Origin: Ranitomeya imitator
Lineage: Eukaryota
Length of the DNA: 64,000 bases
Direction of reading: 5' to 3'
Assembly (NCBI RefSeq): GCF_032444005.1
Contig: NC_091285.1
Span: forward strand, 617,024,001 to 617,088,000
Shown here: positions 1 to 64,000 of the stretch, piece by piece
Position numbering within the stretch: the first letter of the stretch is position 1
Layout: the number at the start of each line of letters is the position of its first letter
Position numbers and translations under genes: made by a program
Notes under the pieces: model-generated
What the model was told of the DNA's origin: nothing
The model's database searches: none
The model's input: the letters and a program-made list of their open reading frames with translations, nothing else

Positions 1-119
1 TTTTCACGTATGACTGTCTATAAGGTTACAAAGAAACATATCTATTATTCCATGTACATCGTATTTAATCTCTACACAGTTGATAAATATGTATCACCTT
101 TTCTTTTTCTTTTTTTTAA

Positions 120-477
120 CCTGATATTGATTTTTTTTTCATCAATTTTATTCATTTTTTATTTTGTTCTTATTTATTATTATTTGTTTTCTTTTAGATT
201 TTGTTTAGTTCCGATCGTGGATTTTTCACATGCTGTTTTCCATACGTAATTATGGAGGCGGTCATCTATCCTAAGATGCTGTTTTTTGTTTTTTTTTAGA
301 TCTGATATTGATTTTTTTTTCATCAATTTTATTCATTTATTATTTTGTTCTTATCTTATTTATTATTATTTGTTTTCTTTTATATTTTGTTTAGTTCCGA
401 TTGTGGATTTTTCACATGCTGTTTTCCATACGTGATTATGGATTATGGAGGCGATCATCTATCCTAAGATGCTGTTT
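120..477. repeat. Tandem duplication of an AT-rich ~180-bp unit (2 copies)
   Basis: CTGATATTGATTTTTTTT...CTAAGATGCTGTTT occurs at ~120-284 and again at ~301-477 with small indels. Confidence 0.85.
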
Positions 478-1081
478 ACAGCATTTGGAAACTTGCTTTA
501 CAGCAGTCACTTGGATTACAGGAAGCAATAATTTGGAGGTGACTCACTGTTTTCCATGGGGAAGTGTAGTGACTGTTCTGGAATAAGGCAGAGGAAGGAG
601 GAGGTGAGCTGTGAGCATCACATACACAGTTGCCAGCTTTTTCCTCAGCTGTTTCTCAGGATAAGTCCCCCCAGCCCCTTGTAGGAGTAACCTCACCCCA
701 GAACACCTACTTTAAATAAACACCATCCCTTGAGGTCCGAGGGTCCTGGGAAATCTCTACACAGTTGGTAAATATCTGTTGTGAATGGCAGATCTTGAGT
801 TATGTTGCCTCCCATTGTAGCCATGCTTATCATGATGGTGATGATTACTGAGAAGTTACTGTATCTCTATAGAACAGTCTATATGAGACCAAAGGACAAG
901 GTTATCTCTGCTGACTCTCCTATTCACAGCGATCATGTGTTGTGGGGTGTACCCGCTGCTGCATGCTAGCAGCTACTTGGAGGTACAGGTGAGAGTTGAG
1001 CATCAGATGAGGACCAAAGAAGGAAGAGCTGTCCAGAAAGGACACAGCAAGCCCTCCACCAGAGGTGCTACCTCTATCTAG

Positions 1082-1221
1082 NNNNNNNNNNNNNNNNNNN
1101 NNNNNNNNNNNNNNNNNNNNNNNNNNNNNNNNNNNNNNNNNNNNNNNNNNNNNNNNNNNNNNNNNNNNNNNNNNNNNNNNNNNNNNNNNNNNNNNNNNNN
1201 NNNNNNNNNNNNNNNNNNNNN
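1082..1221. other. Assembly gap (140 N)
   Basis: Run of N characters. Confidence 1.
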
Positions 1222-1423
1222 GTAACTATATGTTAAAGAAGTAGAAGCATTAATAGTTTATTTTTTATAAGTTAAAATGCAAAATAAATAAAAGATGAAT
1301 CTAAGTCAAATTAATACTTGCCTTCAAAACCAATTCTTCTGGTTACTTGTGCAAAGATTGTTCCAAAAATCTTAGGGAGCTAACCACAGATCTCTGTGGA
1401 TGTAGGCTTGTTCAAATGCTGAA

Positions 1424-2090
1424 AGGGAACCTGTCACCAGTTTTGGCCGATAAGAGATACGGCCCTCACCTTTCAGGGCTGATATATAGTATTCTATTAT
1501 GCTGTATATCTGTCCCCAACGAATAGAAGAAAAATATCTTTTATTATAGTCACCTGTGGGGCGGCCTGGTCCGATGGGTGTCACTGGTCTTGGTCTGGCA
1601 CCTCCCATCTTCTTGCGATGCCGTCCTCCTGCTTGCTTCATGATGATGATGTGTCTCCTTGGCACCGCGCCCCTGCGCAGGCGCACTCTTATGCCCTGTT
1701 GAGGGCAGAGCAAAGTACTGCAGTGCACAGGTGCCGGGAAAGGTCAGAGAGCCCATGTGCACTGCAGTACTTTGCTCTGCCCTTGACAGGGTAGAAAAAT
1801 ACGCCTGCGCAGGAGTGCAGTGCCGAGGATACTGTTTGGATGATGTAGGGGCGAGTCATCCACACAAAGCAAGCAGGAGGACGGGGATCTTGAGAAGATG
1901 GGAGGCGCCGGACCAAGAAGAGCGACACCCATCGGACAGTACCGCCCCGCAGGTGAGTATAATAAGTTATTTTTCTTCTCTTGCAGATTGGGTTGGGGGA
2001 AGATAGAGCATTATAGAATGCTGTATATCAGCCCTGAAAGGTGACTGATGACCGTATCTCTTATCGGCCAAACCTGGTGACAGGTTCATT
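1424..2090. mobile_element. T2/Kolobok-type MITE, palindromic along its length
   Basis: Left end AGGGAACCTGTCACCAGTTTTGGCCGATAAGAGATACGG matches the reverse complement of 2052-2090. Flanks are TGAA and TTAA. Perfect 28-bp inner arms lie at 1702-1729 and 1756-1783. Confidence 0.85.
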
Positions 2091-2199
2091 TTAAAGACCA
2101 TTCTGATAGGTTAAAAGGCTTTGCGTAATTTTGACCATAGAGAATGCAGATAATGTAAAAAAATGAAAGTATACAGAGACAAGAGCTGGGGACCTGTGG

Positions 2200-2657
2200 G
2201 TGATACAGACCCTGCTGATGCAGTATAACTACCTTGTGTCTTGTTGCCCTGCTCAGTCTTTCCATGGTGTATGATCTGTCACATGAAACTGTCTTCCACA
2301 ACCTCACTTTTGTAGCAGAGTTTGACTGTTCTTCACCCAGTTTAAGCCTCCTACACAGCTGTTTGTTTCAACCTAAATATGATAATGATGATCATGATCA
2401 CCAGTTTGGTTTATTTTGTTACTCACACACCTGATTCCAATCCTCCAAAATGCCAACTTTGTACCAGTGTAACCTAGAAGCCTGATGCTGTTTTGAAGGA
2501 CATGGGTAATCACACCGAATATTAATTTGATTTAATTTTTCTTTTGTTCATTCGCTTTGTATTTTAAGTAGAAAACACTATTCACACTTCTATTTTTAAA
2601 GCATTGTTACTTTGCACTATTTCTTTACCACCTGCCTAGAACCTTTGCACAGTACTG
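2200..2657. mobile_element. Decayed Tc1-like fragment
   Basis: GCTGTTTTGAAGGACATGGGTAATCACACCGAATATTAA resembles a Tc1 transposase C-terminus (AVLKAKGGHTKY*). It is followed by a TIR-like end TTTGCACAGTACTG. Confidence 0.45.
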
Positions 2658-5600
2658 CCTAATACATTTTGGACACACTTTCGACTCCATTTGAGTTTTT
2701 TTGGGGGCCGTATCAATTTTTTAAATTAGAAACAAAAGCTCATATTCTGTTCTTTACAACTTCAGAGACAGATATATAACTTCAAAGTCAAAATTTTCAT
2801 GTTTCATGGACCTCATTTGATAAAGTCTATGACTCTGTTGGTGACACATCTTAATTTCGCTTTCTCAAGTTTTAACAGAGTCGAAAAATGGCCAAAACAT
2901 TTGAACTAATAAAATGAGACATACAGTAGTAGAGCTAAGTTTGTGTTGGCAGCAAATCTGACATTTGTGTGGCACATACAGCTATCATGATAAGAGTATG
3001 ACTTGTGATCTGCTCTATTAATTTGGAAAAGAACATCTGGGGCACCCACGTGGCCCAAGGTGTGATGTAGCCATAACAACTGCATTTTCCCTTTCTAGAT
3101 CCACAAGCAAACAAGTTGAAACCCCTGGTCCAACATGTTTCATTATACTAACTTAGTGTAGAAAAATAAAGGATATGAGTTGAAAAATTTTAAAAAGGAA
3201 AAATAATGGCTTAGACGGTTGCAAATGTTCATTTTTTTTCTATAAGGAATTTTATTAAAATTGAATTTTTGCCTGTAGGCAATATTGACCATGAGACAAA
3301 TTTTAACTAAGTTTTGCTTGTGGCTTTGTTGCCATTATTTCCTTCATTTTTATTAAGTCTTAAATAAAGTTTGATAATTTTGACACCTCTGTCTAGGATT
3401 GGTTTGACCACTCCTGCCGGAGATTCATCTGCTCAACGTCGGCAGAAAAACTTTCTCTTATTTTTGATCTGTCGATGGGGCGTGACTGCCGTCGTCATGC
3501 TGTTTGACAACCTGGTCCCGCAGTTAAGTAGCGGGAAGGCAACTATCAATCAGGATGATGTCGGCAGTCATGACCCGTCAACAGAAGAAAGCAAAAAGGA
3601 AGCCACTGCTTTGTCGATGTGAGGTCAGCAGAAGCCACCCGGCAGGAACGGTCTGTGACCCCCTCTGTGCCGGCATAAATCTCTGCCAGGCACAACAGGC
3701 AGGTAGGTAGTACTTATCTACCTGTTAGATTTTAGGCCAATATTAAAAGAAAAGTGCAGTCTTGAATAAAACCTTTTAACAGTGCTGCTCTCTACCAGTA
3801 TTTCTCTTGGTTCCTTAGCAAATTGACCCCAATAATAAATATCAGCAAGATATGTGCACAGGACAGGCGCCTCCTAGAGATGAGGCAGGTTCCCCTTTGA
3901 CTTACACGCTCCACAGGTTGAGAACATAGTGAAGATTTTATCAAGATTGGCGTTTCACATGTCAGTCTTGAACAAAAAGCCTTCCGGAGTATGATGCTCC
4001 ACAGTCAGGTTACTAATTGATCTTTGTGATGTTACATAAGACTATGGGGTGTCATGTAAAGGATGACATCTAAATAACACTACTTTTCCCAATCACATTA
4101 GATTTCCATCAGGTACCTGCAAAATAAATGCTACCGCAAGTCGTGATTTTCAAACACTGCAATTTACTGTAATCATATAATGGAAGTTTTAAAGCAGGCA
4201 CAGAGTTGGCGTCACCAGATACTTCTGCAAAAAATAAAGTAAAAAAAAATAGTTCACATTAGGAGAAAAATAAAACAGATTTTCATGTATGCTTGGAAAG
4301 AGTAGATGAGCCTTGATAGGCTAATCCTGCTGGACATGTACTCTATGGGTTATTACCAAACATCACTTGCCTTCCATGGTCCCACCTTCACCCTTAGAAC
4401 AGTTTTGGTTCCTCATGCATCTTTGATGTTAATAATTTAGTAAGTTTATGTTTCTCCTTGTGGTGATGGTCAGCTGGTTCTTGGAGACTTTTAGGTTAGG
4501 TTATATCCTCCAGGAAGAAGGGATGCAAATTAGCGCTCCTCCAGAAGAAAGGAAGCTGTCTAATGCTCATATCTAATATCAGAGGCAGCTGCCCTGTAAG
4601 TCATGAAGGATACTATAAGCCTGACCCTAAGGAATATTGCAAAATAGAAATGTATTCAAAAGAATTGTGTGACCTACAAGACCCCTTACACCACCTGGTG
4701 ATCTCCACTAGGAGAATTATCCCCTCCTAGACCCATGATGAAGGACTCTCAAGTCTCAACTCTCCAGCCAGTATTTTGCCCCCTGCAAAACTTTCTGTCA
4801 TTCACAATACAGTCTCTGCTGAGGTTTTTCCTCTGTACAGTCTCTCAGGTCTGATTGGACCCATCTTCCTCCAGTTGTGTATCTTCTATAGTTTACAAAT
4901 ATGGCTGTTCTCTACACACTTGGCACACTCTTGATTACTATTATTCTCTTTTGGGGGTACAATGCAGGTGGCATTACTATATTTTCCATTGTTACAGTTC
5001 CAGCAGGGGACCTGACCCCTAACACTAGCCAGCTCTCCTCCCCGGATGGTGTTGAGCCCGTTTAGGATCTACTCAGTGTAGGGCCCTTCGACTCCCATGT
5101 GCTCATCCACACTCTGTTCTTATTTTCCTCTTGCAGGTCCTAATATATACTGTATCTACAGTGTCAGCAATAAGCAATAAATTGGAATTGCTTTTTCAAT
5201 ACATTCTGCATAGTTTAAGATTACATCTTTGGAATTTATCTTATGAGTGAATCCTGCATCTTTCCATTCGGGATCCATCTCCTTGCATCTTGAATTCACC
5301 ATCCACTTATTAAAAATAGCAGCAAGATGTACTGCCACGGCAGGCAGGTGTCAGGTTACCACTTCTATTATACTTTATGCAGAAGGGAGAGGAGTATTGG
5401 GGAGCAGAGTGAGAAATCAAGCAGAGGGAGACACAGAAAGAACATGCTGAGCTTTCTAACAAGTCTGTTACCTCACGCAATAGTTAAATTCACTTTCAAA
5501 CAGCTCAATACTGTTATATAATGTTCCCCATGCTGCTGCTACTGTCTGTGTGCTAAGGAATGATGAGCTGGAACCCATCCCTATGCGCTGTGCTGTGTAT

Positions 5601-5984
5601 GTGAAAGATCATAGCAGCTAGACTCCTCCCACCAGCTCAGAGTCAATTGCAAAATAAAAGATGGAGGCTGTAGAGTGAAAATCTTGTGAGAATGCAAGAT
5701 ACTATTGAAATAATCCCCAGAAATTGTGTTATTCATCATGTTAACATATATCAGCTCATTCAGTACAGTTACTTGAAGATATAGTTAGTTATGCAGATCT
5801 GTCATTAACTATATAACCTTCATGTGTTATTATATTGCTCTCTTAGACTTGATGAAGCTCTTGCACTTACTTTAAATATCCATATTAAAATTACTATTTA
5901 ATTCTAATACTGAGATGAATATTTGTGCATTCATCCAGATGTTTATTGAGCAAGCTTATGAGTCTAAGTGCACTCAGTCTTCAC

Positions 5985-6210
5985 CTCCCAGGTCTGACTG
6001 ACCGCTGCAGCTTGCACTGAGCAGTGTGAGATCTCAGCTACAGAGAAGAGGGAAACTGAGGAGCTGTCAATGAGACTAGTTGGACAGACAGAAAACATAA
6101 ACTTTCATAAATTTTTATATCGACATTCGGACTAGGACTTCAAAGTAATACACTAGCCTATCAGATCTAATAGATCTATTCATAGTGGAATCTGGTGGTA
6201 GTTACACACA
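5985..6210. repeat. Dispersed repeat fragment (second copy at ~50840-51060)
   Basis: CTGACTGAC..GCTG..G.TTG.ACTGAGCAGTGTGAGATCTCA....GAGGAGCTGT is shared with ~50855-50930. Confidence 0.6.
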
Positions 6211-7704
6211 GAAATGGTACAATAGGAAGCAATGGACAATTTAAATAACACTTGTCCCTGGCACCAATCTATGGGCCCAAGATGCCCTAGATTGGCATAA
6301 TCCATAGTCGATACATTTTAGGGCAAGATCATGGTTGTATTTTCTTGTATTTATCTGGATTCTTTCTGGATGTTCAGTTTCCTTTCTGTGCTTCAAAACC
6401 ATTCTGAGAAGTTAAAAGGCTTCATATAATTGTGTCTGTAGAGAATGCAGATAATGTAGGAAAGTCCGAGTCCGCAAACCTCTGTAGCCATGGACTGGAG
6501 CGGTTGAGGGGACTGGGGGTATATGTTTGTGCTTATCTCACTGTCGATATAAATTGGTCATATTCTCAGTATAAAAAGTGGCGCGTTGAAGAACCTTTGT
6601 AGCCAGTGTACACCATTAAAAACTTTCCTGTCTACCATCGTGGTTATTGGAGAGTGGCACGTCGGTTCGGCTGGCATGCCCCGCTTACTGCACACTCCAT
6701 CCAGCTAACATGAACTGACTGGAATCAGGTGAAGAGTCTCTCACATGTGTGAACACCAGCTAAATGTATACCCCGCAGTTGCTAGAACTGAATTACACAG
6801 CTGACCTGCTGTCTTATTGTACTCAGAGCAGCGATATAGAGACGTAAAGAGGTTTCCAAAGAACCGGGGGGATCATGTGTCTCTTAAATTACATCTTGTT
6901 CTGATAGAGCGAGTCCTGCTGAGTAGACAAGTAAGGCCTGATGTCCTACATAAAACATCGACAGTATGAAGACAGAGGGGGTTATTTATTAGGGTCACTC
7001 ACTCCAGAATGGAGTTTTTCCCATAGGTTTTCTGTACAGTCTGAGATGGCTGACTCAACAAGATCCACCCAACCTATTTTAATCCTTTCTTAGATACTTG
7101 TTTAACTCAATTTTCCTTTATAGGAGTGCAATGGGTTTTTACAATCATTCGCACTTCTAGTTGGCTGGTATGAGCCAAGGAAAGCTACCATAAAAATAGT
7201 GCACCCCTTCCAAAATGGGCATTGGCTGCTTTTGCACCCAAACCTGGTGTTCATCTGGGTGTCCAATGATTACGCTTTTTTTGTCCATCGCCGGTTGACT
7301 GACCATGAACACCATAAACCATAATTTGAACACCAAGGTCTTGGTATCACACTTCGTTATAAGTTATTATAACCTTTGATGGGACAATTTGCCAGTGGGG
7401 TCACATTTCTCCTTTAGTAATTAGCCACAGTACAAATATAATTTGTAATTTCAGATGGTGTCCACTAAAGTCAGTGAGGGACAATGACATAAATGTTACT
7501 GTTCCTCCGGGGTGACAGTGGCTCTGACAGAACTGCTTCTATTTAGAGGATAGAGAAGGGTCTGAAACATGGGGCCCTTTTTTAATGTCCATCCATGACA
7601 TGCATTCATATGTAGCAAGTGCTATCTGTACAACATTGCCATAACTAAAATATGGCACACCTATAGGCAGTTCAGAGCTGGCACCCCCTGGCTCTTGTCC
7701 TTAA

Positions 7705-8127
7705 AGGGCTATTCCCATCTACACTATCCTATCCCAATATGAAGTAGGTGTAATAATAAAAGTTACAAAATATTAGCAAATAACTCCAATTGAAAATGAG
7801 GCATAGTTCTTTTGATTTGCTATGTCTCTTACCCCATGTGCAGGGCATTGCAGTCCTTGGACCACATATTTTGAGGCTGTTAGATAGCCAAAAAACATGC
7901 AGGGATTACCCATGTATGGCAGTCAATAACCTCATGTTTTTTGGCTGCCTAATAGCCGTAAAGCATGCTGGGTGCGAACTTCAGCACCTGCGATACTCAC
8001 TTTCGCTCATCACTAGTTACGACCACTCATATAGTGACAGTTAGCTGTTAGTGGTCATATCCATGGACACCTAAGCTACTGAAATGCTCTGCTCATGGGG
8101 TAAGCATCATAGCTTATCAGTAGAACG
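7705..8127. mobile_element. T2/Kolobok-type MITE, left part (right part at 28509-28599)
   Basis: Starts TTAA|AGGGCTATTCCCATCT...ATCCCAATATG.AGTAGGTGTAATAATAA...AATATTAGCAAA. The reverse complement of this arm is found at 28509-28599, beyond the 20-kb insertion. Confidence 0.8.
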
Positions 8128-8545
8128 CAGAGGTGTAGCTAGGGTTTTGGTTCTGGGGGCGAAGCCTCTGAGTGGGCCCCTAACCAGGTAACCTTGATTA
8201 CAACTCGGTGACTCCTCCTAATAGTAGAGGAGAACTTCAGCAGATGACCGTGCTATTACTGAAGATAATCTCTATATAAAGACCAACATGGATATGGTCA
8301 GTGGTAGATACCAGCCCTACAGAACATATAAGAGCTCACAGCACAGTTACAGATAATCTCTTACTGCTGATGTTCTTTCTGATGGAATCGTTCATTTTTC
8401 CCGTATTTTCCATCTGGCCCAGACCGACATGACAACTTCTTCCACCCAGGATCCGTCTGCAGAGAATACAACAAAGACACATTTCACATCTCATATTCCA
8501 ACCCCATCACCATCTATTCCCAACCTGCACAAACTCCTCATCCTG

Positions 8546-11500
8546 CTGATACCCCAATACTGAGCTGCTGCTGCCGTATGTGTCCCTATTACTGCCTCTG
8601 ATACCCCAATACTGAGCCACTGCTGCCGTATGTGTCCCTATTACTGCACCTGATACCCCAATACTGAGCCGCTGATGCTGTATGTGTCCCTATTACTGCA
8701 CCTGATACCCCAATACTGAGCCGCTGCTGCTGTATGTGTCCCTATTACTGCACCTGATACCCCAATACTGAGCCGCTGCTGCCGTATGTGTCCCTATTAC
8801 TGCACCTGATACCCCAATACTGAGCCGCTGCTGCTGTATGTGTCCCTATTACTGCACCTGATACCCCAATACTGAGCCGCTGCTGCCGTATGTGTCCCTA
8901 TTACTGCACCTGATACCCCAATACTGAGCCGCTGCTGCTGTATGTGTCCCTATTACTGCACCTGATACCCCAATACTGAGCCGCTGCTGCCGTATGTGTC
9001 CCTATTACTGCACCTGATACCCCAATACTGAGCCCCTGCTGCCGTATGTGTCCCTATTACTGCACCTGATACCCCAATACTGAGTTGCTGCTGCTGTATG
9101 TGTCCCTATTACTGCCTGATACCCCAATACTGAGCCGCTGCTGCCGTATGTGTCCCTATTACTGCCTGATACCCCGATACTGAGCCGCTGCTGCCGTATG
9201 TGTCCCTATTACTGCCCCTGATACCCCAATACTGAGCAGCTGCTGCCGTATGTGTCCATATTACTGCACCTGATATACCAATACTGAGCCGCTGCCGCCG
9301 TATGTGTCCCTATTACTGCACCTGATACCCCAATACTGAGCCGCTGCTGCCGTATGTGTCCCTATTACTGCACCTGATACCCCAATACTGAGCCGCTGCT
9401 GCCGTATGTGTCCCTATTACTGCACCTGATACCCCAATACTGAGCCGCTGCTGCCGTATGTGTCCCTTTTACTGCACCTGATACCCCAATACTGAGCTGC
9501 TGCTGCCGTATGTATCCCTATTACTGCCCGATACCCCAATACTGAGCCGCTGCTTCCGTATGTGTCCCTATTACTGCACCTGATACCCTAATACTGAGCC
9601 GCTGCTGCCGTATGTGTCCCTATTACTGCCCCTGTTACCCCAATACTGAGCCGCTGCTGCCGTATGTATCCCTATTACTGCCCCTGATACCCCGATACTG
9701 AGCCGCTGCTGCCGTATGTGTCCCTATTACTGCACCTGATACCCCGATACTGAGTTGCTGCTTCCGTATGTGTCCCTATTACTGCACCTGATACCCCAAC
9801 ACTGAGCCACTGCTGCCGTTTGTGTCCATATTACTGCACCTGATACCCCAATACTGAGCAACTGCTGCCGTATGTGTCCCTATTACTGCACCTGATACCC
9901 CAATACTGAGCCACTGCTGCCGTATGTGTCCCTATTACTGCACCTGATACCCCAATACTGAGCCGCTGGTGCCGTATGTCCCTAACACTGCACCTCGTAC
10001 CCCAATACTGAGCCGCTGCTTCCGTATGTGTCCCTATTACTGCACCTGATACCCCGATACTGAGCCGCTGCTTCCGTATGTCCCTAATACTGCACCTCGT
10101 ACCCCAATACTGAGCCGCTGCTTCCGTATGTGTCCCTATTACTGCACCTGATACCCCGATACTGAGCCACTGCTTCCATAGGTGTCCCTATTACTGCCCC
10201 TGATACCCCAATACTAAGCCGCTGCTGCCGTATGTGTCCCTATCACTGCCCCTGATACCCCAATACTGAGCCGCTGCTGCCGTATGTCCCTATTACTGCA
10301 CCTGATACCCCAATACTGAGCCGCTGCTGCCATGTGACCCTATTACTGCACCTAATACCCCAATACTGAGCCACTGCTGCTGTATGTGATCCAATTATTC
10401 CACCTGATACCCCAATACTGAGCCGCTGATGCCGTATGTCCCTATTACTGCACCTGATACCCCGATACTGAGCCGCTGCTGCCGTATGTCCCTATTACTG
10501 CACCTGATACCCCAATACTGAGCTGCTGCTGCCCTGTGTCCCTATTACTGCACCTGATACCCCAATACTGAGCCGCTGCTCCCGTATGTGTCCCTATTAC
10601 TGCACCTGATACCCCAATACTGAACCGCTGCTGCCGTATGTCCCTATTACTGCCCCTGATACCCCAATACTGAGCCGCTGCTGCTGTTTGTGTCCCTATT
10701 ACTGCACCTGATACCCCAATACTGAGCCGCTGCTGCCGTATGTGTCCCTATTACTGCACCTGATACCCCAATACTGAGCCGCTGCTGCTGTATGTGTCCC
10801 TATTACTGCCCCTGATACCCCAATACTAAGCCTCTGCTGCCATATGTTTCCCTATTACTGCACCTAATACCCCAAAATTAAGCCTCTGCTGCCGTATGTG
10901 TCCCTATTACTGCACCTGATACCCCAATACTGAACCGCTGCTGCCCTATGTGTCCCTATTACTGCACCTGATACCCCAATACTGAGCCGCTGCTGCTGTA
11001 TGTGTCCCTATTACTGCCCCTGATACCCCGATACTGAGCCGCTGCTGGCGTATGTGTCCCTATTACTGCACCTGATACCCCAATACTGAGCCGCTGCTGC
11101 CGTATGTGTCCCTATTACTGCCCCTGATACCCCAATACTAAGCCTCTGCTGCCATGTTTCCCTATTACTGCACCTAACACCCCAATACTAAGCCTCTGCT
11201 GCCGTATGTGTCCCTATTACTGCACCTAATACCCCAATACTAAGCCTCTGCTGCCGTATGTGTCCCTATTACTGCACCTGATACCCCGATACTGAGCCGC
11301 TGCTGCCATATGTGTCCCTATTACTGCACCTGATACCCCAATACTGAGCCGCTGCTGCCGTATGTGTCCCTATTACTGCCCCGATACCCCAATACTAAGC
11401 CTCTGCTGCCATGTTTCCCTATTACTGCACCTAACACCCCAATACTAAGCCTCTGCTGCCGTATGTGTCCCTATTACTGCACCTAATACCCCAATACTGA

Positions 11501-12568
11501 GCCGCTGCTGCCGTATGTGTCCCTATTACTGCCCCTGATACCCCAATACTGAGCCGCTGCTGCCCTATGTGTCCCTATTACTGCCCCTGATACCGCAATA
11601 CTGAGCCGCTGCTGCTGTATGTGTGCCTATTACTGCACCTGATACCCCGATACTGAGCCGCTGCTGGCGTATGTGTCCCTATTACTGCACCTGATACCCC
11701 AATACTGAGCCGCTGCTGCCGTATGTGTCCCTATTACTGCCCCTGATACCCCAATACTAAGCCTCTGCTGCCATGTTTCCCTATTACTGCACCTAACACC
11801 CCAATACTGAGCCTCTGCTGCCGTATGTGTCCCTATTACTGCACCTAACACCCCAATACTGAGCCTCTGCTGCCGTATGTGTCCCTATTACTGCCCCTGA
11901 TACCCCAATACTGAGCCGCTGCTGCCGTATGTGTCCCTATTACTGCACCTAACACCCCAATACTGAGCCTCTGCTGCCGTATGTGTCCCTATTACTGCCC
12001 CTGATACCCCAATACTAAGCCGCTGCTGCCGTATGTGTCCCTGTTACTACACCCGATACCCCAATACTGAGCCGCTGCTGCCGTATGTGTCCCTATTACT
12101 GCCCCTGATACCTCAATACTGAGCTGCTGCTGCCCTATGTGTCCCTATTACTGCCCCTGATACCCCAATACTGAGCCGCTGCTGCTGTATGTGTCCCTAT
12201 TACTGCACCTGATACCCCAATACTGAGCCACTGCTGCCGTATGTGTCCCTATTACTGCCCCTGATACCCCGATACTGAGCCGCTGCTGGCGTATGTGTCC
12301 CTATTACTGCACCTGATACCCCAATACTGAGCAGCTGCTGCCGTATGTGTCCCTATTACTGCACCTGATACCCCAATACTGAGCCGCTGCTGCCGTGTTT
12401 CTATTACTGCACCTGATACCCCAATACTGAGCCGCTGCTGCCATATGACCCTATTACTGCACCTATTACCGAATACTGAGCCGCTGCTGCCGTATGTGTC
12501 CCTATTACTGCACCTGATACCTCAATACTGAGCCGCTGCTGCCGCATGTGTCCCTATTACTGCACCTG
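8546..12568. repeat. 52-bp minisatellite, ~77 copies
   Basis: Unit CTGATACCCCAATACTGAGCCGCTGCTGCCGTATGTGTCCCTATTACTGCAC, with 50-bp and substitution variants. Confidence 0.98.
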
Positions 12569-12994
12569 CTGTGTGGTTCTCTGTGACCTGTAAATTCTAA
12601 AGCAACCCTCTATAATATAGTAATGCCAGGTGCAAGTGACCTAGAAAACAGTGCCCACATTTTGCCCCCTAGACAGTAATATTGCCCTGTGTGCCCCTTT
12701 GATAGCCACAGTAACCTGAGTTCCCCTATAACTATAAGTGCCCACTTTACATTTAATAATGTACGGAGTCTCCCCCTGTACAGCTCCCTTATACACAGCA
12801 TGATGCTCTCTTATACACATATAATGCCCCTCACTGTATACTGACTCCTTAGTAGCTCTTAAACTGTTTGATGGCTCCAACAATGTATAATGACCCCCAC
12901 ACTGTAATCTCCATTTTGTATGATGGCCCTGTAGATAGCCTCCATATACAGTAGCATAATGCACCAAATAGTCCACAATATAGTATAATGCATT

Positions 12995-15900
12995 CCCCAT
13001 AGGCAGACTCTATAGCATACGGCAGCCCCCATAGTCAGACCCTGTAATAAGGCAGCACCCCCATATAGGCAGACCATGTAATGAGGCGGCAGACCCTGTA
13101 ATAAGGCAGCCCCCCATAGGCAGCCCCTGTAATAAGGCGGTCCCCATAGGCAGACCCTGTAATAAGGCGGCATATCCCCAGAAGCAGACCCTGTAATAAG
13201 GCAGGCCCAATAGTCAGATCCTGTAATAAGGCAGCCCCCATAGTCAGACCCTGTAATAAGGCAGCACCCCTATAGGCAGACTCTGTAATGAGGTAGCCCC
13301 CATAGTCAGACCCTGTAATAAGGCAGCACTCCTATAGGCAGACCCTGTAATAAGGCAGCACCCCCATAGTCAGACCCTGTAATAAGGAGGCACCCCTATA
13401 GTCAGACCCTGTAATAAGGCAGCCTCCCCATAGGCAAATCCTGTAATAAGGCAGCACCCCAATAGTCAGACCCTGTAATAAGGCAGCCTCCCCATAGGCA
13501 GATCCTGTAATAAGGCAGCACCCCAATAGTCAGACCCTGTAATAAGGCAGCCCCCATAGTCAGACCCTGTAATAAGGCAGCACCCCTATAGGCAGACACT
13601 GTAATAAGGCAGCACCCCCACAGGCAGACCCTGTAATAAGGCAGCACCCCTATTGTCAGACCCTGTAATAAGGCAGCACCCCTTTAGGCAGACCCTGTAA
13701 TAAGGCAGCCCCCATAGTCAGACCCTGTAATAAGGCAGCACCCCTATAGGCAGACTCTGTAATGAGGTAGCCCCCATAGTCAGACCCTGTAATAAGGCAG
13801 CACCCCCATAGTCAGACCCTGTAATAAGGAGGCACCCCTATAGGCAGACCCTGTAATAAGGCAGCCTCCCCATAGGCAAATCCTGTAATAAGGCAGCACC
13901 CCAATAGTCAGACCCTGTAATAAGGCAGCCTCCCCATAGGCAAATCCTGTAATAAGGCAGCCTCCCCATAGGCAAATCCTGTAATAAGGCAGCCTCCCCA
14001 TAGGCAAATCCTGTAATAAGGCAGCCTCCCCATAGGCAAATCCTGTAATAAGGAGGCACCCCCATAGGCAAATCCTGTAATAAGGCAGCACCCCAATAGT
14101 CAGACCCTGTAATAAGGCAGCCTCCCCATAGGCAAATCCTGTAATAAGGCAGCACCCCTATAGGCAAATCCTGTAATAAGGCAGCACCCCAATAGTCAGA
14201 CCCTGTAATAAGGCAGCACCCCAATAGTCAGACCCTGTAATAAGGCAGCCCCCCATAGGCAAATCCTGTAATAAGGCAGCACCCCAATAGTCAGACCCTG
14301 TAATAAGGCAGCCTCCCCATAGGCAAATCCTGTAATAAGGCAGCCTCCCCATAGGCAAATCCTGTAATAAGGCAGCACCCCTATAGGCAAATCCTGTAAT
14401 AAGGCAGCACCCCAATAGTCAGACCCTGTAATAAGGCAGCACCCCAATAGTCAGACCCTGTAATAAGGCAGCCCCCCATAGGCAAATCCTGTAATAAGGC
14501 AGCACCCCAATAGTCAGACCCTGTAATAAGGCAGCCTCCCCATAGGCAAATCCTGTAATAAGGCAGCACCCCAATAGTCAGACCCTGTAATAAGGCAGCC
14601 TCCCCATAGGCAAATCCTGTAATAAGGCAGCCTCCCCATAGTCAGACCCTGTAATAAGGAGGCACCCCTATAGGCAAATCCTGTAATAAGGCAGCACCCC
14701 AATAGTCAGACCCTGTAATAAGGCAGCACCCCAATAGTCAGACCCTGTAATAAGGCAGCCCCCCATAGGCAAATCCTGTAATAAGGCAGCACCCCAATAG
14801 TCAGACCCTGTAATAAGGCAGCCTCCCCATAGGCAAATCCTGTAATAAGGCAGCACCCCAATAGTCAGACCCTGTAATAAGTCAGCCTCCCCATAGGCAA
14901 ATCCTGTAATAAGGCAGCACCCCAATAGTCAGACCCTGTAATAAGGCAGCCTCCCCATAGGCAAATCCTGTAATAAGGCAGCACCCCAATAGTCAGACCC
15001 TGTAATAAGGCAGCACCCCTATAGGCAGACACTGTAATAAGGCAGCACCCCCACAGGCAGACCCTGTAATAAGGCAGCACCCCTATTGTCAGACCCTGTA
15101 ATAAGGCAGCACCCCTTTAGGCAGACTCTGTAATGAGGTAGCCCCCATAGTCAGACCCTGTAATAAGGCAGCACCCCCATAGTCAGACCCTGTAATAAGG
15201 AGGCACCCCTATAGGCAGACCCTGTAATAAGGCAGCCTCCCCATAGGCAAATCCTGTAATAAGGCAGCACCCCAATAGTCAGACCCTGTAATAAGGCAGC
15301 CTCCCCATAGGCAAATCCTGTAATAAGGCAGCACCCCAATAGTCAGACCCTGTAATAAGGCAGCCTCCCCATAGGCAAATCCTGTAATAAGGCAGCCTCC
15401 CCATAGGCAAATCCTGTAATAAGGAGGCACCCCTATAGGCAAATCCTGTAATAAGGCAGCACCCCAATAGTCAGACCCTGTAATAAGGCAGCACCCCAAT
15501 AGTCAGACCCTGTAATAAGGCAGCCCCCCATAGGCAAATCCTGTAATAAGGCAGCACCCCAATCGTCAGACCCTGTAATAAGGCAGCACCCCAATAGTCA
15601 GACCCTGTAATAAGGCAGCCTCCCCATAGGCAAATCCTGTAATAAGGCAGCCTCCCCAAAGTCAGACCCTGTAATAAGGAGGCACCCCTATAGGCAAATC
15701 CTGTAATAAGGCAGCACCCCAATAGTCAGACCCTGTAATAAGGCAGCACCCCAATAGTCAGACCCTGTAATAAGGCAGCCTCCCCATAGGCAAATCCTGT
15801 AATAAGGCAGCACCCCAATCGTCAGACCCTGTAATAAGGCAGCCTCCCCATAGGCAAATCCTGTAATAAGGCAGCACCCCAATAGTCAGACCCTGTAATA

Positions 15901-18900
15901 AGGCAGCCTCCCCATAGGCAAATCCTGTAATAAGGCAGCACCCCAATAGTCAGACCCTGTAATAAGGCAGCCTCCCCATAGGCAAATCCTGTAATAAGGC
16001 AGCACCCCAATCGTCAGACCCTGTAATAAGGCAGCCTCCCCATAGGCAAATCCTGTAATAAGGAGGCACCCCTATAGGCAAATCCTGTAATAAGGCAGCA
16101 CCCCAATAGTCAGACCCTGTAATAAGGCAGCCTCCCCATAGGCAAATCCTGTAATAAGGCAGCCTCCCCATAGTCAGACCCTGTAATAAGGAGGCACCCC
16201 TATAGGCAAATCCTGTAATAAGGCAGCACCCCAATAGTCAGACCCTGTAATAAGGCAGCACCCCAATAGTCAGACCCTGTAATAAGGCAGCCCCCCATAG
16301 GCAAATCCTGTAATAAGGCAGCACCCCAATAGTCAGACCCTGTAATAAGGCAGCCTCCCCATAGGCAAATCCTGTAATAAGGCAGCACCCCAATAGTCAG
16401 ACCCTGTAATAAGGCAGCCTCCCCATAGGCAAATCCTGTAATAAGGCAGCACCCCAATAGTCAGACCCTGTAATAAGGCAGCACCCCAATAGTCAGACCC
16501 TGTAATAAGGCAGCCCCCCATAGGCAAATCCAGACCCTGTAATAAGGCAGCACCCCTATAGGCAGACCCTGTAATAAGGCAGCCCCCCCATAGGCAAATC
16601 CTGTAATAAGGCAGCCTCCCCATAGTCAGACCCTGTAATAAGGCAGCACCCCAATAGTCAGACCCTGTAATAAGGCAGCACCCCAATAGTCAGACCCTGT
16701 AATAAGGCAGCCTCCCCATAGGCAAATCCTGTAATAAGGCAGCACCCCAATCGTCAGACCCTGTAATAAGGCAGCACCCCAATAGTCAGACCCTGTAATA
16801 AGGCAGCCTCCCCATAGGCAAATCCTGTAATAAGGCAGCCTCCTCATAGGCAAATCCTGTAATAAGGAGGCACCCCTATAGGCAAATCCTGTAATAAGGC
16901 AGCCTCCCCATAGGCAAATCCTGTAATAAGGCAGCCTCCCCATAGGCAAATCCTGTAATAAGGCAGCCTCCCCATAGGCAAATCCTGTAATCAGGAGGCA
17001 CCCCTATAGGCAAATCCTGTAATAAGGCAGCACCCCAATAGTCAGACCCTGTAATAAGGCAGCACCCCAATAGTCAGACCCTGTAATAAGGCAGCCCCCC
17101 ATAGGCAAATCCTGTAATAAGGCAGCCTCCCCATAGTCAGACCCTGTAATAAGGAGGCACCCCTATAGGCAAATCCTGTAATAAGGCAGCCGCCCCATAG
17201 TCAGACCCTGTAATAAGGAGGCACCCCTATAGGCAAATCCTGTAATAAGGCAGCACCCCAATAGTCAGACCCTGTAATAAGGCAGCCTCCCCATAGGCAA
17301 ATCCTGTAATAAGGCAGCCTCCCCATAGTCAGACCCTGTAATAAGGAGGCACCCCTATAGGCAAATCCTGTAATAAGGCAGCACCCCAATAGTCAGACCC
17401 TGTAATAAGGCAGCACCCCAATAGTCAGACCCTGTAATAAGGCAGCACCCCTATAGGCAGACACTGTAATAAGGCAGCACCCCCACAGGCAGACCCTGTA
17501 ATAAGGCAGCACCCCTATTGTCAGACCCTGTAATAAGGCAGCACCCCTTTAGGCAGACTCTGTAATGAGGTAGCCCCCATAGTCAGACCCTGTAATAAGG
17601 CAGCACCCCCATAGTCAGACCCTGTAATAAGGAGGCACCCCTATAGGCAGACCCTGTAATAAGGCAGCCTCCCCATAGGCAAATCCTGTAATAAGGCAGC
17701 ACCCCAATAGTCAGACCCTGTAATAGGGCAGCCTCCCCATAGGCAAATCCTGTAATAAGGCAGCACCCCAATAGTCAGACCCTGTAATAAGGCAGCCTCC
17801 CCATAGGCAAATCCTGTAATAAGGCAGCACCCCAATAGTCAGACCCTGTAATAAGGAGGCACCCCTATAGGCAAATCCTGTAATAAGGCAGCACCCCAAT
17901 AGTCAGACCCTGTAATAAGGCAGCCTCCCCATAGGCAAATCCTGTAATAAGGAGGCACCCCTATAGGCAAATCCTGTAATAAGGCAGCACCCCAATAGTC
18001 AGACCCTGTAATAAGGCAGCACCCCAATAGTCAGACCCTGTAATAAGGCAGCCTCCCCATAGGCAAATCCTGTAATAAGGCAGCACCCCAATAGTCAGAC
18101 CCTGTAATAAGGAGGCACCCCTATAGGCAAATCCTGTAATAAGGCAGCCTCCCCATAGGCAAATCCTGTAATAAGGAGGCACCCCTATAGGCAAATCCTG
18201 TAATAAGGCAGCACCCCAATAGTCAGACCCTGTAATAAGGCAGCACCCCAATAGTCAGACCCTGTAATAAGGCAGCCCCCCATAGGCAAATCCTGTAATA
18301 AGGTAGCACCCCAATCGTCAGACCCTGTAATAAGGCAGCACCCCAATAGTCAGACCCTGTAATAAGGCAGCCTCCCCATAGGCAAATCCTGTAATAAGGC
18401 AGCCTCCCCAAAGTCAGACCCTGTAATAAGGAGGCACCCCTATAGGCAAATCCTGTAATAAGGCAGCACCCCAATAGTCAGACCCTGTAATAAGGCAGCA
18501 CCCCAATAGTCAGACCCTGTAATAAGGCAGCCTCCCCATAGGCAAATCCTGTAATAAGGCAGCACCCCAATCGTCAGACCCTGTAATAAGGCAGCCTCCC
18601 CATAGGCAAATCCTGTAATAAGGCAGCACCCCAATAGTCAGACCCTGTAATAAGGCAGCCTCCCCATAGGCAAATCCTGTAATAAGGCAGCACCCCAATA
18701 GTCAGACCCTGTAATAAGGCAGCCTCCCCATAGGCAAATCCTGTAATAAGGCAGCACCCCAATCGTCAGACCCTGTAATAAGGCAGCCTCCCCATAGGCA
18801 AATCCTGTAATAAGGAGGCACCCCTATAGGCAAATCCTGTAATAAGGCAGCCTCCCCATAGGCAAATCCTGTAATAAGGCAGCCTCCCCATAGTCAGACC

Positions 18901-21900
18901 CTGTAATAAGGAGGCACCCCTATAGGCAAATCCTGTAATAAGGCAGCACCCCAATAGTCAGACCCTGTAATAAGGCAGCACCCCAATAGTCAGACCCTGT
19001 AATAAGGCAGCCCCCCATAGGCAAATCCTGTAATAAGGCAGCACCCCAATAGTCAGACCCTGTAATAAGGCAGCCTCCCCATAGGCAAATCCTGTAATAA
19101 GGCAGCACCCCAATAGTCAGACCCTGTAATAAGGCAGCACCCCAATAGTCAGACCCTGTAATAAGGCAGCCCCCCATAGGCAAATCCAGACCCTGTAATA
19201 AGGCAGCACCCCTATAGGCAGACCCTGTAATAAGGCAGCCCCCCCATAGGCAAATCCTGTAATAAGGCAGCCTCCCCATAGTCAGACCCTGTAATAAGGC
19301 AGCACCCCAATAGTCAGACCCTGTAATAAGGCAGCACCCCAATAGTCAGACCCTGTAATAAGGCAGCCTCCCCATAGGCAAATCCTGTAATAAGGCAGCA
19401 CCCCAATCGTCAGACCCTGTAATAAGGCAGCACCCCAATAGTCAGACCCTGTAATAAGGCAGCCTCCCCATAGGCAAATCCTGTAATAAGGCAGCCTCCT
19501 CATAGGCAAATCCTGTAATAAGGAGGCACCCCTATAGGCAAATCCTGTAATAAGGCAGCACCCCAATAGTCAGACCCTGTAATAAGGCAGCACCCCAATA
19601 GTCAGACCCTGTAATAAGGCAGCCCCCCATAGGCAAATCCTGTAATAAGGCAGCCTCCCCATAGTCAGACCCTGTAATAAGGAGGCACCCCTATAGGCAA
19701 ATCCTGTAATAAGGCAGCACCCCAATAGTCAGACCCTGTAATAAGGCAGCCTCCCCATAGGCAAATCCTGTAATAAGGCAGCCTCCCCATAGTCAGACCC
19801 TGTAATAAGGAGGCACCCCTATAGGCAAATCCTGTAATAAGGCAGCCTCCCCATAGTCAGACCCTGTAATAAGGAGGCACCCCTATAGGCAAATCCTGTA
19901 ATAAGGCAGCACCCCAATAGTCAGACCCTGTAATAAGGCAGCACCCCAATAGTCAGACCCTGTAATAAGGCAGCACCCCTATAGGCAGACACTGTAATAA
20001 GGCAGCACCCCCACAGGCAGACCCTGTAATAAGGCAGCACCCCTATTGTCAGACCCTGTAATAAAGCAGCACCCCTTTAGGCAGACTCTGTAATGAGGTA
20101 GCCCCCATAGTCAGACCCTGTAATAAGGCAGCACCCCCATAGTCAGACCCTGTAATAAGGAGGCACCCCTATAGGCAGACCCTGTAATAAGGCAGCCTCC
20201 CCATAGGCAAATCCTGTAATAAGGCAGCACCCCAATAGTCAGACCCTGTAATAAGGAGGCACCCCTATAGGCAAATCCTGTAATAAGGCAGCACCCCAAT
20301 AGTCAGACCCTGTAATAAGGCAGCCTCCCCATAGGCAAATCCTGTAATAAGGAGGCACCCCTATAGGCAAATCCTGTAATAAGGCAGCACCCCAATAGTC
20401 AGACCCTGTAATAAGGCAGCACCCCAATAGTCAGACCCTGTAATAAGGCAGCCTCCCCATAGGCAAATCCTGTAATAAGGCAGCACCCCAATAGTCAGAC
20501 CCTGTAATAAGGAGGCACCCCTATAGGCAAATCCTGTAATAAGGCAGCCTCCCCATAGGCAAATCCTGTAATAAGGCAGCCTCCCCATAGGCAAATCCTG
20601 CAATAAGGCAGCCTCCCCATAGGCAAATCCTGTAATAAGGAGGCACCCCTATAGGCAAATCCTGTAATAAGGCAGCACCCCAATAGTCAGACCCTGTAAT
20701 AAGGCAGCACCCCAATAGTCAGACCCTGTAATAAGGCAGCCCCCCATAGGCAAATCCTGTAATAAGGCAGCCTCCCCATAGTCAGACCCTGTAATAAGGA
20801 GGCACCCCTATAGGCAAATCCTGTAATAAGGCAGCCTCCCCATAGTCAGACCCTGTAATAAGGAGGCACCCGTATAGGCAAATCCTGTAATAAGGCAGCA
20901 CCCCAATAGTCAGACCCTGTAATAAGGCAGCCTCCCCATAGGCAAATCCTGTAATAAGGCAGCCTCCCCATAGTCAGACCCTGTAATAAGGAGGCACCCC
21001 TATAGGCAAATCCTGTAATAAGGCAGCACCCCAATAGTCAGACCCTGTAATAAGGCAGCACCCCAATAGTCAGACCCTGTAATAAGGCAGCACCCCTATA
21101 GGCAGACACTGTAATAAGGCAGCACCCCCACAGGCAGACCCTGTAATAAGGCAGCACCCCTATTGTCAGACCCTGTAATAAGGCAGCACCCCTTTAGGCA
21201 GACTCTGTAATGAGGTAGCCCCCATAGTCAGACCCTGTAATAAGGCAGCACCCCCATAGTCAGACCCTGTAATAAGGCAGCCTCCCCATAGGCAAATCCT
21301 GTAATAAGGCAGCACCCCAATAGTCAGACCCTGTAATAAGGCAGCCTCCCCATAGGCAAATCCTGTAATAAGGCAGCACCCCAATAGTCAGACCCTGTAA
21401 TAAGGCAGCCTCCCCATAGGCAAATCCTGTAATAAGGCAGCACCCCAATAGTCAGACCCTGTAATAAGGAGGCACCCCTATAGGCAAATCCTGTAATAAG
21501 GCAGCACCCCAATAGTCAGACCCTGTAATAAGGCAGCCTCCCCATAGGCAAATCCTGTAATAAGGAGGCACCCCTATAGGCAAATCCTGTAATAAGGCAG
21601 CACCCCAATAGTCAGACCCTGTAATAAGGCAGCACCCCAATAGTCAGACCCTGTAATAAGGCAGCCTCCCCATAGGCAAATCCTGTAATAAGGCAGCACC
21701 CCAATAGTCAGACCCTGTAATAAGGAGGCACCCCTATAGGCAAATCCTGTAATAAGGCAGCCTCCCCATAGGCAAATCCTGTAATAAGGCAGCCTCCCCA
21801 TAGGCAAATCCTGTAATAAGGCAGCCTCCCCATAGGCAAATCCTGTAATAAGGAGGCACCCCTATAGGCAAATCCTGTAATAAGGCAGCACCCCAATACT

Positions 21901-24900
21901 CAGACCCTGTAATAAGGCAGCACCCCAATAGTCAGACCCTGTAATAAGGCAGCCCCCCATAGGCAAATCCTGTAATAAGGCAGCACCCCAATCGTCAGAC
22001 CCTGTAATAAGGCAGCACCCCAATAGTCAGACCCTGTAATAAGGCAGCCTCCCCATAGGCAAATCCTGTAATAAGGCAGCCTCCCCAAAGTCAGACCCTG
22101 TAATAAGGAGGCACCCCTATAGGCAAATCCTGTAATAAGGCAGCACCCCAATAGTCAGACCCTGTAATAAGGCAGCACCCCAATAGTCAGACCCTGTAAT
22201 AAGGCAGCCTCCCCATAGGCAAATCCTGTAATAAGGCAGCACCCCAATCGTCAGACCCTGTAATAAGGCAGCCTCCCCATAGGCAAATCCTGTAATAAGG
22301 CAGCACCCCAATAGTCAGACCCTGTAATAAGGCAGCCTCCCCATAGGCAAATCCTGTAATAAGGCAGCACCCCAATAGTCAGACCCTGTAATAAGGCAGC
22401 CTCCCCATAGGCAAATCCTGTAATAAGGCAGCCTCCCCATAGTCAGACCCTGTAATAAGGAGGCACCCCTATAGGCAAATCCTGTAATAAGGCAGCACCC
22501 CAATAGTCAGACCCTGTAATAAGGCAGCACCCCAATAGTCAGACCCTGTAATAAGGCAGCCCCCCATAGGCAAATCCTGTAATAAGGCAGCACCCCAATA
22601 GTCAGACCCTGTAATAAGGCAGCCTCCCCATAGGCAAATCCTGTAATAAGGCAGCACCCCAATAGTCAGACCCTGTAATAAGGCAGCCTCCCCATAGGCA
22701 AATCCTGTAATAAGGCAGCACCCCAATAGTCAGACCCTGTAATAAGGCAGCACCCCAATAGTCAGACCCTGTAATAAGGCAGCCCCCCATAGGCAAATCC
22801 AGACCCTGTAATAAGGCAGCACCCCTATAGGCAGACCCTGTAATAAGGCAGCCCCCCCATAGGCAAATCCTGTAATAAGGCAGCCTCCCCATAGTCAGAC
22901 CCTGTAATAAGGCAGCACCCCAATAGTCAGACCCTGTAATAAGGCAGCACCCCAATAGTCAGACCCTGTAATAAGGCAGCCTCCCCATAGGCAAATCCTG
23001 TAATAAGGCAGCACCCCAATCGTCAGACCCTGTAATAAGGCAGCACCCCAATAGTCAGACCCTGTAATAAGGCAGCCTCCCCATAGGCAAATCCTGTAAT
23101 AAGGCAGCCTCCTCATAGGCAAATCCTGTAATAAGGAGGCACCCCTATAGGCAAATCCTGTAATAAGGCAGCACCCCAATAGTCAGACCCTGTAATAAGG
23201 CAGCACCCCAATAGTCAGACCCTGTAATAAGGCAGCCCCCCATAGGCAAATCCTGTAATAAGGCAGCCTCCCCATAGTCAGACCCTGTAATAAGGAGGCA
23301 CCCCTATAGGCAAATCCTGTAATAAGGCAGCCTCCCCATAGTCAGACCCTGTAATAAGGAGGCACCCCTATAGGCAAATCCTGTAATAAGGCAGCACCCC
23401 AATAGTCAGACCCTGTAATAAGGCAGCACCCCAATAGTCAGACCCTGTAATAAGGCAGCCTCCCCATAGGCAAATCCTGTAATAAGGCAGCACCCCAATA
23501 GTCAGACCCTGTAATAAGGCAGCCTCCCCATAGGCAAATCCTGTAATAAGGCAGCACCCCAATCGTCAGACCCTGTAATAAGGCAGCCTCCCCATAGGCA
23601 AATCCTGTAATAAGGAGGCACCCCTATAGGCAAATCCTGTAATAAGGCAGCACCCCAATAGTCAGACCCTGTAATAAGGCAGCACCCCAATAGTCAGACC
23701 CTGTAATAAGGCAGCCTCCCCATAGGCAAATCCTGTAATAAGGCAGCACCCCAATCGTCAGACCCTGTAATAAGGCAGCCTCCCCATAGGCAAATCCTGT
23801 AATAAGGCAGCACCCCAATAGTCAGACCCTGTAATAAGGCAGCCTCCCCATAGGCAAATCCTGTAATAAGGCAGCACCCCAATAGTCAGACCCTGTAATA
23901 AGGCAGCCTCCCCATAGGCAAATCCTGTAATAAGGCAGCACCCCAATCGTCAGACCCTGTAATAAGGCAGCCTCCCCATAGGCAAATCCTGTAATAAGGA
24001 GGCACCCCTATAGGCAAATCCTGTAATAAGGCAGCACCCCAATAGTCAGACCCTGTAATAAGGCAGCACCCCAATAGTCAGACCCTGTAATAAGGCAGCC
24101 CCCCATAGGCAAATCCTGTAATAAGGCAGCACCCCAATAGTCAGACCCTGTAATAAGGCAGCCTCCCCATAGGCAAATCCTGTAATAAGGCAGCACCCCA
24201 ATAGTCAGACCCTGTAATAAGGCAGCACCCCAATAGTCAGACCCTGTAATAAGGCAGCCCCCCATAGGCAAATCCAGACCCTGTAATAAGGCAGCACCCC
24301 TATAGGCAGACCCTGTAATAAGGCAGCCCCCCCATAGGCAAATCCTGTAATAAGGCAGCCTCCCCATAGTCAGACCCTGTAATAAGGCAGCACCCCAATA
24401 GTCAGACCCTGTAATAAGGCAGCACCCCAATAGTCAGACCCTGTAATAAGGCAGCCTCCCCATAGGCAAATCCTGTAATAAGGCAGCACCCCAATCGTCA
24501 GACCCTGTAATAAGGCAGCACCCCAATAGTCAGACCCTGTAATAAGGCAGCCTCCCCATAGGCAAATCCTGTAATAAGGCAGCCTCCTCATAGGCAAATC
24601 CTGTAATAAGGAGGCACCCCTATAGGCAAATCCTGTAATAAGGCAGCACCCCAATAGTCAGACCCTGTAATAAGGCAGCACCCCAATAGTCAGACCCTGT
24701 AATAAGGCAGCCCCCCATAGGCAAATCCTGTAATAAGGCAGCCTCCCCATAGTCAGACCCTGTAATAAGGAGGCACCCCATAGGCAAATCCTGTAATAAG
24801 GCAGCACCCCAATCGTCAGACCCTGTAATAAGGCAGCACCCCAATAGTCAGACCCTGTAATAAGGCAGCCTCCCCATAGGCAAATCCTGTAATAAGGCAG

Positions 24901-27900
24901 CCTCCTCATAGGCAAATCCTGTAATAAGGAGGCACCCCTATAGGCAAATCCTGTAATAAGGCAGCACCCCAATAGTCAGACCCTGTAATAAGGCAGCACC
25001 CCAATAGTCAGACCCTGTAATAAGGCAGCCTCCCCATAGGCAAATCCTGTAATAAGGCAGCACCCCAATCGTCAGACCCTGTAATAAGGCAGCCTCCCCA
25101 TAGGCAAATCCTGTAATAAGGAGGCACCCCTATAGGCAAATCCTGTAATAAGGCAGCACCCCAATAGTCAGACCCTGTAATAAGGCAGCACCCCAATAGT
25201 CAGACCCTGTAATAAGGCAGCCCCCCATAGGCAAATCCTGTAATAAGGCAGCACCCCAATAGTCAGACCCTGTAATAAGGCAGCCTCCCCATAGGCAAAT
25301 CCTGTAATAAGGCAGCACCCCAATAGTCAGACCCTGTAATAAGGCAGCCTCCCCATAGGCAAATCCTGTAATAAGGCAGCACCCCAATAGTCAGACCCTG
25401 TAATAAGGCAGCACCCCAATAGTCAGACCCTGTAATAAGGCAGCCCCCCATAGGCAAATCCAGACCCTGTAATAAGGCAGCACCCCTATAGGCAGACCCT
25501 GTAATAAGGCAGCCCCCCCATAGGCAAATCCTGTAATAAGGCAGCCTCCCCATAGTCAGACCCTGTAATAAGGCAGCACCCCAATAGTCAGACCCTGTAA
25601 TAAGGCAGCACCCCAATAGTCAGACCCTGTAATAAGGCAGCCTCCCCATAGGCAAATCCTGTAATAAGGCAGCACCCCAATCGTCAGACCCTGTAATAAG
25701 GCAGCACCCCAATAGTCAGACCCTGTAATAAGGCAGCCTCCCCATAGGCAAATCCTGTAATAAGGCAGCCTCCTCATAGGCAAATCCTGTAATAAGGAGG
25801 CACCCCTATAGGCAAATCCTGTAATAAGGCAGCACCCCAATAGTCAGACCCTGTAATAAGGCAGCACCCCAATAGTCAGACCCTGTAATAAGGCAGCCCC
25901 CCATAGGCAAATCCTGTAATAAGGCAGCCTCCCCATAGTCAGACCCTGTAATAAGGAGGCACCCCTATAGGCAAATCCTGTAATAAGGCAGCACCCCAAT
26001 AGTCAGACCCTGTAATAAGGCAGCACCCCAATAGTCAGACCCTGTAATAAGGCAGCCTCCCCATAGGCAAATCCTGTAATAAGGCAGCACCCCAATAGTC
26101 AGACCCTGTAATAAGGCAGCCTCCCCATAGGCAAATCCTGTAATAAGGCAGCACCCCAATCGTCAGACCCTGTAATAAGGCAGCCTCCCCATAGGCAAAT
26201 CCTGTAATAAGGAGGCACCCCTATAGGCAAATCCTGTAATAAGGCAGCACCCCAATAGTCAGACCCTGTAATAAGGCAGCCCCCCATAGGCAAATCCAGA
26301 CCCTGTAATAAGGCAGCACCCCTATAGGCAGACCCTGTAATAAGGCAGCCCCCCCATAGGCAAATCCTGTAATAAGGCAGCCTCCCCATAGTCAGACCCT
26401 GTAATAAGGAGGCACCCCTATAGGCAAATCCTGTAATAAGGCAGCACCCCAATAGTCAGACCCTGTAATAAGGCAGCACCCCAATAGTCAGACCCTGTAA
26501 TAAGGCAGCCTCCCCATAGGCAAATCCTGTAATAAGGCAGCACCCCAATAGTCAGACCCTGTAATAAGGAGGCACCCCTATAGGCAAATCCTGTAATAAG
26601 GCAGCCTCCCCATAGGCAAATCCTGTAATAAGGCAGCCTCCCCATAGGCAAATCCTGTAATAAGGCAGCCTCCCCATAGGCAAATCCTGTAATAAGGCAG
26701 CCTCCCCATAGGCAAATCCTGTAATAAGGCAGCCTCCCCATAGGCAAATCCTGTAATAAGGCAGCCTCCCCATAGTCAGACCCTGTAATAAGGAGGCACC
26801 CCTATAGGCAAATCCTGTAATAAGGCAGCACCCCAATAGTCAGACCCTGTAATAAGGCAGCACCCCAATAGTCAGACCCTGTAATAAGGCAGCACCCCCA
26901 TAGGCAAATCCTGTAATAAGGCAGCACCCCAATCGTCAGACCCTGTAATAAGGCAGCCTCCCCATAGGCAAATCCTGTAATAAGGCAGCACCCCAATCGT
27001 CAGACCCTGTAATAAGGCAGCCTCCCCATAGGCAAATCCTGTAATAAGGCAGCACCCCAATAGTCAGACCCTGTAATAAGGCAGCACCCCAATAGTCAGA
27101 CCCTGTAATAAGGCAGCCTCCCCATAGGCAAATCCTGTAATAAGGCAGCACCCCAATCGTCAGACCCTGTAATAAGGCAGCCTCCCCATAGGCAAATCCT
27201 GTAATAAGGCAGTAACCCAATCGTCAGACCCTGTAATAAGGCAGCCTCCCCATAGGCAAATCCTGTAATAAGGAGGCACCCCTATAGGCAAATCCTGTAA
27301 TAAGGCAGCACCCCAATAGTCAGACCCTGTAATAAGGCAGCCTCCCCATAGGCAAATCCTGTAATAAGGCAGCACCCCAATAGTCAGACCCTGTAATAAG
27401 GCAGCCTCCCCATAGGCAAATCCTGTAATAAGGCAGCACCCCAATAGTCAGACCCTGTAATAAGGCAGCCTCCCCATAGGCAAATCCTGTAATAAGGCAG
27501 CCTCCCCATAGTCAGACCCTGTAATAAGGAGGCACCCCTATAGGCAAATCCTGTAATAAGGCAGCACCCCAATAGTCAGACCCTGTAATAAGGCAGCACC
27601 CCAATAGTCAGACCCTGTAATAAGGCAGCCCCCCATAGGCAAATCCTGTAATAAGGCAGCACCCCAATAGTCAGACCCTGTAATAAGGCAGCCTCCCCAT
27701 AGGCAAATCCTGTAATAAGGCAGCACCCCAATAGTCAGACCCTGTAATAAGGCAGCCTCCCCATAGGCAAATCCTGTAATAAGGCAGCACCCCAATAGTC
27801 AGACCCTGTAATAAGGCAGCCTCTCCATAGGCAAATCCTGTAATAAGGCAGCCTCCCCATAGTCAGACCCTGTAATAAGGAGGCACCCCTATAGGCAAAT

Positions 27901-28121
27901 CCTGTAATAAGGCAGCACCCCAATAGTCAGACCCTGTAATAAGGCAGCACCCCAATAGTCAGACCCTGTAATAAGGCAGCACCCCAATAGTCAGACCCTG
28001 TAATAAGGCAGCCCCCCATAGGCAAATCCAGACCCTGTAATAAGGCAGCACCCCTATAGGCAGACCCTGTAATAAGGCAGCCCCCCATAGGCAAATCCTG
28101 TAATAAGGCAGCAGCACCCAT
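12995..28121. repeat. 32-bp minisatellite, ~470 copies, with higher-order structure
   Basis: Constant core CTGTAATAAGG alternates with a few alleles (e.g. CAGACCCTGTAATAAGGCAGCACCCCAATAGT, CAAATCCTGTAATAAGGCAGCCTCCCCATAGG). Copy number is estimated as length/32. Confidence 0.98.
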
Positions 28122-28508
28122 AAAAAAACAAATAAATACTCACCTCTCTTCTTCCTGGTTCCTGCGCTGCTCCCGCTGATCAGTGCGTCAGATACCGACA
28201 CTGACAGGGGGATGATGGGAGAAGGAGCACAGCGCTCCTCCCATCATTGCGATCAGCTGTATCGGCTAAATGCCGGTACAGCTGATCTTCCAATGACAGG
28301 CAGGGGGCCCACTGCTGGCACCGGGCCCCCCCCGCCTGCTCAGGGGCTCCATAGCACCAGAGCAGGGAGATCGATTCTCCCTGCTCTGCCGTAGAAAGTA
28401 ACTGTATCGGCGTGCTGCACGTGCCAACACAGTTACAGTAACGTAGCTCCGGGTGGACCCCCTCAGAGCTCCCTCTGCCTCCCCGGTAGCTACGCTACTG
28501 GTAGAAAG

Positions 28509-28599
28509 TACTACATTTCTAATTGGAGGTCTTTGCTAATATTATTATTATTACACCTACTACATATTGGGATAAGATCTTGGAGATGGGAATACCCCT
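28509..28599. mobile_element. T2/Kolobok-type MITE, right arm (continuation of 7705-8127)
   Basis: TTTGCTAATATT...TTATTACACCTACT.CATATTGGGAT...AGATGGGAATACCCCT|TTAC is the reverse complement of the 7705 arm. Confidence 0.8.
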
Positions 28600-30399
28600 T
28601 TACAGGAACCCAAAGTCCCCTCTATACCTTAGGGTATAAAAGGCATATGGCGGGTGGGGGCACAGTCAGAGACTTTACAAGCTGCGAGTGACACCACTGT
28701 CTTGAATGACCAGTCTCTACTAATCATTTGACAACAGGCCCCAATAAGGATCCACATTTTAGTCTTCATTGTCCAAAATATGAAAACCAGGCAATAATTA
28801 GATTTTGGTGAAAAGACAAATCTTCTTGTCTCGACACACGTTTATCTACACGTTCTTCCAGAGAGTAGAAAGCTCTTGTGCATAAAATAAAGTGATGAAA
28901 ATCTCGGAGGGCGCTCAGCGGAGTTCTAACAAGCATGGAAAACATTCATTAAAAGAAATGTGAATGACAAGTGTCAGAGTCTGAGAAAGTGAAGTGGGAT
29001 CCGAGCTGAGGAGAAAGGCTAACACCTTAATGAAATGTAAAATGATTTTGATAGGTAGACATTACTGCTAAGTGAAAAGGAGAATAATAGGAAGTCAGAT
29101 GGAATGACAGGAGTGACAGGGGGGCTTTATTGGAATCGGTATAAGTATAACTATAATGAATATCTAGTAATAATGGTGGCAAGAGGGAAAGTTGCGGTAG
29201 AGGACGGGTATTATATGTTGGGCGGAATGCAGTAAAGGAGTTGTCCAGTGAAGATCACTTATCACATATCCACTGGAACGATTATTATGTAATACGATGG
29301 GGGCTAGGCTGCAGGGAGCCCACCTATCTGCAGAATGCCGCTCTCGTGGCCCATTAGAATGGAGCCGCAATTGTTATGTCCGACCACTACTGCTCCCGGT
29401 GCTGCTGGAAAAACCGAGTGCAGCGCTCGGCAGCCTCATCTAGAATGAATTGAGCATGTGCAGTACAAATCTATTCTAAAGGGGATTTTATTGATACAAT
29501 TTTGAGATACATATGATGCTTTTTAATGCAATTTTTGGGGAAAGTGCAATTAGCGAAAGACGGCAATTTGTGTCTTTTTTTATAGGTTACCTAAAATTAT
29601 ATTTTCCAAAAATTGGACTTCTACAAGTGCAACCATACCAGGTATGTTTTTTAGAAAAACTTATAAATATAGAAACTTAGTAGTATAGCACATGCGTGAT
29701 TACAACTCTGTTCATTTGTATGTGTCTTTGGCACTGAAACCACAGCTTCCTCAGGCAGTCAATGGAGCAATGGACATCTGTGCTTTACTGCTCCGTTCAT
29801 ACAAGGAACATGGAATCTTTGCTCTCCTAATTGATGGGAATCCCAACTTTCACCCCTCCAACCATCATACATTTATCACCAAAGCTGACCATGCATATTT
29901 GATTATTGTGAGCCAAACCCACCAGATTTGGGTGACCTATCAACCAACTTATGTGCATTTGGGTCTTACAACTATCCTTGATTTGTAGATGTCTGGTATA
30001 AGAAGGATCTTATAGTTGGACTTTGACTTTACTGATTCCTTTGTTTTCAGGGGTGAAATATAGTTTACTTGTCTCCTCCCATTGAGAACCCATAAATGTT
30101 TGGTCAAACATAAGGTTCATGTCTGTTAGAGATAGAGGGTCAAGAGAGACACCTGTCAATCTGTACCCAAAATGTGAAACTTATTCAATTACGGTAATTT
30201 TCTTTATGTACCTCTTTAGGAGAAAATGTTCCAACTTCAAGAAATTGACAGCCAGCTTTTTAGTAGGTAACCTACACTATAAGGCCAGGTTTCCATGTAT
30301 CTGGCCCATCAATATTGGCTTTATGTCAAAACGGCATCAGTTTTCATCTGGCTTTTTCATAAGATACTACTTGTGAACTGGATCAAAAAAATGCAACAT

Positions 30400-30875
30400 T
30401 ATGGGGTCAATTCATCATGCGAGGATTTTTCTTCTTTAAAATTAATTTTCTTCTCTTGACTTGCGGAATTTGTTGACTTTCTTCATATTGTAGCACGTAT
30501 TTTATGAAATGTGTGGAAAATAAAAAAATAATCTTTACCTTCACTAACTTTTTTGGCAATTTTTTTACTACAAAAGTCCCATATTAAAAAAAAAAATTAC
30601 GCAAAATTTGCTCTACAAAAATTCAAACTTGCATAAAATCACTCCAGGGGGTGGGGTACTGGAGGGCATTTGCTTAATTTTTTCAAAAGTCATAATTGAT
30701 GAATCAGCCAAAAAAATCTGAAAACCACAAACACCCATAATGACTAATATAAAAACACAGGCAAAAACTGTTAAAATGGTATTTAAAAAAGGGTGCAAAT
30801 TAAAGAAGAATAAGGAAATGAATGCAAATGAAAAATAAGTGAAAAAAAAACAATGATAAGGCGTAAATGCAATGA
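30400..30875. mobile_element. Decayed MITE-like element
   Basis: Begins GGGGTCAATTCATCA. Inverted TTGATGAAT and ATGATGAATA motifs occur at ~30697 and ~30871. Arms are poorly conserved. Confidence 0.35.
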
Positions 30876-32325
30876 TGAATAGTGTTTTCTGATCCGGCTC
30901 TTTGAAGAGTGTAGTGCAACAACTGATGCTCCAGATTCATCTCAATGGTCCCACAACGATCTCAGTGACCCCATTCTGGCATCAATTTTACTTTGGCATT
31001 TTCCTGCCTTTAAGGAAACTGAGATAATAGAAATGTGAACAAAAAATAAGGATGGATGACTGGATAACTGGGAATCCGGCATAGTCAAGTAGAGGGGGTC
31101 CATTCTCCGATTAGTTCTTTGGGAACATTTTCCGTTGTAATTCCCAATATCGGCCCTTATTTATGTGTGGAATTGGACCTCTCCTTCTCCCAACTCTTCT
31201 GATCCTGTTATTAGAATAATGAATTTCTCTAATGTCTTAGGCACCAAAATTGGAGCAACCCGTTGAGTTTCCCCAAGTGATGTTTCATTTCTAATGATAT
31301 GTGTGAACCTGAAGCTTATTACATGCGGCCCCCAATAAGCCGGAGTTGTCCTCTGGCAGCATTAATGTGATGCCAAGGTAATTTAGAAGTATTTTTGTGC
31401 AAGATAACAGTGCCTCGTCTGCCGCTGCACTCACTTAACCTCTCCTCTGATTCTAATTACAAGACATCCGCATTTTCACTTTGTCGTTCTGGCATTTCGG
31501 CAGCTTCCAGGAGGAAGGAATATATAAAAATGTAACCTTTAGCTGCGGGGCACAGGTCAGAATTATTCAGAAAGCGGCACTGAGAAGATGTATGGGGGCA
31601 TTGTGCCGAGTTTTTAATAGGTTTTATTTAAGGAGAAAAATGTCCTTACTTCCCCTAACCTCCAGAGATTCCTCAACCCATTACTCGCCTTCTTCTAAAA
31701 AGCCATTGATTCTTCCCTCCTAATATCCTCAATCACAATAATGGTTGGATGATAGAAAAGTTGAGGTTGTTTATTAGGGTGAATTTGCCCTTTTCTTCAT
31801 TATTATTGGGTTTAGGTCGAACGTTACCACTTATAAGTGTAGAATGGGTTCCACTTATATTGAAACTAGAAGGGTGGCATCCATCAGTTCCAGGTGGAGG
31901 TCCTAAGCAGCAATATTCTTACTTCGGTGGCTTTTAGGTCGCTTTTTATTATCCTTCCTCCTGATCTGATGTTTAAAAGTTCAATCTGTGGCAAGAAATA
32001 TGTCTTAAGAAGGTTTTCCGACCATTAGAAGTGCACTGCTGGCATATCTCTAAAGGTGTGGTCACAACATTTTTATGCTATGTGCTGCCACAACGTTTTG
32101 ATTATAGAGAGAACTAAGTACCCTATGTTATTTACATGTACTATTACTATTTACTTCGTTATTTGCTGTAGGGTACATGCTCATTTTGTTTTTTTTTTAT
32201 TTTTCTTTGGTTGTGATTACTGTATAGACAAGTATAGTCTTCGTGAGAATGAAAGAACTCTACAGAGTAACCTTGAAGCAACCTACCAATTCACCTCAAT
32301 AAGTAGACCCCATTGTTCCTCTGGC

Positions 32326-32395
32326 TGGCTGGATAGACGGATGGATGGATATATTGATAGATAAGAGATACTGTAGATATGATTGATAGATAATG
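32326..32395. repeat. GATA/GATG microsatellite
   Basis: GGATAGACGGATGGATGGATATATTGATAGATAAGAGATA... Confidence 0.8.
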
Positions 32396-32585
32396 TACTA
32401 TGACTTTTGCCTCACTGGGTCCTGTGGTCCAGCTATGAAAAAGCATGGCACGTCCCGCCACCTCCGCGGCTCGTAGAGAGAAAATTTATTATGTCTGGCC
32501 TCCCTTCGAGAGAGAAAACTGCTAAAGGGCCCCTGCAGAGCCAGCAAAAATTGCTTGACATTACAGGAATCCTTGTTTCTTTCAG

Positions 32586-32639
32586 GTGATGGATTTCTCC
32601 ATGATACATGACTTCGATGAGGAAGGGAGAATGGCAACT
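32586..32639 (+). other. Candidate 54-bp in-frame exon (VMDFSMIHDFDEEGRMAT); host gene unknown
   Basis: Acceptor TCCTTGTTTCTTTCAG| and donor |GTGAGA. Length is divisible by 3 and only one frame is open. No homology recognised. Confidence 0.2.
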
Positions 32640-32702
32640 GTGAGAATTTAGAACCAACTATTATAACATTTCGGATCATATCATAATATGGTGTGATCAT
32701 AT

Positions 32703-33350
32703 ACACTGCTCAATATTAAAATTGCAGCATCAAGAAGGAAATGTCATGGAAATATGGATATTACGGGATGGATAGAATTGTTATTGATAAGCAATTGATG
32801 AAAAAAATGGAGAAAAAATGTTCAAAACAAGTTGATTTAGTCAACATCAACTATGAGGGCAACACTCAAAAATGTCACCATTGCACATCCTGGCTGCTAT
32901 AAGTGAGGTTACTAATGGTTGTCTGAGGAAAGTTCTGCCAAGCTGAATGCACTTGGGCACAGAAATAATCTAGATCTGTTTTTGACAGCACCCTTTTACA
33001 ATTTGGGACCAATGTCCAGAAGTGATTAATGGTAAACAAGACCGAAGATGCTGCTGGCCATGATAACATGTTTAGGCCACACAGGCTCCTCACAGTAGCA
33101 CAAGCAACATGACTACTGTACAATATATCACCTTACACCATAATGCCAGGAGCAGGACAAGTGTGATGTTCCTTCCTGGTGGTCTGCAGACCAATCTCTG
33201 CCTAGCATTTCATCACTGCAGAGGAATGACCCTCCATGCCAGCCTCCATTACTGTCTTACTCTGCACTATGATTGCCTATGAGAGCAGTGGCATACTGAT
33301 AGGCTTTGACCATTGGTAAGATCAATGAAGTACCTGTAGCTGGATGTCTG
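32703..33350 (-). mobile_element. Decayed Tc1-like element (a third Tc1 family)
   Basis: TA|CACTGCTCAATATTAAAATTGCAG resembles a Tc1 TIR. The minus strand near 33000-33070 shows a degenerate WPA..PDLSPIEH.W-like motif. Confidence 0.45.
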
Positions 33351-33360
33351 GCTATGTTTG

Positions 33361-34206
33361 GCACGGAACATCATACCAACAGTAAAATGGTGGAAGTGTG
33401 ATTGTCCTGGGCTATTTTGCTGCTTCAGGACCAGGAAGACTTGCTGTGGTGACTGGAACCATGAATTCTGCTGTCTAGCAAGAAATCCTGAAGGAGAATG
33501 TCCGGCCATCAGTTTGTGACCTTAAACTGAAGCGCACTCAGGTTATGCAGCAGGGCTGCAGTGAGAATCTGGAATTGCTTGCCTGAGGAGGTGGTGATTG
33601 CGAACTCAGTCAAGGGGTTCAATAGAACCTGGATGTCTTCCTGGAGCAGAACAATATTGTATCATACAATTATTAGGTTCTGTAGAAGGACGTAGATCTG
33701 GGGATTTATTATGATGGAATATAGGCTGAACTGGATGGACAAATGTCTTTTTTCGGCCTTACTAACTATGTTACTATGTTACAATGATCCAAAACTGACC
33801 TTAGCCCAATTGTGGTATCATGTCATGACCTTAAAATGGCAGCTCATGCCCGAAAATCCTCCAATGTGGCTGAATTCTGCAAAGATGAGTGGGTAAAAAT
33901 TCCTCCAGAGCGTTGTAAAGACTCTTTGCCAGTTATCGCAAAGGCTTGATTGCAGTTGTTGCCGCTAAGGATGGCCCAACCTGTTATTAGGTTTAGGGAA
34001 CAATCACTTTTTCACACAGGACCCTGTAGGTTTGGATTTCTTTTTCCTTAATAATACAAACCTTCATTTATAAAGTGCATTTTGTGTTTACTTGTGTTAT
34101 CTTTGTCTAATATTTACATTTGTTTGAGGATCTGAAACATTTAAGTGTGACAAACATGCCAAAAAATAGGAAATCAGGAAGGGGCAAACACTTTTTCACA
34201 CAACTG
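33361..34206 (+). mobile_element. Frog Prince-like Tc1 element, 5'-truncated, interrupted by CR1
   Basis: Degenerate NIIPTVK-GGSV..GYFAASGPGRLAVV.GTMNSAV.QEILKENVRPSVCDLKLKR..VMQQ|DND coding remnants. Right TIR ends AGGAAGGGGCAAACACTTTTTCACACAACTG. Frog Prince similarity is recalled from memory. Confidence 0.85.
33555..33780 (+). mobile_element. CR1 LINE 3' end (5'-truncated)
   Basis: Encodes AVRIWNCLPEEVV.ANSV.GF...LDVFLEQNNIVSY, typical of the CR1 ORF2 C-terminus. A 3' UTR follows, ending in the 8-bp repeat ACTATGTT ACTATGTT. Confidence 0.8.
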
Positions 34207-34850
34207 TGTATATGTATATAGAGAGACATACATTTCTATACCATACATTTGCTGTATTTGTGTTCCACCGTACAGCTGTGTAATTTACTATAATGTTATA
34301 TCATCTTTGAGACTTATGTGACAGGTCAGCACTATATGAGACCACTGGGTCCTGACCTCTGCAGTGTAATGAAGAAGCACGTAAGACATTGCTATGGAGG
34401 TGTCCCCTGTTATGGGACCTAATGAATTGAGCCTTTTGTTTGCAGATAATATGTCCCTTGACCTGTGGCATCAGGGATACTTACTAAAACAAACAGAAAA
34501 TGGTGACAAGTATCAGAAAAACTGCGAGATGGAGAATGTATTATGGCTCAACGTGACCAATACTGGTTAGGACAAGTATCTTTGTTTTTCTACCCATCTT
34601 CCATCCTCTTATATATTGATGTTTAGGATGAGGACTTGTTCCTGTGAAGCAGGTCAATGCATTCATGACATAAGGATAATATCACCTTGAATTCTCAGCA
34701 GTCTTCCCCTTGTCCTTCTCTGTTAGTCCTCCTCTCACTCACACTGATAATATTAATTAACATATTAATGTATAAAGCCCATACATATATTCCTATACAT
34801 ACTTTTCCTCTATTTGGGACGTTTTCCCTATGGCCTTCTGTATTAGTTCC

Positions 34851-35033
34851 TTAAAGTGGATTCCCATCATAGAAAGTTATGGTATATAACTGGAAAACTC
34901 CATAATTATTCACTCATAGGTGTCCTGAATCCATCAGTTTTTCTCTTGCGTAGCAATGCTACCGACTGATCAGTGAGTAATGGTATGTCTTAGCTGTATG
35001 CCATAATTTACTAAAATGGAAAAACCTATTTAA
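34851..35033. mobile_element. Small T2-type MITE
   Basis: TTAAAGTGGATTCCCATCATAGAAAGTTATGGTATAT at left; imperfect inverted GTATGCCATAATTTACTAAAATGGAAAAACCTATTTAA at right. Confidence 0.45.
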
Positions 35034-35282
35034 AGTAGATCTGTCATCACATTTTACAATGCAAACTAGATGCATTAATCAGTAGATATACTAGACTTGA
35101 TGTGGCTAGTGTACAGAGTCGTAACCTTAGTCTGATGGGCCCCAGTGAAAAATTTGGCCCTGGGCCACCACCTGCGTGTTTGTCAGATTTATGGGCCCTT
35201 GTAAGCTTTCTAAATCCTATAAAGACATAAGTGTTCACCCTTCCCCCTTCATGATGTAGCAATATTCCACATCCCTGGCCCC

Positions 35283-36465
35283 TTCATGGTATATATGTCC
35301 CCCATCCTGGCAATCTTCCTGGTATATAAGTCCTCCATCCTGGGTCCCTTCCTGGTATATATGTACTCCCTCCTGGGCCCCTTCTTGGTATATATGTCCC
35401 CATCCTGGGCCCCTTCCTGGTATATATGTCCTCTATCCTGGGCCCCTTCCTGGTATATATGTCCACCATCCTGGGCTCCTTCATGGTATATATGTCCTCC
35501 ATCCTGGGCTCCTTCCTGGTATATATGTCCTCCATCCTGGGCTCCTTCCTGGTATATATGTCCTTCATCCTGGGCCCCTTCCTGGTATATATGTCCTCCA
35601 TCCTGGGCCCCTTCCTGGTATATATGTCCTCCATCCTGGGCCCCTTCCTGGTATATATGTCCTCCATCCTGGGCCCCTTCCTGGTATATATGTCCTCCAT
35701 CCCGGGCCCCTTCCTGATATATATGTCCTCCATACTGGGTCCCTTCCTGGTATATATGTCCTCCATCCTGGGCCCCTTCCTGGCATATATGTCCTCCATC
35801 CTGGGCCCCTTCCTGGTATATATGTCCTCCAGCCTGGGCCCCTTCCTGGTATATATGTCCTCCATCCTGGGCCCCTTCCTGGTATATATGTCCTCCAGCC
35901 TGGGCTCCTTCCTGGTATATATGTCCTCCATTCTGGGCCCCTTCCTGGTATATATGTCCTCCATCCTGGGCCCCTTCCTGGTATATATGTCATCCATCCT
36001 GGGCCCATTCCTTGTATATATGTCCTCCATCCTGGGCCCCTTCCTGGTATATATGTCCTCCATTCTGGGCCTCTTCCTGATATATATGTCCTCCATCCTG
36101 GGCCCCTTCATGGTATATATGTCCTCCATCCTGGGCTCTTTCCTGGTATATATGTCCTCCATCCTGGGCTCCTTCCTGGTATATATGTCCTCCATCCTGG
36201 GCCTCTTCGTGGTACAGTATATCCTCCATCGTGGGCCCCTTCCTTGTATATATGTCCCCCATCCTGGGCCCCTTCCTGGTATATATGTCCTCTATCCTGG
36301 GCCCCTTCCAGGTACAGTATGTCCTCCATCCTGGGTCCCTTCCTGGTATATATGTCCTCCATCCTGTGCCCCTTCCTGGTATATATGTCCTCATCCTGGG
36401 CCCCTTCCTGGTATATATGTCCTCCATCCTGGGCCCCTTCCTGGTATAAATGTCCTCCATCCTGG
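35283..36465. repeat. 33-bp minisatellite, segment 1
   Basis: Unit GTCCTCCATCCTGGGCCCCTTCCTGGTATATAT; gives the periodic MEDIYTRKGPR and MSSILGPFLVY ORFs. Confidence 0.97.
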
Positions 36466-38796
36466 CAGGGCCGGCTCCAGGTTTTCGAGGGCCCCGTTCG
36501 AAAGAGTCTCAGTGGGCCCCCCCCCCTTTAACACATACTCCGATTTATGATGCACAGATACGGCAGAGAAATGTATAGTACAATGCCAGATTTCACTTCT
36601 TACATGAGTGACAGCTATTGTAAATTCTGCAGTGTATATATACAGGACAGGAGGAGTGGTACTGTGCAGTGTATATATACAGGAGGAAAGGTGCTGTGCA
36701 GTGTATACATAAAGGTGCTGGGCAGTGTATATATACAGGGGGAAAGGTGCTGTGCAGTATATATATACAGGGGGAGAGGTGCTGTGCAGTGTATATATAG
36801 GAGGAAAGGTGCTGTGCAGTGTATATATACAGGGGGAGAGGTGCTGTGCAGTGTATATATACAGGAGGAAAGGTGCTGTGCAGTGTATATATACAGGAGG
36901 AAAGGTGCTGTGCAGTGTATATATACAGGAGGAAAGGTGCTGTGCAGTGTATATATAGGACAGGAGAGGTGCTGTGCAGTGTATATATATACAGGAGGAG
37001 CGGTACTGTGCAGTGTATATATACAGGGGGAGAGGTGCTGTGCAGTGTATATATACAGGGAGAGAGGTGCTGTGCAGTGTATATATACAGGGGGAGAGGT
37101 GCTGTGCAGTGTATATGTACAGGAGGAAAGGTGCTGTGCAGTGTATATATACAGGAGGAAAGGTGCTGTGCAGTGTACATATACAGGAGGAGCGGTACTG
37201 TGCAGTGTATATTTACAGGGGGAGAGGTGCTTTGCAGTGTATATATACAGGGGGAGTGGTACTGTGCAGTGTATATTTAGAGGGGGAGAGGTGTTGTGCA
37301 GTGTACATATACAGGAGGAGCGGTACTGTGCAGTGTATATTTACAGGGGGAGAGGTGCTGTGCAGTGTATATATACAGGAGGAGCGGTACTGTGCAGTGT
37401 ATATGTACAGGGGGAGAGGTGCTGTGCAGTGTATATATACAGGAGAGGTGCTGTGCAGTGTTGTGAGCAGGGCGTTGTTGTATGAGAAAATCTTTTCTGT
37501 TTTGAGTTTTTCTATGAAACAAAGACTTTTCTACATAAACAACGTTGTTTGGTTTTGCGGCCCTAACAGATCTGTGCTACAAAGTAACAGGCGGCTCGGG
37601 CATTAGAAGCTCATTAAACGCCTTCCTGTCCCGAGCAGTCATGTACAGTATGGGGGGATCCTGCAGCCCACCCCCTGACTGCTCCATAACATACACTGCC
37701 CTCTGTCGTGCTCACTATTATCCTGTGCATTTCTCCTTCATCGTTACCCCATGTTACACTTGTCACCCCCCACTACAGAGTAGCAGGGCAGCCAATGTCA
37801 CCCCCTCCCGGACCCTAATGGCAGCAGGAAAAGTCTGCTCCTCTATTGGGTTGGAACCTGATTTAATCAAGGAATAATGTGGATTTGTTGCCGGTGGCTG
37901 CAGGGGAAGGGTTAAGTGATGCCATGTCCTTGGTGGGAGCAGTGGCAGCTGCTGGGACCTGGACAGACACAACCAATGTTGCTGTGACTGCACAGTGTGA
38001 CCTGGAGGAGAGAAGCTGAGACTCCGGAGCAGAAATCACCCACATGCCAGCACTGGGCAGAATCCCTCCAGTCACCAGCCTGGGGCCACGGGGCCCCAAC
38101 GTACAGCCCACAGCTCAGTTTTATCCATGGCAGCAGCTCCCCTTCCTCCTGGCATCTGGTTAACCCCATTTATGCGGGTCGGATTGTTATCTTTAAGGTT
38201 TAGCAATAACCTTCATACAGATGGGAAGGGGTTAAGCTTCTTCCTACCCCACTGGTGCAGGTTCGGGTGCGGCATGCATGTATTCTGGGAGAGCTGGGTG
38301 GCTGCAGGTTGCACCCCACCAGCTGCTCCTCCAGACATCACCCACATTTTTAGGCAGCGGAGACAGACAGCAGCAGACTGAGCCATAAGACCAACTGCAA
38401 TCACTGCTGGATACCTTTGCACTCACTCAGGCACTGGTAGGAGCTCCTCCAGAATCTGCCTGATAAGTTCAGCTCAGTACTGCAGCCAGGCACCCAGGGG
38501 CGGAGATCAGAGCAGGAGAACGTGCTCTCTCCGCCCACAAACAATGTCACACTGGCTGCCTTCTCTTAACCCCTATGTGTGCCTGCCTGGCTGCACTGAC
38601 TGAGTGAGAAGATCCTTGTGTCAGAGCTGGCACATAGGGGTTAAGAGAAGGCAGCCAGCAGTGACTTTGTGGGCGGAGAAAGCATGTTCTCCTGCTCTGC
38701 TCTCCCAGCTGTATCTATGACAGCGTGAGTGGGCCCCCCTCTCTTCCCAGGGCCCCGGCATTTGCCCAGGTGCGCCGCGTGCTGACGCCGGCCCTG
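36466..38796. mobile_element. Nested non-autonomous hAT-type element (2,331 bp)
   Basis: TIR CAGGGCCGGC at 36466 and GCCGGCCCTG ending at 38796. Perfect 8-bp TSD CATCCTGG (36458-36465 and 38797-38804), derived from the host minisatellite unit. Confidence 0.93.
36627..37460. repeat. ~32-bp minisatellite inside the nested hAT-type element, ~26 copies
   Basis: Unit GTGCTGTGCAGTGTATATATACAGGAGGAAAG and variants. Confidence 0.95.
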
Positions 38797-41240
38797 CATC
38801 CTGGGCCCCTTCCTGGTATATATGTCCTCCATTCTGGGCCCCTTCCAGGTATATAAGTCCGCCATCCTGGGCCCTTTCCTGGTATATATGTCCCCATCCT
38901 GGGCCCCTTCCTGGTATATATGTCCTCCATTCTGGGCCCCTTCCAGGTATATATGTCCTCCATCCTGGGCCCCTTCCTGGTATGTATGTCCTGTATCCTG
39001 GGCCCCTTCCTGGTACAATATGTCCTCCATGCTGGGCCCCTTCCTCTTATATATGTCCTCCATTCCGGGCCACTTCCTGGTATATATGTGCCAACCTGGG
39101 CTCCATTCCAGGTATATATGTCCTTCATCCTGGGCCCCTTCCTGGTATATATGTCCCCATCCTGGGCCCCTTCCTGGTATATATGTCCTCTATCCTGGGC
39201 CCCTTCCTGGTATATATGTCCTTCATCCTGGGCCCCTTCCTGGTATATATGTCCCCATCCTGGGCTACTTCCTGGTATATATGTCCTCCATCCTGGGCTC
39301 CTTCCTGGTATATATGTCCTCCATCCTGGGACCCTTCCTGGTATATATGTCCTCCATCCTGGGCCCCTTCCTGGTATATACAGTATGTCCTCCATCCTGG
39401 GTCCCTTCCTGGTATATATGTCCTCCAGCCTGGGCCCCTTCCTGGTATATATGTCCCCCATCCTGGGCCCCTTCCTGGTATATATGTCCTCCAGCCTGGG
39501 CTCCTTCCTGGTATATATGTCCTCCATCCTGGGCCCCTTCCTGGTATATATGTCCTCCATCCCGGGCCCCTTCCTGATATATATGTCCTCCATCCTGGGC
39601 CCCTTCCTGGTATATATGTCCTCCATACTGGGCCCCTTCCTGGTATATATGTCCTCCATCCTGGGCCCCTTCCTGGTATATATGTCCCCCATCCTGGGCC
39701 CCTTCCTGGTATATATGTCCTCCATCCTGGGCCCCTTCCTGGTATATATGTCCTCCATTCTGGGCCCCTTCCTGGTATATATGTCCTCCATCCTGGGCCC
39801 CTTCCTGGTATATATGTCATCCATCCTGGGCCCATTCCTGGTATATTTGTCCTCCATCCTGGGCCCCTTCCTGGTATATATGTCCTCCATTCTGGACCCC
39901 TTCCTGATATATATGTCCTCCATCCTGGACCCCTTCATGGTATATATGTCCTACATCCTGGGCTCCTTCCTTGTATATATGTCCCCATCCTGGGCCCCTT
40001 CCTGATATATATGTCCTCCATCTTGGGCCCCTTCATGGTATATATGTCCTCCATCCTGGGCCCCTTCCTGATATATATGTCCTCCATCCTGGGCCCCTTC
40101 CTGGTATATATGTCCTCATCCTGGGCCCCTTCCTGGTATATATGTCCTCCATCCCGGGCCCCTTCCTGATATATATGTCCTCCATCCTGGGCCCCTTCCT
40201 GGTATATATGTCCTCCATGCTGGGCCCCTTCCTGGTATATTATTATTATATATGTCCTCCATCCTGGGCCCCTTCCTGGTATATATGTCCCCCATCCTGG
40301 GCCCCTTCCTGGTATATATGTCCTCCATCCTGGGCCCCTTCCTGGTATATATGTCCTCCATTCTGGGCCCCTTCCTGGTATATATGTCCTCCATCCCCGG
40401 CCCCTTCCTGATATATATGTCCTCCATCCTGGGCCCCTTCCTGATATATATGTCCTCCATCTTGGGCCCCTTCATGGTATACATGTCCTACATCCTGGGT
40501 CCCTTCCTTGTATATATGTCCCCATCCAGGGCCTCTTCCTTGTATATATGTCCCCATCCTGGGCCCCTTCCTGGTATATATGTCCTCCATCCTGGGCTCT
40601 TTCCTGGTATATATGTCCTCCATCCTGGGCTCCTTCCTGGTATATATGTCCTCCTTCCTGGGCCCCTTCCTGGTATATATGTCATCCATCCTGGGCCTCT
40701 TCCTGGTACAGTATATCCTCCATCGTGGGCCCCTTCCTTGTATCTATGTCCCCCATCCTGGGCCCCTTCCTGGTGTATATGTCCTCCATCCTGGGCCCCT
40801 TCCTGGTACAGTATGTCCTCCATCCTAGGCCCCTTCCTGGTATTTATGTCCTCATCCTGGGCCCCTTCCTGGTATATATGTCCTCCATCCTGGGCCCCTT
40901 CCTGGTTTATATGTCTCCAACCTGGGCCCCTTCCAGGTATATATGTCCTCCATCCTGGGCCCCTTCCTGGTATATATGTCATCCATCCTGGGCCCATTCC
41001 TGGTATATTTGTCCTCCATCCTGGGCCCCTTCCTGGTATATATGTCCTCCATTCTGGGCCCCTTCCAGGTATATATGTCCTCCATCCTGGGCCCCTTCCT
41101 GGTATGTATGTCCTCCATCCTGGGCCCCTTCCTGGTACAATATGTCCTCCATGCTGGGCCCCTTCCTGGTATATATGTCCTCCATTCTGGGCCGCTTCCT
41201 GGTATATATGTCCCCATCCTGGGCCCCTTCCTGGTATATA
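38797..41240. repeat. 33-bp minisatellite, segment 2
   Basis: Same unit as 35283-36465; resumes at the TSD. Confidence 0.97.
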
Positions 41241-42847
41241 CAGTGGGGCAAAAAAGTATTTAGGCAGTCAGCAATAGTGCAAGTTCCACCACTTAAAAAG
41301 ATGAGAGGCGTCTGTAATTTACATCATAGGTAGACCTCAACTATGGGAGACAAACTGAGAAAAAAAAATCCAGAAAATCACATTGTCTGTTTTTTTAACA
41401 TTTTATTTGCATATTATGGTGGAAAATAAGTATTTGGTCAGAAACAAAATTTCATCTCAATACTTTGTAATATATCCTTTGTTGGCAATGACAGAGGTCA
41501 AACGTTTTCTGTAAGTCTTCACAAGGTTGCCACACACTGTTGTTGGTATGTTGGCACCATTCCTCCATGCAGATCTCCTCTAGAGCAGTGATGTTTTTGG
41601 CTTTTCGCTTGGCAACACGGACTTTCAACTCCCTCCAAAGGTTTTCTATAGGGTTGAGATCTGGAGACTGGCTAGGCCACTCCAGGACCTTGAAATGCTT
41701 CTTACGAAGCCACTCCTTCGTTGCCCTGGCGGTGTGCTTTGGATCATTGTCCTGTTGAAAGACCCAGCCACATTTCATCTTCAATGCCCTTGCTGATGGA
41801 AGAAGGTTTGCACTCAAAATCTCACGATACATGGCCCCATTCATTCTTTCATGTACCCGGATCAGTCGTCCTGGCCCCTTTGCAGAGAAACAGCCCCAAA
41901 GCATGATGTTTCCACCACCATGCTTTACAGTAGGTATGGTGTTTGATGGATGCAACTCAGTATTCTTTTTCCTCCAAACACGACAAGTTGTGTTTCTACC
42001 AAACAGTTCCAGTTTGGTTTCATCAGACCATAGGACATTCTCCCAAAACTCCTCTGGATCATCCAAATGCTCTCTAGCAAACTTCAGACGGGCCCGGACA
42101 TGTACTGGCTTAACCAGTGGGACACGTCTGGCACTGCAGGATCTAAGTCCATGGTGGCATAGTGTGTTACTTATGGTAGGCCTTATTACATTGGTCCCAG
42201 CTCTCTGCAGTTCATTCACTAGGTCCCCCCGCGTGGTTCTGGGATTTTTGCTCACCGTTCTTGTGATCATTCTGACCCCACGGGGTGGGATTTTGCGTGG
42301 AGCCCCAGATCGAGGGAGATTATCAGTGGTCTTGTATGTCTTCCATTTTCTAATTATTGCTCCCACTGTTGATTTCTTCACTCCAAGCTGGTTGGCTATT
42401 GCAGATTCAGTCTTCCCAGCCTGGTGCAGGGCTACAATTTTGTTTCTGGTGTCCTTTGACAGCTCTTTGGTCTTCACCATAGTGGAGTTTGGAGTCAGAC
42501 TGTTTGAGGGTGTGCACAGGTGTCTTTTTATACTGATAACAAGTTTAAACAGGTGCCATTACTACAGGTAATGAGTGGAGGAAAGAGGAGACTCTTAAAG
42601 AAGAAGTTACAGGTCTGTGAGAGCCAGAAATCTTGATTGTTTGTTTCTGACCAAATACTTATTTTCCACCATAATATGCAAATAAAATGATAAAAAAACA
42701 GACAATGTGATTTTCTGGATTTTTTTTTCTCAGTTTGTCTCCCATAGTTGAGGTTTACCTATGATGTAAATTACAGACGCCTCTCATCTTTTTAAGTGAT
42801 GGAACTTGCACTATTGCTGACTGACTAAATACTTTTTTGCCCCACTG
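41241..42847 (-). mobile_element. Tc1/mariner transposon, full length (1,607 bp), copy 1
   Basis: TA|CAGTGGGGCAAAAAAGTATTTAG ... CTAAATACTTTTTTGCCCCACTG|TA. TIRs are ~210 bp with outer and inner direct repeats. Inserted in the TATATA of a 33-bp unit. Confidence 0.97.
41452..42480 (-). CDS. Tc1-family DD34E transposase, 342-aa ORF with a frameshifted C-terminus (probably defective)
   Basis: N-terminal paired-like HTH with a GAPRK linker, WSDETK, QDNDPKH and SPDLNPIE; 34 residues between the second D and E. An extra A near 41556 replaces the expected [10 protein letters not shown]...GYITKY tail. Confidence 0.9.
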
Positions 42848-43222
42848 TATGTCCTCCATGCTGGGCTCCTTCTTGGTATATATGTCCTCCATTCTGGGCC
42901 CCTTCCTGGTATGTATGTCCTCCATCCTGGGCCCCTTCCTGGTACAATATGTCCCCCATCCTGGGCCCCTTCCTGGTGTATATGTCCTCCATGCTGGGCC
43001 CCTTCCTGGTATATATGTCCTCCATTCTGGGCCGCTTCCTGGTATATATGTCCCCATCCTGGGCCCCTTCCTGGTATATACGTCCTCCATTCTGGGCCCC
43101 TACCTGGTATGTATGTCCTCCATCCAGGGCCCCTTCCTGGTACAATATGTCCTCTACCCTGGGCCCCTTCCTGGTATCTATATCCTCCATCCTGGGCCCC
43201 TTCCTGGTATATATGTCCCCCA
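42848..43222. repeat. 33-bp minisatellite, segment 3 (last remnant at ~44472-44535)
   Basis: Same unit resumes after the Tc1 TA duplication. Confidence 0.95.
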
Positions 43223-43234
43223 TTATGTTAAATA

Positions 43235-44471
43235 TAGTTGTGTGAAAGTATTTACCCCCTTCCTGACTTTCTATTCTTTTGCATGTCTGTCACACTTAAA
43301 AATTCAGGTCAATAACTGGCAACACTCAGGAGGAATTTTGGCCTATTCAAATTTATAGAATTGTAATTCAGCGACATTGGAGGGTTTCTGAGCATGAACC
43401 CCCTTTTTAAGGTCAATCCACAGTATCTCATTCAAATTAAGGTCAGAACTTTGACTTGGCCACTAGAGGTGGGTTTGTGGTGTTTTTTGGATCATTGTCC
43501 TGCTGCATAACCCAAGTGCTCTTCAGCTTGAGGTCCCGGACAGATGGCCAGACATTCTCTTTCAGGAATTTTTGGTAGGCAGCAGAATTCATGTTTCTTT
43601 TTACTGCAGCAAGTCTTCCAGCAGGAAAACAGCCCCAGACCATCACACTCCCACCACCATATTTTACAGTTGGTATGATGTTCCTTTTCTGAAATGCTGT
43701 TACTTCTACTGCTGTAATGGGACATACAACTTCCAAAAAGTTAATTGTTTGTCTTGTCAGTCCATAGAATTTTTCACCAAAAGTCTTGGGGATCATCAAG
43801 ATGTTTTCTGGTAAAAAAAGACTAGCCTTTATGTTCTTATTGCCCGCAGTGGTTTTGATTTTGGAATTCTACCATGCAGGCCATTTTTACCCAGTCTTTC
43901 TTATGGTGGCGTCATGAACACTCCTTAACTGCCTCACTTGCCTCAACTGAGGCAAGTGAGGCCTGTAGTTCTTTGGATATTGTTATAGGGTCTTTTGTGA
44001 CCTCTTGGTCCTGGGAAGGTTCACCGCTGTTCCATGATTTTGCCATTCACAAAGTCCCAAAGCTTTAAATATGACTTTATAACCTTTTCCAAATTGATGT
44101 CAATTTCTTTGCTTCTTGTTTGTTCCAGAATTTCTTTGGATCACGCCATGATGTTTCGCTTTTGAGGATCGTTCCATCTACTTCACTTTGTCAGGCAGGT
44201 CCTATTTAAGAGGTTTCTTGATTTGAGAACAGGTTCGCTTTCCAAAGATGTGATAAACTACAGTTAATGTAATGTTTTAAAGGGGGGGGCAATCACTTTT
44301 CACACAGGGCCCTGTAGGTTTGGATTTCTTCATTTAAAAACTGCATTTTATGTTTACTTGTGTTGTCTTTGTTTAATTTTTCAATTTGTTTGGTGATCTG
44401 AAATTTTTACGTGTGACAAACATGAAAAAGAATAGGACACCAGGAAGGAGGCAAACGTGTTCACACAGCTG
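43235..44471 (-). mobile_element. Frog Prince-like Tc1 element, internally deleted and decayed
   Basis: Ends TA|TAGTTGTGTGAAAGTATTTACCCCCTTCCTG and CAGGAAGGAGGCAAACGTGTTCACACAGCTG|TA. The minus-strand remnant reads NIIPTVKYGGGSVMVWGCF...LKENVWPSVRDLKLKSTWVMQQDNDPK. Confidence 0.88.
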
Positions 44472-44827
44472 TATGTCCCCATCCTGTGCCCCTGTCTGGT
44501 AAATATGTCCCCCCATCCTGCCCCTTTTCCTGGAAAACAAAAAACAAAATAAACCATTCTTCTCACATTCCCACAAAATGTGGTGTCCTCGTCTGTAACC
44601 AGCGCAGAGCCCGGCAATAGACTTCTGCTTGCCTGCAATGTATGATGTCACTGTCATGGGACAAAGGAAAAAGGGGCAATATCAGCTCACCCTTAAGAGA
44701 AGCACAAGATCGTGTGTCTGCCAGACGCCGAAGTTCCTTGTAGAGGAAGGAATGATCCAGCTTCAACCGATTTAAAATAAAGATTTTTTTGATTTGTTAA
44801 TCATATAAAAATTGCTGTTATCACATA

Positions 44828-46416
44828 CAGTGGGGCAAAAAAGTATTTAGTCAGTCAGCAATAGTGCAAGTTCCACCACTTAAAAAGATGAGAGGCGTCT
44901 GTAATTTACATCATAGGTAGACCTCTATTATGGGAGACAAACTGAGAAAAAAAATCCAGAAAATCACATTGTCTGGTTTTTTAACATTTTATTTGCATAT
45001 TATGGTGGAAAATAAGTATTTGGTCAGAAACAAACAATCAAGATTTCTGGCTCTCACAGACCTGTAACTTCTTCTTTAAGAGTCTCCTCTTTCCTCCACT
45101 CATTACCTGTAGTTTAAACTTGTTATCAGTATAAAAAGACACCTGTGCACACCCTCAAACAGTCTGACTCCAAACTCCACTATGGTGAAGACCAAAGAGC
45201 TGTCAAAGGACACCAGAAACAAAATTGTAGCCCTGCACCAGGCTGGGAAGACTGAATCTGCAATAGCCAACCAGCTTGGAGTGAAGAAATCAACAGTGGG
45301 AGCAATAATTAGAAAATGGAAGACATACAAGACCACTGATTATCTCCCTCGATCTGGGGCTCCACGCAAAATCCCACCCCATGGGGTCAGAATGATCACA
45401 AGAACGGTGAGCAAAAATCCCAGAACCATGCGGGGGGACCTAGTGAATGAACTGCAGAGAGCTGGGACCAATGTAACAAGGCCTACCATAAGTAACACAC
45501 TACGCCACCATGGACTCAGATCCTGCAGTGCCATACGTGTCCCACTGCTTAAGCCAGTACATGTCCGGGTCTGAAGTTTGCTAGAGAGCATTTGGATGAT
45601 CCAGAGGAGTTTTGGGAGAATGTCCTATGGTCTGATGAAACCAAACTGGAACTGTTTGGTAGAAACACAACTTGTCGTGTTTGGAGGAAAAAGAATACTG
45701 AGTTGCATCCATCAAACACCATACCTACTGTAAAGCATGGTGGTGGAAACATCATGCTTTGGGGCTGTTTCTCTGCAAAGGGGCCAGGACGACTGATCCG
45801 GGTACATGAAAGTATGAATGGGGCCATGTATCGTGAGATTTTGAGTGCAAACCTCCTTCCATCAGCAAGGGCATTGAAGATGAAACGTGGCTGGGTCTTT
45901 CAACATGACAATGATCCAAAGCACACCGCCAGGGCAACGAAGGAGTGGCTTCGTAAGAAGCATTTCAAGGTCCTGGAGTGGCCTAGCCAGTCTCCAGATC
46001 TCAACCCTATAGAAAACCTTTGGAGGGAGTTGAAAGTCCGTGTTGCCAAGCGAAAAGCCAAAAACAACACTGCTCTAGAGGAGATCTGCATGGAGGAATG
46101 AGCCAACATACCAACAACAGTGTGTGGCAACCTTGTGAAGACTTACAGAAAACGTTTGACCTCTGTCATTGCCAACAAAGGATATATTACAAAGTATTGA
46201 GATGAAATTTTGTTTCTGACCAAATACTTATTTTCCACCATAATATGCAAATAAATTGTTAAAAAAACAGACAATGTGATTTTCTGGATTTTTTTTTCTC
46301 AGTTTGTCTCCCATAGTTGAGGTCTACCTATGATGTAAATTACAGACGCCTCTCATCTTTTTAAGTGGTGGAACTTGCACTATTGCTGACTGACTAAATA
46401 CTTTTTTGCCCCACTG
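44828..46416 (+). mobile_element. Tc1/mariner transposon, full length (1,589 bp), copy 2, same family as copy 1
   Basis: TA|CAGTGGGGCAAAAAAGTATTTAGTCAG ... TTTTTTGCCCCACTG|TA; near-identical to 41241-42847 in the opposite orientation. Confidence 0.97.
45182..46200 (+). pseudogene. Tc1 transposase pseudogene
   Basis: Starts [11 protein letters not shown] 4-bp deletion near 45569 (GTCCGGGTCTGAAG vs GTCCGGGCCCGTCTGAAG in copy 1) and a premature TGA at 46099-46101 (W codon) disrupt it. The native end AAGTATTGA is at 46200. Confidence 0.93.
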
Positions 46417-47099
46417 TATATGGCCGGAATCATCCGGCGAGAGGGTGGTGAAAAAACACTGAAAAATGTTTTTTTTAATTTTATCGGTTGAAGCTGGATC
46501 ATTCCTTCCTCTACAACAGTCAAGGGACACCAATACCTGGCACGTGACATCAGCTGCAAGGCTTTGATTGGCCAGTGGCATACATTGCAATACAATGCAC
46601 CTCAGTTGGATGTGCTTTGTTCGGCCATGCATCCAGCTGAAGTAGGAGCTGGCATCTGTGGGCCAAACCACCCGCACAGGTCGGTTTGCGGTCACACTTT
46701 CTGCAACCACGATTGTTACGCACCTGCTAGTATATTTTCTCTAGAAATCCATGACAAAATGGCTGTATAATCTAATTTTTGATACCAGGTGGTAAAATTA
46801 AAGAAAACAAAGAAAATGACTGTGCAGAAATTAATCCATGCCATAGTGGTCACGTCTCCTGCAATGTGGGCGCACGCGTGATGACATAGAAGGAACTGAT
46901 TGTGCACTCCAAACTGGAGCGCGTCACAATGATATGACGTCACTTCCTGGTAGTGTATGCTGTGTCACTTCCTGATAGTGACCAATGTCACTTCCTAATA
47001 TATGCGTTCCACAGTGTAATGCATACCGCCGCGTCACTTCCGCCATTATGAGGAGTAGCATTACCTCCAATGTCTTATATGCAAGTTATTGTGTCCCCA

Positions 47100-48387
47100 C
47101 GTTGAAAGCAAGACATTGTTTCAAGGGAAAACTTTTTAAAAATAGTTAAGGTATATTTGCACGATGTCATAGAGAGAGCAGACATAAGTATTATGATTTG
47201 GAGGCGCTGGCAAGTTTATTGTCTGATCGTGTCTTTAGCATGGCAGGGGGTTGTCATCGCAGACAGGCACATACGCCTATCCACAGTCAATGTCTGCAAA
47301 CTCACTTCCATTAAAATGAACCAAGCTTGGTAACAAAGGACTGGTCCATACCTTTGGCTGACTAGACAACAACACCAGCTGCACCCAGCCATGGTTAGGC
47401 TATTTGTTATTCCTTTATGTTTGTTCCCCCCCCCATAAAAAATAAATAAAATTAAAAACGATGTTGGCTATGTCCTCCACCGCCTCTGTGACATCCACCT
47501 CCACTTCCTCCTCATCCTCCACTTGGACCTTGGCCTCCTGGTTCAAGTACAAGATAAAACTTTGTTTTTGTATTTAATTTCTGCTATATTTATTAGTTCC
47601 CCTTAAAAAAAATTTGTTTTAAAAGTATCTCCTACTTGGACTCTTATACATATATCACAACATGTACCTACTCCTCGGCTTGGAACTCGGCTTCCTGGTT
47701 CAAGTTTTTTTTTTTTTTAAGTCAGTGGCCTATCCCCATTTGTATAGTGGTGCAAGAACATTTGTCCAACCCGAACTCCCCCTTACAACAGAACCCATTT
47801 AAGTAATTTCCTTATCCGCATTTCTTTGCTGGGCAATTGTCCTGCTCTTACCCCCATTTTAATTCCTTTAGCTGCAGCCTGCCCCTTACTACCACCATTT
47901 TATAGCATAAAATTTCCGGACTTGATTGCCTCTATTTTTAATAATCTTCTGTGGGGTTATTGTTCCCCATGCTCTGGGGCTGAAATGTTTTATCTTCTGG
48001 TTGTGCACCATGCCCTGTGGGTGACATTTTTAACTACACTGGTGGTAGCAAACCTTAGTCTTTGTGAGGGCACTGTTAACATTTTTGTTATTCATTTTCT
48101 TCCCATTTTACTTTGATTACTATGGTGACACTTTTAAGTCATTTTCCTATCCACATTAGTTTGTAGAGCATTTGCCCTGCTCTTATCCCCCATTTTTCTT
48201 TTTTTACAGCCCCTCTAACCCTTACTACAACCATTTTATAGTCATTTTACAGCTCGGAAGTTCGGGTCCCCATTGACTTAATTGGTGTCTGGGGTCAAGT
48301 TTAGGTCAAGTTCGAGACCCAAACAGACTTTTAAAAACAAGTTCACCAGATCCAGCTGAACACCGATATCCATTAGCTCATGTCTAA
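47100..48387 (+). mobile_element. 3' part of a decayed hAT transposon (left boundary approximate)
   Basis: hAT dimerisation-domain remnant at ~47205-47335, internal short tandem duplications, GTTCGG-type subterminal motifs, and terminus GCTCATGTCTA (TAGAGATGAGC-type TIR). Confidence 0.6.
47205..47335 (+). pseudogene. hAT transposase C-terminal dimerisation-domain remnant
   Basis: With one frameshift it reads LASLLSDRVFSMAG-VIADRHIRLSTVNVCKLTSIKMNQAW*, matching the hAT SER.FS.AG motif. Confidence 0.7.
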
Positions 48388-49049
48388 ATATGACCTATCA
48401 GGGACCTGACATAGATATCCCCTGTCCTGGTACCTCTCGTATAATTTATCAGAGTTTTTTTAAACACTCTATTTTCAGAGCAGTCGATGTGGGGGAACTG
48501 ACCTTTTGTGCATTCCCTTCTTAAGTGGGAAAAGATGGTGGCTATAACAATTTAAGTAAACTGCTTGTGGCAGTATGTTTTCGGTATGCGCATGTTCTAA
48601 TACTCCCATCTCCTTTTAAATCATAAGATCAAGGAAAATAATGTTATGACTATGGCTTTCAAAAGTGAATCTTGGGCCAGTTATGAACTGCCAAAACCCA
48701 GCCTCTGGGCCAGACCAAAAAATGAGGATATCTGGCCAATAGGCTAATACATGACAACACCTGTCTTTCCCTCCCCCCCAAAAAAATCAACGTTTCCTCC
48801 CACTATCCCAGAAGCAAATTAACGTGTGTGGGGGCACACAGACCCCCATCGCAGTGCCCCTGAGCTGGTGGAAGTACGTCCCATCAAGGAGGAAGTAATT
48901 TCTTGTAAGAGTGAAGTTGAGAAGTTCCTCACTCCACCATAAATGACACTCAGATATAAAATCTCACATTTTTATGAGCTTTACTATTTTTTGATCATAT
49001 GCCAGCAGATATTGCTGTTCATTAGGTTCGGTCCTAACAATTGCTTATA

Positions 49050-49710
49050 TTTTACCCACCATACATTTTCTTGGTCACGTTGAGAAACATTCGATATAAA
49101 ACAGGCTAATTTGCGAATCCCATCGCCTCTTTTGTGAAGGACACTCACACGTGGCTTTGGTTTTCTTCTATTAAATATAATTTTTCATTCTTCAATGCTA
49201 TTTTTTTTTTTAGTAAAATGAAATAGAATTTCCAATGTTACAACACTTAGCGGCGCGCCGGCTGGTGAGAAGTGTGACCCAGACGCACAATATCTAAATG
49301 TTAATGTCTGTATGAATGAGCCCAATCTCTTTGTGCCTGTGACTCAGCAGCTGCACAGAATTATCCCCGAATGTCGGAACATTGCAGAACGCTGTTAATA
49401 CGGAAACTGTCAGATATTTCCTGATGGAAATCAGCGGAGGGAACCTACAAATTAATATCCAAATAACATCCAGCTTGACAAACAGCAGTTGTGCGTCATT
49501 ATCATACTGTGTGTATTGTGTGGCACAAGTCAAACAACGCAAAGTCTCTCAGGCTTTGAGATAAAACTTAACAGACCGAGTTTTTTTGGCATAATAGATA
49601 GCGCCCGATTCATGTCGGCAGTATGTAGACGTGCCCGCGAGACTGTTTACTCCTCTTTATGTGCCATTTTATTTTTCTTACATGAAATAAACTGTTATTA
49701 TAAATAAAAA
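49050..49710. promoter_or_regulatory. Candidate conserved non-coding element / enhancer
   Basis: Unique sequence with no TE hallmark, CpG retained, dense TAAT/TTAAT, TGACA and CTGTCA motifs. Inference only. Confidence 0.3.
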
Positions 49711-49830
49711 TGAAAAGTGTGGAGATAAAGAATAGTGGTATTTGGGTGTAGAGCAGATGAAGACATGGCTGGGAAATAGAGAGGGGGTACCAGGACATGC
49801 AAGGGGGCCTTCACCACCCTCCCTACTTAA

Positions 49831-50200
49831 AGGGAACTTATCACTTTTACTCAAAGATGCTGTCTCATGAAGATTCTTTAATAAAACTGTGTGTGAGTGC
49901 ATTAATATACTCCCCTACCTCTGGTCTTCTCTTCTTCTCAGTGACGTCACCACCCTTCAGACTCTCCGGATCACTCTATGATCTGAATTGGAGCTGGAAG
50001 TCTCTTTTACAATGTAAGCCTTGTTCTGATGTTCCATGGACTTACATTTTAAAAGCCACTTACAGGCCAAGGAGAACGCAGCATGTCCCAGAGAGTACGA
50101 AGAGAAGTGACGTCACTGAGAAGAGGAGAAGACCGGCGCTGGACACTGGAGAAGGCTGACGTAGGTGAGCATAATAACACTCTTACTAAACTAGGTGCAT
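49831..50200. mobile_element. T2/Kolobok-type MITE, right end missing
   Basis: Starts TTAA|AGGGAACTTATCA. Internal inverted arms GGTCTTCTCTTCTTCTCAGTGACGTCAC / GTGACGTCACTGAGAAGAGGAGAAGACC. Confidence 0.6.
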
Positions 50201-51219
50201 ACATACACAACACATACTTCAATACTGTGGTTTGAGGTGGTTAATGCGGGATACGTTGCACTCCCACCGGTACATTTTATACTCCTATTTCCAGACGCTT
50301 TATGAGTGCATATTGTTAGATGAGTTACCATGTTCATAATAAGCATAACATTTCACATCGAGGGAAATGGCTCTTCTGTAATGTTCTTCTACCAAAGGCT
50401 TGTAGGCCAGCATGGCACCACCCCTGGAGATAAGAACGTTCTGAAGTTAATTGTGGGTTTATCTGCCCTGACTGATATAGTAAAATGCTGGATGGATGAA
50501 GGGATGCTTCTTTGCTCACAGTGTTGGTTGCCTGTGTACAGTCGCATATATTTCCTAATAATTGCCACTTGATTGTACTATCAGAAGTCAGCCCTGTCCG
50601 AGAAGCAGTGAGTTATAGATCAATGACATAGGACTGCTGTCCATCTAAGCAGATCAGTCACCAGATTTCACAATACAAACTGCACACGGTATTGAATAGA
50701 TATCACTTCTGAAAAGACAGGTGTACTTGTTTTGAAAAATCCGTGTCAGAGTGGTTGTATATTTGTATGTTTCAAGAGTAAATTATGAGTCCTGCTAAAG
50801 AGTGTGAGAGAGCTCATCATGAGTCCAAATATATACAGTTTCTTCCTATCCAGCCTGACTGACAGCTGTAGGTTGTACTGAGCAGTGTGAGATCTCAACA
50901 GGGAGGAGGGACACTGAGGAGCTGTTAATCAGGTAGATGGATGGAGAATGAGTTACATTTTCATTAAGGAGTACAGTCATTCTGAATTGAATTTTCAAAG
51001 CAAATCTACCAGCCTCATCAGGTGTATGCGTAATATTTTAATATTGTGGTAGCTCATCTAAATGGGGATTGGAACTCTGCTCGGCTGCTTATATTAGTGA
51101 CAGATGCCGGCTATGTAACATAGTCGCTATCTGCTTCAAATGGAGAGGGATCAGGACCCCAGTGCTGACGTACAAGTAGGTTGCCTTAATGGCTTTTTGT
51201 TATGATAAACACTTATTAG

Positions 51220-51495
51220 ATATAGATGGATGGATGGATAGTTGATAGATATTTGATGGATGCATGGCTAGATGGATGGATAGTTAATGTATAGATAGTT
51301 GATGGATAGATGGATGGATAAATAAATAGCTGAAGGATGGATAGATGGATGGATAAATAGCTGAAAGATGGATGGATAAATAGTTGATGGATAGTTGATA
51401 GTTGACGGATGCATGGATAGATGGATGGATAACAGATAGATAATAGATTGATAATATATTGATGGGTGGATGGATTAATAGATGGCTAGATAGCA
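51220..51495. repeat. Degenerate (GATG/GATA)n microsatellite
   Basis: GATGGATGGATGGATAGTTGATAGAT... Confidence 0.9.
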
Positions 51496-52250
51496 AGGGT
51501 GACTAAACCTTTACACTTTTTTCACCTTGACCTCTTGAGTGCTTTATTTTTGCTTTTTTATTTTTAAATCAATAGATAATAATCTAGTAAATATTAATAA
51601 TAAAAGTGATCCCAGCTTCCTTATATAAAAGCGTTTCTGTAGACGGAGCTAGTAATGAGATGCCGCTGGTCAGGTGAGTGTGCAGAGCTGTGAAATGGAG
51701 GAAGTCCAGGACAAGGAATTCTCCTGTGTGCGCAGAATGTTCTAATCCCTGCTCGGAACACAGATAAGGTGCACAATTGGGAGAAGCAGCTGTATAGGTT
51801 ACACATGGCAGCACCAGATTGCCACGCTTAACTCTTCTCATGCCCCTAGAGTTGGGAAAACTCATATCCGCTGTGTAACTACACAGATAAGCTGAAAAGA
51901 AAACTTACAGTTAAAGCCTTAAAGTGAATGCTCACCCAAGGACTATTTTTTTTGTTGTTGTATTATTTATTTTTCAAAATAAAAAAGGTTGCAATTGAGC
52001 TAATTAATCTCTTAATTTATCTTTAGAGGCGTTAAACATCATTTTTCAAATAAAAGTTTTAAATCACTAATACAGACAATGAATTTAAATTCAGACTAAC
52101 TGTAGCGACCACTAGAGGGAGCTCTATAGTTTAATTGAGTTTAATGTACAGTACACAGTAAGCTCCTGAGCTCCCCCTGGTGGTGGAAGCAGCCAGAATT
52201 ATATCATTTTATTCATGAATGTACTACAGTGAATTTGGAGCTCGGTATTA

Positions 52251-52467
52251 GGGTATGTGTCCACATTCAGGATTGCATCAGGATTTGGTCAGGATTTTAT
52301 GTCAGTATTTGTAAGCCAAAACCAGGAGTGGGTGATAAATGCAGAAGTGGAGCATATGTTTCTATTATACTTTTCCTCTAATTGTTCCACTCCTGGTTTT
52401 GGCTTACAAATACTGACATAAAATCCTGACCAAATCCTGATGCAATCCTGAACGTGGACACATACCC
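52251..52467. mobile_element. PIF/Harbinger-type MITE
   Basis: TTA|GGGTATGTGTCCAC...GTGGACACATACCC|TTA with ~80-bp near-perfect arms. Confidence 0.9.
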
Positions 52468-53001
52468 TTAGAAATCCTTGTAAAGACATAAAATGATCTG
52501 ATCAACACAACATATTGGATGAGAAAAAAAGATTATGATATGCAAATGGAACAATGGAGGTTGATGTGAGGCAATAGGAATTGATGTAGCAGCCTCACAT
52601 CACCATAACTGGTGTAGCAGAGATGGACATCTGCGAGACTCGCCTTGTGATGTGCACTTACTAAGCTCCAGGCCCGGGTGGGGGAAACGGACTCTGAGCA
52701 TTGGTGCAGTTGGCAGGATGGCATGTGAGGATGTGGCACACCAGGGAATCTTGGAAGCAGCAGGACAGATGAAGTGGAAGTCAGCAGAGAGCGAAGCAAG
52801 CTAAAGCATGGTGTGCATAGGAGGAGTACACCAAACTAAAGTCTTGAATTTCAGTCCTAAGAGGCAGGAGTGTGTCCTAATGGGCCTTAAATAGGATCAT
52901 GGAGATGATGTCACTGAGCCACGCCAGGCAACCTGCAAAACTGGACATGGAGCACAACAGAGGGCAGCGGACTGAGGTGAAGGAAGCAGAGCCTGGAATA
53001 A

Positions 53002-53350
53002 GGCTACTTTCACACATCAGGTTTTTGTTTCATACACAATCTGGCAAGTTTTTAAAAAAAGGATCAGTTTTTTTTGCGGCGGATCCGTTTTTTCTCATAC
53101 AGTTGTATTAGCGCCGGATTGCGCCTGATGGCCAGAGGATTCATCCATTTTTTTCCGGATCCTTCCAAATAGTCGTTTCCGGCAGACGGAGAAAACCTCC
53201 AGATGAACGTTTTTTCGTCCGACGAAAAAAGCACACAGTGACGGAACTGGCCAAAAACGTGTGAAACGGACATGTGAAAAGATGAATCCGGCCTCCGAAT
53301 CCGGTTTTACAAGCACTTTCCGTTTAAACCATGCAGATTTTCCGTTCTGA

Positions 53351-53391
<41 letters not shown>

Positions 53392-53581
53392 CCCTCTCTC
53401 TCCCTCTCTCCCTCTCCTTTTCCAGGAAGTCAATGTAAACTCCATATTAGAAATAGAAGCTGGATCCAGCACAAAAACGGATCCGTTGCATCAGTTTTTA
53501 CACTATTTGCAACGGATCCGTTTTTTTGAAACATTAGCCGGATTCTGCCTGAAACAAAAAACCTGATGTGTGAAAGTAGCC
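53002..53581. mobile_element. PIF/Harbinger-type MITE containing a CT microsatellite
   Basis: TAA|GGCTACTTTCACACATCAGGTTTTT ... AAAAACCTGATGTGTGAAAGTAGCC|TAA. Confidence 0.9.
53353..53420. repeat. (CT)n/(CTTT)n microsatellite
   Basis: Read directly from the sequence. Confidence 0.9.
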
Positions 53582-53584
53582 TAA

Positions 53585-53982
53585 GGCTACTTTCACACTT
53601 GCGTTTTTCAGCTTCCGTCACAATCCGTCGTTTTTTGAGAATGCAGGATCCTGCATTTTCCCATAGACTTGTATTAGCGACAGATTCTGACCCATGGCCA
53701 TACATCGCGTCCGTCGTGCACTGGATGCGTCGTGTTTTGGCGGACCGTCGGCACGAAAAAACATTCAATGTAACGTTTTTTCATACATCGGATCCGCCAT
53801 TTCCTACTGCGCATGCGTGGCCCAAACTCCGCCCCCTCCTTCCAGGGACTTTACAATGGGCAGCGGATGCGTTGAAAAACTGCATCCGCTGCCCACATTG
53901 TGCCAAATTTTCACAACATGCGTCGGTACGTCGCGCCGACGCTTAGTGACGGACCCGTACTGACGCAAGTGTGAAAGTAGTC
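53585..53982. mobile_element. PIF/Harbinger-type MITE abutting the previous one
   Basis: TAA|GGCTACTTTCACACTTGCGT ... ACGCAAGTGTGAAAGTAGTC|TAA; shares the TAA at 53582-53584. Confidence 0.9.
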
Positions 53983-55590
53983 TAACCGGGACAGGTATGT
54001 AACTACAGCACAATAACTTGGCAATCATATAGTGAAGCAGAACTTAGTGACTCAGGAATTTCAGTGACAACACTTGTTCAGCAATATAGCTGATGCAACC
54101 TAGTAAAATTGCACAGCTCAGTTTGTCATGTAGTCCAGGAGAACTTGGAGACTGATAAAGCTGGGTTACTCATTATTGTGACAGAGTTGGCTTCATCACC
54201 GAGTCTAAGGAAGAGCTGGCACAGTGAATAGGCAGATTTTCCCTGTGATTTAGCAGAGCTGGGTTTGTCACAGAGTTTAAAGCAGAATCCACTAAGCATA
54301 AGGAGGGTTACCCCTCAATGTAGCAATAGTGGGTTTGCTGCAAACACCAATTCAGAGATGGCCAGTGATAATAGACAAGCAATAATAGAGAACTGAGAAC
54401 ATGGAAGCAGTCTACCGTAGCGGCATGGATGTCAAATAGCTGAATACTCAGGTGGTTAACCACTGCCTGAGCCAGCCTGTAAAGCCTGAGCATGCAACAT
54501 CACAGGAATGCACCCTATTGCTATGAAAGATTGCCAAGAGCTGGATGTAGGAGATGTGTGACAGGATAACTTATGCAATATGTGGAGATCCCCAAGTACT
54601 AAGTTGTTGGCCATGGTAGAAGCTGCGCTTCCCAAGATAACAAAATCCAGGAAATGGAAAGTTGTCACCGCCTAGTGGTGGAGCCTGGTACTACCTCTGC
54701 ATGGATGTTTGGCCTTATTTACCCTTTTTATAGCCAAACTATTTAGTAGCAAGTTTGCAGTTGAGTTTTTACACTATTTACAATGTGATAATAAGTTGCT
54801 GGATGATAATCCACCTCATCTCTCTAACCTGTCCTCTTTCCTCTTCTGCCATTCAATAAACAGCACTTTAGTTGGAAAGGGAAGGTCAATTGAAGCCCAT
54901 TAATTCTGGCGTAAACCTAATGCTCCTTTGCAGCTGGCCCTCATTGTGCTATGCCTTCGCTTCCAGACAAATAAGCGGTTTTGAAAGCCTTCATCAAGCC
55001 ATATTTATTTCCTAATAAAGGATCTGAACGGCTCAGAAGTTCCTTGTATCCCTCCTGCATGGGGCTTTAATGTAGTTTCTGTACAGAATATGCCGAGCAC
55101 CAAGGATGAAACCAGCGAGGGCCCTGTGCGGAGACGGCAGCCCTTGATAATACCAGCAGACAGAGCGTTGCCACCTACTCAATAATGCTTTTAATGCTAG
55201 AAATTGTGCCCCACACAGCTCCTGCACTTTGTATTAAGAGAAAGGAAGACGGGGATTTTATAATATTCATGTTTTTATAAAAATGTCAATATTTGTGCTC
55301 AATTTACTGCTTGACTTCTCCGCTGCGGCACAATGGGGCATGTCACAAAGGAAAAACAGTAGTTTTTTTGTGTAAATTCTTTATTTAAAATGTTTTATAT
55401 TAACTGTAGGGAAATAAGAGAGTTCGCAATTGCCCTGATATCGTTTGTATGATGGAGGGAAATGGGGTACGGGGAGCACAATGTTTATGGGGAAGGTGAG
55501 GAAGAGGTCCATTCATACTGGGAGAATGGCCGCAGTAGTATTAATAGAGTTTACCTGGGCAGCACGGTGGCAACGGGGTAATGTACTATG

Positions 55591-55680
55591 TGTGGGGGGC
55601 TGTGGGGACATCATGCTGTGTGTGGGGGGCTGTGGGGACATCATGCTGTGTGTGGGGGGCCGTGGGGACATCATGCTGTC
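55591..55680. repeat. 30-bp tandem repeat x3
   Basis: TGTGGGGGGCTGTGGGGACATCATGCTGTG. Confidence 0.9.
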
Positions 55681-55752
55681 ATTGTGGGGGCCATGAAAGA
55701 GGTATCATAATCTGTGGAAACAGTACAGGACTTCAATAGGAGCAAGATGTAT

Positions 55753-55784
55753 GGGCAGCACCTTGGCTCAGTGGTTAGCACTGT
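55753..55784 (+). mobile_element. tRNA-derived SINE head fragment
   Basis: GGGCAGCACCTTGGCTCAGTGGTTAGCACTG contains a Pol III A-box-like TGGCTCAGTGG; no B-box follows. Confidence 0.35.
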
Positions 55785-55841
55785 ACTGTAAGGGCTTCTT
55801 GGTTTGAACAGTCATTCTGTTCTCACAGACTTTCTTTTTAA

Positions 55842-56060
55842 GGCCGGGGTCACACTTGCGGAGTGCAGTGTGAGAAACTCACGCGAGTCTCTCGCATCAA
55901 TATTCGGCACTGCCGCCGGGACTCGGGACCGGAGTGTGCGGCTGCATAGAAATACAGGCAACCACACGCTCCAATCCCGAGTGCCAGCGGCTGTGCCGAG
56001 TATTGAGGCGAGAGACTCGCGCAAGTTTCTCGCACTACACTCACAAGTGTGACCCCGGCC
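55842..56060. mobile_element. PIF/Harbinger-type MITE (palindromic)
   Basis: TAA|GGCCGGGGTCACACTTG ... CAAGTGTGACCCCGGCC|TAA. Confidence 0.92.
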
Positions 56061-56509
56061 TAAGATGTTTTGTCGAGTAGCTTTGATGTAAAATCTGTTT
56101 GTATCATTCAGTGTTCAATGTTCGCACAATGAATTTAATGGGTTTATCCAGGATTATAAAAGAAAACATGGCTGTTCTCATTCAGAACAACACTCCCATT
56201 GACAATGATTTGTCACTGGTATTACAGCTCAGCTCTATTGATTTCAGTCGGGCTGGGTTGCAGTACTAGGCACAACCTGTGGTCAGTGGTGGCAGTGTTA
56301 CAGAAACAAAGCAGCTATATTTTTCTAATTCTGTACAATCCCATTAAAGATCTTGTCTGAATGCTGGAATTGTGTCCACTAGTCCCTGTTCACACTAGGA
56401 TATTGGCCTGCCTGGGTATATAACAATATATTTCTATATTGGCTAATTCCTGATCCTCCTGGATACTTCCGCTATTTGTCTTCAAATAGAATTTAAAAGG
56501 GATTATCTG

Positions 56510-57680
56510 CAGTGGCACAACTAAATTCTGATGAGCCCAGGTGCAAAATGTGGACGCCAGCCACTAGCTGAATTTTGGTCATATACATGGGCCCTTGTAG
56601 CATTCTAGATCCTCCAAAGATATGCATGTTCACCCCCATATAATGATGTCCCCCATCGAGCCCTTTCCTGGTATATTGTCACCCATACTGGCCCCTTCCT
56701 ATAACAATGTCCACCATCCTGCGCCCCTTCCTATAATAATGTACCCCATCCTGTGACCCTTCCTGTCATACTGTCTCCAATCCTAGCCCCATCCAGTAAC
56801 AATGCTCCGCATCCTGCACCCCTTCCTATAATAATGTCCCCCATCCTGCGCCCCTTCCTGTTATAATGTATTCCATCCTGGCCCCATCCAGAAACAATGC
56901 CCCCCACCCTGCGCCCCTTCCTGTTATTAGGTCTCCCATCCTGAGCTCTTCCCAGTAATAATTTACCCCGTTCTATTCTCCCATCCTGAGCTCTTCCCAG
57001 TAATAATTTACCCCGTTCTATTCTCCCATCCTGAGCTCTTCCCAGTAATAATTTACCCCGTTCTATTCTCCCATCCTGAGCTTTTCCCAATAATAATTTA
57101 CCCCGTTCTATTCTCCCATCCTGAGCTCTTCCCAGTAATAATTTACCCCGTTCTATTCTCCCATCCTGAGCTCTTCCCAGTAATAATTTACCCCGTTCTA
57201 TTCTCCCATCCTGAGCTCTTCCCAGTAATAATTTACCCCGTTCTATTCTCCCATCCTGAGCTCTTCCCAGTAATAATTTACCCCGTTCTATTCTCCCATC
57301 CTGAGCTCTTCCCAGTAATAATTTACCCCGTTCTATTCTCCCATCCTGAGCTCTTCCCAGTAATAATTTACCCCGTTCTATTCTCCCATCCTGAGCTCTT
57401 CCCAGTAATAATTTACCCCGTTCTATTCTCCCATCCTGAGCTCTTCCCAGTAATAATTTACCCCGTTCTATTCTCCCATCCTGAGCTCTTCCCAGTAATA
57501 ATTTACCCCGTTCTATTCTCCCATCCTGAGCTCTTCCCAGTAATAATTTACCCCGTTCTATTCTCCCATCCTGAGCTCTTCCCAGTAATAATTTACCCCG
57601 TTCTATTCTCCCATCCTGAGCTCTTCCCAGTAATAATTTACCCCGTTCTATTCTCCCATCCTGAGCTCTTCCCAGTAATA
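56510..57680. mobile_element. Left part of a hAT-type element related to the 35114 element; right end not found
   Basis: CAGTGGCACAACTAAATTCTGATGAGCCCAGGTGCAAAAT...ATGGGCCCTTGTAGCATTCTAGATCC parallels 35114-35240. Degenerate CCCCATCCTG.GCCCCTTCC units follow. Confidence 0.65.
56933..57680. repeat. 45-bp minisatellite, 16.6 nearly identical copies
   Basis: Unit CTCCCATCCTGAGCTCTTCCCAGTAATAATTTACCCCGTTCTATT; only one copy visibly differs. Confidence 0.98.
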
Positions 57681-57879
57681 GGCAGCGTTGCTTGTTGATA
57701 CTCCCGGCACCTTGGGCAAATGCCTTGCCAGCTGCAAACCTGAGCAAAGGACTGACATAATATTCTTGCACTGTTGCCTTAACCTCTTTAGTATCTCTCG
57801 AATGGTCGAAAGTTATCAATTTAACCCTTTAAAGGAAAACGAAGTGCAACTTTATCTTTCAATAATTTCCTCCTTTTAA

Positions 57880-58328
57880 GGTTACGTTTCCATGTGTGGA
57901 AACGTGGCGTTTTTTCCGTATGTTTCTTGCAGGCGTCCACACTAACAAATGCACCAACAATCTGCTCTGATCATTGCATTACTGTTCCATTTTTGTCCAT
58001 ATGTTTTTGTTTTGTTTTTTTTTGCTTTGTATGGTGCAGATTTGACAGCATTTGTATATTTGACTGGTTTCTAGGGCAGAAAAGCAATGATTCTGCACTC
58101 AGAAACCTAAGATCGGATTTTATTTGCGTTGTTCATTCTCCCCATAGAAGCCTGGAGGGAAAGAAAAATGCACAAAAAAGAACCAACACAGTTCCACAGT
58201 GCAAGCGCACAGTGGACTCGAGATTCTCTGAAAATCGCATTCACATTTTTTGGAATAGATTCCCCCCCCCCCCAAAAAAAAAAAGAATCCAAAAATATGC
58301 ATCCTTTATGCTCCGTGGGCACATGGCC
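57880..58328. mobile_element. Decayed Harbinger-type MITE
   Basis: TAA|GGTTACGTTTCCATGTG at left and GTGGGCACATGGCC at right; arms are weak. Confidence 0.35.
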
Positions 58329-60414
58329 TCAAGGTGGCAATAGATGAAATGAAAGTGTAAGGGCATTTTGGGAGATCTTACCCGAAAGCTGAGAAATACC
58401 TAGTCCTGATTGATTTACGGATCAGGTCATGAATTACTTACACTGTAAAATTGTCAACCGCTGATTATTTCTGGTCCGCACTTTGTAGTGTAATATATTT
58501 ACAAAATGAGAATTTCACAAAGTGAAATGGATCCGCCGCCCGTCCAAAAGGTAAACACAATGAATTAAAAATGTATCAATACACAGAGCGTCGGATGGTG
58601 CCGAGCCAGCAGCCGAGCCGCCGGGATTCCCTCTCGCTGGCCGGTGTTGTCTATTTGCTTCCATCAGACTCGTTGTGCTAAATAGAATTTCAGCGCTATT
58701 TAACAATAAATAAATGGACCCCGGGGGGGACATGAGATGCAATATTTCTCCACTACTCTCGTGAGCGGAGACATTTCTGCTCTTTATCTCCCATAATGCA
58801 AACTGCTGGTTAAGAATTCAGCAGAGGAGGGGAGGCCGATGGAGCAGTAAAGCCTTGAGATGATGCCAGGCGTTCTCCACCGGGGCCAGACAGTAGGGAG
58901 TGATAATACAATGGGTAACCGATACCTCGTTACTTACCTTATTATTATCGCTTTTTAAGAAAGGAACGCCAATTTGTTGTCTTAGGAAACAACACTATTT
59001 TTTTTTTCCATTTTTGTCTGGCAGTCGTCTTTAAATAGATGGGGACAGATCTTGTTTCTAGGCAGAGGGAATTACCGGCGGATGTGTTCGGTGGCCAAGC
59101 TCTGCTGAGCAGCGATAAGTTAAGATCAACTAATTCATAATTAAACAGTTTCTACAGCTGCAAACTCTCGAAAAAGGATAAGAAAGCCTGCGGAGCCCGT
59201 TGTAGAGCGCCGTCTCCATATGTAGCCGCCACGTACAGAGGAGATAGGCTAACGTATCGCAACACGGAGAGCCGCAGATAATATGCCTGATATCAAATCA
59301 CAATGCTCGTCTTATAATCCTATTTGCCTGTTCATTTATTTATCATTTTGGCACGGCTCATTGCAATTTCATGATGTGGGATTTTTTTTTTGCATATGAA
59401 TATGCTCACATGATTCGGCCCTGCGATATTTCAGTTAGCCGATAGAAATATTTTTGAAAAATATGAAAAATATTTTGCCAGATTTTTCATGTTCGTCACA
59501 TAGAATAAGAAGAATATTTTTTTTTGCCAATTTTCTTTTTTCCAATAAGCCAGTTCTAGATCTAAATTCAGAGTCTTAAAGTGTTTTATGATTCTGTTAC
59601 GCAACTTAGAAATGAACAGAGATAAGAAATTGATTCTAAATAATAATAATTGAATTCGCTATGACTTCCCCCCAAAAAAATATAGCATTCTTATAAATAC
59701 TAGTTTGTTGGGATTCAATTTACATAAATCCAGCAAAATGATGGAAGATGAGGGCTGGAAAGGAGTTAAAGAGCAAACTTTTATACTTACCTTTCCTCGG
59801 TCCTGGAAAGGACCTCCCCTGGGGCGGACATAGCATGGGTGCAACCGGCAATGCCATTTAGGGACCCAAAAGATAAAGGGACTCATGTCTTCCTCCAAAA
59901 CTTGTGATCTGTGCATTATGATATGCTATTGACTTGCAAATGGCCCATATATTGTTCTTGCACTGGGGTCTTCTGTCTATGTCCACCCATGCTCCCCCCC
60001 ATACTTGTTCATGAGCCGCCTGGTCCTGCATTTTGGTCTTCTTCTCGTTCCAGTTCTCCAGCAACTGTCTTTCTTCTATAGGTCCCATGACATCATATGG
60101 GGCATAACTCACTTCTTTGACCTCAGTGACATAGGTCATGCCCTATATGATGGCATGGGGTCTATAGAAGAAAAACAGCACTGAGCGAGAAAAAGAAAAC
60201 AGAAGAGAGAAGATGGGCGGGAGAAGCATGGAGATGACTTGGCTTTTCCCACTTGCCCTGTAGCGGTGGCAAGTGGGGTTCATATTTGTGGGGTTGATGT
60301 CACCTTTGTATTGTCAAGTGACATCGAGCTCACGACTTAGTAAAGCTTAGTAAAGCTATACTAATCCTATAGCTGTATGGTAAATAAACACACAACCCGA
60401 ATAAAGTCCTTTAA

Positions 60415-61587
60415 CCCCTTTCCCACCTTAGATATATAGTTACAACTATGACTAAGGTGGGCTCCCCATTTGCTATGGGCTGATTTGAACAGCTGACATG
60501 TGCCCCTTATAGCCGCAGGTAAACTCTCGATTCATCCGTGGCTGTTACCATGTTAGATGCTCGCGTTGGAAGCACTTCACTAATTCCACCCATCGGCGCC
60601 CGTGTCACCTGACTACAGATTGCCAATGGGTTGGCATGACAACCCGGGGTCTGCAGCAGACCCCTGTGGTTGTCATTGCCGGATTGCTATGAGCGCCGCC
60701 CAGCAGTCGGCACTCATAACACCTGAGCATTTTAGCTACATAGAACAGTGCTTCAGCCCTGCACTGTGTAGCACAGATAATCCGATGATCGCAGCTTCTA
60801 GTCTCCCATGGAGACTATTGAAGCAAGTAAAAAAAAATTTTTTTATAAACAATAAAAAAATATAAAAAATATAAAAGTTCAAATCACCCCCCCATTCGCA
60901 CCATTCAAAATAAAACAATAAAGAAAAAAATACACACATTTGGTATCACCATGTTCACAATCGCCTGATATATCAATATATAAAAATAATGAATCCGATC
61001 GATAAATGGCGTAACGAAAAAAGTCAAAACGCTAGAATTACTTATTTTTTCGAAGCAACATTTCATTAAAATGAAATAACGGGTGATCAAAAGATTGTAT
61101 CTACTCAAAAATGGCATCAATAAAAACGACAGCTCAGTGTGCTAAAAGTAAACCCTCACCCAGCCCCAGATTACAAAACATGGGGACGCTAAGAGTCTTG
61201 GAAAATGGCGCCTTTTTTAAAAAAAAGAAAATTTTGATTTTTTTTCTCCACTTAAATAAAAAAAGGACCTATATATGTTTAGTATCTACAAACTCATAAT
61301 GACCGGGAGAATCATAATGGTAGGTTAGTTTTAGCATTTACTGAACAAGGTAAAATAGCAAAATAAAAAATAATTGTAGAATTGCAATTTCACCGCACTT
61401 TGATGTTTTTTCCCATTTTCCAGTACACTATGTAGCAATCTAATGGTGTCGTTCAAAAGCACAACTCTTCCCACAAAAAAACAAGCCCTCACATGGTCAT
61501 ATTGACAGAAAAATAAAAAAGGTATGGCTCTGAGAAGAAGAGGAGCAAAAAACTCAAAAATTGAAAGAACCCAAGGTGGTGAAGGCG
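60415..61587. mobile_element. piggyBac-type non-autonomous element
   Basis: TTAA|CCCCTT ... GAAGGCG|TTAA. It interrupts the left arm of the fold-back element exactly at a TTAA. No ORF. Confidence 0.75.
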
Positions 61588-62047
61588 TTAATTGAAAGAA
61601 TTACACAGACTCCTTTAATAAATTGAAATTAAACCATACTCACATCATCATCCATTTCACTGAAGCCATGGTCTCCTGTAATAAAATAAAAATAAAAAAC
61701 AACCGTATCTCTCACCTCTCCGTGGTTTTGTCCCACACCGTAATCTATGTCTGGGTATGAACCGTTTTCAACCTGGACAGTGCCAAAATGCGACCATCAA
61801 GGCTGAGATCCACCGATGAATGAGCTGCTGTGAGCGCAGCCTCAGTGAGTAGCGGTGATGTCAATGAGGTTTCCGTAAGTCACTGAGGGTACGTTCCCAG
61901 CCAGGCCCCTGAACTGTGGTGACTCGGCGAGATGACCTCGAGCACAGTAAGAAAGTCTTACGGTGCAGCGCTGATCTCACTGAGGTCCCGGCAGTTCAGA
62001 GATCCCGCTTGGAATGCAGCCTTAGTGCCTGCAGTAACCTTAATGAT

Positions 62048-62489
62048 ATGAAATGGAGCAAGAAGGCACTCTTAATAATGTAGCAAATAGGTGCTCAAGT
62101 AGGGTATCCAGCCCAAAATAGTCCACAATCAAAAAAGAACTTGGCACTCTGATTGGTTTTGGTGTACAATGAAAAAAAATATTTATTGATGTGCATCCAT
62201 ACAGGCAAATCAAGTTGAACGCACGATTCACATAGCGACTTCCGTCGCTCCACACGTGTGCTGACGCGAACAGGACTCCCCTGCTGCATCCAGGCTACCC
62301 AACTAAACCTATAGGAACCAATAGAGACAGGATACACGCTTCTCTCTTTACCAGTATATTTGTTCTGATGAAGGTCCGGATGTGGACTGAAAACGTTCAA
62401 CTTGATTTGTCTGTATGGATGCACATCAATAAATAATTTTTTCATTGTACACCAAAACCAATCAGAGTGCCAAGTTCTTTTTTGATATT
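62048..62489. mobile_element. Penelope-like retroelement fragment with inverted terminal-repeat copy
   Basis: 93-bp inverted repeat 62129-62221 / 62394-62485. CTGATGA..GAAA motif followed by AATAAA. Flanking direct repeat GTAACCTT(A/G)ATGAT at 62034-62047 and 62490-62503 (13/14). Confidence 0.7.
62362..62401 (+). ncRNA. Minimal type I hammerhead ribozyme motif (Penelope-associated)
   Basis: GTT-CTGATGA-A-GGTCC(GGATGT)GGACT-GAAA-ACGTT-C-AAC: 3-bp stem I, stem II hairpin, palindromic stem III AACGTT, UUC cleavage triplet after 62398. The G-U closing pair of stem II is non-canonical. Confidence 0.55.
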
Positions 62490-63000
62490 GTAACCTTGAT
62501 GATGTCACTGCTAGTCACTGATGGTGCGCTGGCAGCAGATCATTCGTCTATGGTTCTCGGCAGCATTCAGCTTGAAAACTGTTTATCACCAGACATGGAT
62601 TACGGTGTGGGACAGAATGGCGGACAGTTTTTATTTTTGTTTTATTACAGGAGACCTTGGCTTCAGTGGAATGGGTGATGATGTGAGTATGGTATAATTT
62701 AGATTCATTAAAGGAGTCTGTGTCATTCTTCCTATTAAAGGACTTTATTCTGGCTGTGTGTTTATTTAGAATACAACTATAGGATTAGTAATGGAGACGG
62801 ATCGTATAGACACCTCTCCATTACTAATCCGTGGGCTTGATGTCACCAGACAATACAAAGGTACAATACTCTTCCTGGGCTCACTTTTGGTAGCTACTAT
62901 CCACAACATGCCAAGAGCACGTTACAAAACGGCCTTCTTGGCAATGTTCTGTCCCAGTCATTTGGATATCACAATTTGGCCTTTATCACAGTGACTCAGA

Positions 63001-63180
63001 GGCCACCTTCACATGTTCAGTATTTTTCATCCCCATTTGTAAACCAAAACCAGGAGTGGAGCAATCAGAAAAAAAAGTATAATAGAAACACGTCGCCACT
63101 TCTGCATTTTTCTCGCACTCCTGATTTTGGCTTACAAATACTGAGGCAAAATACCAAATACTCAACGTGTGAATGTGACC
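63001..63180. mobile_element. Harbinger-type MITE related to 52251-52467
   Basis: AGA|GGCCACCTTCACATGTT ... AACGTGTGAATGTGACC|AGA. The core CCAAAACCAGGAGTGG...AAAAGTATAATAGAAAC is the reverse complement of the 52251 core. Confidence 0.75.
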
Positions 63181-63289
63181 AGATTCTTAATCTTTCCTAT
63201 TTTTCCTGCTTTTCAACTTCAGGAACTGCCTGTTCACTTGCTGCCCAATGTATCCCACGCCTCGTTCGGTGCCGTTGAGGTGTAAAAAT

Positions 63290-63900
63290 TAAAGATATTC
63301 TGAAATAATCATGAGTACTTTCTATAGCAAATGCTGACTGCTCCTGAGTCCTGACAAGGCCGGCCATCTTTATCATCTACTTCCGCACTTAGTGGATTGA
63401 GACTTAGCATATGTGTCTGTCGTTTGGCGCTCGGGGTGCAGCGCTATTTCCGATTTGTAATTTTAGACCTTCTTGCTGCTATTCAGACACTGCAGGCTCC
63501 AAAATGAATTACATTTGTAACTTGGCAGTTCTCATCCCAACCGCAGCATAGAGCTAAAGCCGTCCCAGCATGCCTCCGTGCCAAAGAAGTGACGGCCGGC
63601 TACAGCTTCCAGGCCGTAATATATGCGAGTGAGATTTCTTTAATGGCTTACTGGAATTTGTGTAAGATATCAGCCGCATAGCTGAAGACGGTCCAGGTCA
63701 TGTAGGTCAGTATGACACAGAATGCAATGGGAACAGCCAACTGAATTATAGCCACCCTGCTCGGATTTTAATGAGATTACGGCTGGCTCACCCAGCCACT
63801 TTATAACGAAGAAAATCTTCAAATTTAGGGGAATTTAATGAATAACCGGAGAGTTCCCGCTTGCCAATTGCTGCTTTCAGAAAAGAAGAGGATTATGGGA
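63290..63900. promoter_or_regulatory. Candidate conserved non-coding element / enhancer
   Basis: Unique, CpG-retaining sequence with clustered TTAATG/TAAT and TGACA motifs. Inference only. Confidence 0.25.
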
Positions 63901-64000
63901 GATTTGGACAGAATTCAGGATGCACCTTATGGATATGAAGGCCTTTGTATCCTCAGGCATTGGGCATTGGTGCCATGTTAAGAGCTTGCAACACTATCTG

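What the first reader, a model, noticed from the sequence alone, without database searches (positions are those of the whole stretch)
8128..28500. 20.4-kb hAT-type element that is ~94% minisatellite
TIRs (11/14) and an 8-bp TSD (GTAGAACG/GTAGAAAG) bracket a 4-kb 52-mer array, a ~0.4-kb spacer and a 15-kb 32-mer array. An 8-bp TSD with CAG termini fits hAT elements (established). The imperfect TIRs and TSD imply an old insertion while the 32-mer array is homogeneous, so the arrays probably expanded in place after transposition (inference). Such elements would seed large tandem arrays across the genome and could contribute to frog genome size.
Basis: partly seen in the sequence, partly recalled or inferred. 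Interest (0 to 1): 0.8.

Follow-up and report, generated by a model that had tools for sequence, protein, structure and literature searches.

The report
Array-filled non-autonomous frog hAT transposon
A 20.4-kb cut-and-paste (hAT-type) jumping gene without a transposase gene sits in a poison-frog genome, is 94% made of two repeat arrays, and one array seems to have grown about ten-fold after the element landed; the scan has already met this kind of array-filled hAT in the same genome.

Summary
A 52-mer array (8546-12568), a 426-bp spacer and a 32-mer array (12995-28122) lie between ends at 8128 and 28500, with an 11/14 TIR and a 7/8 8-bp TSD. This is the only such pair in the search space (chance 0.8-3.4%).

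Three independent results support the boundaries:
- The 20.4 kb interrupts one arm of a palindromic host MITE, and the arm closes up when the insert and one TSD copy are removed.
- Public-run depth rises 13-38-fold at about 8128.
- A contig from another copy starts to match exactly at 8128.

The ends fit hAT: 8-bp TSD, a CAGAG terminus, and the first 10 nt identical to Tol2. There is no transposase, so membership rests on the ends alone.

The family is very abundant (roughly 10^4 copy-equivalents). Other copies in three frog samples carry the 52-mer at the same junction, so that array is inherited, not home-grown. Non-CpG private divergence is about 2% in the 52-mer and in the first 1.5 kb of the 32-mer. 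It is 0-0.3% in the remaining 13.6 kb, which therefore probably expanded in place.

I could not show that the two ends co-occur in other copies, and I could not verify the array length. This is a known kind, already met on other DNA of this genome by this scan.

The parts
8120..8127 (+). Left copy of the 8-bp target site duplication (GTAGAACG)
   Evidence: Read directly. It matches the right copy 7/8. It lies in the host MITE arm at the position that pairs with AGTTCT in the partner arm.
8128..8182 (+). Left terminal inverted repeat. It starts CAGAGGTGTAGCTA, and gapped similarity to the right end runs to about 55 nt.
   Evidence: The first 10 nt equal both published Tol2 ends (PMC4818426). 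X18 record 11 begins to match at exactly 8128, and depth steps up here.
8128..8545 (+). Left unique end (418 bp), non-coding, not unusually structured, with a TATA-like TATATAAAG at about 8274
   Evidence: Summed depth is 1.2-2.9e5 in X3 against 11.8 on the single-copy flank. The longest ORF is 52 aa. DNA fold z is -1.3. The copy differs from the family majority at 17 or more listed sites and lacks about 11 bp near 8292-8295.
8546..12568 (+). 52-mer minisatellite, 78 units, old: 59 of 77 units are singletons
   Evidence: Mismatch is 16% per site at its two CpGs and 2.3% elsewhere. Contigs from other copies bridge the left end into a 52-mer unit in X1, X3 and X7 (table 8).
12569..12994 (+). Spacer (426 bp), no tandem structure, CpG-depleted (o/e 0.06)
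   Evidence: Its first 13 nt (ACCTGCTGTGTGG) recur as the loose-end consensus behind 52-mer units in X1 and X7 (table 7).
12995..14500 (+). Proximal, older part of the 32-mer array: 23% singleton units, 2.4% per base to the nearest other unit
14501..28122 (+). Young bulk of the 32-mer array (about 13.6 kb), made of about 20 recurring unit types in blocks that repeat at offsets of about 1.2-6.3 kb
   Evidence: 0-0.27% per base private differences. The longest exact repeat is 883 bp.
28123..28500 (+). Right unique end (378 bp), GC-rich, a chain of six hairpins, ending in the right TIR ...GTAGCTACGCTACTG
   Evidence: DNA fold of 28200-28500 is -89.5 kcal/mol, z -10.2, with 0 of 100 shuffles as good. 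The region is held by the same DNA runs as the left end: X3, X4, X5, X6.
28501..28508 (+). Right copy of the target site duplication (GTAGAAAG); it fits the hAT target pattern nTnnnnAn
   Evidence: Read directly.
7698..8127 (.). Host: left arm, centre and first part of the right arm of a high-copy palindromic MITE into which the element inserted
   Evidence: Depth is 1e4-1e5. Most other copies lack 7855-8015 (joints 7854>8016).
28509..28607 (.). Host: the rest of the MITE's right arm, which continues 8127 once the insert and one TSD copy are removed
   Evidence: score 154 against 147 for the two other ways of joining. Its reverse complement matches the host family's loose-end consensus ...CCAATTAGAAATGTAGT (table 7).

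Best explanation
Window 8128-28500 is one copy of a very abundant, non-autonomous hAT-type DNA transposon of a poison frog. It has no transposase gene and must have been moved by a transposase supplied in trans. It inserted into the right arm of a palindromic host MITE and duplicated 8 bp of target.

The family's body plan already included a left end joined to a 52-mer array and a spacer. This copy therefore arrived with its 52-mer array, the spacer, a modest 32-mer array (perhaps 1.5 kb) and a hairpin-rich right end, for an inferred total of roughly 6-7 kb.

After insertion the copy aged: CpG decay, about 2% non-CpG change, and one TSD mismatch. Meanwhile the distal part of the 32-mer array kept duplicating multi-unit blocks in place, by unequal exchange or replication slippage. 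That added about 13.6 kb of nearly mutation-free units and brought the element to 20.4 kb.

Shown: the arrays, the boundaries, the single insertion event, the family's abundance, the inherited left-end/52-mer junction, and the age contrast inside the element.

Inferred: hAT membership (from the ends only), the size at insertion, and that the young 32-mer bulk arose at this locus.
For: Boundaries and single event:
- There is a unique TIR+TSD pair, and the end similarity runs to about 55 nt.
- The reverse complement of host arm 7698-7854 aligns continuously across 8127|28509.
- No inner TIR/TSD pair exists.
- Depth steps from 1.1e4 to 1.4e5 in X3, 1.7e4 to 2.4e5 in X1 and 1.1e3 to 4.1e4 in X7 between bins 8097-8137 and 8138-8178. 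X18 record 11 matches from exactly 8128, after 217 unlike letters.

hAT features:
- 8-bp TSD; CAGAG terminus (YARNG); the right TSD copy fits nTnnnnAn.
- The first 10 nt equal both Tol2 ends.

Family trait:
- Diverged contigs in X1, X3 and X7 bridge the left end into the 52-mer.
- The array-to-spacer junction recurs in X1 and X7.

Age contrast:
- 52-mer: 59/77 singleton units, 2.0% private non-CpG substitutions per site.
- 32-mer, first 1.5 kb: 2.4%.
- 32-mer, remainder: 0-0.27%, with 153 identical copies of one unit and recurring unit-order blocks.
- The 32-mer has no CpG, so I compared it with non-CpG sites.

Not an assembler loop: the longest exact repeat is 883 bp, and there are no off-diagonal matches of 99.5% or better.
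Against: - No second full copy could be fetched, so I have not shown that this left end and this right end belong to one family. The right end is not listed for organism C, which does hold the left end.
- There is no transposase, and no autonomous partner with matching ends was examined, so superfamily assignment rests on the termini.
- The right terminus has CAGTA, not YARNG, and the left TSD copy breaks nTnnnnAn.
- The low private divergence of the 32-mer bulk could also come from continuing homogenisation without net growth.
- Some differences of the left end from the family majority may be subfamily markers rather than age.
- The array length was not checked against long reads.
Confidence: 0.68

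Rival explanations
1. The element transposed at or near its present 20 kb, arrays included, as reported for the transposase-bearing giant hATs of this genome. The uniformity of the 32-mer then reflects later homogenisation (gene conversion, equal-sized exchanges), or a young master array, rather than growth at this site.
For: Earlier scan notes describe 21-25-kb array-filled hATs here, one of which was said to have arrived whole (not tested by me). Tol2-type elements are known for carrying large cargo (title and abstract of PMC1635535). The 52-mer array clearly came with the element.
Against: The 32-mer bulk has about ten times fewer private changes than the 52-mer's non-CpG sites and than the array's own first 1.5 kb. 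If all parts had arrived together and merely aged, they should look alike. The recurring blocks at many different offsets look like serial local duplications.
Confidence: 0.18
2. The element is a chimera. A left end, 52-mer and spacer from one hAT family were fused, before this insertion, to a 32-mer array and right end from a related family. The two arrays would then have separate histories.
For: The two arrays are unrelated in sequence (z 1.1). The left end is held in organisms A, B, C and D, but the right end is held only in A, B and weakly D. An untested scan note mentions hATs with different termini sharing an internal module.
Against: The two ends resemble each other over about 55 nt, as expected for one family. 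There is one TSD and no inner termini. This rival does not contradict the main reading; it only changes the element's prehistory.
Confidence: 0.1
3. The 15-kb length of the 32-mer array is an assembly artefact (mis-expanded or mis-collapsed), so the element's size and the 94% figure are unreliable.
For: Long, uniform arrays are the hardest parts of an assembly. No read-level check of the array was possible: read laying was limited to one call, and its description says it turns away long repeats.
Against: The unit order is complex and non-periodic. The longest exact repeat is 883 bp, and 1-kb chunks match elsewhere at only 94-98%. Long accurate reads could therefore place it uniquely.
Confidence: 0.06
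4. It is not a transposon. Two minisatellites happen to lie side by side, and the TIR and TSD are chance matches.
Against: The chance of such a pair is 0.8-3.4%. The same two positions are where a palindromic host MITE is interrupted, where depth jumps more than 10-fold, and where another copy's homology starts.
Confidence: 0.02

Closest known systems
Giant array-filled hAT transposons of this same poison-frog genome (earlier scan findings s1-280605, s1-292466, s1-279621, s1-294701, s1-280608; small version s1-295114)
   Same: hAT-type ends with an 8-bp TSD, a total size of 15-25 kb, three quarters or more made of the element's own internal tandem arrays, and a very abundant family.
   Different: This copy has no transposase gene (non-autonomous). 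It is 94% array. Its two arrays differ about ten-fold in age. I could not compare sequences, so I do not know whether it is a deletion derivative of one of those families.
miDNA4 MITE/satellite of Xenopus tropicalis (Scalvenzi and Pollet 2014, as summarised in PMC9659126 and PMC12628747)
   Same: A non-autonomous frog DNA transposon that carries a tandem repeat in variable copy number, spreads it round the genome, and has been discussed in relation to genome size.
   Different: miDNA4 is a Tc1/mariner MITE with short arrays. This element is hAT-type, has two unrelated minisatellites, and holds 4-kb and 15-kb arrays.
Xstir tandem repeats on the Xmix MITE of Xenopus laevis (Hikosaka and Kawahara 2004, cited in PMC9659126)
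   Same: Lineage-specific tandem repeats riding inside a TIR-bounded MITE in a frog.
   Different: A different element family and repeat unit; the Xstir satellite is listed there as derived from the TIR.
Tol2 of medaka (hAT superfamily)
   Same: 8-bp TSD. The termini begin CAGAGGTGTA, identical to the first 10 nt of this element's left end (PMC4818426).
   Different: Similarity stops after 10 nt. The right end shares only 7 of the first 12. Tol2 is 4.7 kb and autonomous (my own knowledge) and has no minisatellites. The terminal match is a lead, not proof of relationship.
Tetris foldback transposon of Drosophila virilis (PMC4079207)
   Same: A DNA transposon whose internal tandem repeats supplied the units of an expanding satellite.
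   Different: Tetris is a foldback element whose repeats lie in its long TIRs. It is an insect element, not a hAT.

Membership tests
hAT superfamily (non-autonomous member) | 8-bp target site duplication | tested here: met
   GTAGAACG / GTAGAAAG flank the ends. The host MITE arm closes best when the insert and exactly one 8-bp copy are removed.
hAT superfamily (non-autonomous member) | Short TIRs beginning YARNG (established knowledge of hAT termini) | tested here: inconclusive
   The left end CAGAG fits. The right end (reverse complement) CAGTA fits 4 of 5. The TIR is 11/14, with gapped similarity to about 55 nt.
hAT superfamily (non-autonomous member) | Target site pattern nTnnnnAn (established knowledge) | tested here: inconclusive
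   The right copy GTAGAAAG fits. The left copy GTAGAACG has C at position 7. Which copy carries the later mutation is unknown.
hAT superfamily (non-autonomous member) | A hAT transposase (DDE core, hAT dimerisation domain), either in the element or in an autonomous partner with the same ends | not testable with these tools
   There is no ORF over 140 aa in the element, and all long ones are array read-throughs. No frog genome could be searched for a partner. The three protein searches and two metagenome scans were blank.
hAT superfamily (non-autonomous member) | Multiple copies sharing both termini at different sites | tested here: inconclusive
   Left end: more than a 10-fold depth step at 8128-8138, and one contig with a different flank starting at 8128. 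Right end: held by the same DNA runs, but its boundary and its pairing with the left end were not tested.
Tol2-like hAT lineage | Termini CAGAGGTGTAAA... on both ends, and related subterminal sequence | tested here: not met
   The left end shares 10 of the first 12 nt and the right end only 7 of 12. There is no further similarity. I treat this as a resemblance only.
Transposon-borne satellite (MITE-satellite systems such as miDNA4, Xstir/Xmix) | The tandem repeat lies inside a TIR-bounded non-autonomous element and is present at the same internal position in many copies | tested here: met
   Met for the 52-mer: contigs from other copies in X1, X3 and X7 bridge 8458-8595 across the same junction, and the array-to-spacer junction recurs. 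Not tested for the 32-mer.
Transposon-borne satellite (MITE-satellite systems such as miDNA4, Xstir/Xmix) | Array copy number varies between copies of the element | not testable with these tools
   Only a depth ratio is available: the 52-mer against the left end is about 42 in X3 and about 14 in X1, against 78 units here. The tool warns that depth is not a copy number.

The most novel reading that the evidence does not exclude
The family acts as a genome-wide seeding system. Roughly 10^4 dispersed non-autonomous hAT copies each deposit short minisatellite starters. Individual starters then expand in place by an order of magnitude, perhaps helped by the strand-asymmetric, C-run-rich units and by the hairpin chain at the right end stalling replication. 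DNA-transposon-borne arrays would then be a distinct and measurable contributor to dendrobatid genome gigantism. By rough depth ratios, this one 52-mer alone accounts for some 20-40 Mb.
Probability: 0.25. Interest if true: 0.6.

Novelty: new member of a known kind. Interest (0 to 1): 0.35.

Why it matters
Poison-frog genomes are 6-13 Gb, and their published repeat analyses count hAT DNA without describing what is inside the elements (PMC6278860, PMC11152451). This copy carries an internal clock. An inherited, aged array and a fresh, locally grown array sit side by side in one insertion, so two processes can be separated: arrays spread by transposition, and arrays grown after landing. A genome-wide tabulation would show how much frog DNA comes from post-insertion growth of transposon-borne arrays. 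The principle is already known from Xenopus MITE satellites, and the scan has reported it before in this genome, so this copy is a clean example and not a new phenomenon.

Tried and rejected
Searches that led nowhere:
- Other copies in the window: BLAST of both ends and the spacer, and pattern searches with 3 mismatches, found only the copy itself.
- Other copies through the protein collection: the right-end 60-aa ORF, a 140-aa 32-mer read-through ORF and the 119-aa spacer ORF all gave no homologue.
- Other copies in JGI metagenomes: the left terminus and a 41-nt piece of the 52-mer gave 0 matches.
- The search of earlier findings by sequence was blank.
- Rfam on both ends gave only sub-threshold chance hits.

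Ideas tested and rejected:
- A nested second element between spacer and right end, or between left end and spacer: no TIR/TSD pair.
- The spacer as a decayed array: TRF at score 30 finds nothing in 12569-12994.
- A common origin of the 52-mer and 32-mer, or of either with the window's other arrays: not significant (z 1.1; at most 3.2).

Considered and rejected from the ends alone:
- Helitron: no TC...CTRR ends and no A|T target.
- A larger element 7698-28607 with 100-bp TIRs: those arms belong to a separate high-copy MITE. Other copies of that MITE lack the insert, and its depth profile differs.

Evidence I decided not to use:
- I first read the small shares as showing low-coverage runs. One search showed about 12x depth on single-copy flank, so I dropped that argument.
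- X18's locus-specific contigs at depth ~500 could not be used as evidence of transcription. The library kind is not on record, and a reduced-representation DNA library would look the same.
Full report
**1. What is in the sequence**

Tandem Repeats Finder reports a 52-mer array at 8546-12568 (78.1 copies, 91% matches). It also reports a 32-mer array from 12995/13088 to 28122 (470 copies, 84% matches). Between them lies a 426-bp stretch with no tandem structure even at a low TRF threshold.

The arrays make up 19,151 of the 20,373 bases between 8128 and 28500, which is 94%. Both arrays are C-rich on the + strand, with GC skew of -0.21 to -0.35. Their consensus units are not detectably related to each other (z 1.1) or to the other minisatellites of the window.

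The junctions read GTAGAACG|CAGAGGTGTAGCTA... and ...TAGCTACGCTACTG|GTAGAAAG.

**2. Are the boundaries more than chance?**

I scanned every pair of positions in 7900-8545 x 28123-28760 for an 8-bp direct repeat (7/8 or better) adjoining a 14-bp inverted repeat (11/14 or better). Only 8128/28500 was found. At least one such pair turns up in 0.8% of shuffles and in 3.4% of control pairs of real window sequence. With gaps allowed, the similarity of the two ends continues to about 55 nt: score 27 against 9.8+-3.7, reached by 0 of 1000 shuffles.

Three independent lines point to the same two positions.

(a) *The insert interrupts a host MITE.* The flanks are the two arms of a palindromic element. 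Region 7698-7798 matches the reverse complement of 28514-28607 at 80%, and 7806-7854 matches 8078-8126.
- The reverse complement of the left arm aligns without a break across 8127|28509. The score is best when the insert and exactly one TSD copy are removed: 154, against 147 when both or neither copy is kept.
- The host family's own loose-end consensus in public runs (...CCAATTAGAAATGTAGT) equals the reverse complement of the window's right flank (table 7).
- So the 20.4 kb is one insertion into a pre-existing MITE arm, and this works as an empty-site proxy.

(b) *Depth in public runs steps up at the left boundary.*

| Region | X3 depth | X1 depth |
|---|---|---|
| Unique flank 7400-7686 | 11.8 | about 9-13 |
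| Host MITE | 1e4-1e5 | 1e4-1e5 |
| Bin 8097-8137 | 1.1e4 | 1.7e4 |
| Bin 8138-8178 | 1.4e5 | 2.4e5 |

In X7 the same two bins go from 1.1e3 to 4.1e4.

(c) *Another copy starts at the same base.* One contig (X18 record 11, 365 nt) matches 8128-8274 with its positions 218-365, after 217 letters unlike the stretch (table 8). It is another copy, in a different flank, whose homology starts at exactly 8128.

No inner TIR/TSD pair exists between spacer and right end, or between left end and spacer. I therefore see no sign of a nested second element.

**3. What kind of element**

There is no coding capacity. The only ORFs above 90 aa are read-throughs of the 32-mer array or lie in the spacer, and three of them searched against 5.8 billion proteins found nothing.

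The ends fit the hAT superfamily as far as ends can:
- The TSD is 8 bp.
- The left terminus CAGAG fits YARNG.
- The right TSD copy GTAGAAAG fits nTnnnnAn.
- The first ten bases CAGAGGTGTA are identical to both ends of medaka Tol2, as printed in PMC4818426.

Some features do not fit. The right terminus is CAGTA, the left TSD copy has C at position 7, and similarity to Tol2 stops after ten bases. I therefore file it as a non-autonomous hAT-type element on terminal features only, and I treat Tol2 as a resemblance. The transposase criterion could not be tested.

The two ends are asymmetric. The left 300 nt folds no better than shuffles (z -1.3). The right 300 nt is a chain of six near-perfect hairpins (-89.5 kcal/mol as DNA, z -10.2, 0 of 100 shuffles as good). 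Two of the hairpins share CTGTATCGGC, which hints at an old internal duplication. Rfam finds nothing meaningful on either end.

**4. The family**

The window's species is probably organism B: X3 has 2 differences in 355 on the unique flank and 0 in 128 across the host/element junction. Organism A is about 5% diverged on the flank (table 8).

Divided by the single-copy depth, the left end stands at roughly 10^4 copy-equivalents in A and B. The 52-mer stands at roughly 4-7 x 10^5 unit-equivalents, or some 20-40 Mb. The tool warns that summed depth is not a copy number, so these are orders of magnitude only. The ratio of 52-mer to left end (about 42 in X3, about 14 in X1) suggests tens of units per copy on average, against 78 here.

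Diverged contigs (about 10% different) in X1, X3 and X7 run from the unique left end into a 52-mer unit across the same junction; records 8, 24 and 29-32 cover 8441-8595. The loose-end consensus behind a 52-mer unit in X1 and X7 begins ACCTGCTGTGTGG, which is exactly how the array passes into the spacer at 12566-12580. The order left end, 52-mer, spacer is therefore a family trait shared by three frog samples. It is not something that arose in this copy.

Both ends are held by the same DNA runs (X3, X4, X5, X6). The right end is not listed for organism C, which does hold part of the left end. I could not test whether the two ends pair in other copies.

**5. Ages inside the element**

That is weak: hAT TIRs are often imperfect from the start, and one change in eight bases has a huge error. 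Better clocks are available inside the element.

*The left end.* This copy differs from the family majority at 17 or more listed positions out of 420 (4% or more; 67 further positions were not shown). It also lacks about 11 bp near 8292-8295. Some of these differences may be subfamily markers.

*The arrays.*

| Segment | Units | Private divergence |
|---|---|---|
| 52-mer array | 77, of which 59 singletons | 16% per site at its two CpGs; 2.3% elsewhere; 2.0% private non-CpG substitutions |
| 32-mer, first 1.5 kb (13041-14488) | 23% singletons | 2.4% per base to the nearest other unit |
| 32-mer, remaining 13.6 kb | 0-6% singletons per bin | 0-0.27% per base |

(for the table.)

The 32-mer has no CpG (o/e 0.03), so it must be compared with non-CpG sites. 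It has only 47 unit types among 471 units, and one type occurs 153 times unchanged. The types are arranged in blocks, such as AAHGKDAABEABLC in my letter code, that recur at offsets of about 1.2-6.3 kb.

The proximal 32-mer and the 52-mer are thus equally old, and the distal 32-mer bulk is about ten-fold younger. The simplest reading is that an element of roughly 6-7 kb inserted and that 13.6 kb was later added at this site by serial block duplication.

Two alternatives cannot be excluded without other copies or alleles: continuing homogenisation without net growth, and transposition at full size from a young master. I give them 0.18 together.

**6. Assembly**

The array was not checked against reads. 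Only one read-laying run was allowed, and the tool's description says it turns away long repeats. The internal evidence is reassuring:
- The longest exact repeat is 883 bp.
- No off-diagonal match reaches 99.5%.
- 1-kb chunks match elsewhere at 94-98%.

This is not what an assembler loop looks like, and long accurate reads could resolve such an array.

**7. Comparison with what is known**

Non-autonomous DNA transposons that carry and spread tandem repeats are established. Examples are miDNA4 in Xenopus tropicalis and Xstir/Xmix in X. laevis (PMC9659126, PMC12628747), and Tetris in Drosophila virilis (PMC4079207). The miDNA4 work already discussed genome size.

The published poison-frog genome papers quantify hAT DNA: 255 Mb in Oophaga pumilio and 3.9% of the Dendrobates tinctorius assembly. 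Neither mentions internal arrays.

Within this scan, several 21-25-kb hAT elements with transposase genes and three quarters array content have already been reported on other DNA of this same genome. One small hAT-like element inflated by its minisatellite has also been noted. I did not test those notes.

The present element is the transposase-less counterpart. It is more array-rich at 94%, and it offers a usable internal age contrast.

**8. Verdict**

- The hAT-type reading is supported on ends alone.
- 'Expanded in place' is supported for most of the 32-mer array and contradicted for the 52-mer array.
- The kind is known and has been met before in this genome, so interest is moderate to low (0.35).
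- The decisive step is a genome-wide census of copies with array lengths, together with long-read and allelic checks. Neither was possible with these tools.

Noticed in passing
window 7698-8127 plus 28509-28607: The host is a high-copy palindromic MITE (summed depth 1e4-1e5 in three frog samples) with arms of about 155 bp and the family consensus ...CTTAAAGGGGTATTCCCATCTCCAAG.... Most other copies lack 7855-8015 (joints 7854>8016), and that piece itself holds a palindrome with 35-bp arms (7865-7899 / 7933-7967).
   Followed up: partly
window 7814-8548: Run X18 (library kind not on record, organism B) has contigs specific to this locus (0-2 differences) at a steady depth of ~500 across the host MITE, the junction and the element's left end, but none on 7400-7686. 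This could be a transcript running through the junction or a reduced-representation DNA library; I could not tell which. The same study's small runs hold the left end at shares of 0.59-0.83 but the right end at only 0.08-0.11.
   Followed up: partly
window 28200-28500: The right subterminal region is a chain of six near-perfect hairpins (DNA fold z -10.2). Hairpins at 28251-28287 and 28398-28436 share CTGTATCGGC. The palindrome GTAGCTAC sits in the terminal TIR.
   Followed up: partly
window 35270-36465, 38793-41240, 42848-43223, 56641-56969, 56932-57680: The other minisatellites of the window (33-mer, 32-mer, 45-mer) are related to one another (z 5-12) but not clearly to the 52-mer or 32-mer studied here. 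They belong to other findings on this window.
   Followed up: partly
window 8548-8600 (52-mer unit): The 52-mer is a major satellite. Summed depth is 8.4e6 in X3, 3.8e6 in X1 and 1.5e6 in X7, against about 10 for single-copy flank. That is roughly 20-40 Mb per genome, if depth ratios can be trusted.
   Followed up: partly
   Followed up: no
window 110-477: A T-rich 186-bp unit repeated twice (90% matches) at the start of the window.
   Followed up: no
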